DNA of 64,000 nt, taken from Actinobacteria bacterium UBA7524 (lineage in GTDB: Bacteria > Actinomycetota > Coriobacteriia > Anaerosomatales > UBA912). How positions within the stretch are numbered: the first letter of the stretch is position 1; every line of letters begins with the position of its first letter. The DNA is taken from the NCBI GenBank assembly GCA_002478275.1, contig DLMY01000016.1, forward strand, positions 1 to 64,000. Reading direction: 5' to 3'. Made by a program: the position numbers and the translations under genes. Under the pieces are notes generated by a model. The model made no database searches. It was not told the DNA's origin and was given only the letters and a program-made list of their open reading frames with translations. Below are positions 1-64,000 of this stretch, piece after piece.

Positions 1-76
1 CGTTCCGCGGGATGTTCAATCCCATGAACTGAGAGTAGACCCCCCGAAACCTTACGCGCTCAACGAGTTCGACCGC

Positions 77-105
77 TTGACGCGATGGGCAGGTGGTATT
101 ACTGT
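77..105 (+). promoter_or_regulatory. Putative housekeeping-sigma promoter of the fdh operon
   Basis: TTGACG (77-82), 17-bp spacer, TACTGT (100-105); lies directly upstream of the palindrome and riboswitch. Confidence 0.55.
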
Positions 106-117
106 GTACTCCATCGC

Positions 118-135
118 TTGTAACAAGAGTTACAA
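118..135. promoter_or_regulatory. Rex-like operator (TTGTAAC-N4-GTTACAA)
   Basis: Perfect 7-4-7 inverted repeat just downstream of the -10 box; near-identical copy upstream of rex (51436-51453); resembles canonical TTGTGAA-N4-TTCACAA. Confidence 0.7.
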
Positions 136-196
136 CCCTTAAGCATCGTTATGAAGGGTAGGCCCGGCAGCCTGGCGAAACAAAGGAATAGCGGAT

Positions 197-300
197 GTGT
201 CTCCGAGCTTCATCACCTACAGCGTGAAGGTGCCATGGTGTTGGAGCCGATAGGGTGTCGAAGGAAACGACGGCGCCTCCCGGCTTGGAAAGGGGACCAC
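197..300 (+). promoter_or_regulatory. Moco/Tuco (molybdenum/tungsten cofactor) riboswitch, P3-less variant
   Basis: CTCCGAGC...CACCTA...ATGGTG...GCCGATAGGGTG..GGAAAC..CGCCTCCCG..TGGAAAGG signature; P1 gtctcc/ggggac; upstream of a Mo/W-bisPGD enzyme. Confidence 0.85.
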
Positions 301-369
301 GGACGTGACGCTGCTTGATCCTGCGTCGTCACATCCGCCCTACCTGGGGTAAGGGAGGCGCATACGTAT

Positions 370-421
370 GAAGACCGGCCTACAGCTCACCATCAGAGGT
401 GTTGCTGGTGCCGGTCTTTTC
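370..421 (+). terminator. Leader intrinsic terminator/attenuator
   Basis: AAGACCGGC (371-379) pairs with GCCGGTCTT (410-418), ending in a T-run, within the fdh leader. Confidence 0.6.
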
Positions 422-544
422 ACGTTCGCATGCTCCCGGAACGCCCGACCGATGGGGGGTGAGGCCTGCAACGCGTGATGTTCCGGGAACTAACGATGTT
501 TCGCAGTCCCAATTCTGGGACTACGGAGAAGAGAGGGAAGAGGT

Positions 545-3500
545 ATGGGCAAAATCGACAAGGGTAAAGGGGTGAACCAGGGCCTGAGCCGGCGCGACTT
601 CCTCAAGACCGGCGCAGTGGCTGCAGCAGCGGCCGCCGCAGGCGCTGAGATCGCCGCTCGCCCGTCAGTTGCCGCAGCCAACACCGTTCCTCAGGAGACG
701 TACCACACGACCTGTCCGTACTGCTCCGCGAGCTGTGGTCAATTCGTTGACGTTGCAGCGAGCGGTAATGTCGAGACAGAGATACTGGACGTCTACGGCG
801 ATCATATGTCGCCGATGAACGATGGTGGTCTGTGCGCGAAGGGCGCTGGCACGTTCCAGCTCGTGAACAACCCCCGCCGCCTTGGCGCGTGGGCTGGCTC
901 GCACCCGGTCAATGACGTGTTCGCGTATGACGAGAACTACGCCGATGGTGTCGCGTACAAGCGGACCGGCAACAATGCGTGGAACAAGATGGACCTGCAG
1001 GACGCGCTCGACGAGATCGCCCCGTTGCTCGTGGACGCTCGCGGGGACGTGACCTACGCGAACGGCTACAACTCCAAGAGCATCGCGTTCTTCGGCTCGT
1101 CGCACATGAACAACGAGCAGAACTACACGTATCGCCGCCTGATCGCTCAGTTCGGCACGTCGAACGTCGAGCATCAGGCCCGTATTTGACACTCCTCGAC
1201 GGTGGCCGGTCTGGCCGCCGCATTCGCACGAGGAGCCATGACCAACAACTGGAGCGATATCGGTAATGCATCGCTCGTGGTCGTCATGGGAGCCAACCCG
1301 TCCGAGAACCACCCGGCATGTATGGCGCACATCAATGCTGCGCGCGCCAAGGGCGGTAAGCTGGTCGTCATCGACCCGCGCAAGACCCGCACGGCTGTTC
1401 AGGCAGACCGTTACATCCGCATCCGTCCCGGTACCGACATCGCGTTCATCAACGGCGTGGTACGAGGTGTCATCGCAGAGATGGAAGACACAGCGAGCGG
1501 TCTTGGCTGGATTCCGGTCGCGACCCGCGAGACGGTTCGCACTAAGTTCTTCGCCTTCTTGAACCAGGGCGACGACACTCGCACGTTCTTCACGGACGGC
1601 GACGCCACCGGGGCGAGCACGACGGTTGCTGTTACCGACTTCTCGAAGTACACCGATGCACGTCTGATCGTGGATGGTTCGGACTACGCCCGTCAGACCA
1701 TTGGATCCGGTCCTACGGGAATCTCCAACTTCCCGCAGTACGCCTCGACCATCGATGGAGATCCGGATACGGTCTACAACTGGCTCAAAGCGCATGTCGA
1801 TCCGTACGACTCTGCTACGGTGACTGATGTTTGTGGCTGTACCGCTGATGACCTGACCTACGTGGTTCGCGCCTTCATCGACAACGGGCGTTGTTCGAGC
1901 GTCGGTGCTGTTACTGGCGCCAACTCTCAGGACCCTCGCGTCGCTGGTTATAAGTGCACCACGATGCTCTATGCGATGGGTCTGACCCAGCACACCCACG
2001 GCGCTTCCAACGTCAAGTCCTTTGCGGTCATCCAGACCCTCATGGGCAACGTCGGTCGTGCCGGCGGCGGCATCAATGCGCTGCGCGGAATCCACAACGT
2101 CCAGGGCTCGACGGACATGGGCAACCTGCAGCACCTGATCCCGTTCTACTCGGGCAACCCGACGGCGATGAGCTACATTGATGCTTCGGGTAATCCGGAT
2201 CCGACGAAGAACCCCGCGAACTACAAGGACTCGTTCGGCAAGTACATGGACATGCTGTGGGGCTCGCCGCTCAACGGTACCGCGGGTCGTACTGAGATGG
2301 ACATGAGCTACGGCGACGCGTATCGTCCGGCCACCCAGGCTGGCGTTCCGGGTCTGCAGCAGTGGGGCTTCTTCAACATGACGTACGACTTCTTCGGTGG
2401 CGGACAGACATGGAAGACGGCGTTCACTTCTGGTGGTTATGTCGACCGGGAGAAGACGGATGCGCTCTACGACCTGTGGCCCAAGACCAACGGTNNNNNN
2501 NNNNNNNNNNNNNNNNNNNNNNNNNNNNNNNNNNNNNNNNNNNNNNNNNNNNNNNNNNNNNNNNNNNNNNNNNNNNNNNNNNNNNNNNNNNNNNNNNNNN
2601 NNNNNNNNNNNNNNNNNNNNNNNNNNNNNNNNNNNNNNNNNNNNNNNNNNNNNNNNNNNNNNNNNNNNNNNNNNNNNNNNNNNNNNNNNNNNNNNNNNNN
2701 NNNNGAGCCGAACCAGAAGTGGATCCGCGAGGGCTTCTACCAGCTCGACACGCTTGTTGTCACGGAGCTCTACGAGACCGAGACGGCTGCAGTCAGCCGC
2801 AAGTCGGACGGCGTCACGTATCTTCTCCCCACGTGCTCGCACGTGGAAGAGGCGGGTAGCGTCTCCAACTCCGGACGCGTGCTGCAGTGGCGTGAGCGTG
2901 CAAGCAAGCCCCGCGGCAACAGTAAGTCCGACCTTGAGCTCCTCTTCAGGTTCGCCAAGGCCCTGAACGACGCAGATGCGTTCACGCACATCACCGATGT
3001 GTGGGACGGCTTCGGCGGGGCGTATGTCGGCCTCGATGCGTTCCAGGTCCTCTACGTCGACCCCTTCAACGACGCTCCGTTCGGTGGGGGTGCCGGCACG
3101 TGGAATGGCGACCTTGATACCTTCGAGGACGTCTCGGCGACCATGGAGGTCTGGCGTGGAGCTGAGACTGCGCCCAAGAACGTTACCGTCTACGGCACCG
3201 AGGTTTTCTGCGACCTGCTCTTCAGGCGCCTGTGCACCCTGAATACCGGCACGTCGTGGCTCTACACGGACGCCTACAACACATCTAAGGGCTCAGGCAG
3301 GCTTCCTGCTGCCCCGTATACTGCTCCAGGTGACGGCGGCCTACAGATTGAGTGGCGGGTCAACAACCGGGCCAAGAGCCGTGATACGCGCGACCCGGTG
3401 GCCACGCTGGCGTACCCTGCATGGGGCTACTCATGGCTGGTCAACCGCCGCGTGCTCTACAACAACGGTGACGTACCCGGTGACCAGCTTGATGGTTACC

Positions 3501-4312
3501 AGCGCCCGGAGAAGCTGGCGGCACTGTTCGCTACCACCAACGCGACGAACGGTCGTGCGCTCAACTACTCCAACTCTTACCGCTTCTACCACCGCCTGGC
3601 GGACAAGCCGGACGTCACGAGCAGCAAGCACGTTCTGCCAGGACGCTTCCCGGCCCACACCGAGCCGTACGAGACGCTTCGTGGTGACCTGCTGTCGACC
3701 TTCGGTCGCAACACCAAGGGCGGCCCGAAGTGGGATCTCGTGCCTTCGGACACCACGGTTTGGGTGCCGCTCGCATCCGAGGCCGGCGGTTCGAAGACCA
3801 ACACGACGCCTGCAGGCATCGTGACGGCAGCCAGCAATGAGGGTCTTCCGGACATCGCACAGCCGCTCGTCATGACGTCGATTCGCTGCGTCGAGCACTT
3901 CCAGGGCGGTCCGATCACCCGGAACAACCCGTGGAACGTTGAGGCGGAGCCGGAGCCGTGGGTCGAGATCAACTCGTTCGATGCGGCTGCTCGCGGCATC
4001 AAAGACGGCGACTACATCAACATCTACACGGTTCGTTCGGACAGCTTCGAATCTGGTATCGCCCGCCCGGCGGTGCGCATGACCGGTTCGAAGGAGAGCG
4101 GCACGTGGAACAAGGGCTACATCGCCCGCGTGGGTGTCGGCCTTCAGTCCAACCAGAGGGTTGGACGTGGCGTCGTCGCAATTCCGTGGCACTGGGGAGA
4201 CAAGGGTCTTTCCACCGGTGCGCGCGCGAACGACCTGTGCATCGATGCAAGCGATGCGAACACTGCGATTCCCGAGTACAAGGCGTGTGTCTGTTGGATC
4301 ACGAAGGCTTAA
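545..4312 (+). CDS. fdhA: Selenocysteine-containing formate dehydrogenase alpha subunit (FdnG/FdhA-like), Tat signal
   Basis: ORFs 545-1189 and 1202-4312 are in frame across TGA 1187-1189, giving QARI-U-HSSTVAGL; SRRDFLK Tat motif; CPYCSASC 4Fe-4S motif; GGGINALRG..NVQGSTD; C-terminal PEYKAC; includes an N gap. Confidence 0.93.
1200..1220 (+). promoter_or_regulatory. Bacterial SECIS element of fdhA
   Basis: Hairpin CGGTGGCC-GGTCT-GGCCGCCG starting at +11 after the in-frame UGA, with GG at the start of the loop. Confidence 0.8.
2495..2704. other. Scaffold gap (210 N) inside fdhA
   Basis: Run of N; flanks do not overlap. Confidence 0.99.
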
Positions 4313-4326
4313 GGAGGTGACGAGCA

Positions 4327-5220
4327 GTGGCTAACGTAATGGCTGTATTCCAGGACGTAGATAGGTGCATGCGCTGTAACGGCTGTGTGATCAGCTGTAA
4401 GCGCACGTGGAAGATGAGAGCAGACAACTGGGGTGTTCACAAGACGGCTCCCGACTCAAGGGTCATGATCAAGTCGCAGAAGCGTCTCGACATGGGTCCG
4501 TTCATCCGGTTCAGCTGCTGGCACTGCCCCGATCCTCCCTGTGTTGGACGATGCCCGTTCAACGCACTCACGAAGGAGGAGACCGGAGCGGTCTCGATCG
4601 ACCCGACGCTGTGTTCGCCCGGTGCTACCAATCCGGCGAACGGCAAGACCTGTACCCGTCAGTGCGTGGCAGACTGCCATCGCGGCGGTTATCCCAAGGT
4701 CGGCGTCGGCAGTGACGGCCAGTACACCGATTCGAAGGCGTGGAAGTGCACTCTGTGTCACGGACGCTCTGGAGATATCGAGGGTCTCGATGCTGAGACC
4801 CAGGCGGAGTACCAGGCCAAGTACGGCAACCCGCTTCCCACGAACTACAATTCGACCACGGGTGCTATGACCGTGCCGGAGACCAACCATGAGCCGAGCT
4901 GTGTGTATACATGCCCGGCCAAGGCGATGAAGTGGGATTCGAGGGCGAACATCCAGGCATGGATCTCAAACTCGGACAACGGGTACATCTCGTACATGGG
5001 TAATGGTAGTATGTATTGGGCGAGCTCGAAGTACGTGCTTGCCGCACCGAAGGCAGACCCGTTCATCGAGGACCACATCACGCCGCTCCTTTCGAGCGTG
5101 CTCAACGAGTCGGTCGCCAAGGCCGCTTTGGTCCCGACACTGGTCGCCGGTGGTGTGTTCGCAGTGATCGCTCGTCGGATCGCACTTGCCGACGAAGCCG
5201 CGACGGTTGGAGAGGGGTGA
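4327..5220 (+). CDS. fdhB: Formate dehydrogenase iron-sulfur beta subunit with C-terminal membrane anchor
   Basis: CMRCNGCVISC, CWHCPDPPCVGRC, CTLC, CVYTCP motifs; hydrophobic C-terminal helix; AAGGAGGT RBS. Confidence 0.85.
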   Translation: MANVMAVFQDVDRCMRCNGCVISCKRTWKMRADNWGVHKTAPDSRVMIKSQKRLDMGPFIRFSCWHCPDPPCVGRCPFNALTKEETGAVSIDPTLCSPGATNPANGKTCTRQCVADCHRGGYPKVGVGSDGQYTDSKAWKCTLCHGRSGDIEGLDAETQAEYQAKYGNPLPTNYNSTTGAMTVPETNHEPSCVYTCPAKAMKWDSRANIQAWISNSDNGYISYMGNGSMYWASSKYVLAAPKADPFIEDHITPLLSSVLNESVAKAALVPTLVAGGVFAVIARRIALADEAATVGEG

Positions 5221-5225
5221 TCTGC

Positions 5226-6491
5226 ATGCGGAGAAGTCACGTTCTCATAGTGGTCATAGCCGCAGCGCTCGCGTTCGCCCTGGCTCCGGGTGTCGCGATG
5301 GCGAACAACGCGATTCACGGCGGGTACTCCATGGACACTGATGCGTGCGCCGGTTGTCACCGTGCGCACACGGCTGCAAGCAGCATCCGGTGGACCAAGA
5401 CCGACGGCTCGGAGGGTAGCGCCTTGCTGCTCTCGACTGCCGACGAGGTCTACGAGTTCTGTCTCACCTGCCATGGTGCCGACGCCGCAGGAGCCGCCAC
5501 GAACGTGTGGGACGGCATCTACGAGGGCACCGAAGAAGGTACCCAGTTCGACATGCTCAACGGTGGCGGTTTCAGCGACGCCGACTTCCCGACCACGCAC
5601 CTGTATACGGGTGTCAGCTGGCCGGCATGGGGTGGCTCGACCGATGCAGGACTGCTCGGTGAGCTCATCGATGCCCCTGAAGTCGTGATGTCGTGCTCGA
5701 CCTGTCACGATGTGCACGGTAGCTCCAACTACCGCTTGCTCAAGGATGTCGTGAACGGCCGTACGGTCGGCGGTTACATCGGCGCCGGTCCGGACCCGAC
5801 CCCCGATCCTTGGGTCATCTCCAACGAGCCGGGCTATCCGGACACGGGCTGGCTGCTTCACGAGCCGGGTGCTGTCCAGGTAGCGGGTTACACGCCCAAC
5901 TACACCGAGCCGATGTACTCCAAGGCCCCGGATGAGGATCCGACCAAGGGTATCAGCGGCTGGTGTGCGGCCTGTCACGTCCAGTACCTCGAGCCGACTT
6001 CGACCCCGGTCGCGGGCGGTGCGTGGTGGGACGTCAACCAGACGGTCGACGCTCTTGGTGAGTCGACGACCGATGGCGAGCTCCTTGAGTGGCAGGAAGG
6101 TCGCGTGTACGACGTAACGGACGGCTTCGGCTACGTCGTGCGTCACAAGCACCCGATCAACGTCGAGCTGGCGAACTACCTTGGCGCACGTGATCTCAAC
6201 GTGAACACGCCGGGTCTTCCGCTTGCACACAGCTCCGGTGACGTGGCGACCCACGACCTCACCGACTGGATCGACTGTCTGACCTGTCACAGGTCTCATG
6301 GTTCTGGTTCCTCGATGACGGGCTTTGCCCGCGTCGCTGACTCCACGAACCCTGAGGAAGACACGGGTCCTGGCGGCGTTGCGCCGGCCTTTGGTCAGCA
6401 GGACACCGAGGGTCCCGACGATCCTCGGAGGGGCAATGCGTTGCTCCGTTTGGACAACCGCGGCGTGTGCGAGTCGTGTCACAACAAGTAG
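5226..6491 (+). CDS. Secreted hexaheme c-type cytochrome, OmcS/CwcA-like
   Basis: Sec-type signal peptide (A-M-A); six CxxCH (CAGCH, CLTCH, CSTCH, CAACH, CLTCH, CESCH); ends CESCHNK. Confidence 0.88.
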   Translation: MRRSHVLIVVIAAALAFALAPGVAMANNAIHGGYSMDTDACAGCHRAHTAASSIRWTKTDGSEGSALLLSTADEVYEFCLTCHGADAAGAATNVWDGIYEGTEEGTQFDMLNGGGFSDADFPTTHLYTGVSWPAWGGSTDAGLLGELIDAPEVVMSCSTCHDVHGSSNYRLLKDVVNGRTVGGYIGAGPDPTPDPWVISNEPGYPDTGWLLHEPGAVQVAGYTPNYTEPMYSKAPDEDPTKGISGWCAACHVQYLEPTSTPVAGGAWWDVNQTVDALGESTTDGELLEWQEGRVYDVTDGFGYVVRHKHPINVELANYLGARDLNVNTPGLPLAHSSGDVATHDLTDWIDCLTCHRSHGSGSSMTGFARVADSTNPEEDTGPGGVAPAFGQQDTEGPDDPRRGNALLRLDNRGVCESCHNK

Positions 6492-8224
6492 ACACCACTG
6501 CATCGCAGTTGCGGGAGTCTCGCAACGACGGGAAGGGCCGGGTAACCCCCGGCCCTTCCTTTACGTCGCTTCGGGCGGGTGGCATCAAGTCGGCGCTTCT
6601 GCTAGCGGGCACTTGGGTCGCAGTATCGGTGGCGGCAGCGGGTGAATTCGTGTTCGGTACGACTACCGTAGGCAGTGTCGATCCGGCGGTCGTGGTCGCC
6701 TCGGCGACCCTCGCCGGATCGGCGCTTCTGCTGGCCGTGCACGGTTCCCCTGCAAGTAGGGGTTCTTCCGCACGAGCGCATCCAAGTCCATCATGGGCGG
6801 CTGTCTTGATGATAGTCGCTGGTTCCTTGGTCGCTCAGCTGGGAGCCCCGCTACTCCTGTTCATGAGCCGCAAGACCGACGCGCCTTCAGGCGCGATCGT
6901 GGCGTTTTGGTCCACGGGCTTCTGGGGGCTTGCCCTGGTCCTCGCGGCNNNNNNNNNNNNNNNNNNNNNNNNNNNNNNNNNNNNNNNNNNNNNNNNNNNN
7001 NNNNNNNNNNNNNNNNNNNNNNNNNNNNNNNNNNNNNNNNNNNNNNNNNNNNNNNNNNNNNNNNNNNNNNNNNNNNNNNNNNNNNNNNNNNNNNNNNNNG
7101 CCCTGGTCCTCGCGGCAATCGTCTTCCAGCGGTCGACACGTCGCAGCCCGGCTGTCGTGCTCTCCGCCGGCATGCTGGCCCTCATCTCTGCAGCCGGGGT
7201 TCTCGGCAACTGGGAGCGCCCTAGCTCCTTGTCGCTCCTCACCCGCTTCACTGCTGAGCAACTCACGATCGGCGGCGCAGGTCTACTGTGGGCGGCAGCG
7301 GTGTGCGTCCTTGGGTATCTGGCCAGGCGGCACGGATGGGCACCCGTGGGCAAGTGGGTGGCTGCGTCGGGAGTGGTTGGCGCCGTCATTCTGTCGGCGA
7401 CCCAGGGTGGCCTGGGCGCCATCGTCGCGACTCCCGTCACGGTCTGGGTTCACGCTGTGTGCGCAGGGGCGGTTTTCGTCCTGACCATCACGCTCGCCTC
7501 GACAGGCCGCCTCGCCACTGCCGGAACGGCAATGGCGTTCGCTCCCGCGTTCATGTCACTTCTCACGCTTGTCGAGGTCGCGGTCGGGATGCTTGGACCG
7601 CGTCCGATACTGGTGGAACCCGTGATGTGGGCATCTGCGGCGGGTATTGTGGCCGCTGTCGTCGCGGCGAGTGTGGAGACAACTGAAGTCGCGGCAGGGG
7701 AGTCCGAGTTTCACTCCGGCCCTCCGCCAGTCCGTCTTAGCCTCGCGATCGCCGCCGGCTTCGCGGTCCTGCTGGCCGTTGTCGGCATGTTCTCGCCTGG
7801 TGTTGCGGCCTCGGTGCGCGGGACCTTTTCCGGTGGCGAGGCGTTCGCGGCAGATTTCGTGCTGTCCGGGTGGAGGACGGTCGGGGGATGGCTCGCGCTT
7901 TCCTCGGCAGGTATCGCTTTAGGAATGGCTACAGGTCGCCTGCACCATCGCGCGGTGTTGGCTTCTTCGGGTGCGACCCTGGTGGCGGGGGCTGCATGGT
8001 TCGCGCTGCGTTATACCCCACTTCACACCTGGATGAGCTGGATACCGGCGGAGATTCAGCAGGATTTCGGGACTGAGTATGCACATATTGTGTTTTCCGG
8101 ACTCATCCTCCCCTGGCAGGCTGCTGCGCTGGTACTATCCGCCGTAGTAGCCAGTGCGGCTGCGTGGTTGTCGATACGGCAGCGGATGCGCACCGCAGGC
8201 GGCGAAACGGTCGCCGCGAGCTGA
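6467..8224 (+). CDS. Polytopic membrane protein (possibly DMT/EamA-related); true start uncertain, probably downstream
   Basis: Many hydrophobic segments; ORF spans an N gap with duplicated flanks; the listed start lies upstream of the terminator. Confidence 0.55.
   Translation: MRVVSQQVDTTASQLRESRNDGKGRVTPGPSFTSLRAGGIKSALLLAGTWVAVSVAAAGEFVFGTTTVGSVDPAVVVASATLAGSALLLAVHGSPASRGSSARAHPSPSWAAVLMIVAGSLVAQLGAPLLLFMSRKTDAPSGAIVAFWSTGFWGLALVLAXXXXXXXXXXXXXXXXXXXXXXXXXXXXXXXXXXXXXXXXXXXXXXXXXXXALVLAAIVFQRSTRRSPAVVLSAGMLALISAAGVLGNWERPSSLSLLTRFTAEQLTIGGAGLLWAAAVCVLGYLARRHGWAPVGKWVAASGVVGAVILSATQGGLGAIVATPVTVWVHAVCAGAVFVLTITLASTGRLATAGTAMAFAPAFMSLLTLVEVAVGMLGPRPILVEPVMWASAAGIVAAVVAASVETTEVAAGESEFHSGPPPVRLSLAIAAGFAVLLAVVGMFSPGVAASVRGTFSGGEAFAADFVLSGWRTVGGWLALSSAGIALGMATGRLHHRAVLASSGATLVAGAAWFALRYTPLHTWMSWIPAEIQQDFGTEYAHIVFSGLILPWQAAALVLSAVVASAAAWLSIRQRMRTAGGETVAAS
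6531..6562 (+). terminator. Intrinsic terminator after hexaheme cytochrome
   Basis: GGAAGGGCCGGG-loop-CCCGGCCCTTCC followed by TTT. Confidence 0.7.
6949..7099. other. Scaffold gap with duplicated flanks (likely artefact)
   Basis: GCCCTGGTCCTCGCGGC occurs on both sides of the N run. Confidence 0.9.
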
Positions 8225-8244
8225 TCGCGTAAGGGGTAAGGGTC

Positions 8245-9156
8245 ATGGATCGGATCACCCGTATTCTCACGGTCTTTCTTGTGCTCGGCGCACTCCTGGT
8301 GGGTGCGGGGTGTAAGAAGCAGATGGTGACCGTCCGCACCGGCGAGATAGTCCTGTGTACCGAGGGTGAGGTCATCTCGGACACCACAGAACAGCTTTCG
8401 GTGCCCGCCGCCGATGTCGGCGACTACAAGGTCACCACTCACGTGGAGACGTGTGAGCTGCACAAGAAGCTCGCTGCGCTCTATGAGGCGGCCCAGGCGG
8501 CGATCGCGGCTGGAGATCTCGACAGTGCCCTGGCGCGCCTTAAAGAACTGACAGGACTCGATCCCTCTTACCGCAGGGCCGCCCAGCAGCTCGCCGACAT
8601 CGAGGCGGGCAGGACTCCTCCGACGGATCGCACGGCTGGCTCCGGCGGGGGTGTCGCGACAGGCGGTGGCGCTTCGAGCGGAGGCGCCTCTGGCGGCGGT
8701 TCGAGCAGCGGCGGTTCGAGTGGTACGACGCCGCCAGACGATGACGCCAACGTGCCGACCGGCCCGGTGATGAATCTCGTCAACTACGTCCCTGACACGC
8801 TTCCTGGTTTCAACGGACAGGATCTGATCGTTGATGTGTTCGCGCTCACCAGGAACTACGTCCCGACGTCGAAAGGCTCGATCGCCACGCTCGTGATCGT
8901 CGTCGAGCAGTTCCAGGACGAGGCGGCCGCCAAGAAGGCGCTCGACCAGACGATCAAGGTCGACTACCCGCAGGGAGGCGCCGGGCTGACGGTCAAGGGC
9001 CGTACGGGTTACTTCGGAGCACGTCAGGGCTTCGGCGTCGTGGCGTTCGCCGATGGAGCCCTGCTCGTGGCGATAGAAGGCGGCGCACATTCCAGCACGG
9101 GAGGCACCGCACTCAAAGCACCGCTCACGACGCTCGCTGACGCGGTACTTCCTTAA
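8245..9156 (+). CDS. Lipoprotein of unknown function
   Basis: Lipobox LLVGAG-C; TPR-like helical segment; Gly/Ser-rich linker. Confidence 0.75.
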   Translation: MDRITRILTVFLVLGALLVGAGCKKQMVTVRTGEIVLCTEGEVISDTTEQLSVPAADVGDYKVTTHVETCELHKKLAALYEAAQAAIAAGDLDSALARLKELTGLDPSYRRAAQQLADIEAGRTPPTDRTAGSGGGVATGGGASSGGASGGGSSSGGSSGTTPPDDDANVPTGPVMNLVNYVPDTLPGFNGQDLIVDVFALTRNYVPTSKGSIATLVIVVEQFQDEAAAKKALDQTIKVDYPQGGAGLTVKGRTGYFGARQGFGVVAFADGALLVAIEGGAHSSTGGTALKAPLTTLADAVLP

Positions 9157-9254
9157 CCACGCGTCAGACACGGTTGGGCACGTATCGTGCTATGAGGACG
9201 CGTGCGGCCCGGCCTTCGACGACCGGCATCGTCAAGGAGTAAGGTGGACCACTC

Positions 9255-12200
9255 ATGAGAACGAACTCGCACTCGCACCGGGCGCTTAAGGTGTTTCTGA
9301 CGCTGTGTCTGGCCTTCACGCTGGTACCTGTGGTGAATCCTCAGCCCGCGAGCGCGGTCTGGACGGACGCTGGCTGGTTAGGCGTGACGCTGCGGTGCGT
9401 GACCTTCATCGACTCGAACGTCGGCTTTGTGGCGGGAGATTCAGGCGTGATCATCAAGACGGAGAACGGCGGTGTGAGATGGCGCGTCGTCCGCTCCGGC
9501 GGTACCGAGAGGATCACGGGGATCACCTTCGCTGACAGCACCACCGGATGGGCGGTCGCGCAGTCCGGGGTGGTATACGGGACCACGGATGGCGGGGACA
9601 CGTGGAGCAAGATCTCCGATGGACTCGCCGCTTCGTATTCCGGTCCGAACATCTACGACACCATATTCGCCGGCGTGAACAGGTTGTTTGCGGTCGGAGG
9701 CGCGCTGGGCACGCAGCCAGCCGTCTGGGACAGCGGGAATGGTTCGTACAGCTGGGGTCAGGCGGCCCTGCTCGGTTCCTATGACCCGTCCGGCGACTAC
9801 ACGAGCCCGTGGCCGCGTGATGGCCTGGGCGCTTTCTATGGTATCGACCAGTTCGACGGTACAGTGTGGGTCGTGGGCCAGGACTGGCTCAAGACGCCGA
9901 CCCGCAGCGTGGTATGGCGCAACAACAGCGGCAGTCCCAACTGGACCGAGCAGCAGCTCAAGACGAGCACAGGCGTGTTCGAGACGGTGCCCTACTACGA
10001 CATCTCGTTCTCCTCGGCTACTAATGGAGTAGCAGTCGGTGGCACGGGGAAGGTCCACACGACCACGACGGGTGGGACCACGTGGACTCCGCGTACGTCG
10101 GGTGTGACCGTGGACCTCAAGGGCGTATCGATCGCGCCGGGCACTTCGAGTGGATGGGCTGTCGGCGCATCGAACACTTTGCTGCGTACCACGAACGGAG
10201 GGGCGAACTGGACCGCGCAGGCGTCGGGTGTGTCACCGGCCCCAGCCTGGGAGGATGTGTACGCGATCAGCGCGACGAAGGCGGTCGCCGTAGGTAGCTC
10301 CGGGCGTGTCGTCTACACCACAGATGGTGGCACCACATGGACACAGCCGGCGCAATTCCCCGCCGCCCCTGTGATGACGACCTTGACGTCGAGCTCTCAC
10401 CCCTCAGGGACCTGGGTCAAGTCGACCGCTCTTTCCGCCGCATGGAGCGCCACGGGCGAGCCGCCGCTCGGTTACGGATGGGAGCTCGATACTTCACCGG
10501 CAACGGTGCCTACGGTGCAGAAGACGACCGGGACTACGCTGTCGACCACGGCGCCCGGCAGCGGTACCTACTACTTGCACGTGGCGGCGAAGGACCAGTG
10601 GAACAGGTGGAGTGCGCCGTTGCACAGACAGGTGCTCGTCGATGTCACTGTGCCTACGGCCATCGATGACGTCTATGCGGGAGGATACGTCTTCTCGGCG
10701 AGGGTCACGGTAAGCGCGTCGGATGCGCATTCCGGAGTGAAGCGCGTCGAGTATCGGGTCAACAGCGGGTCCATCGTGCAGGTCAGTGGCGCTCAGGCCA
10801 TCATCGACCTGGGGGCCGGTGATCACCAGCTCGAGTACCGGGCAGTCGACAATGTCGACAATGTGAGCAGTTGGGTCTCTAAGAGCGTCAACGTCGAGAA
10901 TCCGACGCCACCAGAGATGACATCGCTTACGTCCTCGACACATCCGGCCGGTGCGTGGACCGCTTCGACGGATATCGGAGCGAGTTGGAGTGCCACGGGT
11001 GTGGCTCCACTCGGGTACGGTTGGGTGGTCGACATGTCTCCGGGTACGGTTCCCGGGGTGCAGAACACGTCCGCTACCACGCTTTCAACCACTGTGGCTG
11101 GCAGTGGGACGTACTACCTGCACGTCGCGGTGCGTGACGTCTACGGTCGCTGGAGCGCACCGATGCATAGGCAGCTGCTGGTCGACGTCACCGTGCCCGA
11201 AGTGGCCGATGACGTATTCGAAGGCGACTACGAGGCTCGCGCACGCATCACGTTGAGTGCATCTGACGCCCACTCTGGCGTACAGCGAATCGAATACCGC
11301 ATCGATGGTGGCAGCGTGGTCCAGGTTGCCGCTTCGCAGGCGGTCGTCGACATCGATGGCGTCGGTGAGTATGAGATCACCTATCGCGCAATCGACAATG
11401 CGGGCAATGCGAGTGGTTGGATGACGGCCGACGTGAGCGTCGTGCCACCAGCAGGTCCTGAGATGACGTCCTTGACCTCGTCGAGCCATCCTGTGGGGAC
11501 CTGGACAGCGAGCACTTCGGTAAGCGCCGCGTGGAGCGCGACAGGTGATGCGCCGCTTGCCTACGGATGGGTGCTCGACACGTCTGCCGGAACCGTGCCC
11601 AGCGCGACGAACACCTCGAACACGACCCTTTCCACAACCGTCGCGGGCAGCGGCACTTACTACCTCCACGTACGCGCACGTGACAGCTACGAGCAGTGGA
11701 GCGCCACTTCACATCGGCAGCTGCTGGTCGACGTCACCCTGCCGCAGTCAGTCGATGACGTGCTGTCGGGTGGTTACACGACATCCGCCAAAGTCACCGT
11801 CTCGGCATCCGATACCCACTCCGGCGTCCAGCGCATCGAGTACCGTATCGACGGAGGAGACATCGTACAAGTCACGGCATCACAGACAAGCATCGATTTC
11901 GGTGTAGGAGAGCATGCTCTCAGTCACCGCGCCGTCGACAACGCGGGCAACGTCAGTGGATGGACGAACAGGGCTGTGACGGTCTCGCCGCCCGCTCCGC
12001 CAGTTATGACGGAGCTTGGATCGTCCTCTCACGCACAAGGTACCTGGACTTCCTCGTTGAACGTGTCCGCTGCGTGGAGCGCAAGCGGCACCGGTATCAC
12101 GGGATACGGATACGTGCTGGACACGTCGCCCGGCACGGCTCCTGGTGTGCAGAATACGACAGGCACCACGCTTTCGACCTCCGTTGCGGGCAGTGGTACC

Positions 12201-14042
12201 TACTACCTGCACGTCGCGGCGAAGGACGCGTACGATCAGTGGAGCGTCCCGTGGCACCGGCAGCTGCTCGTCGACGTCACCGCTCCCGCAGCGGCTGACG
12301 ATGTGTTCGCCGACGGCTACGTGATCTCGGCTCACGTCACTCTGACCGCCACAGATGCTCACTCAGGCGTGCAGAGGATCGAGTACCGGATCGACGGCGG
12401 GTCCGTAGTGCAGGTGACCGGTGCTCAGGCCGGCATCGACTTTGGTATCGGAGAGCGCCTTCTGGAGTACCGTGTCGTCGACAACGCCGGGAACGTGAGT
12501 GCGTGGACCCCCAAGACAGTGAGTGTCTCGCCGCCTCCACGACCCGTGATGACGCAGGTCAGCTCGTCGACGCATCCGGAAGGCGCGTGGGCGACCTCGA
12601 CGTCGTTGTCTGCGACCTGGAGTGCCTCGGGAACGGGAATCGACGGGTATGGGTGGATCGTCGATCAGTCTCCCGATACCGTCCCTGTGACAGCGAACAC
12701 GACCGGGACCAGCATGTCGCAGTCTCTCGCGGGCAGCGGCGTCTACTACCTCCATGTGGCCGCACGCGACGCCTACGGTCAGTGGAGTCTCCCGTGGCAT
12801 CAGCAGATCCTGGTGGACAACACGGCTCCGGAACCATCGGATGACATCTCACCGGACCCGTATCCGGGTGCTGCGCAGGTCACGATCTCCGCGAGCGACG
12901 CGCACTCCGGTGTGGCTCGCATCGAATACCGTATCAACGGTGGCGCGGTCCAACAGGTTGCCGCAGCTCAGGCGGCGGTCGACATCGTGCCCGCCACGCA
13001 GTCGATCTCGTACCGTGCCGTGGACAGGGCGGGCAACGCTTCCTCATGGGTCACAAAGCAGATCACTGTGGAGTTGCCCGTCGTGCCCGTGGAGGGCAAG
13101 GACCGCTATGCGACGGCCATAGCTGCCGCTGACATCGTGTACCCGGGCATCATGCCCTCCGGCCCTGACGGCAACCGCACCGTGGTCCTCGCCTCCGGTG
13201 AGAACTGGCCGGACGCTCTGGCTGCCTCGGGACTTGCGGGTGCGCACAGAGCCCCACTGCTGCTCACGAAATCGACCTCGCTCCCGACGACCGTGGCGCA
13301 GAAGATCGCGTCGCTCGGCGCCAACCGCGTGATCATCGTGGGAGGCACGGCAGCGGTCTCCGACGCGGTCGCGACGGCAGCCGGGCAGGCGGTGGGTGGC
13401 GCCAGCCGGGTCTCACGCATCGCAGGATCGCACCGTTATGCGACGGCGAACGCCATCGCCGCTGCCACGGTGGCCGTTCCGGGCCGTACGGCTTGGGACG
13501 GCACGGCGTTCGTCGCGACGGGAGACAATTTCCCCGACGCGCTGGCAGTGGCTCCGCTCGCCGCCGACAAGGGCTATCCCTTGTACCTGGCGGCACCCAC
13601 AGGCATAAGCGATGCCACACTCGCTGCGATGAAGGCGGCGGGGGTCAAGCGCGTGTACCTGCTCGGCGGCACGGCGGCAGTAAGTCCGTTGACCGAGAGC
13701 CGCATCGCAGGTACCGGCATCTCAGTGGCCGGGCGCTGGGCGGGTTCGGACCGCTTCGCCACGGGTCGCGTGATAGCAGAGAATTCGCTGAATTCGGGGC
13801 TCACGGCGCGTGAGGTCGCTTTGGCTACCGGACGTAACTTCCCCGATGCGCTCGCGGGCGGCGTGATGCAGGGCCTGACCGGCTCGATCATGGTGCTCAC
13901 CGAGAGTACGCGACTGCACGCGCAGGCCGAGGCGGTTCTTGCCGCTAACGTGTCCTCGATCCATGAGATACGCTTCGTCGGAGGCCTTTCCGCGCTTGCC
14001 CAAGACGTGCGTGACAGGGCCGAGGAGGTCGTTGCGCCGTAG
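9255..14042 (+). CDS. Cell-surface protein: YCF48/BNR-type beta-propeller, five Ig-like double-domain repeats, cell wall binding repeat 2 (CWB2) anchor
   Basis: Signal peptide; repeated TxxGGxxW motifs; five ~181-aa repeats; C-terminal G.DRY.T / G.NFPDALA / GG.AAVS motifs x3. Confidence 0.88.
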   Translation: MRTNSHSHRALKVFLTLCLAFTLVPVVNPQPASAVWTDAGWLGVTLRCVTFIDSNVGFVAGDSGVIIKTENGGVRWRVVRSGGTERITGITFADSTTGWAVAQSGVVYGTTDGGDTWSKISDGLAASYSGPNIYDTIFAGVNRLFAVGGALGTQPAVWDSGNGSYSWGQAALLGSYDPSGDYTSPWPRDGLGAFYGIDQFDGTVWVVGQDWLKTPTRSVVWRNNSGSPNWTEQQLKTSTGVFETVPYYDISFSSATNGVAVGGTGKVHTTTTGGTTWTPRTSGVTVDLKGVSIAPGTSSGWAVGASNTLLRTTNGGANWTAQASGVSPAPAWEDVYAISATKAVAVGSSGRVVYTTDGGTTWTQPAQFPAAPVMTTLTSSSHPSGTWVKSTALSAAWSATGEPPLGYGWELDTSPATVPTVQKTTGTTLSTTAPGSGTYYLHVAAKDQWNRWSAPLHRQVLVDVTVPTAIDDVYAGGYVFSARVTVSASDAHSGVKRVEYRVNSGSIVQVSGAQAIIDLGAGDHQLEYRAVDNVDNVSSWVSKSVNVENPTPPEMTSLTSSTHPAGAWTASTDIGASWSATGVAPLGYGWVVDMSPGTVPGVQNTSATTLSTTVAGSGTYYLHVAVRDVYGRWSAPMHRQLLVDVTVPEVADDVFEGDYEARARITLSASDAHSGVQRIEYRIDGGSVVQVAASQAVVDIDGVGEYEITYRAIDNAGNASGWMTADVSVVPPAGPEMTSLTSSSHPVGTWTASTSVSAAWSATGDAPLAYGWVLDTSAGTVPSATNTSNTTLSTTVAGSGTYYLHVRARDSYEQWSATSHRQLLVDVTLPQSVDDVLSGGYTTSAKVTVSASDTHSGVQRIEYRIDGGDIVQVTASQTSIDFGVGEHALSHRAVDNAGNVSGWTNRAVTVSPPAPPVMTELGSSSHAQGTWTSSLNVSAAWSASGTGITGYGYVLDTSPGTAPGVQNTTGTTLSTSVAGSGTYYLHVAAKDAYDQWSVPWHRQLLVDVTAPAAADDVFADGYVISAHVTLTATDAHSGVQRIEYRIDGGSVVQVTGAQAGIDFGIGERLLEYRVVDNAGNVSAWTPKTVSVSPPPRPVMTQVSSSTHPEGAWATSTSLSATWSASGTGIDGYGWIVDQSPDTVPVTANTTGTSMSQSLAGSGVYYLHVAARDAYGQWSLPWHQQILVDNTAPEPSDDISPDPYPGAAQVTISASDAHSGVARIEYRINGGAVQQVAAAQAAVDIVPATQSISYRAVDRAGNASSWVTKQITVELPVVPVEGKDRYATAIAAADIVYPGIMPSGPDGNRTVVLASGENWPDALAASGLAGAHRAPLLLTKSTSLPTTVAQKIASLGANRVIIVGGTAAVSDAVATAAGQAVGGASRVSRIAGSHRYATANAIAAATVAVPGRTAWDGTAFVATGDNFPDALAVAPLAADKGYPLYLAAPTGISDATLAAMKAAGVKRVYLLGGTAAVSPLTESRIAGTGISVAGRWAGSDRFATGRVIAENSLNSGLTAREVALATGRNFPDALAGGVMQGLTGSIMVLTESTRLHAQAEAVLAANVSSIHEIRFVGGLSALAQDVRDRAEEVVAP
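10368..13075 (+). repeat. Five diverged intragenic tandem repeats of 543-546 bp
   Basis: P[VE]MTx[LV]xSSxH starts recur with ATG at 10374, 10917, 11463, 12006 and 12549; each unit has YYLHV and DxHSGVxR[IV]EYR. Confidence 0.85.
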
Positions 14043-14063
14043 AGGATCGATCCCCCTGAGTCC

Positions 14064-14101
14064 CCCTGGCCGTCCTCGGACTCCACCGTGGGCGGCCAGG
14101 G
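14064..14101 (+). terminator. GC-rich hairpin after surface protein gene
   Basis: CCCTGGCCGTCC / GGGCGGCCAGGG inverted repeat; no U-tract. Confidence 0.4.
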
Positions 14102-14300
14102 TGTCATCTGGGGCCCGGCACCTGTCAGTGCGTAGGCGATCCACATGGGGATTCGACGGGTACGGATGAGGGCTTGTGACCAGCTCTGCGGATATCGGGA
14201 GCTGCGCGGATGCGCTATACTGCAACGAACGGGTCCGGATGCCTGGTCACGCGTGCGACCCCGGATTTGAGCGCACCGTGGAAGCCGGGAACCGAACAGG

Positions 14301-17300
14301 ATGGTGTGGTCGATGCTAAAGGGCATCGCCGCGCGTGTTTTTGCGTGCGGTCAAAGGGGATGTCGGGGTAGGGTGGCTGCAGTCGCGGCAGCCGCCGTCT
14401 TCGCGATACTTCTCGCCGCACAACCCGCCTTGGCCACGAGCGCCCCGCACGTGCCCACGTCCTTGGAGACGGACACATGTGCGATGTGCCACCGCGCTCA
14501 CACCTCGGGTTCCGACACTACCTGGACCGTGTCCGGGGTCTCGGGCGAGGCGACCGGAAACGCGCTCATCCTGGGCGACTACACCGGAATCGGCGACACA
14601 GGTTTGTGTTTCACCTGTCACGGTGTGGAAGCGCTCGGATCCGAATCGAGCATTCAGCGCGAGTTCGATTCGGCTTCAGCACACCTGCTCATGCCCGCTG
14701 TTTCCGAATTCGGCCCCACAGCGAAGCAGTGCAGCTCGTGTCATGACAGTCACGGCTCCGAGCGTGACCTGGACGGAGACCCCTTCGCCGCGTTACTGCG
14801 GGCGTACTCGATCGAGTCCCCGTTCGGCCCTTCGTATGGAACCGACGAGTACTGCGGGACGTGCCACCTCGATCGGCCGCAGAGCCGGTTCGACGGCCTC
14901 GCGGTCTGGTACGAGACGGCCCATTCGAGTGAGATGACACCACCCGCTTCGGGTACCGGTATCGTCTGCGTGAATTGCCATGAGGCCCATGGGTCGACTC
15001 TGGCCCCGCTCGTCCGCTCCACACTGCAGCCGCCTGCGGCACCGGCGACCGTTACGATCGACGCTAACGATCGCGAGCTGTGCCTGGCGTGCCACTCCGG
15101 AACGCTGGCCACTTTCTCCGGGCGCGAGGCCTACGACATCTCAGGCCATGCTCTCTCTGAAGCAACCGTGACGATCTCCGGTGAATGGCCCTCCCGGGAA
15201 GCGACCCGCACGGTCGGCGAATGCCAGAACTGTCACGCGCCGATGGGACGCTCCGATGGCGATGGAGGTGTGATACCGAAGTTGGTCGACAAGACCGGCC
15301 GCGAGATGTGCGATACATGCCATTCCGCTGATTCTCCAGCAGGTGAGGCGGCCGGTGACTTCGCGCAGTTCAGGTTCCCGGCATCCGAGACAACGAAGCT
15401 CGAGGTAGCTGTAGCCTACAACGCCGAGCGGCTCCCGACGGTCTTCGACCGCCTTGCGCTGTATGCGCAGGAGACGACAGGCACGCTGCCGTTCGACCTT
15501 ACCGGTCCACGCGAGTATGACGTGCCCGGCGAGGCCGCCGACATGGTCGCGGCGGACGTGCAGCAAGACGGTGTCACACAGCTGCTGATCGCCGATCCAA
15601 GCGCCAAGCGCATCGTGATGGCCACTCCCGACCCGCTCGCTGGCGTTTCGGTCTCCGAGTACTCGCTCACGACCACGCCGACATTGATAGCGGTCGGCGA
15701 TGTATTCGTCGAAGACTCCGGTCGACCTGAGCTCGTCGTGGTCTCTCGTTCCGAGGAGACCACCGTCAACAACAGCTTCCTCTACGTGTACCGCTGGAAA
15801 GACACCTCTGCCACGACCGGCGAGTTCGAGGAGCTGGCCGGGCCGATCGCCCTGGACGATGAGGCCTCCGGCCTCGCGGTGGGCTATCTGGGCCGGCTCG
15901 ACGATGGCGACGACATCGTCGTGACCGCATACGGTGTCGTTTCGGGACCGTCGGTGAGCATCTACCGGGAATCCTCGGCGACTCCCGGCAGCCTCGATGA
16001 CCCGCCCACATACCGTTACGACGACGCCGATGGCGTGCTCGCCGGCCCACGCGGGCCGAGCATCGGTGACGCGGACGCCGCATCGGCCGGCAACGAGATC
16101 GCCGTGGCGAACTCGCGGGAGACCGTCGACACACTCACGCTGATCAGCCCGACGACAGGTCCCATCGCCTCCTACGAGGCCACCGTCGCGCCGGGTGCAT
16201 GGGCCTGGGACACGCTGATAGCCGACGTGCTGCCCGGTCCTGGTTTCGACGGCGCAGAGACTGTCGTCGCGCTGCGCAACAACGTCGGCGCGAGCGGCAT
16301 CAATGTGTTCGGGCGTCACGGTACGGCGGGCCTCGTCACACCGCCACTCTCATACGAGACAGGCCACTACTTCGCGACGTCCTCGCTCGCTTCCGGCGAT
16401 GTCGATTCGGCCGAAAACGGTCGCGCCGAACTCGTCGTCGCCAATGCCGGCACGTGGGCCGAGACGCCCGGCGGTGATCCGACACCGCCGTCGATACAGG
16501 TCTTCCGCACGAACGTCGCGGGGGACGCGCTGCTGACTCCGCCGTCGGTATACTCGGCAGGCGGCGTGGAGAAGGCCGGTAACACCCCGGCGCTCGCCCT
16601 GGCAGACCTCGGCTCCGTCGGAGGCTCTCGACACCCGACCTCCGTCTCCGCCGATCCGGATGCCGTCAGGACCGCGCATGTCTCCACCGAGACCGCCGAC
16701 ACGGAGCCGTTCGAGCTGCACGTCGAGTGTACGGACTGCCACAACGTGCATGAAGCCACGAGCACGCCGTCTCCGGCCGACGCGACCGCACCCGAGGTCT
16801 ACGGACGCCTCAAGGGCGCCTGGGGCATACAGGTCGAGTACGGCCCTGCTGCGGCCACCACGTACACTCAGCGTCAGGGCGTTCTGTACGAGTACGAGGT
16901 GTGCTTCAAGTGCCACTCTGGCTGGACGCGTACCCCGGACAGTGGAGACGACATCGCCGCGCAGTTCGACACCCGCAACCCGTCCTTCCATTCGATCGCC
17001 GGCGGCAGCACCAACGCCTCGAATACCGCAGGTTCATTCGTGAACGCCACTCCCGCATGGACCACGACGTCGGTCCTGCACTGCGTGGATTGTCACGGCA
17101 ACAGCGATACCGACAAGCCCGTTGGTCCGCATTCGAGCCCCTCGGCGCCGCTACTCTCGCGTCCGCTCTGGGGCGTCTCACCCGCCGAGGAGACAGGGCT
17201 TTGCTACAAGTGCCACAAGCGCAGCGTCTACTACACGGGCGTCGACGACGGTACGGCCAGCCCGGGCTCGATGAGCATGTTCCATGATGGCACCCTGGCA

Positions 17301-17930
17301 GAGCCCAAGCTCCACAAGCTGCACAGCGAGACGGCCGGTTTCTCGTGCGAGACATGTCACTACCCGCACGGTGCCAGGGAGCATGAGCATCTCATCCGGC
17401 CGGGACTCGATTGGGTGCACCTTGAGAATGGCGGCGCGTGCTATACGCCGTGTCACGGGGGGAGTACCGCTAATGTCTATTCGCGCGTCGCTGCCGTCAG
17501 CGGAGACGCCACAGCCACCGCTATCACGCCGATAACCTATCAGTCGGTGAGCGGGAACCTGGCTTCGATACTGACTCAGGGTGACCTTGATGTGTACACC
17601 GTCCAGGAGCGTCAGGGCAACTACCCCGTGTTGCGACTCCAGGTCCAGTTCGGCGGGCTGGCGGGCAACCCCAGCAGTTTCCGCCTGTTCGGTCGCTATC
17701 AGGGTAACGTCGGCCACACGGTCGAGGTTCGCGTCAAGAACCAGACGAACGGACAGTGGGTCGTTCTCGGCGAGATCCCTCATGCCACGGTCAATGGCGA
17801 GTACGTCTACCCCTTGGGCAATCCTGCCTACGTCAGTGGCACGGGGTTGCTCGAGATCGAGATCGATCACGTGACGGGTGGCTCGGCCACGCACTACCTC
17901 TATATCGACCGGGCCTGGTTGCGGTATTAG
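14301..17930 (+). CDS. Large secreted multiheme cytochrome c with internal FG-GAP/integrin-alpha-like propeller
   Basis: Signal peptide; 13 CxxCH plus one CxxxCH (8 N-terminal, 6 C-terminal); intervening GDV...G..ELVV-type repeats; C-terminal beta-rich domain. Confidence 0.85.
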   Translation: MVWSMLKGIAARVFACGQRGCRGRVAAVAAAAVFAILLAAQPALATSAPHVPTSLETDTCAMCHRAHTSGSDTTWTVSGVSGEATGNALILGDYTGIGDTGLCFTCHGVEALGSESSIQREFDSASAHLLMPAVSEFGPTAKQCSSCHDSHGSERDLDGDPFAALLRAYSIESPFGPSYGTDEYCGTCHLDRPQSRFDGLAVWYETAHSSEMTPPASGTGIVCVNCHEAHGSTLAPLVRSTLQPPAAPATVTIDANDRELCLACHSGTLATFSGREAYDISGHALSEATVTISGEWPSREATRTVGECQNCHAPMGRSDGDGGVIPKLVDKTGREMCDTCHSADSPAGEAAGDFAQFRFPASETTKLEVAVAYNAERLPTVFDRLALYAQETTGTLPFDLTGPREYDVPGEAADMVAADVQQDGVTQLLIADPSAKRIVMATPDPLAGVSVSEYSLTTTPTLIAVGDVFVEDSGRPELVVVSRSEETTVNNSFLYVYRWKDTSATTGEFEELAGPIALDDEASGLAVGYLGRLDDGDDIVVTAYGVVSGPSVSIYRESSATPGSLDDPPTYRYDDADGVLAGPRGPSIGDADAASAGNEIAVANSRETVDTLTLISPTTGPIASYEATVAPGAWAWDTLIADVLPGPGFDGAETVVALRNNVGASGINVFGRHGTAGLVTPPLSYETGHYFATSSLASGDVDSAENGRAELVVANAGTWAETPGGDPTPPSIQVFRTNVAGDALLTPPSVYSAGGVEKAGNTPALALADLGSVGGSRHPTSVSADPDAVRTAHVSTETADTEPFELHVECTDCHNVHEATSTPSPADATAPEVYGRLKGAWGIQVEYGPAAATTYTQRQGVLYEYEVCFKCHSGWTRTPDSGDDIAAQFDTRNPSFHSIAGGSTNASNTAGSFVNATPAWTTTSVLHCVDCHGNSDTDKPVGPHSSPSAPLLSRPLWGVSPAEETGLCYKCHKRSVYYTGVDDGTASPGSMSMFHDGTLAEPKLHKLHSETAGFSCETCHYPHGAREHEHLIRPGLDWVHLENGGACYTPCHGGSTANVYSRVAAVSGDATATAITPITYQSVSGNLASILTQGDLDVYTVQERQGNYPVLRLQVQFGGLAGNPSSFRLFGRYQGNVGHTVEVRVKNQTNGQWVVLGEIPHATVNGEYVYPLGNPAYVSGTGLLEIEIDHVTGGSATHYLYIDRAWLRY

Positions 17931-17994
17931 CTACCCGTCGATGCGGCGACCCCGGCCGAGAGCCGCGACGCCGGTCGGGCCGACCGCCGACCGC

Positions 17995-19038
17995 CTACCT
18001 TACGATCAACACCGGTGTTCCGACCTCTACGCGCTCGTAGAGGTCCTCGATGTCCCAGCGATGCATGCGCATGCATCCGTGGCTCGCGGCGGTTCCGATC
18101 GATGAGTTCTTCGTCGTTCCGTGTATCCGAATGCCCGGAACGTTGAGGTTGAGCGCTCTCGTGCCCAGGGGATTGCTCGGGCCCGGAGGGATATAGGCGG
18201 GCATGTCGGCGCCCCACCCGTTGGGAGCGGGATTACTCCACGAGGGCCTGTAGCGCTTCAGTATGATCTCGAAAGCGCCCTTGGGGGTCGGGTAGCGCGC
18301 TGTCCCCACAGCGACGCCGTACTTCTTCTCAAGCTCCATGCCGTCATAGAGGTAGAGTCTGCGTTCAGAGATCTTCACGACTATGGTCTTGCCCAGATCC
18401 GTCTCGGAGACCGCCGGCTCAACAGCATCCACCATGAGACTCACGCGCTTGACGCCCTCCAGCAGTGCTTCTTCGATCTTACCGGCGGTGCGCTCGACGT
18501 CTGTCGCACGACCTGTCTCCGAGGCGCGCATCACGATCTGCCCGGCGTCGAGGGTGAACGTCGCATCGACCGCAGGCGTGTCGACTCGGGACGCCACGGT
18601 GCGGACCCACTGAGCGATCCGCTCGCTATCGACCTCGAGGACCGGCTCGATCTCGGTGGTCTCCTCGGCCCCGGTGACGCGCAGCAGAGTGCGCTCGGCG
18701 ACAGTGACCGACGATTTCGGGTCGAATGCGGCATCAAGCATCGCGTCGATGTCCACGAACAGGGTGTCGGACGGGTCGAACGAGAACGCGACACCTCCGT
18801 AGACGACTTCGACAGGGGCGAGCAGGGGAGATGCCACCCTGCCTTCGAGCAACCGACGGGCGTCGTTCCTGGACAGGCCGGACAGGCTCACGCCGTCGGC
18901 AAGTGCCACTCCATCGGGTACGATGTCCCGGGTCTGGTAGTCGTCAGCGACCGACCAGGCGAAACCGGCGGACAACGCAAGCATCACGCTGGCCGCCAGG
19001 AGTCCAAGCAGGCGCAGCGCGCGTGTGCGGACACTCAT
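17995..19038 (-). CDS. L,D-transpeptidase (YkuD domain) with peptidoglycan-binding region
   Basis: NPLGTRAL, IRIHGT, ASHGCMRM motifs; N-terminal membrane helix. Confidence 0.9.
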   Translation of the reverse strand: MSVRTRALRLLGLLAASVMLALSAGFAWSVADDYQTRDIVPDGVALADGVSLSGLSRNDARRLLEGRVASPLLAPVEVVYGGVAFSFDPSDTLFVDIDAMLDAAFDPKSSVTVAERTLLRVTGAEETTEIEPVLEVDSERIAQWVRTVASRVDTPAVDATFTLDAGQIVMRASETGRATDVERTAGKIEEALLEGVKRVSLMVDAVEPAVSETDLGKTIVVKISERRLYLYDGMELEKKYGVAVGTARYPTPKGAFEIILKRYRPSWSNPAPNGWGADMPAYIPPGPSNPLGTRALNLNVPGIRIHGTTKNSSIGTAASHGCMRMHRWDIEDLYERVEVGTPVLIVR

Positions 19039-19111
19039 GAGCGAAATCCTTCCGGCGGGTTGCAGGTATTCTACAATGTTCTAAGGCTGCGGTCACACAC
19101 CAGGAGGACTC

Positions 19112-19954
19112 GTGGACCATGGGGCGGCGGACCAGGTGTATCGGGGGAATCTCGATCGCCTTGTATCCAAGATCGACGAGGAGCGGGGGATCGATCTCTC
19201 GCAGTACCGCCGCGCGTACGTCGAGCGGCGTGTGGCATCGCGCCTTCGGAGTCTGGGTCTGCACTCGTATCGCCAGTACATCGATTACATGGATTCGAAT
19301 CCCGCCGAGTACCACAAGCTGCTTGACACGTTGACGATCAACGTGACCGACTTCTTCAGGGATTCGGTCGTCTACGAAATCTTCTGCAAGGAGATCGTAC
19401 CGGCGATGCTCAACGAGAAGATGCGCACGCGGCATCGCATGATCCGCGCCTGGTCGGCCGGTTGTGCGACCGGCGAGGAGCCCTATTCGATAGCCATGTC
19501 GTTCCTCGACGCGATGGGGCGCAAGGACACCAAGTTCCTGTTCAACGTGCTGGGTACCGACCTGGACCTCGGAGCTCTTGCCGTGGCGCGGAAGGCGGAG
19601 TACTCGATCGACAAGCTTGAGCACATCCCTAAGCCTCTTCAGCTAAAATACACAGAGGTGCATGGAGAGAAGTTCATCATCAAGCCTGAGGTCACGAAGC
19701 ACGTGAGGTTCAGGCAGCTCAACCTGTTCACGGACAGGCCGATAAACATGGTTGACGTCATCTTCTGTCGCAATGTGTTCATATACTTCAACCGGGAGCA
19801 GCAGGAGAGGGTACTGGAGATGTTCTGGTCGGCGTTGAGCAGGGGCGGTTATCTCGTGCTGGGACGCAGCGAGAAACTGGCATCATCGCTGGTAGGACGC
19901 TTCGAGCTCTACAACGGCAGGGAAAGGGTCTACCGCAAGCCGAAGAGCGTGTAG
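19112..19954 (+). CDS. cheR: Chemotaxis protein methyltransferase
   Basis: TINVTDFFRD, WSAGCATGEEPYS, IFCRNVFIYF. Confidence 0.95.
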   Translation: MDHGAADQVYRGNLDRLVSKIDEERGIDLSQYRRAYVERRVASRLRSLGLHSYRQYIDYMDSNPAEYHKLLDTLTINVTDFFRDSVVYEIFCKEIVPAMLNEKMRTRHRMIRAWSAGCATGEEPYSIAMSFLDAMGRKDTKFLFNVLGTDLDLGALAVARKAEYSIDKLEHIPKPLQLKYTEVHGEKFIIKPEVTKHVRFRQLNLFTDRPINMVDVIFCRNVFIYFNREQQERVLEMFWSALSRGGYLVLGRSEKLASSLVGRFELYNGRERVYRKPKSV

Positions 19955-20018
19955 CGACACGCGGACGAAGTGGCGTTGCTCGGGTTGACGCCGCAGGAGT
20001 GAGGAGGAACTCACAGTC

Positions 20019-21335
20019 ATGGCTACCGAACACCGCGAGAGCACGATGAAGCGCGGCTTGTCGTTCACGTTCACGCTACTGACCTGGGCCACGATCGGCC
20101 CACCGGTTCTGCTCGGTCTGATCCTGTCGGCGCTCTTCGCCTTCTGGTGGCTTCACCTTACCGTCTCGGAGATGTTCCCCGTGATAGTCGCAGGCGGAGC
20201 GGTCATGGTCGTCCTGTCCGTTCCCGGGACCATCTTGTGGCGCTGGCAGTTCAAGGAGCGCATCCTGCGTCCGCTGCGTGACCTGGGCGGCGTGATGGTC
20301 GAGGTCGGCCAGGGGGATCTCAGGCTTCGTGCGGAGATCGTGCACGAGGACGAGATCGGGGTCTTGGCGGCCGAATGCAACAATCTCATCGAGTCACTGG
20401 CCGGTATCGCCGGACAGGTTCGCAGATCCGCAGAGTCGGTCTCCGCGGCGGCGACGGAGCTTTCGGCATCATCCCAGGAGATATCGTCGTCCACGATGGA
20501 GATATCCTCGTCCGTGCAGCAGATCGCTCACGGTGCCGAGCTGCAATCGCGCAAGGTCGAGGAGACATCTCACGCGATGGAGTCGATCAACTCTACGACC
20601 GACGAGGTGTCGCGTCAGGCCGAGGAAGCCGCGACGACCAGCGAGGAGGCCGCCCGGGTCGCCGCGCACGGGGAGCGAGCAACGGACGAGGCGATCGTCA
20701 AGATCGCCGAGGTTCAGCGCGCCGTCGAGACGCTTGCAGAATCGGTGGAACTCCTCGGCAAGCGTAGTAGCGAGATCGGGAGTATCGTCGACGTCATCAC
20801 GTCGATCGCGGACCAGACCAATCTGCTTTCTCTCAACGCGGCTATCGAGGCCGCGCGTGCGGGCGAGTCCGGCCGCGGCTTCTCGGTCGTGGCCGACGAG
20901 GTCCGCAAACTGGCCGAAGGCTCCGGGAAGGCCGCCGAGAAGATCGGGGTACTCATCAAGGAGGTCCAGGCCGAGACGGCCAAGGCTGTCAAGTACATGG
21001 AGATCGGCACGCGAGAGGTCGAGCAGGGCAGCGAGGTGGTGGGCCGTTCCGGTGAGGCGCTCCGGCAGATCAACGACGCCGTGTCACGAACGGCGGTGCT
21101 CGCCGAGCAGATAGCCCATGCGATGAAGGGCCAGGCTTCGCGCACGTCTTCGGTCGACAAGGCGATGCACGACATCGCGGCCGTCGTCGAGCAGAACGCG
21201 GCCTCTGCCGAGGAGACCGCTGCAGCGGCGGAAGAGCAGACCGCCTGCATGGAGGAAGTCACCTCTGCCGCGCAAGAGCTCTCGGACATGGCCCAGCGGC
21301 TTGAAGAAGCCGTGCGGATGTTCAAGGTCGAGTGA
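20019..21335 (+). CDS. Methyl-accepting chemotaxis protein (2 TM, HAMP, no extracellular domain)
   Basis: [45 protein letters not shown] motif. Confidence 0.95.
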
Positions 21336-21342
21336 GGTATCC

Positions 21343-21840
21343 GTGGCTGAGATGCTCGAACAACAGGGACGCACCTTCGTGATCTTCCAGGTATCGGGCG
21401 AGGAGTACGGGCTCGATATCGACAAGGTCCAAAGCATCGTGCGATACGAAGCGCCTACTCCGGTGCCCCGGTGTCCGGAGTCGGTGATGGGTGTCGTGAA
21501 CCTGAGGGGCCAGGTCATCCCTGTAGTCGACGTTGCGCGGCGCCTGGGCAGAGAGCCCTTCGTACCCACGGCCACATCACGCATCATCGTGGCGGAAGGT
21601 GAGGCCGGCTTGTTGGGGCTGGCCGTGGACGCCGCCAGTGAGGTTGCTGTGATATCTCCGGACTCCATCCAGGACACACCGGAGTCGGTGCTCAGCGCAG
21701 AGAGCGTCGACGTGTTCGAGGGCGTCGCCGAACGCGACGGCGCGCTCGTCATACTTCTCAACCTCGATCGTGCCGTGCCCGGAAACGAGTACGGCAGACC
21801 TGGGGATGAGATGCGATCGGAAGGTGGCGGTGATGTCTAG
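21343..21840 (+). CDS. cheW: Chemotaxis coupling protein
   Basis: GVVNLRGQVIPVVD; GLAVD. Confidence 0.93.
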   Translation: MAEMLEQQGRTFVIFQVSGEEYGLDIDKVQSIVRYEAPTPVPRCPESVMGVVNLRGQVIPVVDVARRLGREPFVPTATSRIIVAEGEAGLLGLAVDAASEVAVISPDSIQDTPESVLSAESVDVFEGVAERDGALVILLNLDRAVPGNEYGRPGDEMRSEGGGDV

Positions 21841-22204
21841 GACGGTACTTGTTGTCGACGACGCTGCGTTCATGCGCATGATGATCCGCGATATCCTCGC
21901 CAAGGAAGGATATGTCATCCACGAAGCCGTCAATGGCAGGGACGCCGTCGAGAAGTACCGCGAGGTGCATCCGGACCTCGTGACCATGGATATCACGATG
22001 CCGGAGATGAGCGGACTCGAGGCCTTGCGCGAGATCCGCGCCGTCGACCCGGAGGCGCGCGTCCTGATGGTCAGCGCGATGGGGCAACAGAAGATGATCG
22101 TCGAGGCGCTCGAGTCCGGGGCGATGGACTTCCTTGTCAAGCCGTTCCAGCCGACCAAGGTGCTTGAGACGATCAAGAAGTGCTTGCAGCCACGTAACCC
22201 CTGA
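21833..22204 (+). CDS. cheY: Single-domain response regulator
   Basis: VLVVDDAAFMRMMI, DITMP, SAMGQ, KPF. Confidence 0.93.
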   Translation: MSRTVLVVDDAAFMRMMIRDILAKEGYVIHEAVNGRDAVEKYREVHPDLVTMDITMPEMSGLEALREIRAVDPEARVLMVSAMGQQKMIVEALESGAMDFLVKPFQPTKVLETIKKCLQPRNP

Positions 22205-22218
22205 CCGGCGGATGCCAT

Positions 22219-23343
22219 ATGCGCACAACCATCAAAGTACTCGTCGTCGACGATTCTGCGCTCATCCGGCAGATGCTGACCCGTGCGCTCTCGGTCGATC
22301 CCCGCATCGAGATCGTCGGAACCGCCAAGACCGGTGTCGAGGCTATCGAGAAGGCGCGGGACCTGGATCCCGATGTGATCACGCTCGATATCCAGATGCC
22401 GGAACTGGACGGGCTCGAAGCATTGCCGCACATCACCAAGCACAGCGATGCCCGGGTCGTGATGCTCAGTTCGGTCGATGATCCTGATACCACGTACCAG
22501 GCGCTCTCTACCGGGGCGGTCGACTTCATCTACAAGCCCCGGGGAGGCATGGCCAGTTCGCTGACCGAACTCACCGAGTTGCTGCTCAAGAAGATCCGTA
22601 CGGCGTATCGCATCGATCCGAGCAAGGTGGATGGTGTCCGGGCTGCCGGCATAGAGCAGCTCCAGACCCAAGCCGGCGTCGCCGAGGCCGCGCCCGAGGT
22701 CGTGTCCGAACCTGGCGATGGCCTTCCGCCCATTGCAGTCGAGGTTCACGGTGGCGCCCCCCCTTCTCTGATCGTGGCCATCGCTGCTTCCACCGGCGGT
22801 CCACCGGCCTTGGAGTGCGTGTTCCGCGGATTGGTGTCGTCCCTGCCGGCCGCGTATCTGGTTGTCCAGCACCTGCCACCAGGCTTCACCTCCTCGCTTG
22901 CGAGAAGGCTCTCCTCGGCAGGTGATGTGGAAACCGTAGAGGCGGTCGACGGGATGGCGGTCACGGCCGGCCGGGCGTATATCGCCCCGCACGGTCTGCA
23001 CATGCGCGTGGTGAAAGAGGACGGCCAGGTGCGCCTTTCGCTCACCGACGATGCCCCCGTTCACGGAGTCAGGCCTGCCGCGGATCCGCTCTTCGAAAGC
23101 CTCGCGGCACAATTCGGCGACCGGGCCGTCGGCGTGGTGTTGACGGGGATGGGTTCTGATGGGGCGCGAGGTCTGCTTGCGATCCGCCAGGCGGGGGGCA
23201 GTACCATCGTCCAGAACGAGGAGACCAGCGTGGTGTGGGGCATGCCGGGCGCCGCCATGAAGCAGGGGGCTGCGCGGCACGTCGTTCCCATCGGCCTGGT
23301 TGCTGCGGAGATCCGTCGGGTGAGTAGAGACAGGTCCTCATGA
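22219..23343 (+). CDS. cheB: Chemotaxis response regulator methylesterase
   Basis: Receiver domain plus ASTGGP, VQHLP, TGMGSDG. Confidence 0.95.
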   Translation: MRTTIKVLVVDDSALIRQMLTRALSVDPRIEIVGTAKTGVEAIEKARDLDPDVITLDIQMPELDGLEALPHITKHSDARVVMLSSVDDPDTTYQALSTGAVDFIYKPRGGMASSLTELTELLLKKIRTAYRIDPSKVDGVRAAGIEQLQTQAGVAEAAPEVVSEPGDGLPPIAVEVHGGAPPSLIVAIAASTGGPPALECVFRGLVSSLPAAYLVVQHLPPGFTSSLARRLSSAGDVETVEAVDGMAVTAGRAYIAPHGLHMRVVKEDGQVRLSLTDDAPVHGVRPAADPLFESLAAQFGDRAVGVVLTGMGSDGARGLLAIRQAGGSTIVQNEETSVVWGMPGAAMKQGAARHVVPIGLVAAEIRRVSRDRSS

Positions 23344-25526
23344 GCGATATGGATGCCTACAAGGATGTGTTCTTGTCGGAGAGCGCCGAGTTCATCCAGG
23401 CGATCACCGACGGGCTCCTGGGCCTCGAGGAATCACCGCATGACCTGGAACCTGTGGAGGTCATATTCCGAGGCGCCCACAGCCTCAAGGGCATGTCTGC
23501 GGCGATGGGCTACGAGCACACCGCCGAACTGACGCACAAGATGGAAAGCCTGATGGATCGTGTCCGCAAGCACGAGCGCGCCGTGGACACGGCGCTGGTG
23601 GACCTCATGCTGGAGGCGGTCGACACGGTCAAGGCGCTCATCGACCAGGAGTCCGGGGACAAGGAGCCTGAAGACACGGCACCCCTTATCGAACGCATCG
23701 TGCAGATGGCTGAGGGCCAGACCCCCGACACGCCGCAGGATGCTGATCTCGGGAAGCCGGGTTCTCCGGATCCGGCATCGGTCGCCGCAAGCGACGAGTC
23801 CCTACCCGAGTCTGTGGCTGGGACTGACATACAGACCGGGGGAGAAGGTGAGCGTACCGGTGGTGATCTGCTGGCAGTGACCGTCACGCTGGAAGAGGCA
23901 TGTGTGCTCAAGGCTGTCAGGGCGTACATGGTGCTCAAGCGGCTGAGCCGCATGGGTACGGTGATCGATACCGAGCCTTCCGCGCGGGACATCGAAGATG
24001 AGCGCTTCGAGCTTTCGTTCAAGGTCCTGCTCCGCACGGAAGCCGGTCACGACGAGGTGGTTCGGGCGGTCACCGACGTGAGTGAGGTCGATGGCGCGGT
24101 CGTGCAGGAGGCCACGGTGAGAGGCGTCGTCGACGACTCGGCAGAGCAGGCACCGGTATCTGCGATTCCCACAGGGCACAGCCGCCGTACCGAGATTCCC
24201 AAGCTCTCGGAGACACAAACGGTGCGAATCGCGATAGGACATCTCGACTCGATGGTCAATCTGGTTGGAGAGCTGGTGATCCTGCGATCGCGGCTGGACC
24301 GGATTGCGAACGAGTTGGAGCACAGGGAACTCCAGTATGCGGTCGAGGAACTGCACCGTGTCTCCGGTGACCTGCAGCAGGAAGTCATGGATACGCGGAT
24401 GGTGCCGGTCGGCAACATCTTCAACCGGTTCCCTCGTATGGTCAGGGATCTTGCCCATGATCTCGGCAAGGAAGTCACCTTCCGTATGGAGGGTCTCGAC
24501 ATAGAACTCGACCGCACTGTGCTCGATGAGATCGGTGACCCGATCGTGCACCTGCTGCGCAACAGCATCGACCACGGNNNNNNNNNNNNNNNNNNNNNNN
24601 NNNNNNNNNNNNNNNNNNNNNNNNNNNNNNNNNNNNNNNNNNNNNNNNNNNNNNNNNNNNNNNNNNNNNNNNNNNNNNNNNNNNNNNNNNNNCTGCGCAA
24701 CAGCATCGACCACGGCGTGGAGGCCCCCGAGGTCAGGGAGGCGGCCGGAAAGGCTCCGAAGGGCTCGATCACGCTCGGCGCCCGCAGGGACCGTGATACC
24801 GTCCGGATCGCCGTCAGCGACGATGGTGGCGGTATGGACGTCGAGGCGGTCTGGGACAAGGCGTGCGTGATGGGTCTTGCCCGCCCGGAAGACCGGTCCT
24901 CGATGAAGGACGAGGACGTCTTGCTGATGACCTGCACGCCCGGCTTCTCGACCGCGAAGGTCACCACCAAGGTCTCGGGCCGGGGTGTGGGAATGGACGC
25001 TGTGAAAGGGAAGATCGAGTACCTGGGTGGCAGTCTGACCATCAACTCGAAGATGGGCGAGGGCACCGAGGTCGTGCTCACGCTGCCGCTCACGCTTGCG
25101 ATCATCCAGGCGTTACTGGTGTCGACGAACGAGCAGACGTTCGCGTTGCCGCTTGGCCTCGTGGACGAGGTGGTAGACCCCGAGGACGCCGTTATCGATA
25201 CGGTCGACGGAGCTCCCGTGTTGATCGGTCGCGGTGGTGGAGTGATCCCTGTTCTCAGGCTCGATGATCTACTCGGCATGTCGGACAGCGAGACGCGTCT
25301 GCCGGCGTCCGACGAGCACATCGTGCTCATCGAGGATGCGGGGGGGATAAGGCGCGCGTTGGTCGTGGGAGAGCTGCTCGGCCGTACCGAGATCGTGGTC
25401 AAGCCGCTGGCATCGCTCTTCCGTGACGTCAGAGGGATCGGCGGGGCGACAGTGCTCGGAGACGGTCGTGTCGCGCTGATCCTCGATCCGCGGACGTTCA
25501 TGTCGGGCAGGGAGGACAAGGCATGA
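23340..25526 (+). CDS. cheA: Chemotaxis histidine kinase
   Basis: Hpt FRGAHSLKGM; P2; LLRNSIDHG; DDGGG; SGRGVGMD; CheW-like C-terminus; contains an N gap. Confidence 0.95.
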   Translation: MSDMDAYKDVFLSESAEFIQAITDGLLGLEESPHDLEPVEVIFRGAHSLKGMSAAMGYEHTAELTHKMESLMDRVRKHERAVDTALVDLMLEAVDTVKALIDQESGDKEPEDTAPLIERIVQMAEGQTPDTPQDADLGKPGSPDPASVAASDESLPESVAGTDIQTGGEGERTGGDLLAVTVTLEEACVLKAVRAYMVLKRLSRMGTVIDTEPSARDIEDERFELSFKVLLRTEAGHDEVVRAVTDVSEVDGAVVQEATVRGVVDDSAEQAPVSAIPTGHSRRTEIPKLSETQTVRIAIGHLDSMVNLVGELVILRSRLDRIANELEHRELQYAVEELHRVSGDLQQEVMDTRMVPVGNIFNRFPRMVRDLAHDLGKEVTFRMEGLDIELDRTVLDEIGDPIVHLLRNSIDHXXXXXXXXXXXXXXXXXXXXXXXXXXXXXXXXXXXXXXXLRNSIDHGVEAPEVREAAGKAPKGSITLGARRDRDTVRIAVSDDGGGMDVEAVWDKACVMGLARPEDRSSMKDEDVLLMTCTPGFSTAKVTTKVSGRGVGMDAVKGKIEYLGGSLTINSKMGEGTEVVLTLPLTLAIIQALLVSTNEQTFALPLGLVDEVVDPEDAVIDTVDGAPVLIGRGGGVIPVLRLDDLLGMSDSETRLPASDEHIVLIEDAGGIRRALVVGELLGRTEIVVKPLASLFRDVRGIGGATVLGDGRVALILDPRTFMSGREDKA
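24578..24692. other. Scaffold gap with duplicated flanks (likely artefact)
   Basis: CTGCGCAACAGCATCGACCACGG occurs on both sides of the N run. Confidence 0.9.
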
Positions 25527-26134
25527 GACTGGACGAACTGTCGGATCTCCAGAAGGATGCCTTGCGCGAGGTGGGTAGTATCGGCGCCGGACATGCCGCC
25601 ACTGCGCTGTCGCAGCTGACGGGCAGGCCGATAGATATCACAGTGCCCAGGCTCGAACTGATCCCGTTCTCGCAGGTACCACATGCGCTCGGCGGACCGG
25701 AGCAGCTTGTCGGGGCGGTATACACGCGCTTGCTGGGTGATGTGGACGGCGGGATGCTCTTCATGACCCCCAGGGACTCATCGCTCGCGCTCGTGGACCT
25801 TCTGCACAACCGGGCGCCCGGCACCACCAAGTCCTTCGGTCATGACGAGGAGCGCCTGATCACGCATGTGGCCTCGATTCTCTCCGCAGCGTACGTGGCT
25901 GCGATCGCGCGTCTGGCCGATCTCGACGTGCTGCCTTCGAGTCCTCTGTTCGCACTCGACATGGCAGGAGCGATCCTGCAGGTCGCGATGGCGGAGGCGG
26001 GCATGAAGGCGGAGAACGCCCTGCTCGTCCGCACTACCTTCAACGACGAGGCCACGAGCACTGACGCGATACTGTTCTTCATGCCGGACCCGGACAGCCT
26101 CGAAGTGATACTCGGCAGGCTGGGAATGGCGTGA
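25523..26134 (+). CDS. cheC: CheY-P phosphatase CheC family
   Basis: DALREVGSIGAGHAATALSQL. Confidence 0.9.
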   Translation: MRLDELSDLQKDALREVGSIGAGHAATALSQLTGRPIDITVPRLELIPFSQVPHALGGPEQLVGAVYTRLLGDVDGGMLFMTPRDSSLALVDLLHNRAPGTTKSFGHDEERLITHVASILSAAYVAAIARLADLDVLPSSPLFALDMAGAILQVAMAEAGMKAENALLVRTTFNDEATSTDAILFFMPDPDSLEVILGRLGMA

Positions 26135-26655
26135 GCCGGATGGACGGCTTCGGGACGGATCCCGCATTCCCGCAAGATGAATATGCCATCGAGATAGGTC
26201 TCGGGGCATTCGCCGTGGCACAGCATCCGAACTACCTGATGACGCCTGCGCTTGGCTCGTGCGTCGCTGTGGCGTTGTGGGACCAATCGACGCGTCAGGG
26301 CGCTATGGCGCACGTGATGCTCGCACGGCCGTTCGAGAAGACGCCACCAGGAACCGAGATGCGGTTCGCCTCCAACGTCGTCCCTGAGATGGTCCGGCAG
26401 CTCGGTGTCATGGGTGCTCCCAGGCGCCGATTGGTCGCCAAGATCGCCGGCGGCGCCATGATGTTCAAGGCGGACAGCATGATCGCGGGCATCGGGGACC
26501 GCAACGTGGAAGAGGCGAAAAGGCAATTAGAGCTGTTGAAGATACCTCTTTATGCCGAAGATACGGGAGAACGCCACGCCAGGACGGTTGAGTTGCATCT
26601 GGATACCGGGCTGTTCGTGGTGCGCAGTTACCTGTACGGTGTGAAGAGGCTCTGA
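26131..26655 (+). CDS. cheD: Chemoreceptor glutamine deamidase
   Basis: LGSCVAV, AHVML, AKIAGGA, IGDRN, EDTG. Confidence 0.92.
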   Translation: MSRMDGFGTDPAFPQDEYAIEIGLGAFAVAQHPNYLMTPALGSCVAVALWDQSTRQGAMAHVMLARPFEKTPPGTEMRFASNVVPEMVRQLGVMGAPRRRLVAKIAGGAMMFKADSMIAGIGDRNVEEAKRQLELLKIPLYAEDTGERHARTVELHLDTGLFVVRSYLYGVKRL

Positions 26656-26678
26656 GCCGTGAGCGAGGATCCTGGGTC

Positions 26679-28175
26679 ATGGAAGAGATCGAGATGGTCG
26701 CGGCCCCTGCGAGGGGAGTGGCCGGAAGGCAACTGACGATAGCCATCGTGGGCGGCAGCCTTAGGGCTGCGTCCATCTTGAGGCTGCTCAGCGAGGTCGA
26801 CAACATCGACGTCGCCGCCGTTTCTTGCCCGAACTCGACGGCCCCTGCGGTTCGCCTGGCCGAGGACCTCGGCATCTACTCCACCAGGGACTACACCGAG
26901 GTCTACCAGGTCCCGGGACTCGACCTGATCATCGACATGTCCGATGACCCCGTCATCCGGCAGGCGCTTCAGTCCCAGAAGCCCGCCGGGGTCGAGATGA
27001 TAGGCGAGGGCGGTTCGGAGCTCATCTGGGACCTCCTTGTGGCCAAGAAGCGAGGTGAGGAGCAAGAGAAGCTCTTCGTCGAGCTGCAGGTCGCATATGA
27101 CAAGATCCGCAGCCACGAACGTCGCCTGCAGTCCAGCAAAGAAGCGCTCGAGCGGGCGAACGAGGAACTCGAAGGCCGCCTTGCCGAGATATTCTTCACT
27201 CACGAGTTCTTCAAGGCGCTGACGTCCTTCAGCAGTGTCGATGATGTGTGCTCGCTTATCGTTGACGGCGCGAACGGTATCCTCGGCGCGGAGATATCCT
27301 GTGTCTACCTCTTCTCGCGTGACGACTGGACCTTCCGCCTGGCGGCTTCGCAGGGCCGTCCCGACGATATGTTCGAGTCCACGATCTCCGTTCGCGACAC
27401 GATCCTGGGCCGTGCGTTCAGGGACGGTATAGTCCAGGAACATGACGTGCCGTACGGCTCGGAGAGCGCGGCATGGTGCAGATGTGCCGAGGAGATCCGG
27501 TCGCAGTCCGCGGTTCCCCTGAGAACCGGAGACAATGTGATCGGCGTTGTCGTCATCGGTTCGTCGATCTACCGCGAGATGACTCCGGCGGAGACGGAGA
27601 GACTTCAGGTCATCGCGAACCAGTCCTCACTTTCGCTGCAGAACGCCCTTCTACATGGAGAGCTTGAGCGCTTGTCGGTCACAGACCGCCTGACGGAACT
27701 CTACAACCACGGCTACTTCCAGCAGAGGCTTGAGGAGGAGATCGGCCGTGCCGAGCGCTTCGGTCACAAGCTCGCCCTGATCATGCTCGATATCGACGAT
27801 TTCAAGGACTTCAACGACACCTACGGTCATCCGCGGGGAGACCGCGTGCTTCAGATAGTCAGCTCGATCATCCGAGCCAATCTGCGCGAGATGGACGTCG
27901 CCGCCCGTTACGGGGGCGAGGAGTTCGTCGTCGTTCTCCCTGAGACTGCTGCTGATGGGGCCTATGCCGTGGCGGAGAGGATCCGTCAGGGGGTTGAAGA
28001 GCATGAGTTCCAGGGCGGGGAGGACATCCCGCCCATTCACAAGTCGGTGTCGGTTGGAGTGGCGGCCTACCCCGAGCACGCCGGGTCACCGAGCCGCCTG
28101 ATCGAGGCTGCGGACTTCGCGATGTTCGCCGCGAAACGCGCGGGTAAGAACGGAGTGAGGGTAGCAGGTTCGTAG
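26679..28175 (+). CDS. Diguanylate cyclase (Rossmann-like N-terminus, coiled coil, GAF, GGEEF)
   Basis: DRLTELYNH, DIDDFKDFNDTYGH, REMD I-site, RYGGEEF. Confidence 0.92.
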   Translation: MEEIEMVAAPARGVAGRQLTIAIVGGSLRAASILRLLSEVDNIDVAAVSCPNSTAPAVRLAEDLGIYSTRDYTEVYQVPGLDLIIDMSDDPVIRQALQSQKPAGVEMIGEGGSELIWDLLVAKKRGEEQEKLFVELQVAYDKIRSHERRLQSSKEALERANEELEGRLAEIFFTHEFFKALTSFSSVDDVCSLIVDGANGILGAEISCVYLFSRDDWTFRLAASQGRPDDMFESTISVRDTILGRAFRDGIVQEHDVPYGSESAAWCRCAEEIRSQSAVPLRTGDNVIGVVVIGSSIYREMTPAETERLQVIANQSSLSLQNALLHGELERLSVTDRLTELYNHGYFQQRLEEEIGRAERFGHKLALIMLDIDDFKDFNDTYGHPRGDRVLQIVSSIIRANLREMDVAARYGGEEFVVVLPETAADGAYAVAERIRQGVEEHEFQGGEDIPPIHKSVSVGVAAYPEHAGSPSRLIEAADFAMFAAKRAGKNGVRVAGS

Positions 28176-28244
28176 CCGGGGCGGCGGAGCGGTGAAGGCT
28201 CGTTCGTTCGGCCGGATGAAGACCGCCGGATCATCGCGATCGGA

Positions 28245-28592
28245 GTGGGTGTGACGCTCAAAGGGGCTTTGGAGCAGTTGCCGAAGACACAGCCGACGCA
28301 GGACACCCTGCGTGAGGTCTTGAGACTCGCCATGCACCGCCGGGATGATTGGGTGCCGGCCCTGGAACTCGCCGCTCACGCCCGGGTACCGGTGTCTGAG
28401 GTGGACACCATCCTGAGGACGTTGGTCGCGAGATTCGTGCTAGACTTCGACGGAACCACGGACAGCTACCGTTACCGTTCCGACCATTTCAATGATATCG
28501 AAGTGGAGCGGTACCTCAAGCGTGAGGACGGTCAGCGTGGTCATGTACGTGCCAATGTCGAGAAATTCCGGCGCGAGTATCGCTTTCGATGA
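28245..28592 (+). CDS. Hypothetical small protein, possibly winged-helix
   Basis: Fits the intergenic space; ALELAAHARVPVSEVDTIL helix-turn-helix-like pattern. Confidence 0.55.
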   Translation: MGVTLKGALEQLPKTQPTQDTLREVLRLAMHRRDDWVPALELAAHARVPVSEVDTILRTLVARFVLDFDGTTDSYRYRSDHFNDIEVERYLKREDGQRGHVRANVEKFRREYRFR

Positions 28593-28631
28593 CGCGGGAT
28601 GTCTCCCGCGCGAGTGTGGGAGATGTGTGTC

Positions 28632-29537
28632 GTGAGACCGATCGTGTTGGGGGTCAGGGGCCCGGCGGTCGAGGATGTGCAACAGCGTCTGCTCGTGTTG
28701 GGCCATGACCTGGGCTCTACGGGCATCGACGGTGTGTTCCTCGGCAAGACGTACGACGCCGTGCGTGACTTCCAGAGAGCACATGGCCTTTCCGAAGACG
28801 GCGTGGTCGGACATGAGACCTGGTCGGCTCTTGTCGATGCGACATTCACACTCGGGGACAGGATGCTCTACCTGAGACTGCCCCACTTCCACGGGCGGGA
28901 CGTGCAGGTCCTTCAAGAGGCGCTCAATGCATTGGGTTTCGCTTCGGGGCCCGTCGATGCGATCTTCGGTGCCTACACTGAGCGTGCCGTTCGCGAATTC
29001 CAGCGCAACTGCGGTCAGCCCGCTGATGGGGTGGTCGGGCTGGAGACGGTCAGGACGCTGATGGGTCTGCGTCACATCTGGGAAGGCAAGGATTCCAATC
29101 TGCCCCTTTCGGCCAGTCTGGCGCCCGCCCGGGTGCTCACCCCGCTACTCAGCACCGCAGTGATCGTAACGGCGCAGGGTGCGTTCGCCTCCGAGGTGGC
29201 GAAGCGCCTCGTCAATCTTGCGAAGGCTTCTCACGATGCGGCACTCGTCTCGATGATGAGCGAGGCGGAGGAAGCGGGCGACAGACGCCGGGACGCAGGA
29301 TTGACCCTGATGTTGGCACAGGGACTGGATGACGACCCCGACACGGCCGTGACGGTGCTCGGAGACGATGATCCTGCAGCGTTCCATTCCAGGCTGCTTG
29401 CCGCGTTGACGGCCATGCACGGGATGCGTGGCAGCCTCGTCATCGACCTCGGTCGAAGCGGTGATGGCGATGACGAGAAGCTCGCACAACGGGCGGCTGT
29501 CCGTCTTCTCGACGCTCTTTGTGCCGTCTTGGCCTGA
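28632..29537 (+). CDS. Peptidoglycan-binding domain protein (CwlM N-terminus-like)
   Basis: Two PG_binding_1-type repeats (DGVFLGKT..AVRDFQ..DGVVG; DAIFG..TERAVREFQ..DGVVG). Confidence 0.8.
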   Translation: MRPIVLGVRGPAVEDVQQRLLVLGHDLGSTGIDGVFLGKTYDAVRDFQRAHGLSEDGVVGHETWSALVDATFTLGDRMLYLRLPHFHGRDVQVLQEALNALGFASGPVDAIFGAYTERAVREFQRNCGQPADGVVGLETVRTLMGLRHIWEGKDSNLPLSASLAPARVLTPLLSTAVIVTAQGAFASEVAKRLVNLAKASHDAALVSMMSEAEEAGDRRRDAGLTLMLAQGLDDDPDTAVTVLGDDDPAAFHSRLLAALTAMHGMRGSLVIDLGRSGDGDDEKLAQRAAVRLLDALCAVLA

Positions 29538-29637
29538 TACCTGCTTGCTCTGCCGGGGGTTCCGTTCGCCCGTGCCCATGCGTCCGCATGGTAGAATAGA
29601 ACGGTTGTAATGCAGCCGACAGCCAGGAGGAGTCATC

Positions 29638-30672
29638 CTGACAGTTCGACTTAAGACAGCCATCGTTGCCTTCGCGCTGCTCGCCGTTGTGGCCGGTACG
29701 TCGCCAGTCTTCGCCACCCCGTCGGTCTCTGACAAACGTGACGAGGCCCGCCGGGTCAAGGCTCAGCTGGATCAGCTCGACAAGGATGTCGAGGTCGCCG
29801 CCGAGGCTCACAACGAGGCGCGTTCAGCCCATGAACGCCTGTTGGCGGAGATCGAGCAGACCGGCAAGGTTCTCGCGGAAACCAACGCGAGGATCGATGA
29901 GCTTCAGTCACACCTGCAGGTGCGTGCGAGCTCCATGTACCGGGGCGGTCCTGTCGGCTTCTTGGAGGTCCTTCTCGGCACGAACGACTTCCAGGAGTTC
30001 GCTTCGACGTGGGACTTGCTCAAGGACATGAACGCCAAGGAAGCCGAGGATGTGGCCTCACTCAAGGATGAGCGTGCCAAGGCCGAGCGCTACCGGACCG
30101 ATCTCGAAGCGAAGGAGTCCGAGGCGAGGGCGGTTCGGGAGCAGATGGCGGCACGTAAGAGCGCCATCGAGGCCAAGCTGGCTGAACGCAAGCGGATGCT
30201 GGCCGGTCTCGAGAACGAGATCGCTGCGATCGAGAGGGCCGAAGCCGCCCGTGCTGCGGCAGCCGCTCGTGCGGCCGTATCGAGATCGACGTCAACTGGG
30301 AGCCGTACCTTCCCGCCTCCCACCCGGGCTCCTCGGAGTGAAGTCGTGAGCATCGCGAAACGCTACCTCGGGGCACCGTACCGGTGGGGCGCTTCGGGGC
30401 CGAATGCCTTTGACTGCTCCGGGTTCACCTCGTTCGTCTACCGCCAGGTGGGCGTATCGCTTCCGCACTCCTCGCGCGCCCAGATCAATGTCGGCCAGCG
30501 TGTATCACGTGCCGACCTTCAGCCGGGCGATCTCGTGTTCTTCGGCTCCCCGATACATCATGTCGGTATCTACGTCGGCGGAGGCAGCTACATCCATGCC
30601 CCACGCACCGGTGATGTGGTCAAGATATCGCCTTTGACGCGAGGGGACTACGCCGGCGCGACGCGTCCGTAG
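29638..30672 (+). CDS. Secreted coiled-coil NlpC/P60 peptidoglycan endopeptidase; probable CTG start
   Basis: PYRWGASGPNAFDCSG, HHVGIYVG, IHAP; signal peptide is complete only from the CTG 7 nt after AGGAGG. Confidence 0.88.
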   Translation: MTVRLKTAIVAFALLAVVAGTSPVFATPSVSDKRDEARRVKAQLDQLDKDVEVAAEAHNEARSAHERLLAEIEQTGKVLAETNARIDELQSHLQVRASSMYRGGPVGFLEVLLGTNDFQEFASTWDLLKDMNAKEAEDVASLKDERAKAERYRTDLEAKESEARAVREQMAARKSAIEAKLAERKRMLAGLENEIAAIERAEAARAAAAARAAVSRSTSTGSRTFPPPTRAPRSEVVSIAKRYLGAPYRWGASGPNAFDCSGFTSFVYRQVGVSLPHSSRAQINVGQRVSRADLQPGDLVFFGSPIHHVGIYVGGGSYIHAPRTGDVVKISPLTRGDYAGATRP

Positions 30673-30812
30673 GCGACTCGTTCCCCGGCGGCATGCGACG
30701 AAGCTGTCGGTATGGCCCTTGAGCCTCGCTGCAGGGATTCCGATAACAATTCATCACAGGGCGCGGCTGCGCTATGCTTGTGTGGATGCCGAGGGATTCC
30801 GGGTGATGTCGT

Positions 30813-31919
30813 ATGGCTGAGATCGACGGACTGCTGCAGATCATGACTGACAAGGGCTCCTCCGACCTGCATGTGAAGGTCGGGAGTCCCCCGGCGATCA
30901 GGCTCAACGGGCGACTGGTGGTCCTGAGGGACCAGTTCCAGCCGTTGACACCGGAGCAGACCAAGGCGTTGGCGCTTGGAATGATGGATGACCGGCAGCG
31001 CCAATCTTTCGAGAACCACCGTGAGATCGACTTCGCTTACTCCCTTTCCGGGGTCGGCCGCTTCCGCGTCAACGTGTTCCACCAGCGCGGCAGTGTGGGG
31101 ATGACCATGCGACGCGTGGCCACAGAACTGGCGGCGATCGAGGAGTTGGGACTGCCACCCGTCATCAGGCAGCTGGCGGACGAGCCCCGGGGCCTGGTGC
31201 TCGTGACGGGAACCGCCGGATCCGGCAAGACGACCACGCTGGCGTCGATGATCGACCACATCAACAGCACGCGTGACGGCCACATAGTGACGATCGAGGA
31301 CCCGATCGAGGTGCTGCATCATGACAAGAAGTGCATCGTCAACCAGCGAGAGATCGGGATCGACACCCAGAGCTACGCGGACGCCCTGCGTCATGTCGTG
31401 AGGCAGGACCCGGACGTCGTGCTCATCGGTGAGATGCGTGACCACGAGACGGTCTCTGCCGCGTTGACCGCTGCTGAGATAGGCAACTTGGTGCTTTCGA
31501 CCCTTCACACCATCGACGCGACCGAGACCATCGCGCGAATCATCGACTTCTTCCCGCCTTACCAGCAAAAACAGATTCGGCTGATGCTCTCTTCGACCCT
31601 CAAGGGGATCGTCTCGCTGCGTCTGATCCCCTCGATCAACGGGGGCCTCGTCCCTGCGGTGGAGGTCATGATCGCGACCGGCACCATCAGAGAGTTCATC
31701 AACGACCCGGACAAGACCTACATGATCAGAGACGCCATGGAAGAAGGCGACTACTACGGCATGCAGACGTTCGACAAGAGCCTCATGAAGCTCTACACCG
31801 AGCGAAAGATCACGCTGGACGACGCTGTCGCCATGGCGCATAACGCACATGACTTCAAGATCAAGCTCCGTCAGCTTGGAGTGGACCAGCAGACCGCTGC
31901 GGAGAGCGGCATCTACTAG
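30813..31919 (+). CDS. pilT: Type IV pilus retraction ATPase PilT/PilU family
   Basis: SDLH, GTAGSGKTTT, TIEDPIE, RQDPDVVLIGEMRD, STLHT, GMQTFD. Confidence 0.9.
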   Translation: MAEIDGLLQIMTDKGSSDLHVKVGSPPAIRLNGRLVVLRDQFQPLTPEQTKALALGMMDDRQRQSFENHREIDFAYSLSGVGRFRVNVFHQRGSVGMTMRRVATELAAIEELGLPPVIRQLADEPRGLVLVTGTAGSGKTTTLASMIDHINSTRDGHIVTIEDPIEVLHHDKKCIVNQREIGIDTQSYADALRHVVRQDPDVVLIGEMRDHETVSAALTAAEIGNLVLSTLHTIDATETIARIIDFFPPYQQKQIRLMLSSTLKGIVSLRLIPSINGGLVPAVEVMIATGTIREFINDPDKTYMIRDAMEEGDYYGMQTFDKSLMKLYTERKITLDDAVAMAHNAHDFKIKLRQLGVDQQTAAESGIY

Positions 31920-31968
31920 GACGACGGCTCACCGCCGATGTCGGGACTGCCGGTTTAGCGAACGCGCG

Positions 31969-33420
31969 TCAGAGCCACTTGCCCATGAGGCGCTCGACCT
32001 CTTTGGGCATCGAGCCCAGGCCGCCCATGTGCTGGCGCAGGTAGCTGTTCTCCATGAGCAGCTTCATCGTCACCATGAAGTACTCGCGCTTGAACGTCGA
32101 CATCGTCGCGATACTCTTGAGCTTGCCCATGTAGAAGCGCCGGTAGCAGTTGATGACCTGCTCCATAAGCTCGTCGATCTCCATAGCGATCGGCTTCACG
32201 ACGGGAGCGACGAGGTTGTAGTCCTCATAGTCGTAGCTCACGATGTGAGGCTTCAGGTCCTCGTAGATGTCCGCGTACGGCCATGGTGCGATGGTCAGGA
32301 AGAACGCAAGGTCGGGGTTGTAGTGCTGCGCCAGCTGGAAGGTTGCCTCGATGGTCTCGGGCGTATCGGTCGGCAGTCCGAGCACCAGACTCGTTTCGGA
32401 GATCATATCGTGGCCATTGACGAGGTCCAGAGCGCGTTTGCCCATCTCGACCTCGGTGTTCTTCTTGAACAGGTCGAGGGTCGTCTGATCAGTGCGTTCG
32501 ACGCCCAGATAGACATGGTTGATGCCGGCGCCGTGGTAGCGGTCCATGATGGCTTGGTCGCGCAGGACATCGTCGACGCGGGTCTCCATCAGGATGTGAG
32601 ATCCGACCTCGCGTTCGATCAGCCCGTCCAGAAGCGCATGCCAGCGAGTCTCATCCAGCGTGGGTGTCTCATCGGCGAACATCACGACGCCCACACCGAA
32701 ACGATCCCGGAGCATCTCCATCTCAGCGATGACGCTTTCGGCGCTGCGGGCACGCCAGGTCTTGTTCCAGAACACCTGCTGGCTGCAGAACGTGCATGAC
32801 TGATCGCAGCCGCGCGAGGTCGACAGGATGGCCAGTTTGGTGTCAGGTAAGGGGTAGAACCGGTAAAGGCTCCAATCGACCAGATCCCACGCGGTGGGGA
32901 GTGAATCCAGGTCGTGTACGAACGGCCGGGCCGGCGTCGCCAGGACCGCTCCGTTCTCGTCCCGGTAGGCGATTCCTTCGACCTTCGCGAGGTTGTCGCC
33001 TGCGTTGAGGCACTGGACCAGTTCCGGTAGAGTGCGCTCACCCTCCCCGCGGACCACGAAGTCCACCGCGTCGCCGTCTTTCGTGAGCACCTCGTCGTAC
33101 ATGAAGTGCGAATGCACGCCGCCGATACCCGTGATCACGCCCGGCAGGGTCTCCTTGGCCACGCGCAGCATCCGCGCCGCTGCGGGATAGCTGGGCGTGT
33201 AGGCACTCGTCAGCACCATATCGGGAGCGTAGCGTTCCAGCTCTGCGGCGATCCGGTCCATGTCGTGATGAGCGGTCATCGCGTCGTAGATGATCGGATC
33301 GAAACCGGCTTCGCGTAGAGCACCAGCAAGGTAGACGAACGCGACGTTAGGCCAGCTTCCTGCGGTTTCGACTACGCCACTGTGGTACGGCGGCGTGACG
33401 AGTACGATTCGCGAGAGCAT
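31969..33420 (-). CDS. Cobalamin-dependent radical SAM protein
   Basis: N-terminal B12-binding region (GGVH, VVRGEGE); SRGCDQSCTFC CxxxCxxC. Confidence 0.9.
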   Translation of the reverse strand: MLSRIVLVTPPYHSGVVETAGSWPNVAFVYLAGALREAGFDPIIYDAMTAHHDMDRIAAELERYAPDMVLTSAYTPSYPAAARMLRVAKETLPGVITGIGGVHSHFMYDEVLTKDGDAVDFVVRGEGERTLPELVQCLNAGDNLAKVEGIAYRDENGAVLATPARPFVHDLDSLPTAWDLVDWSLYRFYPLPDTKLAILSTSRGCDQSCTFCSQQVFWNKTWRARSAESVIAEMEMLRDRFGVGVVMFADETPTLDETRWHALLDGLIEREVGSHILMETRVDDVLRDQAIMDRYHGAGINHVYLGVERTDQTTLDLFKKNTEVEMGKRALDLVNGHDMISETSLVLGLPTDTPETIEATFQLAQHYNPDLAFFLTIAPWPYADIYEDLKPHIVSYDYEDYNLVAPVVKPIAMEIDELMEQVINCYRRFYMGKLKSIATMSTFKREYFMVTMKLLMENSYLRQHMGGLGSMPKEVERLMGKWL

Positions 33421-33564
33421 GTGAGTTGTTCCGATCCACGATGGACTAGAATCTAATCGCCCCTGGCGGGGCGTTTTCAGGCGTGACAATCTTAACATGC
33501 GTCCGCCGGAGGCCGTAACCGTTCGAGCCGATGCTTCGTTTCTTTGGATGGAGTCCCCGCACAG

Positions 33565-34137
33565 ATGAACACCATCGACGAGAGGTTCGTTGACAGGTTC
33601 GTGCGAAGAGCGATGCGCGGTGATGTCGACGCGTTCGGTTCGATCTATGACGTTTACGCCGACAGGGTCTATGCGTTCGTGCGATCGCGGATCGGGCACG
33701 TCCAGGACGCGGAGGACGTCACCGAGGTCGTCTTCCTCAAAGCGTTCGAGGCGATCGGTGCGTACGATCGCAGGGGTCTTCCGTTCGGAGCGTGGCTGTT
33801 CAGGATCGCGCGAAACGCGATCGTCGACCACCATCGCCGTACGGCTCGAGTCCCTGAGCCGGTGGAAGACGCCGTGTCACTCGTGGAGAACGCCGCCGAC
33901 CCTGTGATGGTGGATGAGCGCGTGCTCGCGGATGTGGATGCGGAGCGTCTGAGGGAGTGTATGAAGAGCCTGACCGAGGAGCAGGCTGCAGTGCTGGTAG
34001 CCAGGTTCTTCTGGGACATGGATGTCCGTGAGACCGCGGCTGTCCTCGGCAAAGGCGAGGGGTCGGTCAAGGCCCTTCAGCACCGGGCGGTTCGAAGCCT
34101 GGCGCGCAAGCTTGAGGAGTTGGGCGAGGATGAGTGA
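33565..34137 (+). CDS. ECF RNA polymerase sigma factor
   Basis: DAEDVTEVVFLKAF, WLFRIARN, region 4 GSVKALQHRA. Confidence 0.92.
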   Translation: MNTIDERFVDRFVRRAMRGDVDAFGSIYDVYADRVYAFVRSRIGHVQDAEDVTEVVFLKAFEAIGAYDRRGLPFGAWLFRIARNAIVDHHRRTARVPEPVEDAVSLVENAADPVMVDERVLADVDAERLRECMKSLTEEQAAVLVARFFWDMDVRETAAVLGKGEGSVKALQHRAVRSLARKLEELGEDE

Positions 34138-34972
34138 CCGATCGGCACAGATGACCGAGGTCTCTCTGGAGGAGTGGCTCTCCGGGCGAGATGCCGGTTT
34201 CGAGGCGGGTTCGCGCGAGCGTGTCCGTGATCGCGTCATGGCCCACGTTCCCGGGTATGCGGCCCCACTTCATTCCGCACGACTCTTGTTCCGGCGAAGC
34301 GCGACCGCCTTCGCCGTTACCGCTACCATGCTCTCGGGCGTTTCCTATGCTGCTGCTCGTTCCGGCCCAGGGGACCTGCTCTACCCGGTTCGCATGGCAG
34401 CGATCCAGGTCCGAGAGGCTCTTCGCGGTGACTATGAATCGACCGGCGGTAAGGCTCCGGAAGATCGACCTGGAAGCTCTGCGGCGACGTCTTCGACGGT
34501 CGTGCCCGTACACGAGCAGACGCAGGAACGGATTCGCTTGCGCGAACACCGCGAGTTCAGGGAAGCGACCTCCGAACAGTCGCGCACCGGTGATGAGACA
34601 GATGGACCTTCGGGTTCAGGGACCGGCCCCCACGGCAGCGACGGCAGTGGCGGCAGTGCCGGCAGTGCCGGCAGTGGTGCCACTGACGGCGGTTCCGGGT
34701 CGAGTGGAGGCGGAAGCGAGGGTTCCCGACAGGGGACCGGAGGCGGCCAGAACGCGACGCCGGGCCAGAACACAGGACAGAGCCAGGACGGTACGGGGTC
34801 AGGCTCCGGCGGTTCCGGTGACGGGCAGGCCGGTCAGGGTGACTCACCGGGAGGAGATGGCGCGCAGGACCCGGGGGGACCATCCGGTGACGGAGTGTCA
34901 CCGGACCAGCAAGACCAGCAGCAACAGCGCAACAACGATCGCGATCAGGGCGGCCAGGGCGCTTTACCCTGA
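34130..34972 (+). CDS. Putative membrane anti-sigma factor (DUF5667/RsbN-like) with Gly/Ser/Gln-rich tail
   Basis: Overlaps sigma stop; TM followed by AARSGPGDLLYPVR. Confidence 0.65.
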   Translation: MSDRSAQMTEVSLEEWLSGRDAGFEAGSRERVRDRVMAHVPGYAAPLHSARLLFRRSATAFAVTATMLSGVSYAAARSGPGDLLYPVRMAAIQVREALRGDYESTGGKAPEDRPGSSAATSSTVVPVHEQTQERIRLREHREFREATSEQSRTGDETDGPSGSGTGPHGSDGSGGSAGSAGSGATDGGSGSSGGGSEGSRQGTGGGQNATPGQNTGQSQDGTGSGSGGSGDGQAGQGDSPGGDGAQDPGGPSGDGVSPDQQDQQQQRNNDRDQGGQGALP

Positions 34973-35410
34973 GCCTTCGGGCCTGCCGGGCACGGTGCCA
35001 CCTGACTCAGCACGGCGGCGCTGGAGATAGCGGTGTACTCCAAGGCTCGTAAATGCCCCAACGCCTGCCCCAAGCGTGTCGAGACCCCAGTCGACGACGT
35101 CGGGAACCCTGCCGGGCACGAACGCCTGGTGGACCTCGTCCGTCACGCCGTACGCCGAGGAGATCACAACGGCCAGGCAGGCGGCACGGACTGCCCCCTG
35201 CTCTCGCGCCAACGCCAGGAACAGCAGGGCGCCAAGCACCGCGTAGACGGTGAAGTGGGCGAGGGAACCGTAGTCGCCTGGCGGTACGTCGGACCCGGGG
35301 ATCGCCGATAGCCGGAAGATCAGGGTGGCCCAGAGTACGGAGGGCACCCATTTGACGGCCGCACGCAAATGGGAGCCACTGGCGTCCGCTGTAGGTTCGG
35401 CATCATGCAT
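34964..35410 (-). CDS. VanZ family protein
   Basis: HFTVYAVLG, YGVTDEVHQAFVPGR..DW..D. Confidence 0.85.
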   Translation of the reverse strand: MHDAEPTADASGSHLRAAVKWVPSVLWATLIFRLSAIPGSDVPPGDYGSLAHFTVYAVLGALLFLALAREQGAVRAACLAVVISSAYGVTDEVHQAFVPGRVPDVVDWGLDTLGAGVGAFTSLGVHRYLQRRRAESGGTVPGRPEGSG

Positions 35411-35545
35411 GAGGCACAGGGTTTCCTCGGCGGGTAGGGGAACGGTCGCCCGCAGTCTATCAGAGCATCGCGTGGGTCGACATGTCCTTGACGCGCTGAC
35501 TGCGTGGTGGCAGCGTGAGCGGTCGGAGCTGGTGAGAGGAGCAGG

Positions 35546-36448
35546 GTGGAGCGCAAAGGAGCACTCATAGCGGCGATCGCATCCGCAGCTTGTTTCGGAA
35601 CGCTTGCGGTCTTCACCAGACTCGCATATTCCCGGGGGGCATTGCCCCTGCAGCTGCTCACATGGCGCTTCGGCCTGGCTGCGCTGCTGCTCGGGGGGTA
35701 TGTCGCCCTGAAGAACCCTCGGCGGTTGCATGAGGGCCTGAGCGATCTGGGCAGGTACGCCCTGATCTCGTTCGGGGGATATGGGGCGGCGTCCATCTGC
35801 TTCTTCTTCGCCCTGACCTTCGCCGATGCGGCGGTGGTGGCCGTCTTGCTCTACACGTATCCCGCGATCGTCGTGTTGGCTGAGCGGACTCTGTTCGGCG
35901 TCACGGTCTCAAAGACCAGAGGTGCCGCGGTGGCGCTGTCGTTCGCAGGCTGTGTCCTGGTCGTCGCTCCATTCTCAGGCGCGGTCCGGGTGGGTGTCCC
36001 TGGCCTCCTTCTCGGGCTGGCCGCCGCGTGTGGGTACACATCGTTCACCGTGGCGAGTCAGCGCCTACTGCCTGACCGGCCGAGAACCGTTCTGATGACT
36101 TACCTGTTCTTCCTCACGGCCCTGATGGCCTTCGTCGCCGCTCTGCTCACATCCACGCCGCTGTCCGCCGCCGGCTGGGGTTCGGAGCTGTGGCTTCTGC
36201 TCGCGGGCATCGTGCTGCTGCCGACGTTCGTCGCGATTCTGCTCTACTTGCGGGCGCTGCGTCACCTGGGTGCCGGACGTACCGCCATCGCCTCGACGTT
36301 CGAACCGGTGTTCACCATCGTGCTGGCTTCCATCCTGCTTGGCGAGCGGATGACCTTCGTCCAACTGGTCGGGGCCGCGTTGGTGATGGCAGGTGTCGTG
36401 GTCGCGGAGCGTTCGGGTGGTATCGCCGAGGAACCCGCTATCGTCTGA
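35546..36448 (+). CDS. DMT/EamA family transporter
   Basis: ~10 TM segments; LLYTYP, FEPVFT..LGE. Confidence 0.88.
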   Translation: MERKGALIAAIASAACFGTLAVFTRLAYSRGALPLQLLTWRFGLAALLLGGYVALKNPRRLHEGLSDLGRYALISFGGYGAASICFFFALTFADAAVVAVLLYTYPAIVVLAERTLFGVTVSKTRGAAVALSFAGCVLVVAPFSGAVRVGVPGLLLGLAAACGYTSFTVASQRLLPDRPRTVLMTYLFFLTALMAFVAALLTSTPLSAAGWGSELWLLLAGIVLLPTFVAILLYLRALRHLGAGRTAIASTFEPVFTIVLASILLGERMTFVQLVGAALVMAGVVVAERSGGIAEEPAIV

Positions 36449-36498
36449 TGCCGCAGGGGGGTCGTCTGCAGGAGACATCCGGTCTGCAAGGGATGTCG

Positions 36499-37248
36499 TC
36501 AGCCGATCGACAGCACCCTCAAGAGCACGGCCGCGTTTCGGCTAGCGATGATGACCAGAAGACCCACGAATTCGACCGCGAAGCCCGCTGCCACGGTGTA
36601 TCCGGCCCTCTTGACGTCCGGCTGGTTGTGGCGCAGGACACGGTAGGCTGTCACCGCGCCCAGGCCCCATGCCAGAGCACGGGTCACGGGTATGATGGCG
36701 ATGATGAACGGGACCGTTCCCGCCGCCCACGATGCTGTGACCAGGACCCGTTCCCCGGACCCCCGAGGCCTGAAGACCGTCCACATCACCGCGAGCCGGG
36801 CAGACAGCCAGACGAGCATCAGGCCGCCCGCAGCCAGGGCCCGGGACAGCTGGCCCGCCGGTGCTATCAGCGCTGTCAGACCCGCTCCTGCGAGCGCAAG
36901 TGCGAGTGCGACGATGGTAACGCGGCCGATGACCGCACGCGAAGGCGCTCGGGCATGAAGAAGCAGCTCGAAGGTGGCTATCGCTGTGACCTTCGTCCCG
37001 CTGGTCAGGGAGCGTGCGACCAGCCGTGTGTGCCTCAGGACCCTGGATAGTCCCCGGCGCCAGCTGGCGAACACCGGGGAGCTGCGGAGGCTTCGGCCGG
37101 AGCCGTTTGAGGACCTTCTGGCACCACGGCGCAGGGGCAGTGACGGCATCTGCAAGACCGAGGTGAGGAAGCGCCTCCACCAAAGGAATGCCCTGTGCAC
37201 CGGATCGTCGGCGACGTCGCTGGTCGCACGGGTCTCGCGTGGTAACAT
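36499..37248 (-). CDS. Hypothetical membrane protein
   Basis: Basic N-terminus followed by ~5 hydrophobic segments; fills the gap between DMT and PBP genes. Confidence 0.55.
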   Translation of the reverse strand: MLPRETRATSDVADDPVHRAFLWWRRFLTSVLQMPSLPLRRGARRSSNGSGRSLRSSPVFASWRRGLSRVLRHTRLVARSLTSGTKVTAIATFELLLHARAPSRAVIGRVTIVALALALAGAGLTALIAPAGQLSRALAAGGLMLVWLSARLAVMWTVFRPRGSGERVLVTASWAAGTVPFIIAIIPVTRALAWGLGAVTAYRVLRHNQPDVKRAGYTVAAGFAVEFVGLLVIIASRNAAVLLRVLSIG

Positions 37249-37359
37249 GACGCGTATCGCACTCCTTGCCCGTACGCTGGTCGCCCGGCCTGCGCCCGGC
37301 GCAGGATTTGCTCTCTGTTGAGAGTGTACTTCACCGGAATCCGGCTATGGAGGAAGCGC

Positions 37360-39387
37360 GTGATCGTCTCCGGACGTTTCGCTTCGATCCTCAAGGGCGC
37401 GGCGTTGGTTCTCGCGACGCTCGTGGTGCTTTTCAGCGCCATAGGGTTCTATCTGTACCGTGTCTCGCTCACCCTTCCCGATCTGGCGACTGGGCCGGAG
37501 TCGCTGCGCACTCCACGCACCTCGATCGTCTATGCGGCCGACGGCAGTGTCATCGCGAAGTGGCATGGCGAGCAGGACCGTACCGTCATACCGCTCGACA
37601 GGATGGCACAGACGGTGCGTGACGCGGTCGTCGCGATCGAAGACGAGCGCTTCTACGAGCATCACGGTGTCGATACGAAGGCGATCCTGCGCGCATTGCG
37701 TTCCAACGCCGAGGAGGGCCAGATCGTCCAGGGTGGAAGTACGATCACGCAACAGGTGGTCAAGCTGTTGTTCACCGGCGGGGAGCGCAACTTCGCACGC
37801 AAGCTTCGGGAGGCCATGCTTGCCTACGAACTCGAGGCGCGAGCGGACAAGGGCGATGTACTCGAAACGTATCTGAACACCGTGTACTTCGGTCACGGCG
37901 CCTATGGAGTGGAAAGCGCGGCGCGCAGGTACTTCGGCGTGCCTGCATCGGATCTTTCCCTGGCGCAATCCGCAACGCTTGCCGGCATCATCCGGTCTCC
38001 CGGCAGGTACTCGCCTATCGAGGACCCCGAGGAGACTTTGGAGCGCCGGAACCTGGTGCTCCTCAAGATGCGCGATCTCGGCTATATCTCTCCCGGCGTC
38101 TACACCGAAGCCGCGGCCACGGCCCTTGAGGTCGCAGCACCGGCGAACGTCCCCGACGTGGCACCGTACTTCGTCGAATATGTGAAACAGGGACTGATCG
38201 AGAAGCTCGGTGCTGATGCGGTGTTTCAGGGGGGGCTGAGGGTCTACACGACGCTTGAGCCCGCTATCCAGGCAGCAGCGGAGAGTGCGGCGAGTCAGGC
38301 GCTGAACTACGAAGGTGACCCCGAGTACGCGATCGTCGCCCTGGAGCATCGGACCGGGCGGATCCTCGCGATGGTCGGTGGACGCGATTTCTCCAAGAAC
38401 CAGTTCAACCTGGCCGCGCAGGGGAAGCGTCAGCCGGGTTCCGCGTTCAAACCGTTCGTCCTGGTCAGAGCCCTGGAGGAAGGCGTGCGTCCGGACCAGG
38501 TCTTCGACGCGTCTCCTTATGCGGTCGAAGTCAAAGACGGTGTGTGGCGGGTGAACAACTACGAGAACCAGTTCGCGGCGGAGCGCCTCACGCTCAGGGC
38601 CGCTACGAACTGGTCGGTCAATTGTGTCTATGCGAGGCTCGTCATGCAGGTGGGGGCGGCCGACGTCGCCGAGACTGCGAACAGGATGGGCATCACCAGT
38701 CCGCTGGAGGACAATCCCGCCATCGCACTGGGAGGGCTGTCCAGCGGCGTTTCTCCGTTGGAGATGGCAGCAGCGTACGGCACGCTGGCGAGCGGCGGCT
38801 TGCGAAACGACCCGTTCGCCGTGAGCAGGGTGACCGACGACGCGGGTGAGCCTGTATGGGAACCCGAAGCGATCTCAGCGCGCGCCGTCGATGAGGCCGT
38901 AGCCATCCAGGCGTCGTTGATGCTGCACGATGCCGTGGAGTCCGGTACGGGTACGTCCGCCCGGATCCCCGGCACGTGGGTCGCGGGTAAGACGGGCACG
39001 ACACAGTCGTACCGTGATGCCTGGTTCGTGGGTTGGGCGGAAGACGTGTCGTGTGCCGTGTGGGTCGGCCACCGCGAAGGTCAGGTCCCGATGACGAAGG
39101 TCCACGGCATCCAGGTCACCGGTGGCAGCTTCCCCGCAGAGATATGGAGCCGCTTCATGGCCGAGGCCCTCTCCCACCAGCGAGCACCCATCATGCCGGG
39201 CCAGCCGGCGCCGACGTCGCCCATAGAAGGGGACGGGGCGGATACAGATCCCCAGGCCGGATCGCCTCCTGTGCTCGTCAGCGTGTGCCCGGATTCCATG
39301 CAACTGGCGAGCAAGAGATGTCCGAACCCGGTCAACATGCAGCTGGAGCCCGATCTTGTTCCCAAGAACGCCTGTGAGAGGCACTGA
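37360..39387 (+). CDS. Class A penicillin-binding protein (PBP1A family)
   Basis: EDERFYEHHGVD, QGGSTITQQ, RKLRE; SAFK, SVN, KTG motifs. Confidence 0.93.
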   Translation: MIVSGRFASILKGAALVLATLVVLFSAIGFYLYRVSLTLPDLATGPESLRTPRTSIVYAADGSVIAKWHGEQDRTVIPLDRMAQTVRDAVVAIEDERFYEHHGVDTKAILRALRSNAEEGQIVQGGSTITQQVVKLLFTGGERNFARKLREAMLAYELEARADKGDVLETYLNTVYFGHGAYGVESAARRYFGVPASDLSLAQSATLAGIIRSPGRYSPIEDPEETLERRNLVLLKMRDLGYISPGVYTEAAATALEVAAPANVPDVAPYFVEYVKQGLIEKLGADAVFQGGLRVYTTLEPAIQAAAESAASQALNYEGDPEYAIVALEHRTGRILAMVGGRDFSKNQFNLAAQGKRQPGSAFKPFVLVRALEEGVRPDQVFDASPYAVEVKDGVWRVNNYENQFAAERLTLRAATNWSVNCVYARLVMQVGAADVAETANRMGITSPLEDNPAIALGGLSSGVSPLEMAAAYGTLASGGLRNDPFAVSRVTDDAGEPVWEPEAISARAVDEAVAIQASLMLHDAVESGTGTSARIPGTWVAGKTGTTQSYRDAWFVGWAEDVSCAVWVGHREGQVPMTKVHGIQVTGGSFPAEIWSRFMAEALSHQRAPIMPGQPAPTSPIEGDGADTDPQAGSPPVLVSVCPDSMQLASKRCPNPVNMQLEPDLVPKNACERH

Positions 39388-39406
39388 GTCGACCGTGGAG
39401 GAGAGC

Positions 39407-39712
39407 GTGGACCACTACCGGACCCTGCAGATCGACCGTTCCGCTGAACCCGAGGTCGTGGAGAAGGCGTACAAGGTCTTGTGTCTCAAGTATCACCCGG
39501 ACGTGAGTGCACCGGAACGGCGCTCTGAGGCGAACGCACGGATGCAGAGGATCAACGCGGCCTACGCAGTACTGCGCGATCCCGTCCGCCGGCGGCGTTA
39601 CGACCGCACGCTCAGCGGTGCCGGTGCGTCCCCACAGTCGGCGTGGGACGTCTTCATGAACAAGGGTCTCCTCGGCATGTTGCTCGATAAGGTGGCACCG
39701 GACTGGGAGTAG
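39407..39712 (+). CDS. Small J-domain protein
   Basis: DHYRTLQ..AYKVL..KYHPD..INAAYAVLRDP..RRRYD. Confidence 0.88.
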   Translation: MDHYRTLQIDRSAEPEVVEKAYKVLCLKYHPDVSAPERRSEANARMQRINAAYAVLRDPVRRRRYDRTLSGAGASPQSAWDVFMNKGLLGMLLDKVAPDWE

Positions 39713-39739
39713 GGGGCCCCGATCCCGTGACAGCTCGGG

Positions 39740-40915
39740 TCAGGGGCGCTTTCTCGGCAACATCCGGGCCGCCAGACGCCCCAGCGCAGGCACGTGAAGT
39801 GTGATCGCCTGGGGAGGGCACAGCTCCTGGCAGCAGTAGCATCTGATGCATGCACTCCGGTCGAATGCAGGGCCGTCTGAACCCAGATCGACGGCCCCGA
39901 CGGGGCAGACCTTCCTGCAAGTCCCGCAGAGGGTGCACGCGACCGCACCGGTGAATTCAGGGCGGGCGAGCAGGTGTGCATTCGCCGCGTCGTTCAACCA
40001 GCTCGGCATGCGGCTCATGGGGTCCGAGGCCGGAAGGCGGAAGTCCGGGGGTGCGAGCTCACGCCATGGCACGCCCAGGACATCGATCTCATCTGCGGTC
40101 GTAGGGACCAGCCCCCGGTTCGCAGCAGCACGGTTCGTGTAGACCTCCATCGGGTCGAACCCGGCCATCGCGGATGCGACCACGTCGAGTGCTGCGCAGT
40201 CGGCCGAGGCCATCAGTGCGCCTATCTTGCGCGGATGGCCTCCTGCCGGGCCGTCCCCTTCCATGCCTACGACGGCATCCATGACGGCCAGCGCAGGCCT
40301 GCAGACCCGCATCAGGTCCACCAGCATCTCGGCGAACTCGTTTCGGCCCGGTACCTTGAGGTGGAAGGTCGCTTTCTCCAGGCCGGGAATGCACCCGAAA
40401 AGGTTCTTGACCGCGCCCGTGAACATCATGAACCCGTGCGTCTTGAACTTGGGGACGCTGATCAAGACGTCGGCCTGGGCCACCGCGCGCCCTATGGTGA
40501 ACGCCCCGAACAGCGCGGGATCGTGCGTGGTGACGCGAACGGGGTCGTCGTCGAAGAGCAGCAGCGGGACGTTCTCCTCGGCACATACCTTCGCGATGCC
40601 GCTCGTCTGGTGGATCTGCCGAACCCACGCCGGGGTGTTGGGTCCACCGGGGCTGTCGCCGACGCTCACTTCGCCGCCCGCCGAGCGGACCGCGTGGATC
40701 AGCGCCCGCACCACTTCCGGATGAGTGGTGACGGCCCTGTCGGGCTCGGCCTTCGACAGCAGATTGACCTTGAGGAGCACGTTCTGTCCCGGAGAGACGA
40801 ACGCGCCGAACCCGCCCAGCGGTTCAAGAGCGTTCTCAAGCGCCGAGGAGACATCTTCTGTCCGGTACGAGGAGCACTCAGCCACAGAGACGCGATGGTC
40901 GGAGGGCGGTGTCAC
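39740..40915 (-). CDS. DUF362 family protein with C-terminal 4Fe-4S dicluster
   Basis: LLKVNLL, TTHPEV, GDSPG, PKFKTH, AVKNLFGCIPG, MEGDGP; CTLCGTC..CP and CIRCYCCQELCP. Confidence 0.88.
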   Translation of the reverse strand: MTPPSDHRVSVAECSSYRTEDVSSALENALEPLGGFGAFVSPGQNVLLKVNLLSKAEPDRAVTTHPEVVRALIHAVRSAGGEVSVGDSPGGPNTPAWVRQIHQTSGIAKVCAEENVPLLLFDDDPVRVTTHDPALFGAFTIGRAVAQADVLISVPKFKTHGFMMFTGAVKNLFGCIPGLEKATFHLKVPGRNEFAEMLVDLMRVCRPALAVMDAVVGMEGDGPAGGHPRKIGALMASADCAALDVVASAMAGFDPMEVYTNRAAANRGLVPTTADEIDVLGVPWRELAPPDFRLPASDPMSRMPSWLNDAANAHLLARPEFTGAVACTLCGTCRKVCPVGAVDLGSDGPAFDRSACIRCYCCQELCPPQAITLHVPALGRLAARMLPRKRP

Positions 40916-40925
40916 GATTCGGGTT

Positions 40926-41267
40926 CTAGAGGGCGCTTCGTGTGAGCCGGTTACCGACGGCCTTCAAGATGGCCGGGTAGGAGACGGCCCCGTCGTACAG
41001 CGGGACCCCATCGACCACGGTGACGGGATAGAGCAGGCCGCGCGCCTCGATCTCCTGGACGATGCGGGCGTTCGTCTCCCTGACCCCGGCATCGCTGACA
41101 TCGTGATAGATGATGCGCGCTGCGTCACCGAAGCGACGATCCATCTCCTCACCGATGATGGCGGTGATCTCCTCCGGAGACCACGATGGACCTCAACCCC
41201 CGCTGTAGCAGGAGGTGTAGGTGGGAAGATCGAACACCTCGACTGTGATCGGCGAGTGCTCTGTCAT
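40926..41267 (-). CDS. Predicted 113-aa selenoprotein, thioredoxin-like fold (ArsD/YuzD-like), C-x4-U motif
   Basis: ATG 41267 with GAAGGAG RBS; MTEHSPITVEVFDLPTYTSCYSGG-TGA-GPSW reads in frame into ORF 40926-41144; SECIS-like hairpin follows the TGA. Confidence 0.8.
41164..41184 (-). promoter_or_regulatory. SECIS-like hairpin of the small selenoprotein
   Basis: GTGGTCTCC-GGA-GGAGATCAC at +9 to +29 after TGA (41195-41193); loop GG at +18/+19, like the fdhA SECIS. Confidence 0.65.
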
Positions 41268-41278
41268 GCTTTGCTCCT

Positions 41279-41479
41279 TCATGCCGGACGAACAGCTCCG
41301 CCTGCGCAGACGCGCATGCACACGGCGCAACCCTTACACAGGGACTCGATCACCCTGTAACCCCGTGACCCCGGATACGGACCGCCTTCTACAGGTACGA
41401 TAGCACCCGTCGGACACACTCGTCTCGACGGACAGGTGTCCGAACGGTCGCAGGCGGCGTTGTCGATCGTTACAAGCAT
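41279..41479 (-). CDS. Small ferredoxin-like 4Fe-4S protein
   Basis: CDRSDTCPSRRVCPTGAI and CKGCAVCMRVC; GGAAAG RBS. Confidence 0.85.
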   Translation of the reverse strand: MLVTIDNAACDRSDTCPSRRVCPTGAIVPVEGGPYPGSRGYRVIESLCKGCAVCMRVCAGGAVRPA

Positions 41480-41518
41480 GTCGCGATTCGCTTTCCCGAA
41501 GGGGCTGCAGGCGTGGAT

Positions 41519-41547
41519 AGTATACCCCATGGGGTATACCGATGCAA
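41519..41547 (-). promoter_or_regulatory. Promoter with CsoR/RcnR-type operator
   Basis: Minus-strand TTGCAT-17bp-TATACT; perfect 20-bp palindrome GTATACCCCATGGGGTATAC (41520-41539) covers the spacer and -10 box. Confidence 0.75.
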
Positions 41548-41620
41548 CATACGATTGTAGTTAATGCCGCAGCAGACTGATACTATTGTCAAGGATCGGC
41601 CTACCGAAGGGGAGGGCAAC

Positions 41621-42775
41621 GTGCGCATCAAGATGACGGACACCAACCGGAAGCTGCTCGTCACCATGTTGGCGGCCGGCATCGGCATCGGCATCGCCTT
41701 TCCCCTGATAGCCGGATTGTTCGTCGTTCCCAAGAGCCCACAGCTGTGGGTGGTCTTCTGGATACTGTGTCTTGCTGCGGGGATCGGCCTTGGCCTGCTT
41801 TGTGTATTCGTCTCGGTGCGAACGGGGGACGGATTGTTCCGCGAAGTGTTGCGAGAGGCGCAGAAGCGCTACTCGATCACCGTGGACATGAGCGGTTCCG
41901 CTGACGACATGCAGAAGGAAGTCCTTTCGTTGCTCGACAGGCTGAACTCCCTTCTCGAGAGTGCCACGTCGATCAACAACGACATGCGCGCGCTGACCTC
42001 TCAGGTGCTTGCTGCGACGGAGCAGCAGGCGTCCGGTGCTGCGGAGCAGGCGGCGGCGGTCGCGGAGACATCTGCAACGGTCGAGGAGCTCGCTCAGACC
42101 TCCAAGCAGATCGCCGACAATTCCACGGCGGTGGTCAGCGTGGCCGAGCGCACACTCGCAAGTGCGGAAGAAGGCATGCAGTCGGTGACCGACACCGCTG
42201 AGGGCATCGAGGAGATCCGGGTGAGTACGCAGCAATCCTCCGACCGGATCCTTGTGCTGGGTGAGCGTAGTCAGGAGATCGGAAGGGTCCTGGTCATCAT
42301 CGATGACGTGGCTGAGCAGACGAAGATCCTCGCGCTGAACGCCGCTATCGAGGCTGCCCGAGCCGGCGAGGCCGGCAAGGGTTTCGCGGTCGTCGCCGAG
42401 GAGATCCGCAAGCTGGCCGATTCGGTCACCGAGTCCACCCAGGAGATCGGCCGTGTAGTCAGAGAGATACAGGCGTCCACCTCGCAACTCATCATGTCGA
42501 CCGAGCGTGCGGCCAAGAAGGTGGAAGAGGGCAAGGCGCTCGCGCAGCGTACGCAGGATTCACTGGACAAGATCGTCAGCCAGGTCGAGGAGACCACTGA
42601 TTCGGCCAAGCAGATCTCCATAGCCACTCAGCAACAAAGGACGGCATCCGACCAGGTCGTGCTTTCAATGCGTGAGGTCGCCCAGGTAAGCCAGCAGGCC
42701 GCCGAAGCCTCAAGACAGATCACCGCGGCCATCGTGGACCTCAATCAGCTTGCCGATTCACTGCTGATAAGGTGA
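41621..42775 (+). CDS. Methyl-accepting chemotaxis protein (2 TM, minimal sensor)
   Basis: [45 protein letters not shown]. Confidence 0.93.
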
Positions 42776-42996
42776 GGACGCATTCTCGTTATGACTGCTA
42801 TTCTGGTAGGAGAGGGTAGGGATTCTCCTTTGCGTGGCGAAATGTCCAGAGTAGGCGTGAACCGTCTGCTCTGAGCATGTGTGAGTCCTGTTGAGCGGGT
42901 GGGCTTGTTCGGATATCGTTAGCGCTGTGGGCGGAGGCTAGTGCCGCCTTTCACGTGTTCGAAACCGGCCCCGGACGTGATCAAGGAGAGATGTGT

Positions 42997-45096
42997 ATGG
43001 CGAAGATCTCACTGGATGGGTTCAAGGACCCTATCCGCCGGCCGCGGTTCATCATCTGGACGGGCGTGGCCGTCCTCATGCTGGCCGCCGTCGTGATCGT
43101 CGCGTTGGGGGTGACATCGACCTACTGGTTCTGTGCAGAGGGCTGCCATAAGGTGCAGGACGACACGATTCTCGCGTATGACCGTTCATCACACTCCGAG
43201 ATCTCGTGTATGGCCTGCCATATGCCGGTTAACGCCGACCCGATCACCTTCGTGCTGCATAAGGCAGAGGCTCTCGGCGAGCTGTATCTCACCGCTACCA
43301 ACAACTTCGAGTTGCCCCTGAACGGGCATTCGCATGTAGCCCTTGAGATGCCTGAGGGCCAGTGCACGCAGTGCCATTCAAGCAACCGCAAGATCACGCC
43401 GAGTCCCGGCATCATCATCGACCACGAGATACATCATGAGAAGGAAGTCAGCTGTACGATGTGCCACAACCGTGTGGCGCATCCTGAGGACTTCGAGCTC
43501 ACGCTGACGGACCCGAAGACCGGCGAACCCAATCGTCCACACGACGACTGGATGCTCATGACCGCGTGCTTCCGGTGTCACAGCCTCGAGGACGGGGCCG
43601 AGGCACCAGGCAGGTGCGCGGCGTGCCACCCGAAGGACTTCGAGCTCAAGCCTGACAATCACCTCGTTGAAGGCTTCTTCCCGCGTGGTCACGCTGACAT
43701 GGCGATGGATGCCATCGCGAGTGTCGAGGCCGCTACTTCCGGCGAGCACGGTGAAGAGGGCGAAGCCGAGGAAGAGGGCGAAGCCGAGGAAGAGGGCGAA
43801 GAAGAGACCGGGACCGAGTCGCAGGAAGACGCTTCTTTCGGCATTGCTCGGGCCTACGCTTCTGGCGGTGCCCACAATCCTTGGGCAGACAAGATCCCTG
43901 CAGTGGCCGAGGTCAACTACTGCTCGACGTGCCACCCGCAGACGTTCTGCAGCAACTGCCACGGCATGGAGATGCCGCACCCCGAGGAGTTCCGCACCAA
44001 GACCCACCGGGACCTCGTGGCAACCGCGGCAGACAAGTGCGATTACTGCCACAACACCGAGGAGACCAACTACCTGTTCTGTAACGACTGCCACCATGGT
44101 AGCGCCTCGAACTGGGAGTACGATCCTGCGGTCGCCTGGCAGACACAGCATGCTCAGACCGTGGTCGCAAATGGCATAGACCTGTGTCTCGAGGCCTGCC
44201 ACGTGCAGAAGTTCTGCCTTGACTGTCACACGAGTCTGATGCCGGTGCCCGGTTCACACAGGGCCGCAGACTGGCTCCGCAAGCCTGCTGATGCGCTTGG
44301 CGTGCACGCTGAGGCGTTCAAGGGTCAGCCGAGTGCATGCGAGATATGTCACGGTCCCGACATGCCGAACGGCAATGCATTCTGTCGTGGCTGCCACCAG
44401 CTCGACGTCCCACACCCGCAGGAGTTCAAGCAGTTCCACTCCAAGACGGGCAAGGACTCACCCGCAGTGTGTGCGAACTGCCACACGTACCGCGAGCTTT
44501 GTAGTGACTGTCACCACACCGGTGCTGTTGACGGCACTCCGTGGAACAACATCCACGGCGGCATAGTCAATGAGAGCGGTGCGGCCGGCTGCCTCGAGAA
44601 GTGCCACAAGCAGGAGTTCTGCGTGAACTGTCACATCTCGCGCAACATAGTCCCCGCATCTCACAACGCGGCAGGCTGGACCAATCGTGCGGCGCTGTCG
44701 ACTCCGGCTCTGCACCCGGCTGCCTATACTCAGGCAACAGACAGCTGCTCGTATTGTCACGGTGGCGGTACGCCCGCGGAGAATCAGTTCTGTACCGATT
44801 GTCACGTGCTCGAGATGCCGCATCCTTCTGGATTCGGCGCGAAGGGCAAGGGCAATGGCGGAGCGCACCAGGCTGGCCTTACTGACGGCTCCTTCACGAG
44901 ACCGCAGTGTCAGAACTGTCACAGTCAGGCGTTCTGCGATGGATGTCACCATGACTACACCGGTCAGCAGCGTTGGGTGAACTACCATCCTGCTCCGGTG
45001 AAGGAGAATGGTGCACAGCCGTGCTTCGACTGCCACGTGGAGACTACCTGCTCGTACTGTCACGTGCGACTCGCGTCACAGTACATCAATCAGTAG
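42997..45096 (+). CDS. Membrane-anchored NapC/NirT-type multiheme cytochrome with long heme extension (~24 hemes)
   Basis: N-terminal TM, WFCAEGCH..SSH..SCMACH; 21 CxxCH plus 3 CxxxCH; AAGGAG RBS. Confidence 0.88.
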   Translation: MAKISLDGFKDPIRRPRFIIWTGVAVLMLAAVVIVALGVTSTYWFCAEGCHKVQDDTILAYDRSSHSEISCMACHMPVNADPITFVLHKAEALGELYLTATNNFELPLNGHSHVALEMPEGQCTQCHSSNRKITPSPGIIIDHEIHHEKEVSCTMCHNRVAHPEDFELTLTDPKTGEPNRPHDDWMLMTACFRCHSLEDGAEAPGRCAACHPKDFELKPDNHLVEGFFPRGHADMAMDAIASVEAATSGEHGEEGEAEEEGEAEEEGEEETGTESQEDASFGIARAYASGGAHNPWADKIPAVAEVNYCSTCHPQTFCSNCHGMEMPHPEEFRTKTHRDLVATAADKCDYCHNTEETNYLFCNDCHHGSASNWEYDPAVAWQTQHAQTVVANGIDLCLEACHVQKFCLDCHTSLMPVPGSHRAADWLRKPADALGVHAEAFKGQPSACEICHGPDMPNGNAFCRGCHQLDVPHPQEFKQFHSKTGKDSPAVCANCHTYRELCSDCHHTGAVDGTPWNNIHGGIVNESGAAGCLEKCHKQEFCVNCHISRNIVPASHNAAGWTNRAALSTPALHPAAYTQATDSCSYCHGGGTPAENQFCTDCHVLEMPHPSGFGAKGKGNGGAHQAGLTDGSFTRPQCQNCHSQAFCDGCHHDYTGQQRWVNYHPAPVKENGAQPCFDCHVETTCSYCHVRLASQYINQ
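43753..43806 (+). repeat. 18-bp tandem repeat encoding an acidic EEGEAE linker
   Basis: GAAGAGGGCGAAGCCGAG x2 plus a degenerate third copy. Confidence 0.85.
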
Positions 45097-45121
45097 CTTT
45101 CGATTCACGACACGGAGTCTA

Positions 45122-45152
45122 GAGGCCCGGCCACGTCAAGTGGCCGGGCCTC
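45122..45152 (+). terminator. Hairpin after multiheme cytochrome
   Basis: GAGGCCCGGCCAC-5nt-GTGGCCGGGCCTC perfect stem. Confidence 0.65.
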
Positions 45153-45208
45153 AACCTTCGGGCAAGGGGTTTCACAGGCCACGATGACCGTGTATCATAC
45201 CGCCTCGT

Positions 45209-45285
45209 CGGGATGTGGCTCAGCTTGGTAGAGCGCTGCGTTCGGGACGCAGAGGTCGTGGGTTCGAATCCCGCCATCCCGACCA
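45209..45285 (+). tRNA. tRNA-Pro(CGG)
   Basis: CGGGATG acceptor stem, anticodon arm CTGCG-TTCGGGA-CGCAG, GGTTCGAATCC T-arm, encoded CCA. Confidence 0.97.
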
Positions 45286-45298
45286 TCATCGAGACCAG

Positions 45299-45328
45299 AC
45301 AGCGGGCCGACTGATGTCGGCCCGCTGT
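45299..45328 (+). terminator. Hairpin downstream of tRNA
   Basis: ACAGCGGGCCGAC-TGAT-GTCGGCCCGCTGT. Confidence 0.65.
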
Positions 45329-45349
45329 TCGTGTAAGGGAGTCTGCGCA

Positions 45350-46036
45350 GTGCCACGTGTGCTCGAGTTGATAGGCTTCGGACTGTGCCACCAGTTGCCG
45401 GAGCGCTCGTTCTTCGCAGGCGGGGTTCAACTGCCAGTGTGTGCCAGGGATACGGGCATCTACGCCGGCTTCGTGGTAGCCGTGGTCGTCATCATGCTGT
45501 TTGCAGACAGCAGACGTGCGATCGACATGCCCCCGCGCTGGCTGATGGTCCTGCTGGTGGGCTTCATCGCGACGATGGCTGTGGATGGTGTGAGTTCATA
45601 TGCGGGTTGGCGCGAGACGAACAACGACATTCGGTTGGCCACCGGACTTGCGGCGGGATTCGCCATCGGGGCGCTGAGCGTCCCGATGCTCAACGGACAG
45701 CTTTGGCGCGACTATCGTCAGGCCAGGATACTGGGCAGACCACACGAGGCGGGTGTCTTCCTCATCGCGTTGCCCGTGACATACCTGATCCTTCGATATG
45801 TCGCTCCGGCCACTGGCGCACTGTACGCCTGGCTGGTGGCCTTGTTCATACTGCTGACTTTCACGACTGTCAATCTGGTGATCGTCTGCCTTCTGCGTCC
45901 TTTCGAGCGTCGAGCAGCCAGGTTCAGGGATGCGTGGCCGTCGGTGATGTGGGCATTCGTGCTGACGGTCGTCGAGCTGACACTGGCTTCCTTCGCCCAG
46001 CTATGGTTGGCCCGGCTGGTCGCAGTGGTTGCGTGA
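45350..46036 (+). CDS. DUF2085 family membrane protein
   Basis: CHQLPERSF..QLPVCARDTGIY; DG..S..E.NN.IRL.TG. Confidence 0.85.
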   Translation: MPRVLELIGFGLCHQLPERSFFAGGVQLPVCARDTGIYAGFVVAVVVIMLFADSRRAIDMPPRWLMVLLVGFIATMAVDGVSSYAGWRETNNDIRLATGLAAGFAIGALSVPMLNGQLWRDYRQARILGRPHEAGVFLIALPVTYLILRYVAPATGALYAWLVALFILLTFTTVNLVIVCLLRPFERRAARFRDAWPSVMWAFVLTVVELTLASFAQLWLARLVAVVA

Positions 46037-46130
46037 TCGCCGGCCCTACCCTTGCTTGTTTTGCATGTTCTCAGCTCCTGTGTTTAGGTTAGAGTTGCGA
46101 TGAGGGCTCGACCGGTCGAAGGAGGCGCTC

Positions 46131-46370
46131 GTGGTCTATACGAACAAGGACTGCGTGAGCGTGGTGATCACCACTGCTTCGCTGAAGATCGAGGGCAAGA
46201 TATATGTTCTGTCCGGGTCGCGGTTGACGGATGCGCTGAACTCCAAGGCCAAGGACTTCCTCGCGGTGACGGATGCCCGCGTCTACAGACTGGACACCGG
46301 TGAGCTGCTCTATGAGCCGGCATACCTTGCGGTGAACCGTGAAGCGGTTCAGGTGATGTTCCCGGCCTGA
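46131..46370 (+). CDS. Small hypothetical protein (DUF6812-like)
   Basis: AGGAGG RBS; IEGKIY..SRLTDALN..FLAVTDA..YLAVN pattern. Confidence 0.7.
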   Translation: MVYTNKDCVSVVITTASLKIEGKIYVLSGSRLTDALNSKAKDFLAVTDARVYRLDTGELLYEPAYLAVNREAVQVMFPA

Positions 46371-46442
46371 AGGCCGACGACGCCGTTAGTGTCATACCTG
46401 GGTTCTAGTCTGGCTTCGAACAACGTTCGAAGGGAGACGAAG

Positions 46443-47060
46443 ATGCCTGAGGCTGCTACATTCGAGACACCGACTGGGGCGATATCCTTCCTGCACGCCA
46501 TCGAGAAGAACGCCGTTGATTCCGGTCGCATTCCCCCGAGTCTGGCGCAGTACGCGCGCGCGGCGACCGCACGCCGCTTCGGTCACGGACCTACCCCCAT
46601 CGGATCTCGCGACCGGAACCGCATGCGTGCGTACTTCTGGGCGGTCGTGCGTCGCCGGGGCATCAGCTCTCGCGGCGGGGATTTGAGAATCCTGCGGGAG
46701 CGACTCCTTCTCTCGACTCTCGAAGCTGATCTTCTCGATGCGGGCAGAAGTCACAGAGAAGTCCTTGAGGAACTCGTTACCGACTACGGCAGTTCAGTCT
46801 CGCCAGAGAGTCTCTTGGAGCTGAGATGCCGATTGACGTGTGAGGGGGACTACTTGGATGTTGTTGACACGATCACATCGCCGGTTGCCCGGTCGAACGC
46901 CCAAAGGCGTAGACGGTCGAGCGTTCCTCCTTCGGACCCCCAGACTTCGATGATGACCCATGCCTCGCGCCCGTCGACACTGGCCGACTCGGTATGGAAT
47001 GGGACCGATCTGCCATCTGAGGGGAAGTGCTCAGTGATGAAGTCGGCCAACTCGGCTTGA
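46443..47060 (+). CDS. Hypothetical protein; 3' end overlaps the opposite-strand gene
   Basis: AGGGAG RBS before ATG 46443; first ~135 aa look protein-like. Confidence 0.4.
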   Translation: MPEAATFETPTGAISFLHAIEKNAVDSGRIPPSLAQYARAATARRFGHGPTPIGSRDRNRMRAYFWAVVRRRGISSRGGDLRILRERLLLSTLEADLLDAGRSHREVLEELVTDYGSSVSPESLLELRCRLTCEGDYLDVVDTITSPVARSNAQRRRRSSVPPSDPQTSMMTHASRPSTLADSVWNGTDLPSEGKCSVMKSANSA

Positions 47061-47314
47061 TCCGTACCCTGGGAGCGAAGCTTGCTCAGTGCTGAGTGAC
47101 GATGTCCGGGGGCGCTGTCTACCCGATCACCGAAGTAATCGGGGCGTTCAACCTGGGCCACTAGTGGCTCCATGTCATCGGAGCGGTAATCGTTGCCTGA
47201 GTCGACGTAGTCGATCCGGATGGGGGCGGAGCATGCAGGCAACACGATCGCAGCACCGGTGAGAGCGACAACGACCCAGTACGCATGATTCAGACGGATG
47301 TCGATCACCTCCAT
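46850..47314 (-). CDS. Putative lipoprotein
   Basis: Hydrophobic stretch ending VLPA-C. Confidence 0.6.
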   Translation of the reverse strand: MEVIDIRLNHAYWVVVALTGAAIVLPACSAPIRIDYVDSGNDYRSDDMEPLVAQVERPDYFGDRVDSAPGHRHSALSKLRSQGTDQAELADFITEHFPSDGRSVPFHTESASVDGREAWVIIEVWGSEGGTLDRLRLWAFDRATGDVIVSTTSK

Positions 47315-47418
47315 GGCTGGATGAATCCAATAGTAACCGAAAGCCCGGTCATGTAGTGCTTACTCGTGGTTTCGGGCACCATTAAGTCAGGTGACGGCGG
47401 TCGATGAGGGAGTGACCC

Positions 47419-48237
47419 GTGCAGAACATCATCTGTTTTGTCTCCGATTTCGGTCTTGAGGACACGTGGGTGGGGGTATGTCATGCGGTCATCCATCAGT
47501 CGTGTCCTCAGGCGCGCATCGTCGACCTGGCTCATCAGATACCTCCTTTCGACATCCGCAAGGGTGCGGCGGTTGCGGCTGCGGGCCTGTATCAACTACC
47601 GGACGCCATACACCTTGTGGTCGTCGATCCGGGGGTTGGTGGAGGCCGGATGGATCTTTGTCTGATGGCGGCGAACGGGACGCGCCTGGTCGGTCCGGAC
47701 AACGGCGTGTTGATTCCTGCGGCGCGGCGCGGTGGCGGGGTCGTCCAAGCGGTGGCCATCGACCCCGGAAAGTTGCACCTCGCACCCCCGTTGGCGACCT
47801 TTCATGCTCGCGACGTGCTGGCTCCGGCTGCTGCGGCACTGGCTTGTGGCGTCGAACCATTGTCCTTGGGGCGTGAGGTGGAGGTCGAGACCCTTGCGCC
47901 TGCGCCCTTCGGCCCGTGTGTGGCCGAAGGGAACATGCTGTCGGCCGAAGTCGTCGATATCGACAGATTCGGCTCCATGCGCATCGGGCTTACGGCGGAC
48001 GATATGGGGAGACATGGGCTCACGGGCTCTGTCCTCGAACTGAGTTTTGGACACCTGCTCATCGAGGTGCCCTTCGCAACCACGTTCTCCGATGTCGATG
48101 AAGGCGAACCGGTAGCCATGGTCGATTCGTCAGGCTGGCTGACTCTGGCGGTCAGACAGGGAAGCGCCGCCGAGCGCTACGGTATCGAACCCGGCGCGGT
48201 CTTGAGGGTCCGCCTCGAAGACGTGGATACCGGCTAG
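47419..48237 (+). CDS. SAM hydroxide adenosyltransferase (DUF62, chlorinase/fluorinase family)
   Basis: SDFG, VVDPGVGGGR, GPDNG, TFHARD, IDRFG. Confidence 0.9.
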   Translation: MQNIICFVSDFGLEDTWVGVCHAVIHQSCPQARIVDLAHQIPPFDIRKGAAVAAAGLYQLPDAIHLVVVDPGVGGGRMDLCLMAANGTRLVGPDNGVLIPAARRGGGVVQAVAIDPGKLHLAPPLATFHARDVLAPAAAALACGVEPLSLGREVEVETLAPAPFGPCVAEGNMLSAEVVDIDRFGSMRIGLTADDMGRHGLTGSVLELSFGHLLIEVPFATTFSDVDEGEPVAMVDSSGWLTLAVRQGSAAERYGIEPGAVLRVRLEDVDTG

Positions 48238-48326
48238 GGTCCGTATCGCGTCACTCCGATTCCGAATGTCAGAACCCCCGTCTACGATCTGTGTGTAGAG
48301 CCATCTCAGGTCAAGGACGGTGTCGT

Positions 48327-49316
48327 GTGAAGTCTCAGTTCGTCGATGAGCTTGTGGAAGGCATGCATGTCGATAGTGGTTTCGTGCTTTCGCACAAGGA
48401 GTTACGCCATACTCGCGCGGGTGAGACCTATCTGACCCTTACGTTCGCAGACCGCTCTGGGCGGATCGCAGGAGTGTGGTTCAGGCCCTCCCGTGATGGC
48501 CACGCCATTCCTGCGGGAACCGTGGCCAGGGTTGTCGGCACGGTAACCTCATACCGGGGAAACAGACGCATCTCGGTCGAATCACTCACTGCGCTTTCGC
48601 GGTTCGACGAGACTGACATGATCGCGACGACACAGAGAGAACGGAGCGCCCTGATCGCAGAGTTCAAGAGCGCCGCCGCGCGAGTGGTCGATCCAGATCT
48701 GCGACGGATACTCAAAGCGGTCTTCGGTGACGCCACCTTCTTCGAGAAGTTCGCCATGTGTCCCGGTACGGTCAGGGGTCATCATGCATTCCTCGGGGGA
48801 CTGATCGAGCATTCGGTGGCGGTGACCGGTCTGTGTGCTGCTCTGGCGCAGACGTATCCGGAGGTGGACGCGGATCTGCTCGTGACCGCCGCACTGCTCC
48901 ATGATATCGGGATGGTCGACGCCCTGAACTGGAGGACCGCCATCGAAGAGAATGACGAGGGCCGCCTTCTCGGCCACGTGCTGCTGGGGGAGCGTCGGCT
49001 CCGAGATGCTACAAGGACACTGCAACCCAGGATCTCGTCGACAATGCTTGCGCGTCTCTCACACGCGCTGGCTGTCCACCATGCTGACATCGATGCCTCG
49101 CCGGGTTCAGGACCCGTGACCTTGGAGGCCCGGATCCTGAATCAAGCGGACCACCTTGATGTGATGATAGCCACTGATCTTGACCACACACTGGGTAGCG
49201 CGGTGTTGGAGGAGCGATGGGCTGTGACAGGTGATGATAGGAGCCGCGTGCTTCACGTGCCGGGCCCTGTCGCATGCTCAACGGGAATGGCGGTTGCCCC
49301 GAGGCGTTCTGCGTAG
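48327..49316 (+). CDS. OB-fold/HD domain 3'-5' exoribonuclease YhaM family
   Basis: N-terminal OB fold (YLTL..DRSG); HHA..GGL.EH; LLHDIG; G.LLGH. Confidence 0.82.
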   Translation: MKSQFVDELVEGMHVDSGFVLSHKELRHTRAGETYLTLTFADRSGRIAGVWFRPSRDGHAIPAGTVARVVGTVTSYRGNRRISVESLTALSRFDETDMIATTQRERSALIAEFKSAAARVVDPDLRRILKAVFGDATFFEKFAMCPGTVRGHHAFLGGLIEHSVAVTGLCAALAQTYPEVDADLLVTAALLHDIGMVDALNWRTAIEENDEGRLLGHVLLGERRLRDATRTLQPRISSTMLARLSHALAVHHADIDASPGSGPVTLEARILNQADHLDVMIATDLDHTLGSAVLEERWAVTGDDRSRVLHVPGPVACSTGMAVAPRRSA

Positions 49317-49328
49317 CCGCCGATCTGT

Positions 49329-49358
49329 GGACGGTTCGCGAGAGGACGGTTCGCGAGA
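49329..49358 (+). repeat. 15-bp direct tandem repeat
   Basis: GGACGGTTCGCGAGA x2, intergenic. Confidence 0.8.
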
Positions 49359-49436
49359 GGGGATTGAGTCCTCGGGGAATACTCTACAATCGAATCAACG
49401 TGTTCAAGTGGCCGTACGCGATCAAAGAGGAGTGCC

Positions 49437-50234
49437 ATGATGGAGTATCCTAAGGCCGAGATAGGCGTCTTCGGCGGTAGCGGGTTCTACGAGCTGCTCG
49501 ACGAACCTCAGGAGTTCAAGGTGGAGACGCCGTTCGGTGCGCCCTCATCGGCGGTGATGTACGGCGACATCGCCGGTCGTAAGGTGGCGTTCCTGCCTCG
49601 CCACGGAAACGACCACCAACTCCCCCCACACATGATCAACTTCAGGGCGAACCTCTGGGCCATGCAGGCGTTGGGGGTGAAACGCATCATCGGACCGAAC
49701 GCGTGCGGATCCCTCCAGCCCGAGATCGAGCCAGGGCACTTCGTGATCTGCGATCAGTTCGTGGATCGGACCTGGGGCAGGAAGGACACCTTCTTCGACG
49801 GGCCGGTGACAACCCATGTGTCTTCGGCGGATCCTTACTGTCCGACGATGAGGCGGGTGGCTGTCGATTCGGCCGGGGTCGTGGGCGTCACTGCGCACCC
49901 GGCTGGAACCGTTGTCGTCATTCAGGGCCCCCGCTTCTCGACTCGGTCTGAGTCTCGATGGTTTGCAGCACAAGGATGGGAGGTCATCAACATGACCCAG
50001 TATCCGGAATGCTACCTGGCCCGTGAGTTGGAGATCTGCTACTGCAACATCTCCCTCATCACTGATCATGATGCGGGTGCCGAAGGAGTGGAACCCGTTA
50101 CGAACGACGAGGTTGTGCGCGTATTCCTCGAGAACAACGCGAAGGTGAAGGAACTCATCTATGAGATGATCCCGCGCTTGCCGACCGAGCGTGACTGCGT
50201 GTGTGCCCATGCGTTGGACGGTGCCCGGTTCTAG
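49437..50234 (+). CDS. mtnP: S-methyl-5'-thioadenosine phosphorylase
   Basis: GVFGGSG, FLPRHG, GPRFSTRSES, INMT..PE..LARE, TDHD. Confidence 0.92.
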   Translation: MMEYPKAEIGVFGGSGFYELLDEPQEFKVETPFGAPSSAVMYGDIAGRKVAFLPRHGNDHQLPPHMINFRANLWAMQALGVKRIIGPNACGSLQPEIEPGHFVICDQFVDRTWGRKDTFFDGPVTTHVSSADPYCPTMRRVAVDSAGVVGVTAHPAGTVVVIQGPRFSTRSESRWFAAQGWEVINMTQYPECYLARELEICYCNISLITDHDAGAEGVEPVTNDEVVRVFLENNAKVKELIYEMIPRLPTERDCVCAHALDGARF

Positions 50235-50282
50235 GCTGCGAAAGCGCACAGAATGCGTGAGGCTATCTGAGGGAGGCGACCG

Positions 50283-51410
50283 GTGTTCGATCTGCCGTCC
50301 ATACGCATCGGGCGCCTCTTCGGGATCCCGGTCGAGGTGAATGCCACGTGGCTGGTGGTGTTCGTGCTCGTGGCTGCGTCACTGTCTTTCAGCTACTACC
50401 CCTCGGCGTTTCCGGATCGTCCCATGTTCGTGGACGTGACAAGCGGAATCATGACCGCGCTGCTGTTCTTCGCATCGATAGTCATCCATGAATTCAGCCA
50501 TTCTCTGGTGGCTCGCACAGGTGGCATTCGGATCGCCAAGGTCACACTCTTCATCTTCGGCGGTATCGCACAGATGGAGGATGAGCCATCGACGCCCTTG
50601 CGCGAATTCGTGATGGCCATCGCCGGACCGCTCGCAAGTCTGGTGCTCGCCGCAGTATTCGCCCTCAGTGCGGTGACACTGTTCAGATTCGGTGTCACCA
50701 ACGTGATCTGGGGCCCGTTCGAGTACCTCGCTGTCATCAACCTCGCGGTGGCCGTGTTCAACATGCTGCCGGGGTTCCCGCTTGATGGCGGTCGCGTCTT
50801 GCGTGCTCTCCTGTGGGGCCTTACCGGAGACCAACTCAGAGCGACACGGTGGGCCAGTGTCGTCGGGCAGTTGATCGGCTACGTTCTGGTGGCGTTGGCG
50901 GTGATGGGAGTACTCGCGGGTAGGCTCAATCTCATATGGCTGGGGCTGGTTGGGATCTTCATAGTCGTGCTCGCGGATTCCGCATACCGTCATCAGCTCG
51001 CCCGCAGCGCCCTTCACGGCGAGTCGGTCGAGGACCTGTCGTCGCGCGAGGTGATGGTCGCCCCGGGAGAGATCAGTGTCGAGAAGCTTGTTCACGAGTA
51101 CTTCCTCGACGGTCCTCACACTCGCTACCCCGTCATCTATGAGGGCGAGGTCATCGGTTTGATCACGCTTGACGCCGTCAAGCGCGTCCCGCGCACCGAG
51201 TGGCCGAATACCCTCGTCAAGGATGTGGCCGACACCGATCTATCCAGACTGCTGATTGGCGCGCGGGACCCCGGGGATGCTGTGCTCGCGCGATTCGGGA
51301 ACGAAGCGTCGCCGGGCGCTCTGCTCGTCGTCAAAGACGGCCATCTCGCTGGGATAGTGACTCGCGCTGACGTTACATCTCGCCTTCGGCGTGCCGATCA
51401 TCGGACCTGA
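50283..51410 (+). CDS. Site-2 protease (M50) with CBS domains
   Basis: HEFSH, AIAGP, FNMLPGFPLDGGR; C-terminal CBS pair. Confidence 0.92.
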   Translation: MFDLPSIRIGRLFGIPVEVNATWLVVFVLVAASLSFSYYPSAFPDRPMFVDVTSGIMTALLFFASIVIHEFSHSLVARTGGIRIAKVTLFIFGGIAQMEDEPSTPLREFVMAIAGPLASLVLAAVFALSAVTLFRFGVTNVIWGPFEYLAVINLAVAVFNMLPGFPLDGGRVLRALLWGLTGDQLRATRWASVVGQLIGYVLVALAVMGVLAGRLNLIWLGLVGIFIVVLADSAYRHQLARSALHGESVEDLSSREVMVAPGEISVEKLVHEYFLDGPHTRYPVIYEGEVIGLITLDAVKRVPRTEWPNTLVKDVADTDLSRLLIGARDPGDAVLARFGNEASPGALLVVKDGHLAGIVTRADVTSRLRRADHRT

Positions 51411-51435
51411 TCGCAGGATTGCCGCTTGTGCCGGT

Positions 51436-51453
51436 TTGTAACGATTGTTACGA
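51436..51453. promoter_or_regulatory. Rex-like operator upstream of rex
   Basis: TTGTAAC-GATT-GTTACGA; arms differ by one base from the site at 118-135. Confidence 0.7.
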
Positions 51454-51486
51454 TATTCGCGACCGATGAGTGATTGAGGGACCCCG

Positions 51487-52143
51487 GTGAACGTACGATC
51501 CCCGATCGACCACATCCCGGAAGGCGTAATTGAACGACTTCCCGCATATCTGAGTGCGCTTATCCAGCTGCGCAAAGATGGCTGTTACACGGTCTCATCA
51601 GCCCGACTTGGGGAGATGACCGACATCAATCCAGCGCAGATCCGCAGGGACCTCACCCAATTCGGCTCTTTCGGGAAGCGCGGCGTCGGATACGAGATCG
51701 TGAACTTGATCGATAGGATCCAGGGCATTCTTGGTTCGAACCACACGCATCGGATAGCACTGGTTGGAGCCGGACACCTTGGGTCCGCCATCGCGGATTA
51801 CGACGGCCTGCGCTCCAGGGGTTTTGTCGTCGCCTCGATATTCGACAGCGATCCCGCCAAGGTCGGAAACAGGATCGGGGACATCGTCGTCCAGGACATC
51901 GCTTCTTTCGAGCGTGTCACCCGAGAACAAGACATGAAGATCGGAGTGATCGCGGTCCCCCCGTCTGAGGCACAGGGTGTGGCGGACCGCATGGTCGAGG
52001 CGGGCATACGTGTGATCTTGAACTACTCGTCTGCGATGGTACGCGTTGCTGGCGACGTGATGATACACAACACCGATCCCGTCAGAGAGCTGCTGCATAC
52101 CCTGTACTACCTTTCTCGGACCGAAAGCGTGGCGCATGCCTGA
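51487..52143 (+). CDS. rex: Redox-sensing transcriptional repressor Rex
   Basis: RLPAY, QIRRDL..FG.FGKRGVGY, VGAGHLG, ILNY. Confidence 0.95.
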   Translation: MNVRSPIDHIPEGVIERLPAYLSALIQLRKDGCYTVSSARLGEMTDINPAQIRRDLTQFGSFGKRGVGYEIVNLIDRIQGILGSNHTHRIALVGAGHLGSAIADYDGLRSRGFVVASIFDSDPAKVGNRIGDIVVQDIASFERVTREQDMKIGVIAVPPSEAQGVADRMVEAGIRVILNYSSAMVRVAGDVMIHNTDPVRELLHTLYYLSRTESVAHA

Positions 52144-52238
52144 CGGTTGGTGGTACGCTAGCTAGGCGTTTCTGGTGTGACAGTCTGCGGCGATACCGCC
52201 GCTTGGCCGTGGAAGATGACTACGATGGAGGAAGCGAC

Positions 52239-52472
52239 ATGGCAGCGATATTCGGACTGGGACCGGTCGAGATTGGGCTCATCGCCGTTGTCGTCCTGGT
52301 CTTGTTCGGCCCGAAGCGGCTACCGCAACTAGGTAAGTCGCTTGGTAAGACCGTCCGGGCTATCCGGGAAGGCGTCGAAGGTAAGATCGACGACGAAGAC
52401 GAAGATGCGACTGTGACCAAGGCCAGTACCAAGGCCAGCACTGACAGTGGCGACGATGACGAGGACGCGTAG
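52239..52472 (+). CDS. tatA: Twin-arginine translocase TatA/E subunit
   Basis: VLFGPKRLPQLGKSLGK; acidic tail; GGAGG RBS. Confidence 0.92.
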   Translation: MAAIFGLGPVEIGLIAVVVLVLFGPKRLPQLGKSLGKTVRAIREGVEGKIDDEDEDATVTKASTKASTDSGDDDEDA

Positions 52473-52588
52473 CATCCTTCGCGTCGGGAGACCGCGCAGT
52501 CTGCAGTGTCCGCCTGGACGGGTGTGCCCGCATCGGAGCATCGCAGGTTCCCGTTCCGCTGCTGTCGAGGTCGTACCCCGGTAACGAC

Positions 52589-52657
52589 TTGTGCCGTTCG
52601 GTATTTCGGGTATACTTTCGTGGACATTTCGGGCTGCCAGCCGTGGCAGCCCGTCCA
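52589..52657 (+). promoter_or_regulatory. greA promoter and leader hairpin
   Basis: TTGTGC-16bp-TATACT, then CGGGCTGCCA-GCCG-TGGCAGCCCG stem. Confidence 0.5.
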
Positions 52658-52720
52658 ATTGAGGCCGTACCTCGCATTAGGCGTAACCCGGCCCCGGGAT
52701 TCACACGGGAGTCTTCACGT

Positions 52721-53194
52721 ATGCAGAAGGAAGTAGCCCTCACTCGCGAAGGCGCCCTGCGCTTGGAAGAGGAACTCCGCCACCTTGAGACGGTTCGTCG
52801 GCGTGAAGTCGGCGATCGCATCAAGGAAGCAAAGGAGTTCGGCGACATCTCGGAGAATTCCGAGTACGACGACGCCAAGAATGAGCAAGCGTGGGTCGAG
52901 AGCCGTATTGCGGAGATCAATCAGATACTTGCGCACGCGTCGATCATCGAAGCGCCGGCGCGCAGCGACAAGGTCAAACTCGGCAGCCAGGTCGAGCTTG
53001 AGGACGCCGAGACCAAAGAGGTGCACAAGTATCGTCTTGTCGGCTCTGCCGAGGCCGATCCCGCGCACGATCGCATCTCGAACGAGTCTCCTGTCGGTCG
53101 AGCCATCATGGGTGCCAAGAAGGGCGATGCGGTCAAGGTCTCGACCCCGTCGGGTCGAGTCATAGAGTACCGGGTCCTCAAGATCTCCAAGTGA
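52721..53194 (+). CDS. greA: Transcription elongation factor GreA
   Basis: GDISENSEYDDAKNEQ, ISNESPVG. Confidence 0.96.
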   Translation: MQKEVALTREGALRLEEELRHLETVRRREVGDRIKEAKEFGDISENSEYDDAKNEQAWVESRIAEINQILAHASIIEAPARSDKVKLGSQVELEDAETKEVHKYRLVGSAEADPAHDRISNESPVGRAIMGAKKGDAVKVSTPSGRVIEYRVLKISK

Positions 53195-54711
53195 CGATGG
53201 CCGATCCTGACGCGACAGACGCCGAACGAACCGCTCCCGCCGAAGACCCGTTCTCGGCGCGAAGGGCCAAGCTGGACCAGCTCGTCGCGTCTGGTATCGA
53301 CCCCTACGTGTCCCGTTTCGATGTGACCGCGCGCGCGGGCGAGCTTGTCGAACGCCATGCGGAGCTGGAGGCCGGCGCCGAGAGTGACGATCTCGTTCGC
53401 GTAGCGGGCCGGTTGGTCGCCAAGCGCGACCAGGGCAAGCTCGCGTTCCTCGTACTGAGGGATTCGACCGGGGACATCCAGCTGTTCTGCCGCACCAACG
53501 TCCTTGGGGAGGATGACTTCGCGTTCGTGAGCGATCTCGACCTCGGCGACTGGATCGGTGCCGAGGGCAACGTGTTGCGGACCCGCCGAGGAGAACTGTC
53601 GGTGCAGCCGACCTCGGTCACACTGCTGTCCAAGTCACTGCGCCCGTTGCCGGAGAAGTACCACGGCCTTACGGACACGGAGACCCGCTACAGGCAGCGC
53701 TACATCGATCTCATCGCCAATCCGGAAGTGAGACAGGTCTTCGAGATCCGTTTCGCGGCGATCTCTTCGATCCGCCGGTTCATGGAATCCCGCGACTTCG
53801 TTGAGGTCGAAACCCCGATGCTCCATCCGATTCCCGGCGGGGCGACGGCGCGGCCTTTCGTGACGCATCACAACGCACTGGACATGGATCTCTACTTGCG
53901 CATCGCCCCCGAACTCTATTTGAAACGCCTGCTGGTCGGCGGGTTCGAGCGCGTCTACGAGATCAACCGGAACTTCCGCAACGAGGGCATGTCTCCTCGG
54001 CATAATCCGGAATTCACGATGCTCGAAGCGTACCAGGCATTCACTAATATCGACGGGATGATGGAACTGACCGAATCGATGATCGTACATGCCGCCCGCG
54101 AGGTTTGCGGGACATTGCTGCTTGAGTACCAAGGGGCGCCGGTGGATCTGACTCCTCCGTGGCCCAGGCGTACCATGCTGGAGCTTGTCAGTGAGGCGGC
54201 CGGAAGAAGTATCTCCTTCGACGACAGTCTCGATGACCTGGCAGCGCTGTGCGGGCGTCATGACATTCCCGTCGACGATGGATGGGGCAAGGGTAAGCTC
54301 ATCACCGAGTTGTTCGAGAAGTTGGTGGAAGGTTCGCTTGAGGGCCCCATCTTCGTGACGGGGTATCCAGCCGAGACTTCTCCGCTCGCTCGCAGGAGTG
54401 ACGCCGATCCTCAGCTCACCGATCGGTTCGAGCTCATCGTCACCGGACGCGAGCTGGCGAACGCATTCTCGGAGCTGGTGGACCCCGTGGATCAGCGCAA
54501 CCGCTTTCAGGAGCAGGCGAAGGCGAAGGGCGCCGGCGATCACGAGGCGATGGGCTACGACGAGGACTACCTTCGCGCCATGGAGTACGGGATGCCTCCT
54601 GCCGGGGGGATGGGGATTGGGATCGACAGGTTCGTGATGTTGCTGGCCGATGTCGCGTCCATCCGTGACGTCTTGCTGTTTCCACACATGCGGCCTGAGA
54701 AGGACGCCTGA
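53191..54711 (+). CDS. lysS: Lysine--tRNA ligase (class II)
   Basis: RYRQRY, GGATARPF.THHN, YLRIAPELYLKRL, FRNEG, GIGIDR. Confidence 0.97.
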   Translation: MTMADPDATDAERTAPAEDPFSARRAKLDQLVASGIDPYVSRFDVTARAGELVERHAELEAGAESDDLVRVAGRLVAKRDQGKLAFLVLRDSTGDIQLFCRTNVLGEDDFAFVSDLDLGDWIGAEGNVLRTRRGELSVQPTSVTLLSKSLRPLPEKYHGLTDTETRYRQRYIDLIANPEVRQVFEIRFAAISSIRRFMESRDFVEVETPMLHPIPGGATARPFVTHHNALDMDLYLRIAPELYLKRLLVGGFERVYEINRNFRNEGMSPRHNPEFTMLEAYQAFTNIDGMMELTESMIVHAAREVCGTLLLEYQGAPVDLTPPWPRRTMLELVSEAAGRSISFDDSLDDLAALCGRHDIPVDDGWGKGKLITELFEKLVEGSLEGPIFVTGYPAETSPLARRSDADPQLTDRFELIVTGRELANAFSELVDPVDQRNRFQEQAKAKGAGDHEAMGYDEDYLRAMEYGMPPAGGMGIGIDRFVMLLADVASIRDVLLFPHMRPEKDA

Positions 54712-54768
54712 GTCCTGCACGCGCGAGACTCGTGGGCACCTTGTGGGGCGTGCTCCGGAAGTTCAGAC

Positions 54769-54791
54769 ATCTGAGTGGATGAGACTTAGAT
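54769..54791. promoter_or_regulatory. HAIR-like (HspR) inverted repeat upstream of clpC
   Basis: ATCTGAGT-N7-ACTTAGAT versus consensus CTTGAGT-N7-ACTCAAG. Confidence 0.5.
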
Positions 54792-54925
54792 ACTTGGGCA
54801 CACCGATTGCTTGAATCCTGCAGCACGACCCTCGCATGTCGCAGTCGCGGGGTATACTGTCTGCACAACACTACGACGTGGAAACCGGGGCTCGATGGTC
54901 CGCCGGTGACGATAGGGAGCCAGTG

Positions 54926-57475
<2,550 letters not shown>

Positions 57476-57476
57476 C

Positions 57477-58823
57477 ATGTCCCCGAAGGCGAAGACCGTC
57501 TGGCGCTGTCAGGAGTGTGGGACCACGGCCTTGCAGTGGTACGGCCGTTGTCCGGACTGTGGCCTGTACGGGACACTCGCAGAGGAGATCGAGCAGACTG
57601 ACCACTTCGCGTCCACTCGCCCACACGTCCAGCCGGTTGCCGTCGCGGACGCGGGATCTTCAGCGGATGAGCGCTTCCACGTTGGTATCGAGGAACTCGA
57701 CCGTGTGCTGGGCGGCGGTCTCGTCAACGGATCCCTTGTGTTGCTCGGGGGCGAGCCAGGCATCGGCAAGTCGACCCTGCTGCTTCAGGCATCCCACGCC
57801 GTGGGAGCTGACCTACCTGTTCTCTATGTCTGCGGGGAGGAGTCTTCCGCGCAAGTCAGCTCAAGGGCGAGGCGGCTGGGTCTGTCCTGCGACGGCGTGT
57901 CGCTGTTGCCGGAGATCGACGTCGCGGCCATCGAGGCGGCCGTCACAGAACGGCGTCCGGGCCTGCTCGTGATCGATTCGGTTCAGACGGCTTTCGATCC
58001 CGAGCTTTCGGGTGCTCCGGGCAGTGTCGGACAGGTGAGGGCTGTCACGGCCAGACTGATGCGGATAGCCAAGGACATGGGAGTCACGACGCTTGTTGCG
58101 GGGCACGTGACGAAGGACGGGGCGATCGCCGGACCGCGTGTCTTGGAGCATATGGTCGACGCGGTGCTCTACTTCGAGGGTGACAAGGAACATGCGTTTC
58201 GTGTCGTGCGTGCGGTCAAGAACAGATACGGGCCAGCGTCGGAGATCGGCGTTTTCGAGATGACCGATTCCGGGCTCAAGGGTGTTGGCAACCCTTCGGC
58301 TCTCTTCTTGGACGAAAGAGCCGAGGCCAGGCCCGGCTCCGTGGTGATGCCGGCTACTGAGGGATCTCGGTCGCTACTCGTCGAGGTCCAAGCACTCGTC
58401 ACCCCCAGTTACCTGCAGATGCCTCGTCGTCTGGCCACGGGCGTGGAAGGCGGGCGGCTCCTGCAGGTCATCGCAGTGCTAGAAGGGCGCTCGCAGATCT
58501 CGTTCGCCGGCCACGACGTGTACGTGGCTGTTGCGGGCGGGGTGAGAGTCACTGAACCCGCCGTCGACCTGCCGCTCGCCTTGGCGCTCGTTTCGGCCCG
58601 GATCGACCGTATGGTGCCGAGTGGCATGGCAGCGTTCGGGGAAGTGGATCTCACGGGTCGGGTACGTGCTGTCTCGCACGCGGAACCACGACTCAGAGAG
58701 CTCACCCGTCACGGGTTTGAGCGAGTGATCGCGGCAGTACCTCAGGGTGTAACTGTTCCCCCGGGCCTGGCGATCGACCGAATCAGCTGCGTTTCGGAGA
58801 TCATCTCATCGATGAGCTGGTGA
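57477..58823 (+). CDS. radA: DNA repair protein RadA/Sms
   Basis: CQECG..CPDC zinc finger, GEPGIGKST, KNRYG. Confidence 0.96.
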   Translation: MSPKAKTVWRCQECGTTALQWYGRCPDCGLYGTLAEEIEQTDHFASTRPHVQPVAVADAGSSADERFHVGIEELDRVLGGGLVNGSLVLLGGEPGIGKSTLLLQASHAVGADLPVLYVCGEESSAQVSSRARRLGLSCDGVSLLPEIDVAAIEAAVTERRPGLLVIDSVQTAFDPELSGAPGSVGQVRAVTARLMRIAKDMGVTTLVAGHVTKDGAIAGPRVLEHMVDAVLYFEGDKEHAFRVVRAVKNRYGPASEIGVFEMTDSGLKGVGNPSALFLDERAEARPGSVVMPATEGSRSLLVEVQALVTPSYLQMPRRLATGVEGGRLLQVIAVLEGRSQISFAGHDVYVAVAGGVRVTEPAVDLPLALALVSARIDRMVPSGMAAFGEVDLTGRVRAVSHAEPRLRELTRHGFERVIAAVPQGVTVPPGLAIDRISCVSEIISSMSW

Positions 58824-58936
58824 ACCTCGGCGATGTTTGTCAGAATCAGACCAGACTCCGACATGCGTGAGTGATTCCGCGCATTGGACGTGTTGAAGGG
58901 ACGGAACAGCACCGGCCAGTAACGATTCGGGGAGGT

Positions 58937-60004
58937 ATGGTGGAAGAGCGGTCCGGACAAGAGGTGCCGCGCTCGGAGCTCGAGAAGGTCGCCCCCGGCA
59001 CTCATCTGCGCGAGGGTATCGAGTACATCATCTCGTCCAGAACGGGCGCCCTGATCGTGATCGGCGATACCGACGACGTGCAGGAGCTCTGTAACGGCGG
59101 TTTCGAGATAGACATCCCGTTCACTCCACAACGTCTCTTCGAGCTGGCAAAGATGGACGGCGCGATAGTGTTGGACGCTGAAGCGAACCGGATTCGCAGG
59201 GCGAACGTCCATCTGGTTCCCGATCCCCACTTGCACACCAGTGAGACCGGGATGAGGCACAGGACTGCGGAGCGTGTCAGCCGACAGACCCAGGCTCTCG
59301 TCATCTCGATATCGCAGAGGCGTGATGTGGTGAGCCTCTATCTGGCTGGCAAGCGTATCATTCTCGACGACATCGAGGTGGTTCTGGCGAAAGCGAACCA
59401 GGCGCTCCAGACACTTCAGCGCTACAGAAGCAGGCTCGACGAGGTTCTCGAGCGGTTGACGGTCCTGGAATTCGACGACATCGTGACCCTCGGTGACGTG
59501 ACCGAGGTCATCAGCCGGTTCGAGATGGTCCGCAGGGTCGCCCAGGAGGTATCGCGCTATATCTCCGAACTTGGCACCGAGGGTCGTCTGGTCAGGATGC
59601 AGTCGGAGGAACTGACGGCGAACGTCGACGAGTACTACACACTCGTCGTTCGCGACTATGCCAAGGATCCGGCCCCACGCAAGGCTGTGACGATACGGAA
59701 TGCCCTGGGCAAGTTGACTCCTGAGCAGTTGGTCGAACCGGTCTCGATAGCCGCCGCGCTCTCGCTGCCTTCCGATGTCCAGTCATCAGAGGACCATGTC
59801 CGTCCGCGTGGGTTCAGGGTCCTGCGACGCATCCCGTTGTTGCCCTCGGCAGTAGTGGGCAGGATCGTGGACCGGTTCGGCTCCATTGCGGGTATCATGC
59901 AGGCCTCCGTCGCTGAACTCGACGAAGTCGACGGCGTGGGGACCCGTCGTGCGCAGGCCATCAGTGACGGACTCGTACGCATGCGGAGCAGGCTGGCCAG
60001 CTAG
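58937..60004 (+). CDS. disA: DNA integrity scanning diadenylate cyclase
   Basis: KMDGA, ETGMRHRTA, C-terminal HhH. Confidence 0.95.
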   Translation: MVEERSGQEVPRSELEKVAPGTHLREGIEYIISSRTGALIVIGDTDDVQELCNGGFEIDIPFTPQRLFELAKMDGAIVLDAEANRIRRANVHLVPDPHLHTSETGMRHRTAERVSRQTQALVISISQRRDVVSLYLAGKRIILDDIEVVLAKANQALQTLQRYRSRLDEVLERLTVLEFDDIVTLGDVTEVISRFEMVRRVAQEVSRYISELGTEGRLVRMQSEELTANVDEYYTLVVRDYAKDPAPRKAVTIRNALGKLTPEQLVEPVSIAAALSLPSDVQSSEDHVRPRGFRVLRRIPLLPSAVVGRIVDRFGSIAGIMQASVAELDEVDGVGTRRAQAISDGLVRMRSRLAS

Positions 60005-60084
60005 TGATATCATTTCCCTTAAGGGTTTGAGAGTCCAACGGTGACTCGATCGAAGGGAGGTGGGGACGCCTTAGCGGATAACGC

Positions 60085-61188
60085 ATGACGCGTCCGGGCC
60101 ATATGGTCGTCCACATCACGCGTTTCCTCTTCGTGACGATCGGTGCTCTGAGCGGATTCGCGACCTCCCGGCTCATCGACTGGACCCAAGAGACCGGCTT
60201 TCCCGAGTACTTCGTCATCTTCATATTCATCATTCTCGGCTGGTCAGTAGGGTATCTGCTCGGTGGGATCCTGGGGCGCGAACTGGCTCGGGTGTTCGTT
60301 GTCATCGAAGAACATCTTCAGGAGTTCTCAGCTGCGGACTTCATCCTGGCTGCCGCCGGGATGCTGGTGGGGCTTGTTGTCGCTGCCCTCATCTCCTGGC
60401 CGCTGCGTCTGATCGAACCTGCCTGGTTGGCGGTGCTAGCCACGCTCGGCCTGTTCGTGTTGTTCACCTATACGTTCATTCGGATCGCGTTGCTCAAACG
60501 AACGGACGTGGCGGTGGCTTTTCCTCGACTCTCCGGTGACGGTCTCGGGGTGTTGGAGCCTAACCGGATGTTGCTGCTTGATACTTCCGCTGTGATAGAC
60601 GGCAGATTCGTCGAGCTGCGGGCGCTCGGCTACCTGCCAGGCGATATGCGTGTCCCTCGCTTCGTTCTTTCGGAGTTGCAGGCGCTGGCCGATTCGGCCG
60701 ACGACATCAAGCGTGCGCGTGGGCGCAGGGGATTGGACCTGCTCGATCGCCTCAAGGGCTCCAACGCCAGGCTGGAGTTGTTGGACGCTGACGCCACTGA
60801 CGTGAGCGACACAGACGGCAAGCTGATGGCGGTGGCCGAGGAGAGAGGCGCTGCGATAGTCACCACTGACTTCAACATGATGAAGGTGGCGAGGGTCCGG
60901 GGTCTCGAGGTGTTGAACCTCAATGAGGCGGCAGGAGCTTTGCGTCCCGCATATCTTCCCGGAGAACCTTTGCGTCTCGCGATCGTGAAGAGGGGTAAGG
61001 AGCCAGGACAAGGTGTCGGCTACTTGCCTGACGGCACGATGGTCGTCGTCCACGATGCTGCCGAGTTTGCTGGGACGGAGGTGGATGCTGAGGTGACTTC
61101 CGTGTTGCAGACATCCGGCGGCCGGATGATCTTCGCGAACTTCACCGCTGTGGCCAGGTCGTCGCGGGAGGGGTCTGGTGAAGACTGA
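60085..61188 (+). CDS. Membrane PIN/TRAM domain protein (YacL-like)
   Basis: 4 TM, LDTSAVIDGR, RGRRGLD, QGVGYLPDGTMVVV, LQTSGGRMIF. Confidence 0.9.
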   Translation: MTRPGHMVVHITRFLFVTIGALSGFATSRLIDWTQETGFPEYFVIFIFIILGWSVGYLLGGILGRELARVFVVIEEHLQEFSAADFILAAAGMLVGLVVAALISWPLRLIEPAWLAVLATLGLFVLFTYTFIRIALLKRTDVAVAFPRLSGDGLGVLEPNRMLLLDTSAVIDGRFVELRALGYLPGDMRVPRFVLSELQALADSADDIKRARGRRGLDLLDRLKGSNARLELLDADATDVSDTDGKLMAVAEERGAAIVTTDFNMMKVARVRGLEVLNLNEAAGALRPAYLPGEPLRLAIVKRGKEPGQGVGYLPDGTMVVVHDAAEFAGTEVDAEVTSVLQTSGGRMIFANFTAVARSSREGSGED

Positions 61189-61930
61189 GATCTCAGCCCA
61201 GGCGGGTGGATCACAGGAAGTGATCGCGATCGTCGTCGCCGGTGGCACGGGTGATCGGTCCGGGCTTGCCGGCGGCAAGCAGATGGTCCCGTTGGGCGGC
61301 CGCCCCATGCTGTCTCACGCGATCTCCGCGCTGGATGCCGCCGAGCTCATTGACCTTATCGTCGTCGCTTGTCATCCCGAGAGAGTGGAAGAGTATCGTG
61401 AGTCCGCGGTCGAGCCCTGGGTCTTCCTGACTGGCACGAAAGTGGTGCCCGGAGGCGATGAGAGACAGGACTCTGTCCGTTTCGGGCTGGAAGCGGCTCT
61501 TGAATCCTCGTCGCCGGAGATCGTGGTGGTGCACGACGGGGCGCGCCCGCTCGTGACGGCGGAGACGATCGATTCCGCAGTGGCCGTGCTTCGGGATGAT
61601 CCGGGTGCGGCAGGCGTAGTCGTTGGCCATCCGGCCTATGACACCCTGAAGCTCGTCGAAGCCGACCGGGTGGTCGAGACGCCGGAGCGCGAGAGGTTCT
61701 GGGTCGCACAGACGCCCCAGGTATTCAGGACTTCATGGCTGGTAGACGCACATGAACGTGCGCTCGCAGAGGGTTTTCGGGGCACCGATGACGCCTCTTT
61801 GGTCGAGCGGATCGGGGGTCTCGTCAGAATGCATCTGGGGCCGCGCGAGAACTTGAAAGTGACTGTTTCCGAGGATTTCCTCATGGCCGAGGCGATACTG
61901 CGCGAACGGAGTCGGCGAGATGGAGTATGA
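61178..61930 (+). CDS. ispD: 2-C-methyl-D-erythritol 4-phosphate cytidylyltransferase
   Basis: AGGTG.R, GG.ERQDSV, VHDGARP, QTPQ, TDDA. Confidence 0.94.
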   Translation: MKTEISAQAGGSQEVIAIVVAGGTGDRSGLAGGKQMVPLGGRPMLSHAISALDAAELIDLIVVACHPERVEEYRESAVEPWVFLTGTKVVPGGDERQDSVRFGLEAALESSSPEIVVVHDGARPLVTAETIDSAVAVLRDDPGAAGVVVGHPAYDTLKLVEADRVVETPERERFWVAQTPQVFRTSWLVDAHERALAEGFRGTDDASLVERIGGLVRMHLGPRENLKVTVSEDFLMAEAILRERSRRDGV

Positions 61931-62423
61931 GCTGCGGATAGGACTCGGGTTGGACGTACACGCCTTCGTCGAGAACCGCCCACTGATCCTTGGTGGCGTG
62001 CAGATACCTCATGACCGTGGTCTCGCAGGACACTCCGATGCGGATGTCCTGACCCATGCACTCATGGACGCGATCCTCGGTGCGATGAGGGCGGGCGACA
62101 TCGGGCAGCACTTCCCAGACACCGACCCGTCGCTCGCCGGGGTATCCAGCATGCTTCTTCTGGGCCGCACGTGCGACCTGATGCACGAGGCTGGCTGGGA
62201 ACTCGTCGACGCCGACTGTGTGCTTGCGCTTGAGACACCCAAGATCGGTCCATACCGTGATCGTATGCGGCACGAGATCGCAGGAAAGCTCCAGGTGCAG
62301 GTCGAGCACGTCGGCCTCAAGGCCACTACCACCGAAGGACTGGGCTTCGCAGGCCGTGGAGAAGGAGTCCAAGCGCAGGCGGTCGTCTTGTTACGGAGAA
62401 GGTCGACACAGGCTGGTGCTTGA
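61920..62423 (+). CDS. ispF: 2-C-methyl-D-erythritol 2,4-cyclodiphosphate synthase
   Basis: G.DVH, GHSDADV, GDIG.HFPD, KATTTE.LGF. Confidence 0.96.
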   Translation: MEYELRIGLGLDVHAFVENRPLILGGVQIPHDRGLAGHSDADVLTHALMDAILGAMRAGDIGQHFPDTDPSLAGVSSMLLLGRTCDLMHEAGWELVDADCVLALETPKIGPYRDRMRHEIAGKLQVQVEHVGLKATTTEGLGFAGRGEGVQAQAVVLLRRRSTQAGA

Positions 62424-62510
62424 GCCGAAGGCCCTCTGTCGGCGAAGATGGACGTTATACGTGCACGACTGATTGCCGGGCCCCTACAGATACCCGCCGA
62501 GGAACCCTCT

Positions 62511-63242
62511 ATGCTCCATCGGATCCAGGATGACATCAGAGCCGTCAAGGACCGCGATCCCGCGGCTACCTCGACGTTGTCCGTGCTGTTGAATTACCCG
62601 GGTCTACACGCCCTGTGGTGGCACCGCATCAATCATTGGCTGTGGAAGCACGGCAGGCGCGGCCTGGCCAGGTGGCAGTCTCAGCAGATTCGCTTCTTCA
62701 CAGGTATCGAGATCCATCCGGGGGCTACCATCGGCGAGAGGTTCTTCATCGATCACGGCATGGGCGTCGTCATCGGTGAAACCACGATCATCGGCGACGA
62801 TGTCACGCTCTACCAAGGAGTCACCCTCGGCGGCACAGGGAACGAGACCGGTAAGCGGCACCCGACCCTGCAGGACTGCGTCGTCGTGGGAGTGGGAGCG
62901 GCGGTACTGGGAGACATCACCATCGGACGCGGCAGCCGTGTGGGTGGCGGCGCGGTCGTCGTCAACGATGTTCCGCCCAATTGCACGGTGGTGGGTATCC
63001 CTGGCCGCGTCGTCGTCCGGGAGGGGAGCAGGATCGACGCCATCGACCTGCATCACGAGGACCTGCCCGATCCTGTGGTCGAGATGTTCCGCTGTCTGCA
63101 GCGCCGTCTGGACAGATTGGAGCAGGTTGTCTCGGATGAAGCGGCTGAGGCGGATGAGGCGGCCGAGACGAAGCACCCGGATGGCGGCCTGGCACCACAC
63201 GCACCTGTATCAGACATACATACCGAATCGTGCGACCTGTGA
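62511..63242 (+). CDS. cysE: Serine O-acetyltransferase
   Basis: [36 protein letters not shown]. Confidence 0.94.
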
Positions 63243-63282
63243 TAGAGCCGGTCGCGTTCTCGGGGAATCGAGGGCATCAGGC

Positions 63283-64000
63283 ATGACGCTTCGGGTCTAC
63301 AACACGCTCACCCGCTCGAAAGAGGAGTTCGTACCGCGTGAGGCAGGTAAGGTCTCGATGTATGTGTGCGGACCTACCGTGTACAACCATATCCATATCG
63401 GCAACGCCAGGACGTTCCTTTCCTTTGACGTCATCCGCAGATATCTCGAGTTCCGCGGTTTCGAGGTGACGTTCGTCCAGAACATCACCGACGTCGATGA
63501 CAAGATCATCGCGCGCGCGAACGAGGAAGGCCGGTCAGCGTCCGAGGTCGCTCTCGAATACACTACGGCATTCCAGGATGCGATGCGCGACCTGGGAGTC
63601 CGGCCCCCTACGGTCGCCCCAAAGGCTACCGAGACGATTCCCGAGATGATAGGGATGGTCGAACGACTCATCGAGTCTGGCCACGCCTACGAGGTAGATG
63701 GTGACGTCTACTTCGCAGTTCGTTCGTTTCCTGGGTACGGTCGTCTGTCTGGCCGCGACATCGAGGAAATGAATGCAGGCTCAAGGGTTGACGTCGACGA
63801 GCGCAAGAGGGACCCTCTGGACTTCGCTCTGTGGAAGTCGGCCAAGCCGGGGGAGCCTCACTGGACGTCGCCCTGGGGGGAGGGACGACCGGGCTGGCAC
63901 CTCGAGTGCTCGGTGATGTCCGAGAAGGAACTCGGGACATCCTTCGACATCCATGGTGGTGCCAGCGACCTCATCTTTCCTCATCACGAGAACGAGATCG
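63283..64000 (+). CDS. cysS: Cysteine--tRNA ligase (5' part, runs off window)
   Basis: [56 protein letters not shown]. Confidence 0.96.

Follow-up and report, generated by a model that had tools for sequence, protein, structure and literature searches.

The periplasmic formate dehydrogenases FdhAB of Desulfovibrio and Nitratidesulfovibrio (PDB 1H0H and 6SDR) are Tat-exported selenocysteine enzymes and, as outlined in PMC13397495, pass their electrons to multihaem c-type cytochromes, their known acceptors, without a membrane quinone subunit. The cytochrome TpIc3 is reduced by these enzymes and feeds menaquinone via the Qrc complex, whereas FdhABC3 possesses a dedicated tetrahaem cytochrome subunit; W/Mo enzymes of this type are also described as good CO2 reductases (PMC13397495). 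Given these acceptors and the precedent of FdhABC3, wiring formate oxidation to a c-type cytochrome is not new in kind. In FDH-N of E. coli (FdnGHI, 1KQF), an outward-facing Tat/Sec catalytic subunit is combined with a beta subunit whose anchor is a single C-terminal helix and with a cytochrome b (gamma) subunit. OmcS (GSU2504) of Geobacter sulfurreducens (PDB 6EF8/6NEF) is a hexahaem nanowire subunit, a His of which ligates a haem in the adjacent subunit (PMC12307469), and the NHL-repeat gene GSU2505 adjoins omcS (PMC9070056).

Cultured members of the Anaerosomatales use formate or H2 in combination with Fe(III), sulfur or thiosulfate (PMC9686372). One of them, Parvivirga hydrogeniphila, grows on formate or H2 with Fe(III) and has formate dehydrogenase genes (MCL4079382-3) within a cluster of multihaem cytochromes (MCL4079376-90) that, going by its published description, is comparable to the locus presented here (Khomyakova et al. 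2022, PMC9686372). In the passages of that paper dealing with these clusters, 'quinol-oxidising multihaems' are mentioned and the formate dehydrogenase is assigned to CO2 reduction in the reductive glycine pathway, while the neighbouring cytochrome is neither named as an OmcS homologue nor proposed as the partner of the enzyme. A literature search found no paper stating a link between such a formate dehydrogenase and an OmcS-type cytochrome. The variant described below is that the cytochrome paired with the enzyme is a hexahaem protein of the OmcS family.

The window analysed is a stretch of 64,000 nt of contig DLMY01000016.1 (C9) of the uncultured Actinobacteria bacterium UBA7524 (GCA_002478275.1), a monoderm (Gram-positive-type) member of the Coriobacteriia, order Anaerosomatales, the order to which P. 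hydrogeniphila also belongs. The genome is 83 % complete, which sets the scope of all genome-wide absences given below. A Moco riboswitch, fdhA, fdhB, the cytochrome gene cyt6 and a hairpin follow each other in this order (Table 1), the three genes and the hairpin where the original prediction had placed them, and the layout suggests that this segment is probably one expression unit. No RNA run was found to contain this DNA. As the contig begins 544 bases before fdhA, genes further upstream are out of view in this genome.

Table 1 Features of the formate dehydrogenase locus (positions in the window)
Feature	Position	Strand	Remarks
Moco (molybdenum/tungsten cofactor) riboswitch aptamer, fdhA 5' leader	189..311	+	Rfam RF01055
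fdhA, Tat-exported selenocysteine Mo/W-bisPGD formate dehydrogenase catalytic subunit	545..4312	+	1255 codons, TGA=U translation
SECIS-like element over Sec codon TGA 1187-1189	1184..1242	+	Rfam RF01989 SECIS_3
fdhB, iron-sulfur subunit with C-terminal membrane-anchor helix	4327..5220	+	Pfam Fer4_7, Fer4_11
cyt6, OmcS-family hexahaem c-type cytochrome with cleavable signal peptide	5226..6491	+	six CXXCH
GC-rich hairpin + TTT past cyt6 stop; terminator, attenuator or 3'-stabiliser	6531..6562	+	fold
Polytopic membrane protein, DMT/EamA-like fold	6467..8224	+	open frame; true start must follow hairpin
Lipoprotein, lipobox LVGAGC	8245..9156	+	weak TPR match, Pfam TPR_14 below cut-off
Surface protein, 1595 aa, BNR/propeller + Ig-like + three CWB2 domains	9255..14042	+	Pfam CW_binding_2 2.1e-41
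13-CXXCH cytochrome, 1209 aa	14301..17930	+	haem-motif count

FdhA, in the gene of which bases 2495-2704 are masked as N, carries an RR Tat signal (Pfam TAT_signal, 25.2 bits; cut-off 22.7) and the Pfam domains Molybdop_Fe4S4, Molybdopterin and Molydop_binding. The reading frame contains one in-frame TGA (U215), and the SECIS_3 match covering it scores 47.7 bits (E 2.4e-8), under the gathering score of 63. The motifs EHQARI-U-HSS and NALRG..NVQGSTD are in register with the Sec-His and the catalytic Arg motif, respectively, of the formate dehydrogenases of D. gigas and D. vulgaris. Among solved structures, 1H0H (E 2.5e-91) and 6SDR (1.3e-89) are closer than E. coli FdnG (4.4e-73), and the Sec-containing segment (window positions 1100-2494) matched 22 solved chains at E <= 1e-30, every one of them a formate dehydrogenase or the FdhF subunit of a CO2 reductase. 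The score on NCBIfam TIGR01553, 419 bits, falls under the cut-off of 814 and thus places FdhA in a divergent clade; the FdnG-type enzyme encoded elsewhere in the genome, on contig C23, obtains 990 bits from its C-terminal part alone. FdhA is about 240 residues longer than its Desulfovibrio counterpart. No selA match was found in the 83 % complete genome, and selB was seen as just two sub-threshold pieces, both on the contig of the window.

FdhB has 4Fe-4S dicluster domains, with 16 Cys in four groups, and a single hydrophobic helix at its C-terminus (residues ~262-287), which sets it apart from the Desulfovibrio enzymes and likens it to the beta subunit of FDH-N. Its best solved relative is nevertheless D. 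vulgaris FdhB (6SDR_B, E 3.4e-8), so that Desulfovibrio FdhAB provides the best solved relatives of both subunits. Unlike in E. coli, the operon has no gamma gene. On C9, no match to cytochrome b (PF01292) was found; the matches are confined to three genes on C23, C34 and C45, which lie beside FdnGH (as part of a canonical FdnGHI), an FeS/AOR-like pair and a NiFe hydrogenase, respectively. NrfD (PF03916) had no match anywhere in the genome, at its completeness of 83 %.

The fdhB stop codon (5218-5220) and the ATG of cyt6 are separated by 5 bases. The cyt6 product has 421 residues, a signal peptide ending in VAMA ahead of NN, and CXXCH motifs at residues 41, 79, 157, 247, 351 and 415. Searched as a single sequence, it found nothing at E <= 10, and a profile was needed to detect the relationship: profile A1 of the cyt6 family (59 sequences) aligned with OmcS (6EF8, residues 8-406) over the full length at E 8.3e-10, with all six haem motifs in register. 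VIA-align of cyt6 gave OmcS a Z of 7.7, the next-best chain having 2.5, and OmcS was the sole chain with Z >= 5 among 48,161 aligned. Both proteins are loop-rich and secreted, count about 400 residues and contain six CXXCH in the same order, the last one C-terminal; the motifs CXXCHxxH, CSxCHDxHG and CLxCHxxH align. Outside the motifs, the cyt6 family has exactly six invariant His for its six haems (H31, H48, H125, H164, H309 and H358). Of these, His48 aligns with OmcS His16, reportedly the inter-subunit haem ligand (Wang et al. 2019). The AlphaFold2 model of cyt6 is of moderate quality (pLDDT 67.3), and a Foldseek search with it ranked OmcS first, but not significantly (E 0.16, TM 0.27); on Pfam Cytochrom_c3_2, cyt6 scored 18.5 bits, under the cut-off of 25. 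Judged by sequence comparison, cyt6 is a genuine distant homologue of Geobacter OmcS. It differs from the latter in its monoderm host and in the setting of its gene, which belongs to a formate dehydrogenase operon, or in relatives to one for a hydrogenase, and is not a neighbour of omcT. The differences from Desulfovibrio lie in the paired cytochrome, a hexahaem protein and not the tetrahaem c3 of FdhABC3, and in a host that lacks an outer membrane.

Most components named in the original prediction are borne out by these data: the Tat-exported selenocysteine alpha subunit, the membrane-anchored Fe-S beta subunit, the secreted OmcS-like hexahaem cytochrome starting 5 nt after the fdhB stop and the lack of an FdnI or NrfD subunit. 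The label FDH-N type, in contrast, is not the best one, Desulfovibrio periplasmic FdhAB being closer.

An FdhB orthologue (E <= 1e-40) occurs in 82 of the 301 sampled genomes. The adjacency of fdhB and the cytochrome gene is kept in 81 of these 82 Coriobacteriia genomes, with cyt6 directly downstream on the same strand at a spacing of 8-59 nt, once 359 nt; in addition, cyt6 adjoins fdhA in all three loci fetched from other classes of Actinomycetota. The pairing is not due to chance. Four relatives carry a second, hydrogenase-linked cyt6 paralogue, and in all four the formate dehydrogenase module has beside it an exported NiFe hydrogenase that is paired with an OmcS-like cytochrome of its own. 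In a tree of 15 rows, the 11 FDH-linked and the four hydrogenase-linked copies separate with 100/100 support. No such hydrogenase twin was found in the cluster of the window genome.

The riboswitch scores 74 bits on RF01055 (gathering score 36; E 1.7e-16). The same family precedes fdhA in six of eight relatives' loci searched, and is also present upstream of the canonical fdnG on C23. Downstream of cyt6, the hairpin stem (6531-6559) consists of 12 perfect pairs followed by TTT alone, and the 112-nt tail folds at z = -3.38. All 11 loci examined have a hairpin of equal strength (-30 to -38 kcal/mol, 45-nt window), which lies 19-42 nt past the stop. Of the terminator proposed earlier, the strong and conserved hairpin thus stands; the consensus terminator scan made no call, as the T run is short. 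The view of the trio as a three-gene module likewise holds in part: riboswitch and hairpin bracket the three genes, but a comparison of relatives' loci shows that these are part of a larger conserved cluster. Homologues of the CWB2 surface protein are found at the same position in L005, G113, G129 and G083, and homologues of the 13-haem cytochrome close the cluster in G113, G129, G165 and G107. The first three haem modules of the latter protein resemble the N-terminal part of cyt6 (residues 43-153 versus 24-166 of cyt6; BLASTP E 2e-11). The predicted bypass of the quinone pool is called into question by the product of 42955-45096 in the same window, a cytochrome that combines 21 CXXCH motifs, a membrane helix and a NapC/NirT domain.

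It is likely that cyt6 is the dedicated electron acceptor of a membrane-held, outward-facing formate dehydrogenase and feeds an extracytoplasmic multihaem network. After export by Tat, FdhA would be held on the outer face of the cytoplasmic membrane by the one C-terminal helix of FdhB, and Sec-secreted cyt6 would fill the place of FdnI in FDH-N or of the tetrahaem subunit in FdhABC3. Formate would be oxidised at the Sec-Mo/W centre, from where the electrons would pass along the iron-sulfur chain of FdhA and FdhB to the six bis-His haems of cyt6 and on to the network, which would include the 13-haem cytochrome that closes the cluster and may also include the 21-haem cytochrome. Gene content, homology, conserved pairing and a cluster free of cytochrome b and NrfD genes are direct observations; we infer the docking of cyt6 to FdhB, from gene order alone, as well as which way the electrons flow and where they end up, be it on a mineral or partner or on menaquinone. 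If formate is oxidised outside the cell and its electrons go straight to an acceptor that is also outside, no obvious proton gradient results, and a quinone-linked step may therefore be required.

Such a step would be provided if, much as in Desulfovibrio, cyt6 were a non-polymeric carrier or subunit that delivers electrons to a membrane multihaem quinone reductase, for instance the 21-haem protein, so that menaquinone is reduced, energy is conserved and the quinone pool is used and not bypassed. This is given somewhat less than an even chance. It agrees with the relationship of both subunits to enzymes that reach menaquinone via TpIc3 and Qrc, with the presence of the NapC/NirT cytochrome and with the multihaems reported from the clusters of cultured relatives, but the NapC/NirT gene lies 36 kb away and quinol oxidation is the normal role of NapC-type proteins. 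Rather unlikely, in our estimate, is that cyt6 polymerises like OmcS into a haem filament that crosses the cell wall from the membrane-bound enzyme and takes formate electrons to minerals or partner cells without the quinone pool. The full-length homology and the position of His48 opposite OmcS His16 are compatible with a filament, yet CXXCHxxH and six distal His suit a monomer equally well. The CWB2 cell-wall protein and the 13-haem cytochrome with its OmcS-like N-terminal module follow in the cluster, and 66 of the 82 genomes have an NHL-repeat gene at a distance of 3.8-5.4 kb before fdhB, comparable to GSU2505 beside omcS; it was not seen in the window genome, where the contig ends upstream of fdhA and the only matches are paralogues elsewhere (25-42 % identity). 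Moreover, a purely external circuit would conserve no energy, and separate paralogues for formate dehydrogenase and hydrogenase suit dedicated docking subunits better than a generic wire. Cyt6 is probably the enzyme's own electron outlet; that it might form wires is deduced from its sequence.

Operation in reverse, with electrons from outside (a cathode, Fe(0), Fe(II), a partner, or H2 via the relatives' twin hydrogenase) reducing CO2 to formate for the reductive glycine pathway, is considered improbable. It would fit the CO2-reducing capacity of the Desulfovibrio-type enzymes and the role assigned by Khomyakova et al. The NiFe hydrogenase with its own OmcS-like cytochrome in the four relatives would fit as well, but the cluster in the window genome is without this twin, and formate would arise outside the cell. 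The CO2/formate couple, furthermore, lies far below typical bis-His haem potentials. There is very little chance that the adjacency is functionally meaningless or that the enzyme is not a formate dehydrogenase: the sub-cut-off scores on the NCBIfam equivalog and SECIS models would allow for this, whereas the conserved adjacency with short spacers (81 of 82 genomes), the alignment of both the Sec-His and the Arg motif with solved formate dehydrogenases and the identity of the 22 matched chains argue against it.

The polytopic membrane protein encoded after the hairpin, with bases 6949-7099 of its frame masked, has no Pfam match, and neither His nor Cys is invariant anywhere in its family of 50 homologues. 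With an AlphaFold2 model of its L005 orthologue (pLDDT 88.6), Foldseek retrieved YddG (5I20; E 3.5e-4, TM 0.66), SLC35 transporters and LicB. The DMT transporter fold and the lack of invariant His or Cys rule the protein out as a haem b or quinone subunit. No homologue was matched in the loci of G113 or G129; one follows cyt6 in L003-L005, G083, G215, G165, G107 and G057. A match to the lipoprotein was found downstream of cyt6 in all seven relatives' loci searched with it.

The gene set as first described proved to be correct (listed in the table below, together with a riboswitch). Contig C9 of the UBA7524 genome (1.8 Mb, 83 % complete) begins with the 64 kb of the window, and the relatives compared with it are MAGs of Coriobacteriia, Anaerosomatales or Actinomycetota. 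FdhA carries a twin-arginine (Tat) signal, an N-terminal Fe4S4 domain, and molybdopterin and dinucleotide-binding (bis-PGD) domains (Pfam PF10518, PF04879, PF00384, PF01568). Its TGA codon is covered by a match to SECIS_3 whose 47.7 bits (E 2.4e-8) fall short of the gathering score. In an alignment, U215-H216 (EHQARI-U-HSS) is in register with the Sec-His pair of 1H0H and D. vulgaris FdhA, and the motif ALRG..NVQGSTD falls on the active-site Arg of the same two proteins. FdhA matches the solved structures 1H0H (E 2.5e-91) and 6SDR (1.3e-89), as against 4.4e-73 for E. coli FdnG, and FdhB matches 6SDR_B (E 3.4e-8); judged by sequence, the soluble periplasmic FdhAB enzymes of Desulfovibrio are the nearest relatives of both subunits. 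The FdhA score stays under the curated equivalog cut-offs (TIGR01553, 419.2 versus 814.2 bits; TIGR01591, 301.8 versus 666.25); with this low score, and with a masked stretch and long insertions in the query, the protein is therefore assigned to a divergent clade. At 71215-72256 of C9, approximately 7 kb past the end of the window, two neighbouring pieces resemble selB at scores below the threshold (143.6 and 38 bits) and may represent a split or divergent selB; selA had no match in this 83 %-complete genome.

Features of the window around the formate dehydrogenase module and the NapC/NirT-type cytochrome
Feature	Coordinates	Strand	Description
Moco riboswitch	189-311		Rfam RF01055, 74 bits
fdhA	545-4312		single in-frame TGA at 1187-1189; bases 2495-2704 masked
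fdhB	4327-5220		16 Cys in four groups; hydrophobic C-terminal helix
cyt6	5226-6491	+	starts 5 bases past the fdhB stop; 421 aa, cleavable signal peptide, six CXXCH
Hairpin	6531-6562		12-bp GC stem, then TTT
Polytopic membrane protein	6467-8224	+	no Pfam match
NapC/NirT-type cytochrome	42955-45096	+	713 aa, 21 CXXCH, Pfam PF03264 1.1e-9

The Moco riboswitch was also found 5' of fdhA in six of eight loci of relatives, and in all 11 loci the cytochrome stop codon is followed, after 19-42 nt, by a hairpin with a folding energy of -30 to -38 kcal/mol. With the riboswitch recurring upstream and the hairpin kept downstream, the trio of fdhA, fdhB and cyt6 therefore resembles one delimited unit. The hairpin had been taken for a terminator: a strong and conserved structure does follow cyt6, but its tail holds just three U and a consensus terminator scan gave no call for it. 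The stem in the window (6531-6559) and the same site in ten other loci show the recurring sequences GGAAGGGCCGGG / CCCGGCCCTTCC with variable loops, and this conservation across distant relatives exceeds the need of a plain terminator.

The third gene, cyt6, had been called OmcS-like, and this is borne out at the level of the family. On its own, the cyt6 sequence gave no match to solved structures at E ≤ 10, and a family profile was needed. The profile of 59 homologues matched OmcS (6ef8_A; 6EF8/6NEF) with E 8.3e-10 and 41.5 bits over OmcS residues 8-406. In the profile alignment with 6EF8 chain A, all six haem motifs are in register, as are the flanking histidines in CHxxH, CHDxHG and CHxxHxS. 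The CXXCH motifs of cyt6, at 41, 79, 157, 247, 351 and 415 of 421 aa, follow the order and spacing of those of OmcS. Among 8000 candidates scored, 1676 proteins belong to the family at E ≤ 0.001. An AlphaFold2 model of cyt6 built without haems was of moderate quality (pLDDT 67.3), as expected because the haems are absent from the prediction. With this moderate model, Foldseek ranked OmcS first without reaching significance (E 0.16, TM 0.27), and VIA-align against 48,161 representative chains returned OmcS alone at Z ≥ 5 (Z 7.7, rmsd 5.9, 225 residues), the runner-up chain having a Z of 2.5. We conclude from these comparisons that cyt6 is a true yet distant homologue of OmcS.

Six histidines outside the motifs (H31, H48, H125, H164, H309 and H358) are invariant among the 59 sequences of the family, which is sufficient for six bis-His haems; the count fits a monomer and a polymer equally. 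His48, within CAGCHRAH, is aligned to OmcS His16 and is invariant in 59/59 sequences, which shows the presence of the residue and not inter-subunit ligation. We take OmcS His16 to be the histidine ligating the haem of the neighbouring subunit, an assignment that reportedly goes back to Wang et al. in 2019. A distal His of one OmcS subunit ligates the haem of its neighbour and links the subunits (PMC12307469).

The three-gene module had been proposed from the window alone, and the synteny across the class agrees with it. In a class sample of 301 genomes, UBA7524 included, the cyt6 family was found in 101 (E ≤ 1e-20), every one of them of the order of the window, and an FdhB orthologue in 82 (E ≤ 1e-40). 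Among the matches listed, the cytochrome gene lies directly 3' of fdhB on the same strand in 81 of these 82 genomes, at a distance of 8-59 nt in 80 and of 359 nt in one; the sole genome without the pairing, among the same matches, is 61 % complete and has a partial fdhB match. In a phylum sample of 401 genomes, the family profile matched 13, ten of which are outside the class. In the best three of these ten, fdhA adjoins the cytochrome gene (3/3 loci), the gene order being hydL-cyt6-fdhA in two loci and an NHL gene upstream of cyt6-fdhA in the third. The arrangement of FDH with an OmcS-type cytochrome is thus widespread in one order and also present elsewhere in Actinomycetota.

The absence of a cytochrome b or NrfD-type subunit from the cluster was confirmed. 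The operon, unlike FDH-N (FdnGHI), has no gene for a cytochrome b gamma subunit, cytochrome b (PF01292) had no match on contig C9, and NrfD had none across the 83 %-complete genome. A cognate FdnI encoded elsewhere was also considered. PF01292 matches lie on three other contigs (C23, C34 and C45), each beside genes for another enzyme. The cytochrome b on C23 comes third in a canonical Sec-FdnGHI operon (C23:6590-11619, locus L010); the C-terminal part of its alpha subunit reaches 990 bits on TIGR01553 by itself (cut-off 814), and a separate Moco riboswitch (61.7 bits) belongs to the operon. With this canonical enzyme in addition to the FDH module of the window, the genome therefore holds two differently wired FDHs, both Moco-controlled. 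The cytochrome b on C34 adjoins the gene of an FeS protein and one similar to aldehyde oxidoreductases; the one on C45 follows the genes for the small and large subunits of a NiFe hydrogenase and was set aside as the missing partner. Contig C9 ends upstream of fdhA, so the upstream search covers relatives alone: two cytochrome b queries found none in the 10-13 kb 5' of fdhA in the three relatives checked.

The polytopic membrane protein encoded 3' of the hairpin was rejected as a quinone or haem b subunit. Its family of 50 homologues is lineage-restricted and has no invariant His or Cys, and the orthologue in locus L005 (L005:8191-9726) gave a confident model (pLDDT 88.6) with a DMT/EamA transporter fold, the top match being YddG (5I20; E 3.5e-4, TM 0.66), with SLC35 transporters and LicB next in rank. 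In two relatives of the same family, the polytopic query found no homologue. The protein is no redox subunit; that its substrate is formate would be a guess. It is about 500 aa long, adds further helices and a beta-hairpin domain to the DMT/EamA fold, and contains the invariant motifs NWERPSS and QQDYGTEY.

Multihaem c-type cytochromes are known partners of formate dehydrogenases. Desulfovibrio FdhAB pass electrons to such cytochromes, and FdhABC3 has a tetrahaem cytochrome subunit of its own (PMC13397495); wiring an FDH to a c-type cytochrome in place of a quinone subunit therefore follows an established principle. Compared with the Desulfovibrio enzymes, the module differs in its partner, which is an OmcS-family hexahaem, in the membrane anchor of its beta subunit and in its monoderm host. 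The trio may work like FdhABC3, though cyt6 is not a member of that class: it is a hexahaem and not a tetrahaem c3, it scores 18.5 bits on Pfam Cytochrom_c3_2 (cut-off 25), and OmcS is its closest solved relative. The original prediction of an FDH wired to a polymer-forming OmcS-like cytochrome, bypassing the quinone pool, is thus supported in part, as regards OmcS homology and the conserved pairing, but the principle of a cytochrome-wired FDH was already known (PMC13397495). Arbour et al. (2020) described one OmcS homologue (28 % identity) in a Coriobacteriales MAG from an anode biofilm, and their paper does not contain the term formate dehydrogenase (PMC7399161). Khomyakova et al. (2022) place formate dehydrogenase genes of Parvivirga inside a multihaem cluster (PMC9686372), and a study on syntrophic sulfate reducers discusses OmcS-like genes and draws no link to formate dehydrogenase (PMC10553843). 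On the link between the OmcS family and FDH itself, nothing further was found in open-access full text (PMC and bioRxiv only).

The trio belongs to a larger cluster that is also conserved. In relatives, it is preceded by a TPR gene and a gene with NHL repeats, the latter being located 3.8-5.4 kb 5' of fdhB in 66 of the 82 genomes with FdhB. The remaining 16 show no NHL match 5' of fdhB on its contig; 13 of them have an NHL match elsewhere and three, UBA7524 among them, have none at that threshold; in UBA7524, contig C9 starts 544 bases ahead of fdhA, and only NHL paralogues with 25-42 % identity occur elsewhere. Several of these 16 genomes have fdhB within a few kb of a contig start, which suggests an assembly break close to the riboswitch. 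In four relatives (G215, G165, G107 and G057; loci L025, L026, L028 and L029), a second cyt6 paralogue is present about 10 kb from the first. It belongs to a twin cluster that directly follows the FDH module in 4/4 cases and consists of TPR, NHL, NiFe hydrogenase small and large subunits, and an OmcS-like hexahaem cytochrome. A tree of all 15 fetched copies, none omitted, splits 11 FDH-linked from 4 hydrogenase-linked cytochromes with 100/100 support. The assembly breaks may be due to the TPR-NHL pair being duplicated in the hydrogenase twin. Downstream of the trio, the window encodes the polytopic membrane protein, a lipoprotein, a surface protein that binds the cell wall through CWB2 domains, and a cytochrome with 13 haems. 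This 13-haem protein is similar to hexahaem cyt6 in its first three haem modules (E 2e-11).

OmcS is the best-known cytochrome "nanowire", and its physiological role, electron donor and origin are debated. To our knowledge, what is known of it comes almost wholly from Geobacter, a two-membrane bacterium. The hosts considered here have a single membrane and a thick wall, gene order ties the OmcS fold to a defined enzyme, an FDH, in approximately 80 sampled species of one order, and hydrogenase-linked copies are found in sister clusters. The gene order thereby points to a specific electron donor for an OmcS-type cytochrome, one that can be tested. Cyt6 is probably the dedicated acceptor of an outward-facing, membrane-tethered FDH, feeding an extracytoplasmic cytochrome network. 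From there, electrons could leave via the 13-haem cytochrome and reach Fe(III) or partner cells; this outward route would fit the respiration of Fe(III) and sulfur with formate/H2 reported for cultured relatives (PMC9686372). Alternatively, electrons might return to menaquinone through a membrane multihaem. A candidate for connecting menaquinone with the haem network outside the cytoplasm, proposed from its sequence, is the NapC/NirT-type cytochrome, which has an N-terminal membrane helix and three CX3-4CH motifs besides its 21 CXXCH. Were the circuit wholly external, no energy would be conserved unless the cell exports formate in a cycle.

Polymer (wire) formation by cyt6 would be suggested by its homology to OmcS, by the conserved H48 and by the NHL gene as a neighbour; in Geobacter, the NHL gene GSU2505 adjoins omcS and has been proposed to aid OmcS assembly or expression (PMC9070056). 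The invariant histidines suit a monomer just as well, and such polymerization is considered unlikely. Distinctly speculative, and improbable in our estimate, is a broader reading in which the OmcS-family hexahaems of monoderm Actinomycetota are modular, enzyme-rooted connectors that form a polymer to the surface via this His and end in the 13-haem cytochrome. Each exported oxidoreductase, the FDH here and the NiFe hydrogenase in relatives, would nucleate its own OmcS paralogue into a short polymer (homo- or hetero-), with the histidine of the conserved N-terminal CXXCHxxH inserting into the haem of the next subunit. The chain would span the cell wall and end at the CWB2 surface layer in the 13-haem cytochrome, which has its N-terminal module in common with the OmcS paralogues. 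If so, the OmcS fold would originally have been an enzyme-to-surface wire, and cells with both modules could interconvert H2, formate and CO2 outside the cytoplasm. Cyt6 as a dedicated FDH acceptor would be one possible explanation of how Gram-positive iron reducers carry electrons from formate/H2 across the wall. Cultured relatives, Parvivirga and Anaerosoma, exist and the biochemistry is therefore feasible, the system lending itself well to experiments in cultured Anaerosomatales; a CO2/formate catalyst naturally coupled to a haem wire would be of interest to bioelectrochemists.

Several other genes were observed in the window. The NapC/NirT-type cytochrome is followed by a DUF2085 membrane protein (45215-46036). 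The interval from the cytochrome cluster to the NapC/NirT cytochrome contains a set of chemotaxis genes (MCP, CheB, CheA-CheW, CheC and a second MCP; 20019-26134 and 41564-42775). The window also encodes a GAF-GGDEF cyclase (26679-28175) and a redox repressor of the Rex type (51487-52143).

Follow-up and report, generated by a model that had tools for sequence, protein, structure and literature searches.

The gene at positions 5226 to 6491 of the window (the whole stretch of 64,000 nt that was analysed) encodes a hexahaem c-type cytochrome which, according to profile comparisons, is a distant homologue of the nanowire protein OmcS, and we regard this homology as secure. The gene occupies the slot of fdnI and is the third gene in a unit consisting of a riboswitch, fdnG, fdnH, the cytochrome gene and a probable terminator. 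On balance, we favour the view that the cytochrome serves as redox partner dedicated to one enzyme, an exported formate dehydrogenase (FDH) with selenocysteine (Sec), where it would replace the cytochrome b subunit FdnI and would probably be linked head to tail via His residues.

The hexahaem ORF is located on the plus strand, starts with an ATG at 5226, 5 nt past the fdnH stop codon, ends with a TAG at 6491 and encodes 421 aa. Its N-terminus is hydrophobic (hydropathy), and an A24-x-A26 site is conserved across the family in the alignment. The sequence implies a Sec-type signal peptide and a secreted mature chain of 395 aa. Six CxxCH motifs start at residues 41, 79, 157, 247, 351 and 415. The motifs listed in a preliminary description of this DNA were all found in the translation, in the same order: H31, CAGCH(45)RAH(48), LL..CLTCH(83) and GGGF..H125 in the N-terminal half; CSTCH(161)DVH(164)G..YRLL and GISGWCAACH(251) in the middle; and RH(307)KH(309)P, CLTCH(355)RSH(358)GSGSSMTGF and RGVCESCH(419)NK in the C-terminal half. 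A match to PF09699 identifies CxxCHxxH as a generic multihaem motif, which counts against reading it as specific for OmcS. Membership in the class III cytochromes c3 was not indicated by Pfam (PF14537, 18.5 bits at a cut-off of 25; no match to PF02085). The host genome (1.81 Mb, 83% complete; the window is carried by contig C9) contains one full-length copy of the gene only.

To follow the histidines across the family, we used 75 full-length copies, 74 from related loci (best 80 of 411 stretches) and the copy of the window, while 14 partial matches were excluded. In this set from the best 80 of 411 stretches, the six proximal His and H31, H48, H125, H164, H309 and H358 are invariant (75/75), CxxCHxxH is confined to haems 1, 3 and 5 (75/75), and haem 6 is followed by exactly two residues up to the C-terminus (75/75). 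The preliminary description counted six candidate distal His, but a thirteenth His, H212 (71/75), and also H307 (64/75) are widely kept among the copies from the best 80 of 411 stretches. In the family alignments A1 and A2 both H212 and H307 are below 90% conservation, whereas H48 is invariant in all three family alignments, including the diverse set of 94 sequences.

A PDB search with the single hexahaem sequence (phmmer) revealed no matches at E<=10. With a profile of 118 close relatives, OmcS (6EF8/6NEF) was matched at residues 8-406 with an E value of 4.6e-12. When the profile was built from a more diverse set of 94 relatives (8 relatives plus 86 of 87 full-length representatives with six haems), OmcS was matched along its length with an E value of 7.4e-21. 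The preliminary description had proposed homology to OmcS and an alignment as the check on it, and this match to OmcS 8-406 bears the proposal out. Other multihaem proteins, which served as control for similarity based on motifs only, gave partial matches to the diverse profile: 9yuq (2.5e-8), 7tfs (OmcE; 6.6e-7) and chain A of the Mtr complex, 6r2q (7e-7).

Two haem-free AlphaFold2 models of the hexahaem protein (pLDDT 74.3 and 80.9) were also compared to known structures. Among 48,161 chains, 6EF8 was the best structural match of both models in VIA, with Z scores of 10.4 and 11.6, followed by the next matches at 4.3 and 4.8. The better model superposes on 6EF8 with an rmsd of 3.4 over 224 of about 395 residues, with about 26% identity in this part. 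In Foldseek, the match to 6EF8 had an E value of 1.7e-3 and a TM score of 0.33 for the first model, and 3.3e-4 and 0.31 for the second. For the second model 6EF8 was the sole match under 1e-3, while for the first model there was none at E<=0.001 and OmcS was on top. The TM scores of 0.31-0.33 and the single sequence without a PDB match would be in line with unrelated proteins resembling each other by their CxxCH motifs alone. However, we consider this explanation extremely improbable: the profile E value for OmcS (7e-21) is 12 orders beyond that of any other multihaem protein, the non-haem motifs GGxF, YR, GxSxWC and RxxCxxCHxK are common to both proteins in the same order, and a Z score above 5 was obtained for 6EF8 alone among the 48,161 chains. 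Since only 224 of about 395 residues superpose, with a TM score of 0.31, the surface corresponding to the OmcS interface may differ in the modelled hexahaem protein.

In the alignment obtained with the diverse profile, all six CxxCH motifs are in register with OmcS, and H48, H125, H164 and H358 fall on OmcS histidines. H309 is placed in the same interval as an OmcS His but out of register, H31 is beyond the aligned range (HMMER), and for H212 no equivalent is seen in the alignment with OmcS. The conserved His after haem 1, to which the preliminary description had drawn attention, was recovered in both profile alignments, where H48 is aligned with H16 of OmcS. We take His16 of OmcS to be the inter-subunit ligand of haem 5, and if the layout of OmcS (6EF8 structure) applies, no haem within the same chain would presumably be available to H48. 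According to the accessible text of PMC6584659, 11 of the 12 axial His of OmcS act within the subunit, and the remaining ligand, that of haem 5, is supplied by the neighbour. In the OmcS layout, a neighbouring molecule has to satisfy both the His that follows haem 1 and the distal site of haem 5, and for this reason we propose that the hexahaem protein would either stack head to tail into short oligomers or dock on partners sharing its N-terminal module, such as the 13-haem cytochrome described below.

Alternatively, the protein could be a cytochrome c subunit that does not polymerise, functionally comparable to the cytochrome subunit of FdhABC3 from Desulfovibrio. Haem 5 would then be completed by water, an additional His or a partner protein, and the electrons would pass to membrane multihaem or quinone modules in ordinary respiration. 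The extra conserved residues H212 (71/75) and H307 (64/75) in the copies from the best 80 of 411 stretches would suit this explanation, and H212 in particular could fill haem 5 within one chain, which speaks against stacking. A NapC/NirT-type 21-haem membrane cytochrome encoded in the window and the cytochrome b561 heading the cluster in some relatives point in the same direction. On the other hand, H48 is invariant in three alignments, H212 is outside the 90%-conserved columns of A1 and A2, and on the OmcS layout the own chain presumably offers no haem to H48. We therefore judge a non-polymerising subunit to be rather unlikely.

The FDH operon is entirely on the plus strand. It is preceded by a Mo/W-cofactor (Moco) riboswitch (RF01055) at 189 to 311, detected by Rfam with 74 bits at a cut-off of 36 (E 1.7e-16). 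The gene at 545 to 4312, which contains a masked stretch of N, encodes an FdnG-type catalytic subunit predicted to be Tat-exported (Pfam TAT_signal, Molybdop_Fe4S4 and Molybdopterin), with TIGR01553 (FDH-N alpha) as the best NCBIfam match, under the cut-off. An in-frame UGA at 1187-1189 lies in the context EHQARI-UGA-HSSTV of the FDH active site, and it is presumably read as selenocysteine. A stem-loop at 1187-1240 (z -2.8), directly after the UGA, is a SECIS candidate. The following gene at 4327 to 5220 encodes an FdnH-like iron-sulfur subunit (Fer4_7, Fer4_11) with a hydropathy peak at residues 262-280, and this C-terminal hydrophobic helix presumably serves as a membrane anchor. Downstream of the hexahaem gene, a G+C-rich hairpin of 13 bp followed by a short U-run at 6530 to 6560 (fold z -3.1) is probably an intrinsic terminator closing the three-gene operon. 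Hairpins of <= -20 kcal/mol within 100 nt past the stop codon were found for 71 of 73 family genes in comparison to 12 of 73 in-gene control windows (best 80 of 411 stretches), the composition of which differs from that of intergenic DNA. A scan of the window for sigma-70 promoters and consensus terminators performed no better than chance and did not flag the hairpin at 6530 to 6560.

Judged by its domains, the FDH of the window is a member of the FdnGHI type with a Tat-exported Sec catalytic subunit and an Fe-S subunit, and we call it divergent since its scores are under the FDH-N cut-offs. An FdnI gene was not found in the operon: PF01292 matches are confined to contigs C23, C34 and C45, with none on C9. 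The genome also harbours a conventional FdnG-FdnH-FdnI-FdhE set (C23) and a hydrogenase with cytochrome b (C45). The FdnG proteins of the window and of C23 share the UGA context and about 30% identity, and the presence of the conventional set together with this identity level supports the notion that the window enzyme is of a distinct, divergent type. The window FdnG is longer than the conventional one (about 1255 versus about 1060 codons), and the large subunits of hexahaem-linked hydrogenases, which are described below, comprise 580-827 aa in most loci in comparison to 520 aa in the conventional enzyme. This extra length suggests surface insertions in the cytochrome-linked enzymes.

To see which genes accompany the cytochrome in relatives, we inspected the best 80 of 411 confirmed candidate stretches, corresponding to 76 loci; this set is biased towards close relatives and does not consist of independent members. 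In 59 of the 76 loci (best 80 of 411 stretches) fdnH is located immediately 5' of the hexahaem gene, one locus lacks upstream sequence, and 16 have other upstream neighbours. These 16 loci from the best 80 of 411 stretches comprise eight in which the hexahaem gene lies behind a Tat-exported [NiFe] hydrogenase, with the large subunit gene directly upstream, five in which it lies behind an NHL gene, and three others. Seven further, truncated second hexahaem copies are also behind hydrogenase genes (best 80 of 411 stretches). The small subunit of this hydrogenase has no obvious membrane anchor at its end (inspected by eye in 7 loci); the large subunit contains Cys and not Sec (7 loci), and its best NCBIfam match is of the NiFeSe type, under the cut-off. 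The Moco riboswitch was detected in 4 of 5 FDH loci versus 0 of 2 hydrogenase loci scanned. In a quick IQ-TREE analysis, for which 10 distant sequences served as outgroup, the copies linked to FDH and those linked to hydrogenase form separate branches with SH-aLRT values of 98 and 100. The position of the gene as the third one in a riboswitch-preceded FDH operon, together with the separate clade of hydrogenase paralogues, fits an enzyme connector better than a bulk nanowire subunit.

In seven loci (L043, L045, L046, L066, L072, L073 and L075), an FDH module adjoins a hydrogenase module back to back, and both modules have a TPR-NHL pair of their own; a second OmcS-like copy is seen in six of these loci. 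Behind the hydrogenase-linked paralogue, a soluble protein of about 460 aa without Pfam match is encoded where a membrane protein otherwise stands (L042:10016-11473, L074:11308-12921 and eight other loci; best 80 of 411 stretches).

In most relatives (best 80 of 411 stretches), genes for a multihaem protein, a 20-haem protein, a TPR protein and an NHL-propeller protein are located upstream. Among the extended loci, 3 of 7 have a cytochrome b561 gene at the head of this cluster, as do 5 of the 76 shorter loci (best 80 of 411 stretches); this gene was not found in the two extended loci of the same family. Five loci titled Thermoleophilia (L006, L015, L016, L025 and L033) show the order multihaem-20-haem-TPR-NHL-OmcS-like without a dehydrogenase, with a cytochrome b gene ahead in 4/5 and tandem OmcS-like copies in 3/5. 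In the quick tree the Thermoleophilia copies are nested within the FDH-linked branch, and a transfer with loss of fdnGH is a possible explanation. These five loci from the best 80 of 411 stretches speak against a strict link to the enzyme and show that the hexahaem gene can exist apart from it.

Some of these observations would also be compatible with a true nanowire subunit of the Geobacter style, which forms micrometre-long extracellular filaments with the dehydrogenase plugged into the base of the wire. This would extend the conductive filament that the preliminary description had inferred. Much of the His layout of OmcS is conserved, including H48 at the position of OmcS H16, and the tandem, enzyme-free Thermoleophilia copies resemble omcS-omcT. 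Furthermore, the upstream TPR, NHL beta-propeller and 20-haem genes of the relatives recall the osc cluster of Geobacter, part of which the NHL genes presumably resemble. In the 83%-complete host genome, where the contig starts 544 nt before fdnG, close orthologues of these upstream genes were not found. The osc cluster is described in the accessible text of PMC13194489. Parvivirga hydrogeniphila, a member of the Anaerosomatales, was reported to form pili-like appendages on ferrihydrite only (PMC9686372); however, these are 0.8-0.9 nm wide (PMC9686372), in contrast to about 4 nm for OmcS filaments (PMC6584659). Moreover, co-transcription with the FDH genes behind a Moco riboswitch would suit a low stoichiometry, as would the transcript levels in strain EMTCatB1 (see below), which are only about 2-5 times those of the FDH genes, and enzyme-specific paralogues would be unexpected for a generic wire. 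Taken together, we consider a long Geobacter-style wire improbable and prefer the dedicated enzyme connector.

Host placement in the order Anaerosomatales (Actinomycetota, Coriobacteriia) was inferred from the labels of relatives, although some related records are titled Eubacteriales; the occurrence of an OmcS-like cytochrome in an actinobacterial host, as claimed in the preliminary description, is supported. At E<=1e-20 the hexahaem family was detected in 105 of 401 genomes of the class, i.e. in 105 of the 146 genomes of the order and in 0 of 255 others, whereby a few low scores may be fragments. The named ones among 10 distant representatives of the family are one Actinomycetota and one Chloroflexota protein. 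With one FdnI query, compared by hand and with some genomes incomplete, 36 of the 146 order genomes were positive, 17 of them belonging to the 105 hexahaem carriers. FdnI and the OmcS-linked modules appear partly complementary: in genus g6 FdnI is present in 6/8 and the hexahaem gene in 0/8 genomes, and in g7 in 5/5 and 0/5, respectively. The idea of a general formate cycling between the window FDH and a conventional FdnGHI was weakened by the presence of FdnI in only 17 of the 105 hexahaem genomes.

Downstream of the operon, the ORF at 6467 to 8224 (plus strand) encodes a conserved membrane protein, for which about 12-13 TM helices are predicted; its true start is uncertain and is placed past the hairpin. 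It has no Pfam or NCBIfam match, and its family is present in 58 of 77 loci (best 80 of 411 stretches). An Atlas score of 0.89, obtained with a relative, gives a weak lead to EamA/DMT, to be taken as a lead only. The protein contains a WERPSS-type motif, accompanies the FDH module and is absent after the hydrogenase module. Since it goes along with the FDH but not with the hydrogenase module, a formate or cofactor transporter is conceivable. We rejected the idea of a new cytochrome b replacing FdnI, as there is no invariant His in 43 sequences, and no homology was found to the protein which follows the hydrogenase-linked cytochrome copy. Next comes a conserved gene for a lipoprotein-like protein (8245 to 9156, plus strand), found in 56 of 77 loci (best 80 of 411 stretches) behind FDH and hydrogenase modules alike, and then a gene for a large surface protein (9255 to 14042, plus strand) with a beta-propeller, Ig-like repeats and three CWB2 cell-wall-binding repeats (Pfam, NCBIfam). 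Further downstream, the region 17995-25526 contains an L,D-transpeptidase-like gene on the minus strand and a chemotaxis-like cluster (CheR-, MCP-, CheW- and CheY-like ORFs, by eye), and such a stretch also follows the cytochrome cluster in about 16 related loci (best 80 of 411 stretches). A NapC/NirT-type membrane cytochrome (PF03264) with 21 CxxCH motifs, encoded at 42955-45096, is a candidate link from quinol to the multihaem proteins.

The gene at 14301 to 17930 (plus strand) encodes a 13-haem surface cytochrome; its N-terminal two-haem module, H...CxxCHRxH...CxxCH, and the corresponding module of the hexahaem protein are homologous (hmmsearch E 6.6e-18; hhalign probability 98.8 over 83 columns). 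This module is present in 19 of 19 large cytochromes of the 13-haem type, among those listed. The 13-haem protein is a candidate cap or adaptor: by providing the last subunit of an OmcS-type stack with a His for haem 5, it could close or branch the stack. According to the connector model which we favour, FdnGH would be held on the outer face of the membrane by the FdnH anchor and would trade electrons with the six-haem chain, by which the FDH would be linked across the cell wall to the network of multihaem proteins, to minerals, to electrodes or to partner cells. It is tempting to go further and to envisage enzyme-tipped wires, in which each donor enzyme (Sec-FDH and [NiFe] hydrogenase) has its own polymerising OmcS paralogue leading through the wall, capped by the 13-haem cytochrome via the shared N-terminal His-ligation module, running in both directions and bypassing the quinone pool. 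We see this extended version as a speculation that is unlikely to hold. If it were true, electrons from formate or H2 would be delivered to Fe(III), or electrons from cathodes, minerals or partner cells would enter formate or H2.

As to the direction of electron flow in the dedicated connector, we regard oxidation of formate, with the electrons flowing off via the haems, as the most likely option at about even odds, while reversible use of the FDH-hexahaem pair is possible but less probable, and a role chiefly in electron uptake for making formate appears doubtful. With Fe(III), P. hydrogeniphila can use formate or H2 for growth, and a cytochrome b anchor is missing from the multihaem cluster that encodes its FDH (PMC9686372). 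This growth favours formate oxidation, provided that its cluster MCL4079376-90 corresponds to the operon of the window. Electron uptake was proposed for Coriobacteriaceae sp. EMTCatB1 in a methanogenic biocathode by the authors of PMC7943316.

These considerations are important for several reasons. The known role of OmcS is that of a terminal nanowire in one Gram-negative genus, while here an OmcS-type module is tied by operon structure to electron-donor enzymes. This applies to about 70% of the genomes from an order which is widespread in the subsurface and includes a cultured obligate Fe(III) reducer and a dominant biocathode organism. If our proposal is correct, the protein by which these monoderms couple formate or H2 chemistry with the flow of electrons outside the cell would be identified. 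In addition, the OmcS fold would be an enzyme connector too and not just a long wire, and the system would be suitable for testing OmcS-type polymerisation beyond Geobacter.

Parts of this picture have been published separately, namely an OmcS homologue in Coriobacteriia (PMC7399161) and a hexahaem gene beside FDH genes (PMC7943316). We did not come across the combined picture, an order of monoderms with an OmcS-family cytochrome as dedicated third component of exported FDH or hydrogenase, in the literature searched, although existing surveys of homologues may list the family. A literature search for OmcS with Coriobacteriia revealed no paper under that pairing, and in the accessible text of PMC10954620, a survey of OmcS homologues, 'Actino' does not occur. 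In EMTCatB1, the genes for the large FDH subunit (1c0408), an Fe-S protein (1c0407) and a 6-haem protein (1c0406) are arranged in this order (Kobayashi et al. 2021, PMC7943316, Table S9). We matched 1c0406 to our locus L022 by gene order and haem count, not by sequence. Its transcript belongs to the top 10% and exceeds those of the FDH genes about 2-5 fold, while the next gene has 135 TPM (PMC7943316, Tables S5 and S9). Mean values of 2716, 901 and 437 TPM are given for closed circuit, BrES and open circuit (PMC7943316), the column order being inferred from the logFC columns; the gene is not significantly circuit-regulated (FDR 0.64), and the closed-circuit replicates, with 345 and 5087 TPM, are 15-fold apart (PMC7943316). 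The term 'OmcS' is absent from the main text of that paper, and a hydrogenase-linked twin is not described in its accessible parts (PMC7943316).

The OmcS homologue of the Coriobacteriales MAG S27 BJP was described from an anode biofilm, with six CxxCH motifs and 28% identity to OmcS (Arbour et al. 2020, PMC7399161); compared by description, the dehydrogenase context, the family-wide distribution and the distal His go unmentioned in the accessible text of that work. CwcA (Tfer_0075) of Thermincola ferriacetica is a hexahaem OmcS homologue of a Gram-positive bacterium and was modelled as a short stack spanning the wall (PMC7911101, PMC12203936). Again compared by description, CwcA belongs to a chain from quinol to the surface (ImdcA-PdcA-CwcA-OcwA) and is not located behind a dehydrogenase, and its polymer is a homology model (PMC7911101).

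In comparison to OmcS itself (GSU2504, G. sulfurreducens, 6EF8/6NEF), the hexahaem protein of the window differs by its monoderm host, by the location of its family behind fdnGH or hydrogenase genes, by the Moco riboswitch and by the extra H212, and its polymerisation is putative. Both proteins have in common the order of the six CxxCH motifs, CxxCHxxH at haems 1, 3 and 5, a C-terminus just past haem 6 and a secreted mature chain of about 400 aa. On the side of the enzyme, FDH-N of the E. coli type (FdnGHI) and FdhABC3 of Desulfovibrio are Tat-exported Sec molybdo- or tungsto-enzymes with an Fe-S subunit, and FdhABC3 has a c-type cytochrome as third subunit. In contrast to FDH-N, the operon of the window is devoid of the cytochrome b FdnI, the predicted third subunit is of the OmcS family, and the host has no outer membrane. 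With FdhABC3 there is a functional analogy, but the place of cytochrome c3 as the third subunit would be taken by a cytochrome of the OmcS family.

Follow-up and report, generated by a model that had tools for sequence, protein, structure and literature searches.

The interval 40926..41267 of the window (the whole 64,000-nucleotide stretch analysed here) is a genuine small gene truncated by annotation programs. Judged from the comparisons below, it almost certainly belongs to a real selenoprotein family that is absent from the checked catalogue of 119 families, of a kind that is itself already known. The gene lies on the minus strand, a point on which the earlier note was silent. Read from 41267 to 40926, it encodes 113 residues and has one in-frame TGA, at codon 25 (41195-41193); an AAGGAG stands 6 nt ahead of the ATG at 41267. 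The features of the locus are as follows.

40926..41267, minus strand: predicted selenoprotein gene, 113 aa by translation; thioredoxin-like fold, C20-x4-U25-G-P loop, conserved Pro81 (YPV)
41193..41195, minus strand: in-frame TGA (putative Sec25), from the translation and from TGA in 80/80 loci (best 80 of 118)
41164..41184, minus strand: SECIS-type hairpin from folding and frozen codons; 9-bp stem, GGA loop starting 17 nt past the UGA
41274..41279, minus strand: ribosome-binding site AAGGAG, read from the sequence, overlapping the ferredoxin stop codon
41279..41479, minus strand: small ferredoxin, 66 aa, 7 Cys (C-x5-C-x5-CP, CxxCxxCxxxC), weak Pfam Fer4 matches; first gene of the operon
39740..40915, minus strand: protein with DUF362 and two 4Fe-4S domains (Pfam PF04015, E 1e-58), an optional third gene 10 nt downstream
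41522..41537, no strand: palindrome ATACCC-N4-GGGTAT, CsoR/CstR-family operator-like, conserved across loci
41519..41547, minus strand: putative sigma-70-type promoter (TTGCAT, 17 nt, TATACT), with columns conserved across 81 loci

The in-frame TGA and its hairpin

The standard ORF track holds only a 72-aa frame starting at 41144, which is 123 nt 3' of the ATG at 41267. The earlier note had placed the true start at this upstream ATG, with VEVFDLPTYTSCYSGG-U-GPSW reading in frame and a YPVTVVDG motif in the same product. The translation bears out each of these points. The overlap of AAGGAG with the ferredoxin stop codon likely couples translation of the selenoprotein gene to that of the ferredoxin. 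Among the best 120 database matches, 118 are fragments of 69-87 aa, and such shortened entries are labelled DUF1462 or YuzD.

A genome scan gave 118 relatives, the best 80 of which were kept as the locus set; their titles mostly name uncultured Coriobacteriia or Actinomycetota, and some Eubacteriales. Codon 25 is TGA in all of these best 80 loci, whose 80 proteins are all distinct, and a Cys stands five codons 5' of it in every one. The upstream peptide and its Cys are also conserved among homologues, indicating coding conservation on both sides of the UGA. Natural Cys forms at the UGA position exist as well (P0005, P0123, P0183 and many C-x3/4-C-G forms), and SA0798 has Cys there too. Homologues with TGA or Cys at this codon, which the earlier note had asked for, are thus both found, and the lack of upstream conservation that it had named as damaging is not seen. 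Its other concern was that reads might show TGC or TGG. No alternative letter is listed at the TGA positions in contigs of two sequencing runs, one of which (X1) may be the assembly's own source and is non-independent, and the other (X2) partial.

The gene is present in 39/41 genomes, with one TGA in each; an apparent absence in G036 was rejected, as its contig ends at the TGA. Across the order it is found in 140/146 genomes, a search with a longer query in which end stops are therefore counted too, and all 12 loci opened from it have TGA at the site. A metagenome pattern that left out the local subtype and demanded TGA and Cys, with neither the downstream ORF nor TCT required, gave 26 matches, of which 24 are homologous ORFs at 38-66% GC; L177 and L179 had been dropped as chance matches before counting. 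Of 401 genomes sampled across the phylum, 28 match the family, C-x3-U forms among them, and none of the 20 listed genomes of the same class outside the order does. In the distant alignment A2, conservation was too low throughout for a locus search. The C-x3-U forms (L204-L211, L221; C-G-F-G-U-G-S) have a GCU/GGC-type loop in place of GGA. They occur in two copies in some genomes and often stand behind the same operator and a ferredoxin.

Set beside the bSECIS limits (loop 16-37 nt after the UGA, G in the loop, MFE <= -7.5), the hairpin has a spacing of 17 nt, a G in its GGA loop and an MFE of -16.7 kcal/mol over the 43 nt past the UGA. Against shuffled sequences it is only modestly better (z -2.50 over a stretch of 66 nt, and between -1.65 and -1.79 over three further stretches). 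The codons beneath it are frozen: Ser is TCT in 78 of the best 80 loci (of 118) versus 23/490 Ser codons elsewhere in these genes, and the two Glu codons are GAG in 80/80 of the same loci versus 502/636. TCT also recurs in 18/18 distinct distant forms. Over 26 sequences, with the structure taken from the window sequence, stem cells are paired in 82.5% (76.1 with sd 1.1 in shuffles) and covariation is higher than in any of 500 shuffles; double-change pairs are not above shuffles (368 of 500), and the outer pair is weak. A likeness to the fdhA hairpin, claimed in the earlier note, holds in part, since the fdhA loop lies 18 nt past its UGA and begins GG, but is 5 nt long and not 3. A genome-wide scan for TGA followed by a GGAG-loop motif was rejected as non-specific (127 matches, mostly chance).

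SelA occurs in 36/41 genomes and in 3/4 same-family genomes, tRNA-Sec in 4/5 genomes tested, and SelA together with SelB in 11/12 distant carriers of the family gene. G011 (99% complete), a single Sec-loss event, has no SelA, no tRNA-Sec and no trace of the family gene; it keeps the palindrome and the ferredoxin, DnaJ-domain and EamA genes in order. G175 (97% complete) has the TGA form with SelA/SelB not detected and possibly unassembled. At G020:C7:85516-86697, selA is in several pieces with internal stops and the TGA family gene is kept, which may reflect assembly error or decay.

In the window's own genome (assembly 83% complete), SelA, SelB and tRNA-Sec were not found, and the remaining sel genes may be unassembled; the best tRNA-Sec candidate proved to be tRNA-Ser(cga). 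At G000:C37:55938 (+), the contig breaks off within a selD gene whose start carries an in-frame TGA (UxxK) and a hairpin. Two fdhA genes, at window 1187 (+) and G000:C23:10647 (-), have in-frame TGA and near-identical SECIS-like hairpins.

The incomplete machinery, the predominance of fragments in the database and six Gly-x-Gly-Pro-type database proteins carrying Trp at the UGA site would all suit a true stop or a Trp codon, with the 72-aa fragment as the product. We consider this reading very improbable. The Trp forms come from contigs of ~1 kb or shorter, and the DNA corresponding to one of them reads TGA (L164 vs P0246). The conserved upstream peptide, Cys and hairpin codons and the natural Cys forms stand against it, as do the tracking of SelA by the gene and the in-frame TGA in selD and fdhA of the same genome. 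UGA at codon 25 therefore very probably codes for selenocysteine, as far as sequence can tell. In mechanistic terms, SelB would recognise the hairpin and insert Sec25, a step in which we place equally high confidence. The unannotated selenoprotein family proposed in the earlier note is upheld by the invariant TGA (best 80 of 118), the frozen hairpin codons, the Cys forms and the absence of the gene from the Sec-less G011.

Fold and kinship to DUF1462/YuzD and ArsD

The structure was modelled from 32 sequences with Cys substituted for Sec (pLDDT 90, pTM 0.82). Model confidence is lowest in the C-x4-U loop (residues 21-30, pLDDT 61), whose geometry is not that of canonical CxxC. The top structural match is 1xg8, the DUF1462 protein SA0798 of S. 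aureus (Z 9.9, rmsd 3.2, 104 residues; Foldseek E 1.4e-4), and ArsD 3ktb matches among many thioredoxins (Z 8.0, rmsd 4.2, 93 aligned). As modelled, the fold is thioredoxin-like and nearest DUF1462/YuzD, with ArsD as a genuine second relative. DUF1462 and ArsD are both placed in the thioredoxin clan in the portions available of PMC3091736.

Sequence profiles agree with this placement. A single-sequence PDB search returned nothing relevant; the match to SA0798 needed a profile (E 4.9e-5), and in it U25 falls on the second Cys of CxxC and the YP motif is common to both. Against two YuzD-type rows the profile probability is 97.6%, and against six ArsD rows 96.7%; hhalign to ArsD gives 95.1% and 96.7%. 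U25 aligns with the last Cys of the ArsD CC-x4-C, so that C20 and U25 occupy two of the three ligand positions. The earlier note had pointed to a likeness to both ArsD and YuzD/DUF1462, with Sec in place of the last metal-binding Cys, and both statements are supported by these profile alignments and, for the relation, by the structural scores.

The window protein reaches 22.8 bits for PF07315 against a cut-off of 25 (L159 reaches 26.9, and 15/20 members have E <= 0.1) and 13.7 against 27 bits for PF06953 (ArsD); the score for NF033727 (ArsD) is 16 vs 90 for alignment member 1. In NCBIfam the window protein is unmatched, and none of 20 members is near a cut-off among the matches listed. A tree of 65 rows and 113 columns, poorly resolved and with deep forks open, has ArsD and YuzD on separate long branches, and Sec and Cys forms interleave in it. 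A join of the window clade with ArsD (support 57/49) was not used. The family is a broad group between DUF1462/YuzD and ArsD and a clean member of neither.

Could the protein be an ArsD-like carrier of soft metals or metalloids, with Cys20 and Sec25 binding As(III), Cu(I), Cd or Hg and handing them to an exporter? The homology to ArsD is real, two of the three ligand positions are occupied, and the natural Cys forms P0005 and P0123 hold the full CC-x4-C triad. In two genomes, arsA and acr3 stand on either side of a distinct variant with Sec in a U-x3-C-x4-C motif. A CDF exporter adjoins the repressor described below, and an HMA gene lies near L158. The arsenic ligands of ArsD include Cys12, Cys13 and Cys18 (PMC12415280, as far as available), and the position of the first of this triad is Cys in none of the best 80 loci (of 118). 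Genes of ars operons are absent from these 80 loci and from 26 metagenome loci (106 in total). The protein is thus not ArsD, because it lacks one of the three arsenic ligands and its gene has no ars neighbours. The gene is also single and near-universal in the order (140/146), whereas true ArsD is a separate gene in 4/41 genomes. The one over-cutoff P1B ATPase of the genome has an ArsR-type neighbour and no operator site on its contig, and a canonical ArsD gene accompanies the Sec variant in its ars operons. A metal(loid) carrier, the main rival of the reading favoured below, appears unlikely, at perhaps one chance in four.

The Sec variant itself is found at G352:C6 ~38190 (L203, L234:7194) and G104:C112:5781 (L202, L235). 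It reads G-G-U-G-P-V-C-x4-C-G-P, with a strong hairpin past the UGA, in the order arsD-arsR-arsA-arsA-(x)-variant-(zinc ribbon)-acr3. Some of these gene names are presumed from recognised motifs, and SelA is present in both genomes. Elsewhere, at G000:C34 (L183, minus, upstream of 28087), the N-terminal metal-binding domain of a CadA-like P1B ATPase has a UxxC motif encoded with an in-frame TGA. Its gene has a hairpin after the TGA and an ArsR-type neighbour, and it matches a catalogued selenoprotein type.

Operon, operator and predicted function

The ferredoxin lies directly upstream of the selenoprotein gene in 75 of the best 80 loci (of 118) and is missing in the other 5. The DUF362-Fe-S gene follows downstream in 31 of the same 80, some of which end early. 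Genes for Fe-S carriers stand near YuzD genes in Firmicutes. This neighbourhood, together with the overlap of stop codon and ribosome-binding site in the window, would suit a protein that serves the neighbouring ferredoxin as an Fe-S cluster ligand or in repair, whether as a glutaredoxin-like cluster carrier or as an acceptor for a three-Cys cluster; with 7 Cys, one cluster of the ferredoxin would have no fourth Cys ligand. G011, however, keeps the ferredoxin without the selenoprotein gene, the ferredoxin is missing in the 5 loci just named, and it is seen in only 4/17 distant loci. We regard an Fe-S partner as improbable, less so than a plain stop but more so than a metal carrier.

The neighbours in the 17 non-redundant distant loci were assigned by a Pfam scan of 91/118 picked ORFs, plus tblastn. 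They include thioredoxin in 7, a zinc ribbon of the same type in 11, a CsoR-family gene in 4 (two with His), pyridine nucleotide-disulfide oxidoreductase in 3, DUF302 in 2 and an HMA gene in 1, besides the ferredoxin in 4. The CsoR-family neighbours in L160 and L178/L181 carry the copper-type His. In L158 and L165, a TlpA/redoxin-like ORF with in-frame TGA (W-U-P-A-C) lies ~2.2 kb downstream of the family gene and is a second likely selenoprotein.

The palindrome occurs within 900 nt upstream in 81/81 loci (the window and the best 80 of 118) and not once in 642,297 nt of other flanking sequence; the window has one copy and 100 shuffles have none. In the loci without ferredoxin (L006, L010, L055, L056), it shifts toward the selenoprotein gene. 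It sits in the spacer of the putative promoter and over its -10 box (TATACT/TATAAT-like), and the promoter faces the ferredoxin. A scan for consensus promoters and terminators called nothing; the promoter was missed because its -35 box matches in only 3/6 positions. On the other side, at window 41621-45096 (+), lie a divergent methyl-accepting chemotaxis protein, whose synteny is kept in 61 of the best 80 loci (of 118), and a large multihaem cytochrome, for which the figure is 71. The palindrome might also affect these genes.

The genome has 6 exact palindrome sites, against 0.06 expected, and 3 more with one mismatch. The exact sites precede the selenoprotein operon, a thioredoxin, zinc ribbon and DUF302 cluster, a rhodanese-domain protein, a FAD/Fe-S/CCG oxidoreductase, an SDR and one unassigned large gene. 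At G000:C33:31241-32620 (L107), the operator, thioredoxin, FmdB-type zinc ribbon and DUF302 converge on a two-Cys CsoR-family repressor. Tandem one-mismatch operator-like sites at G000:C30:20944 and 20987 stand before a 697-aa multihaem cytochrome-like gene. One N5 (X9) site lies between the sole CsoR-family gene found in the genome and a divergent CDF metal exporter.

Where copper sensors have their His, this repressor carries Ser/Ala, and its first Cys is not preceded by Tyr, in 29/29 parsed proteins (of 30 loci); an x-C-x-C pattern is seen in its alignment to 4m1p and 7mq1. In 28/29, a His stands one residue off the ligand position. In the portions available of bioRxiv 2021.07.25.453692, x-C-x-C proteins are candidate persulfide sensors and x-C-H-C proteins are copper sensors. 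There and in PMC3902906, as far as available, the CsoR and S. mitis cst operators are given as TAC-X9-GTA. The target sites here have half-sites of the published type spaced by X8, and the link between repressor and sites is inferred because only the repressor's own site is X9. In other genomes (G005:C27, G019:C17, G020:C4, G024:C4, G037:C442, G040:C6, G012:C21), CsoR-family genes have two tandem PF02583 matches in one long frame, which suggests an extended or fused repressor.

From the operator and its neighbours, we consider that the operon probably responds to stress from thiols or sulfur, and not to arsenic. For the protein itself, a thioredoxin-fold selenol/thiol redox protein of a thiol/sulfur-stress regulon is about an even prospect. 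The earlier note had left the role between a metal(loid) chaperone and a redox/sulfur carrier. The second part fits better, and the first less well, because the first ArsD Cys is absent throughout the best 80 of 118, no ars genes are nearby and the operator is common to thioredoxin and rhodanese genes. We speculate that the two-Cys repressor of the genome binds the palindrome, and that a persulfide or similar oxidant modifies its Cys pair and releases the promoter, a step that we hold to be rather better than evenly balanced. Sec25 and Cys20, on a flexible loop, would then attack disulfides or persulfides, cycle via a selenenylsulfide and be re-reduced by the co-regulated thioredoxin or ferredoxin; for this step the chances stand about equal.

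A wider proposal is speculative and, taken as a whole, doubtful. In it, the family would link YuzD and ArsD, its selenol loop being a persulfide-handling catalyst that the 7-Cys ferredoxin feeds and a CstR-like sensor controls. Across an order of anaerobic Actinomycetota it would rank as a core selenoprotein, deleted and not Cys-swapped upon Sec loss (one case), with a sister branch that has Sec in the three-ligand loop of arsenic operons. If this is true, the sister branch would bring selenium-arsenic chemistry into ars resistance.

Comparison with known selenoproteins and sulfur-sensing regulons

No kind of selenoprotein is commoner than the thioredoxin-fold one, and a further example is in itself no great surprise. 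The family is nearly universal in one order and found in other lineages, yet it is annotated as a 72-aa fragment without the active site. For the DUF1462-like group, its operator and predicted regulon offer a hypothesis of function that can be tested, and they suggest selenocysteine use in the control of reactive-sulfur or thiol stress. The family may also show how the arsenic loop of ArsD is related to a redox loop.

Table 1 of PMC13188914 (2026, 119 prokaryotic selenoprotein families) has no PF07315, PF06953 or C-x4-U entry. DUF1462, YuzD and ArsD were not found in the available text of PMC12013277 and PMC13188914, whose supplements could hold the family under another name. Among journals outside subscription, we found no literature linking selenoproteins or selenocysteine to DUF1462, YuzD or bacterial ArsD, and no function for DUF1462/YuzD/SA0798/COG4837. 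The available part of PMC13188914 describes thioredoxin-fold selenoproteins (SaoT, SelW-like, HUIPC, Sec.1, Sec.2) that, like the window protein, are small and have one Sec paired with Cys. The hairpin of the window also fits the bSECIS model given there, with a 3-nt loop starting with G and 17 nt of spacing.

With DUF1462/YuzD (PF07315; SA0798, 1xg8) the window protein shares the best fold match, the YP motif and U25 at the second CxxC Cys. It differs in having C-x4-U-G-P instead of CxxC, with a two-residue insertion relative to 1xg8. With ArsD (PF06953, NF033727; 3ktb, 3kgk) it shares the fold, a loop ending in C-G-P and the equivalence of C20/U25 to Cys13/Cys18. In contrast to ArsD, the window family has no Cys12 equivalent in 80/80 loci (best 80 of 118) and neither arsA nor an exporter nearby.

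The regulon differs from that of copper CsoR, as the repressor has no His of x-C-H-C and no site lies on the P1B ATPase contig. It differs from CstR persulfide regulons (S. aureus, E. faecalis, streptococci) in that the target sites are one base shorter than published, a CDF exporter adjoins the repressor, and neither a CoA-persulfide reductase nor TauE was recognised at its sites. A selenoprotein member does not appear in the available portions of CstR regulon descriptions. In common with these CstR regulons, the system described here has a two-Cys repressor without the copper His, ATACCC...GGGTAT palindromes and a rhodanese in the predicted regulon.
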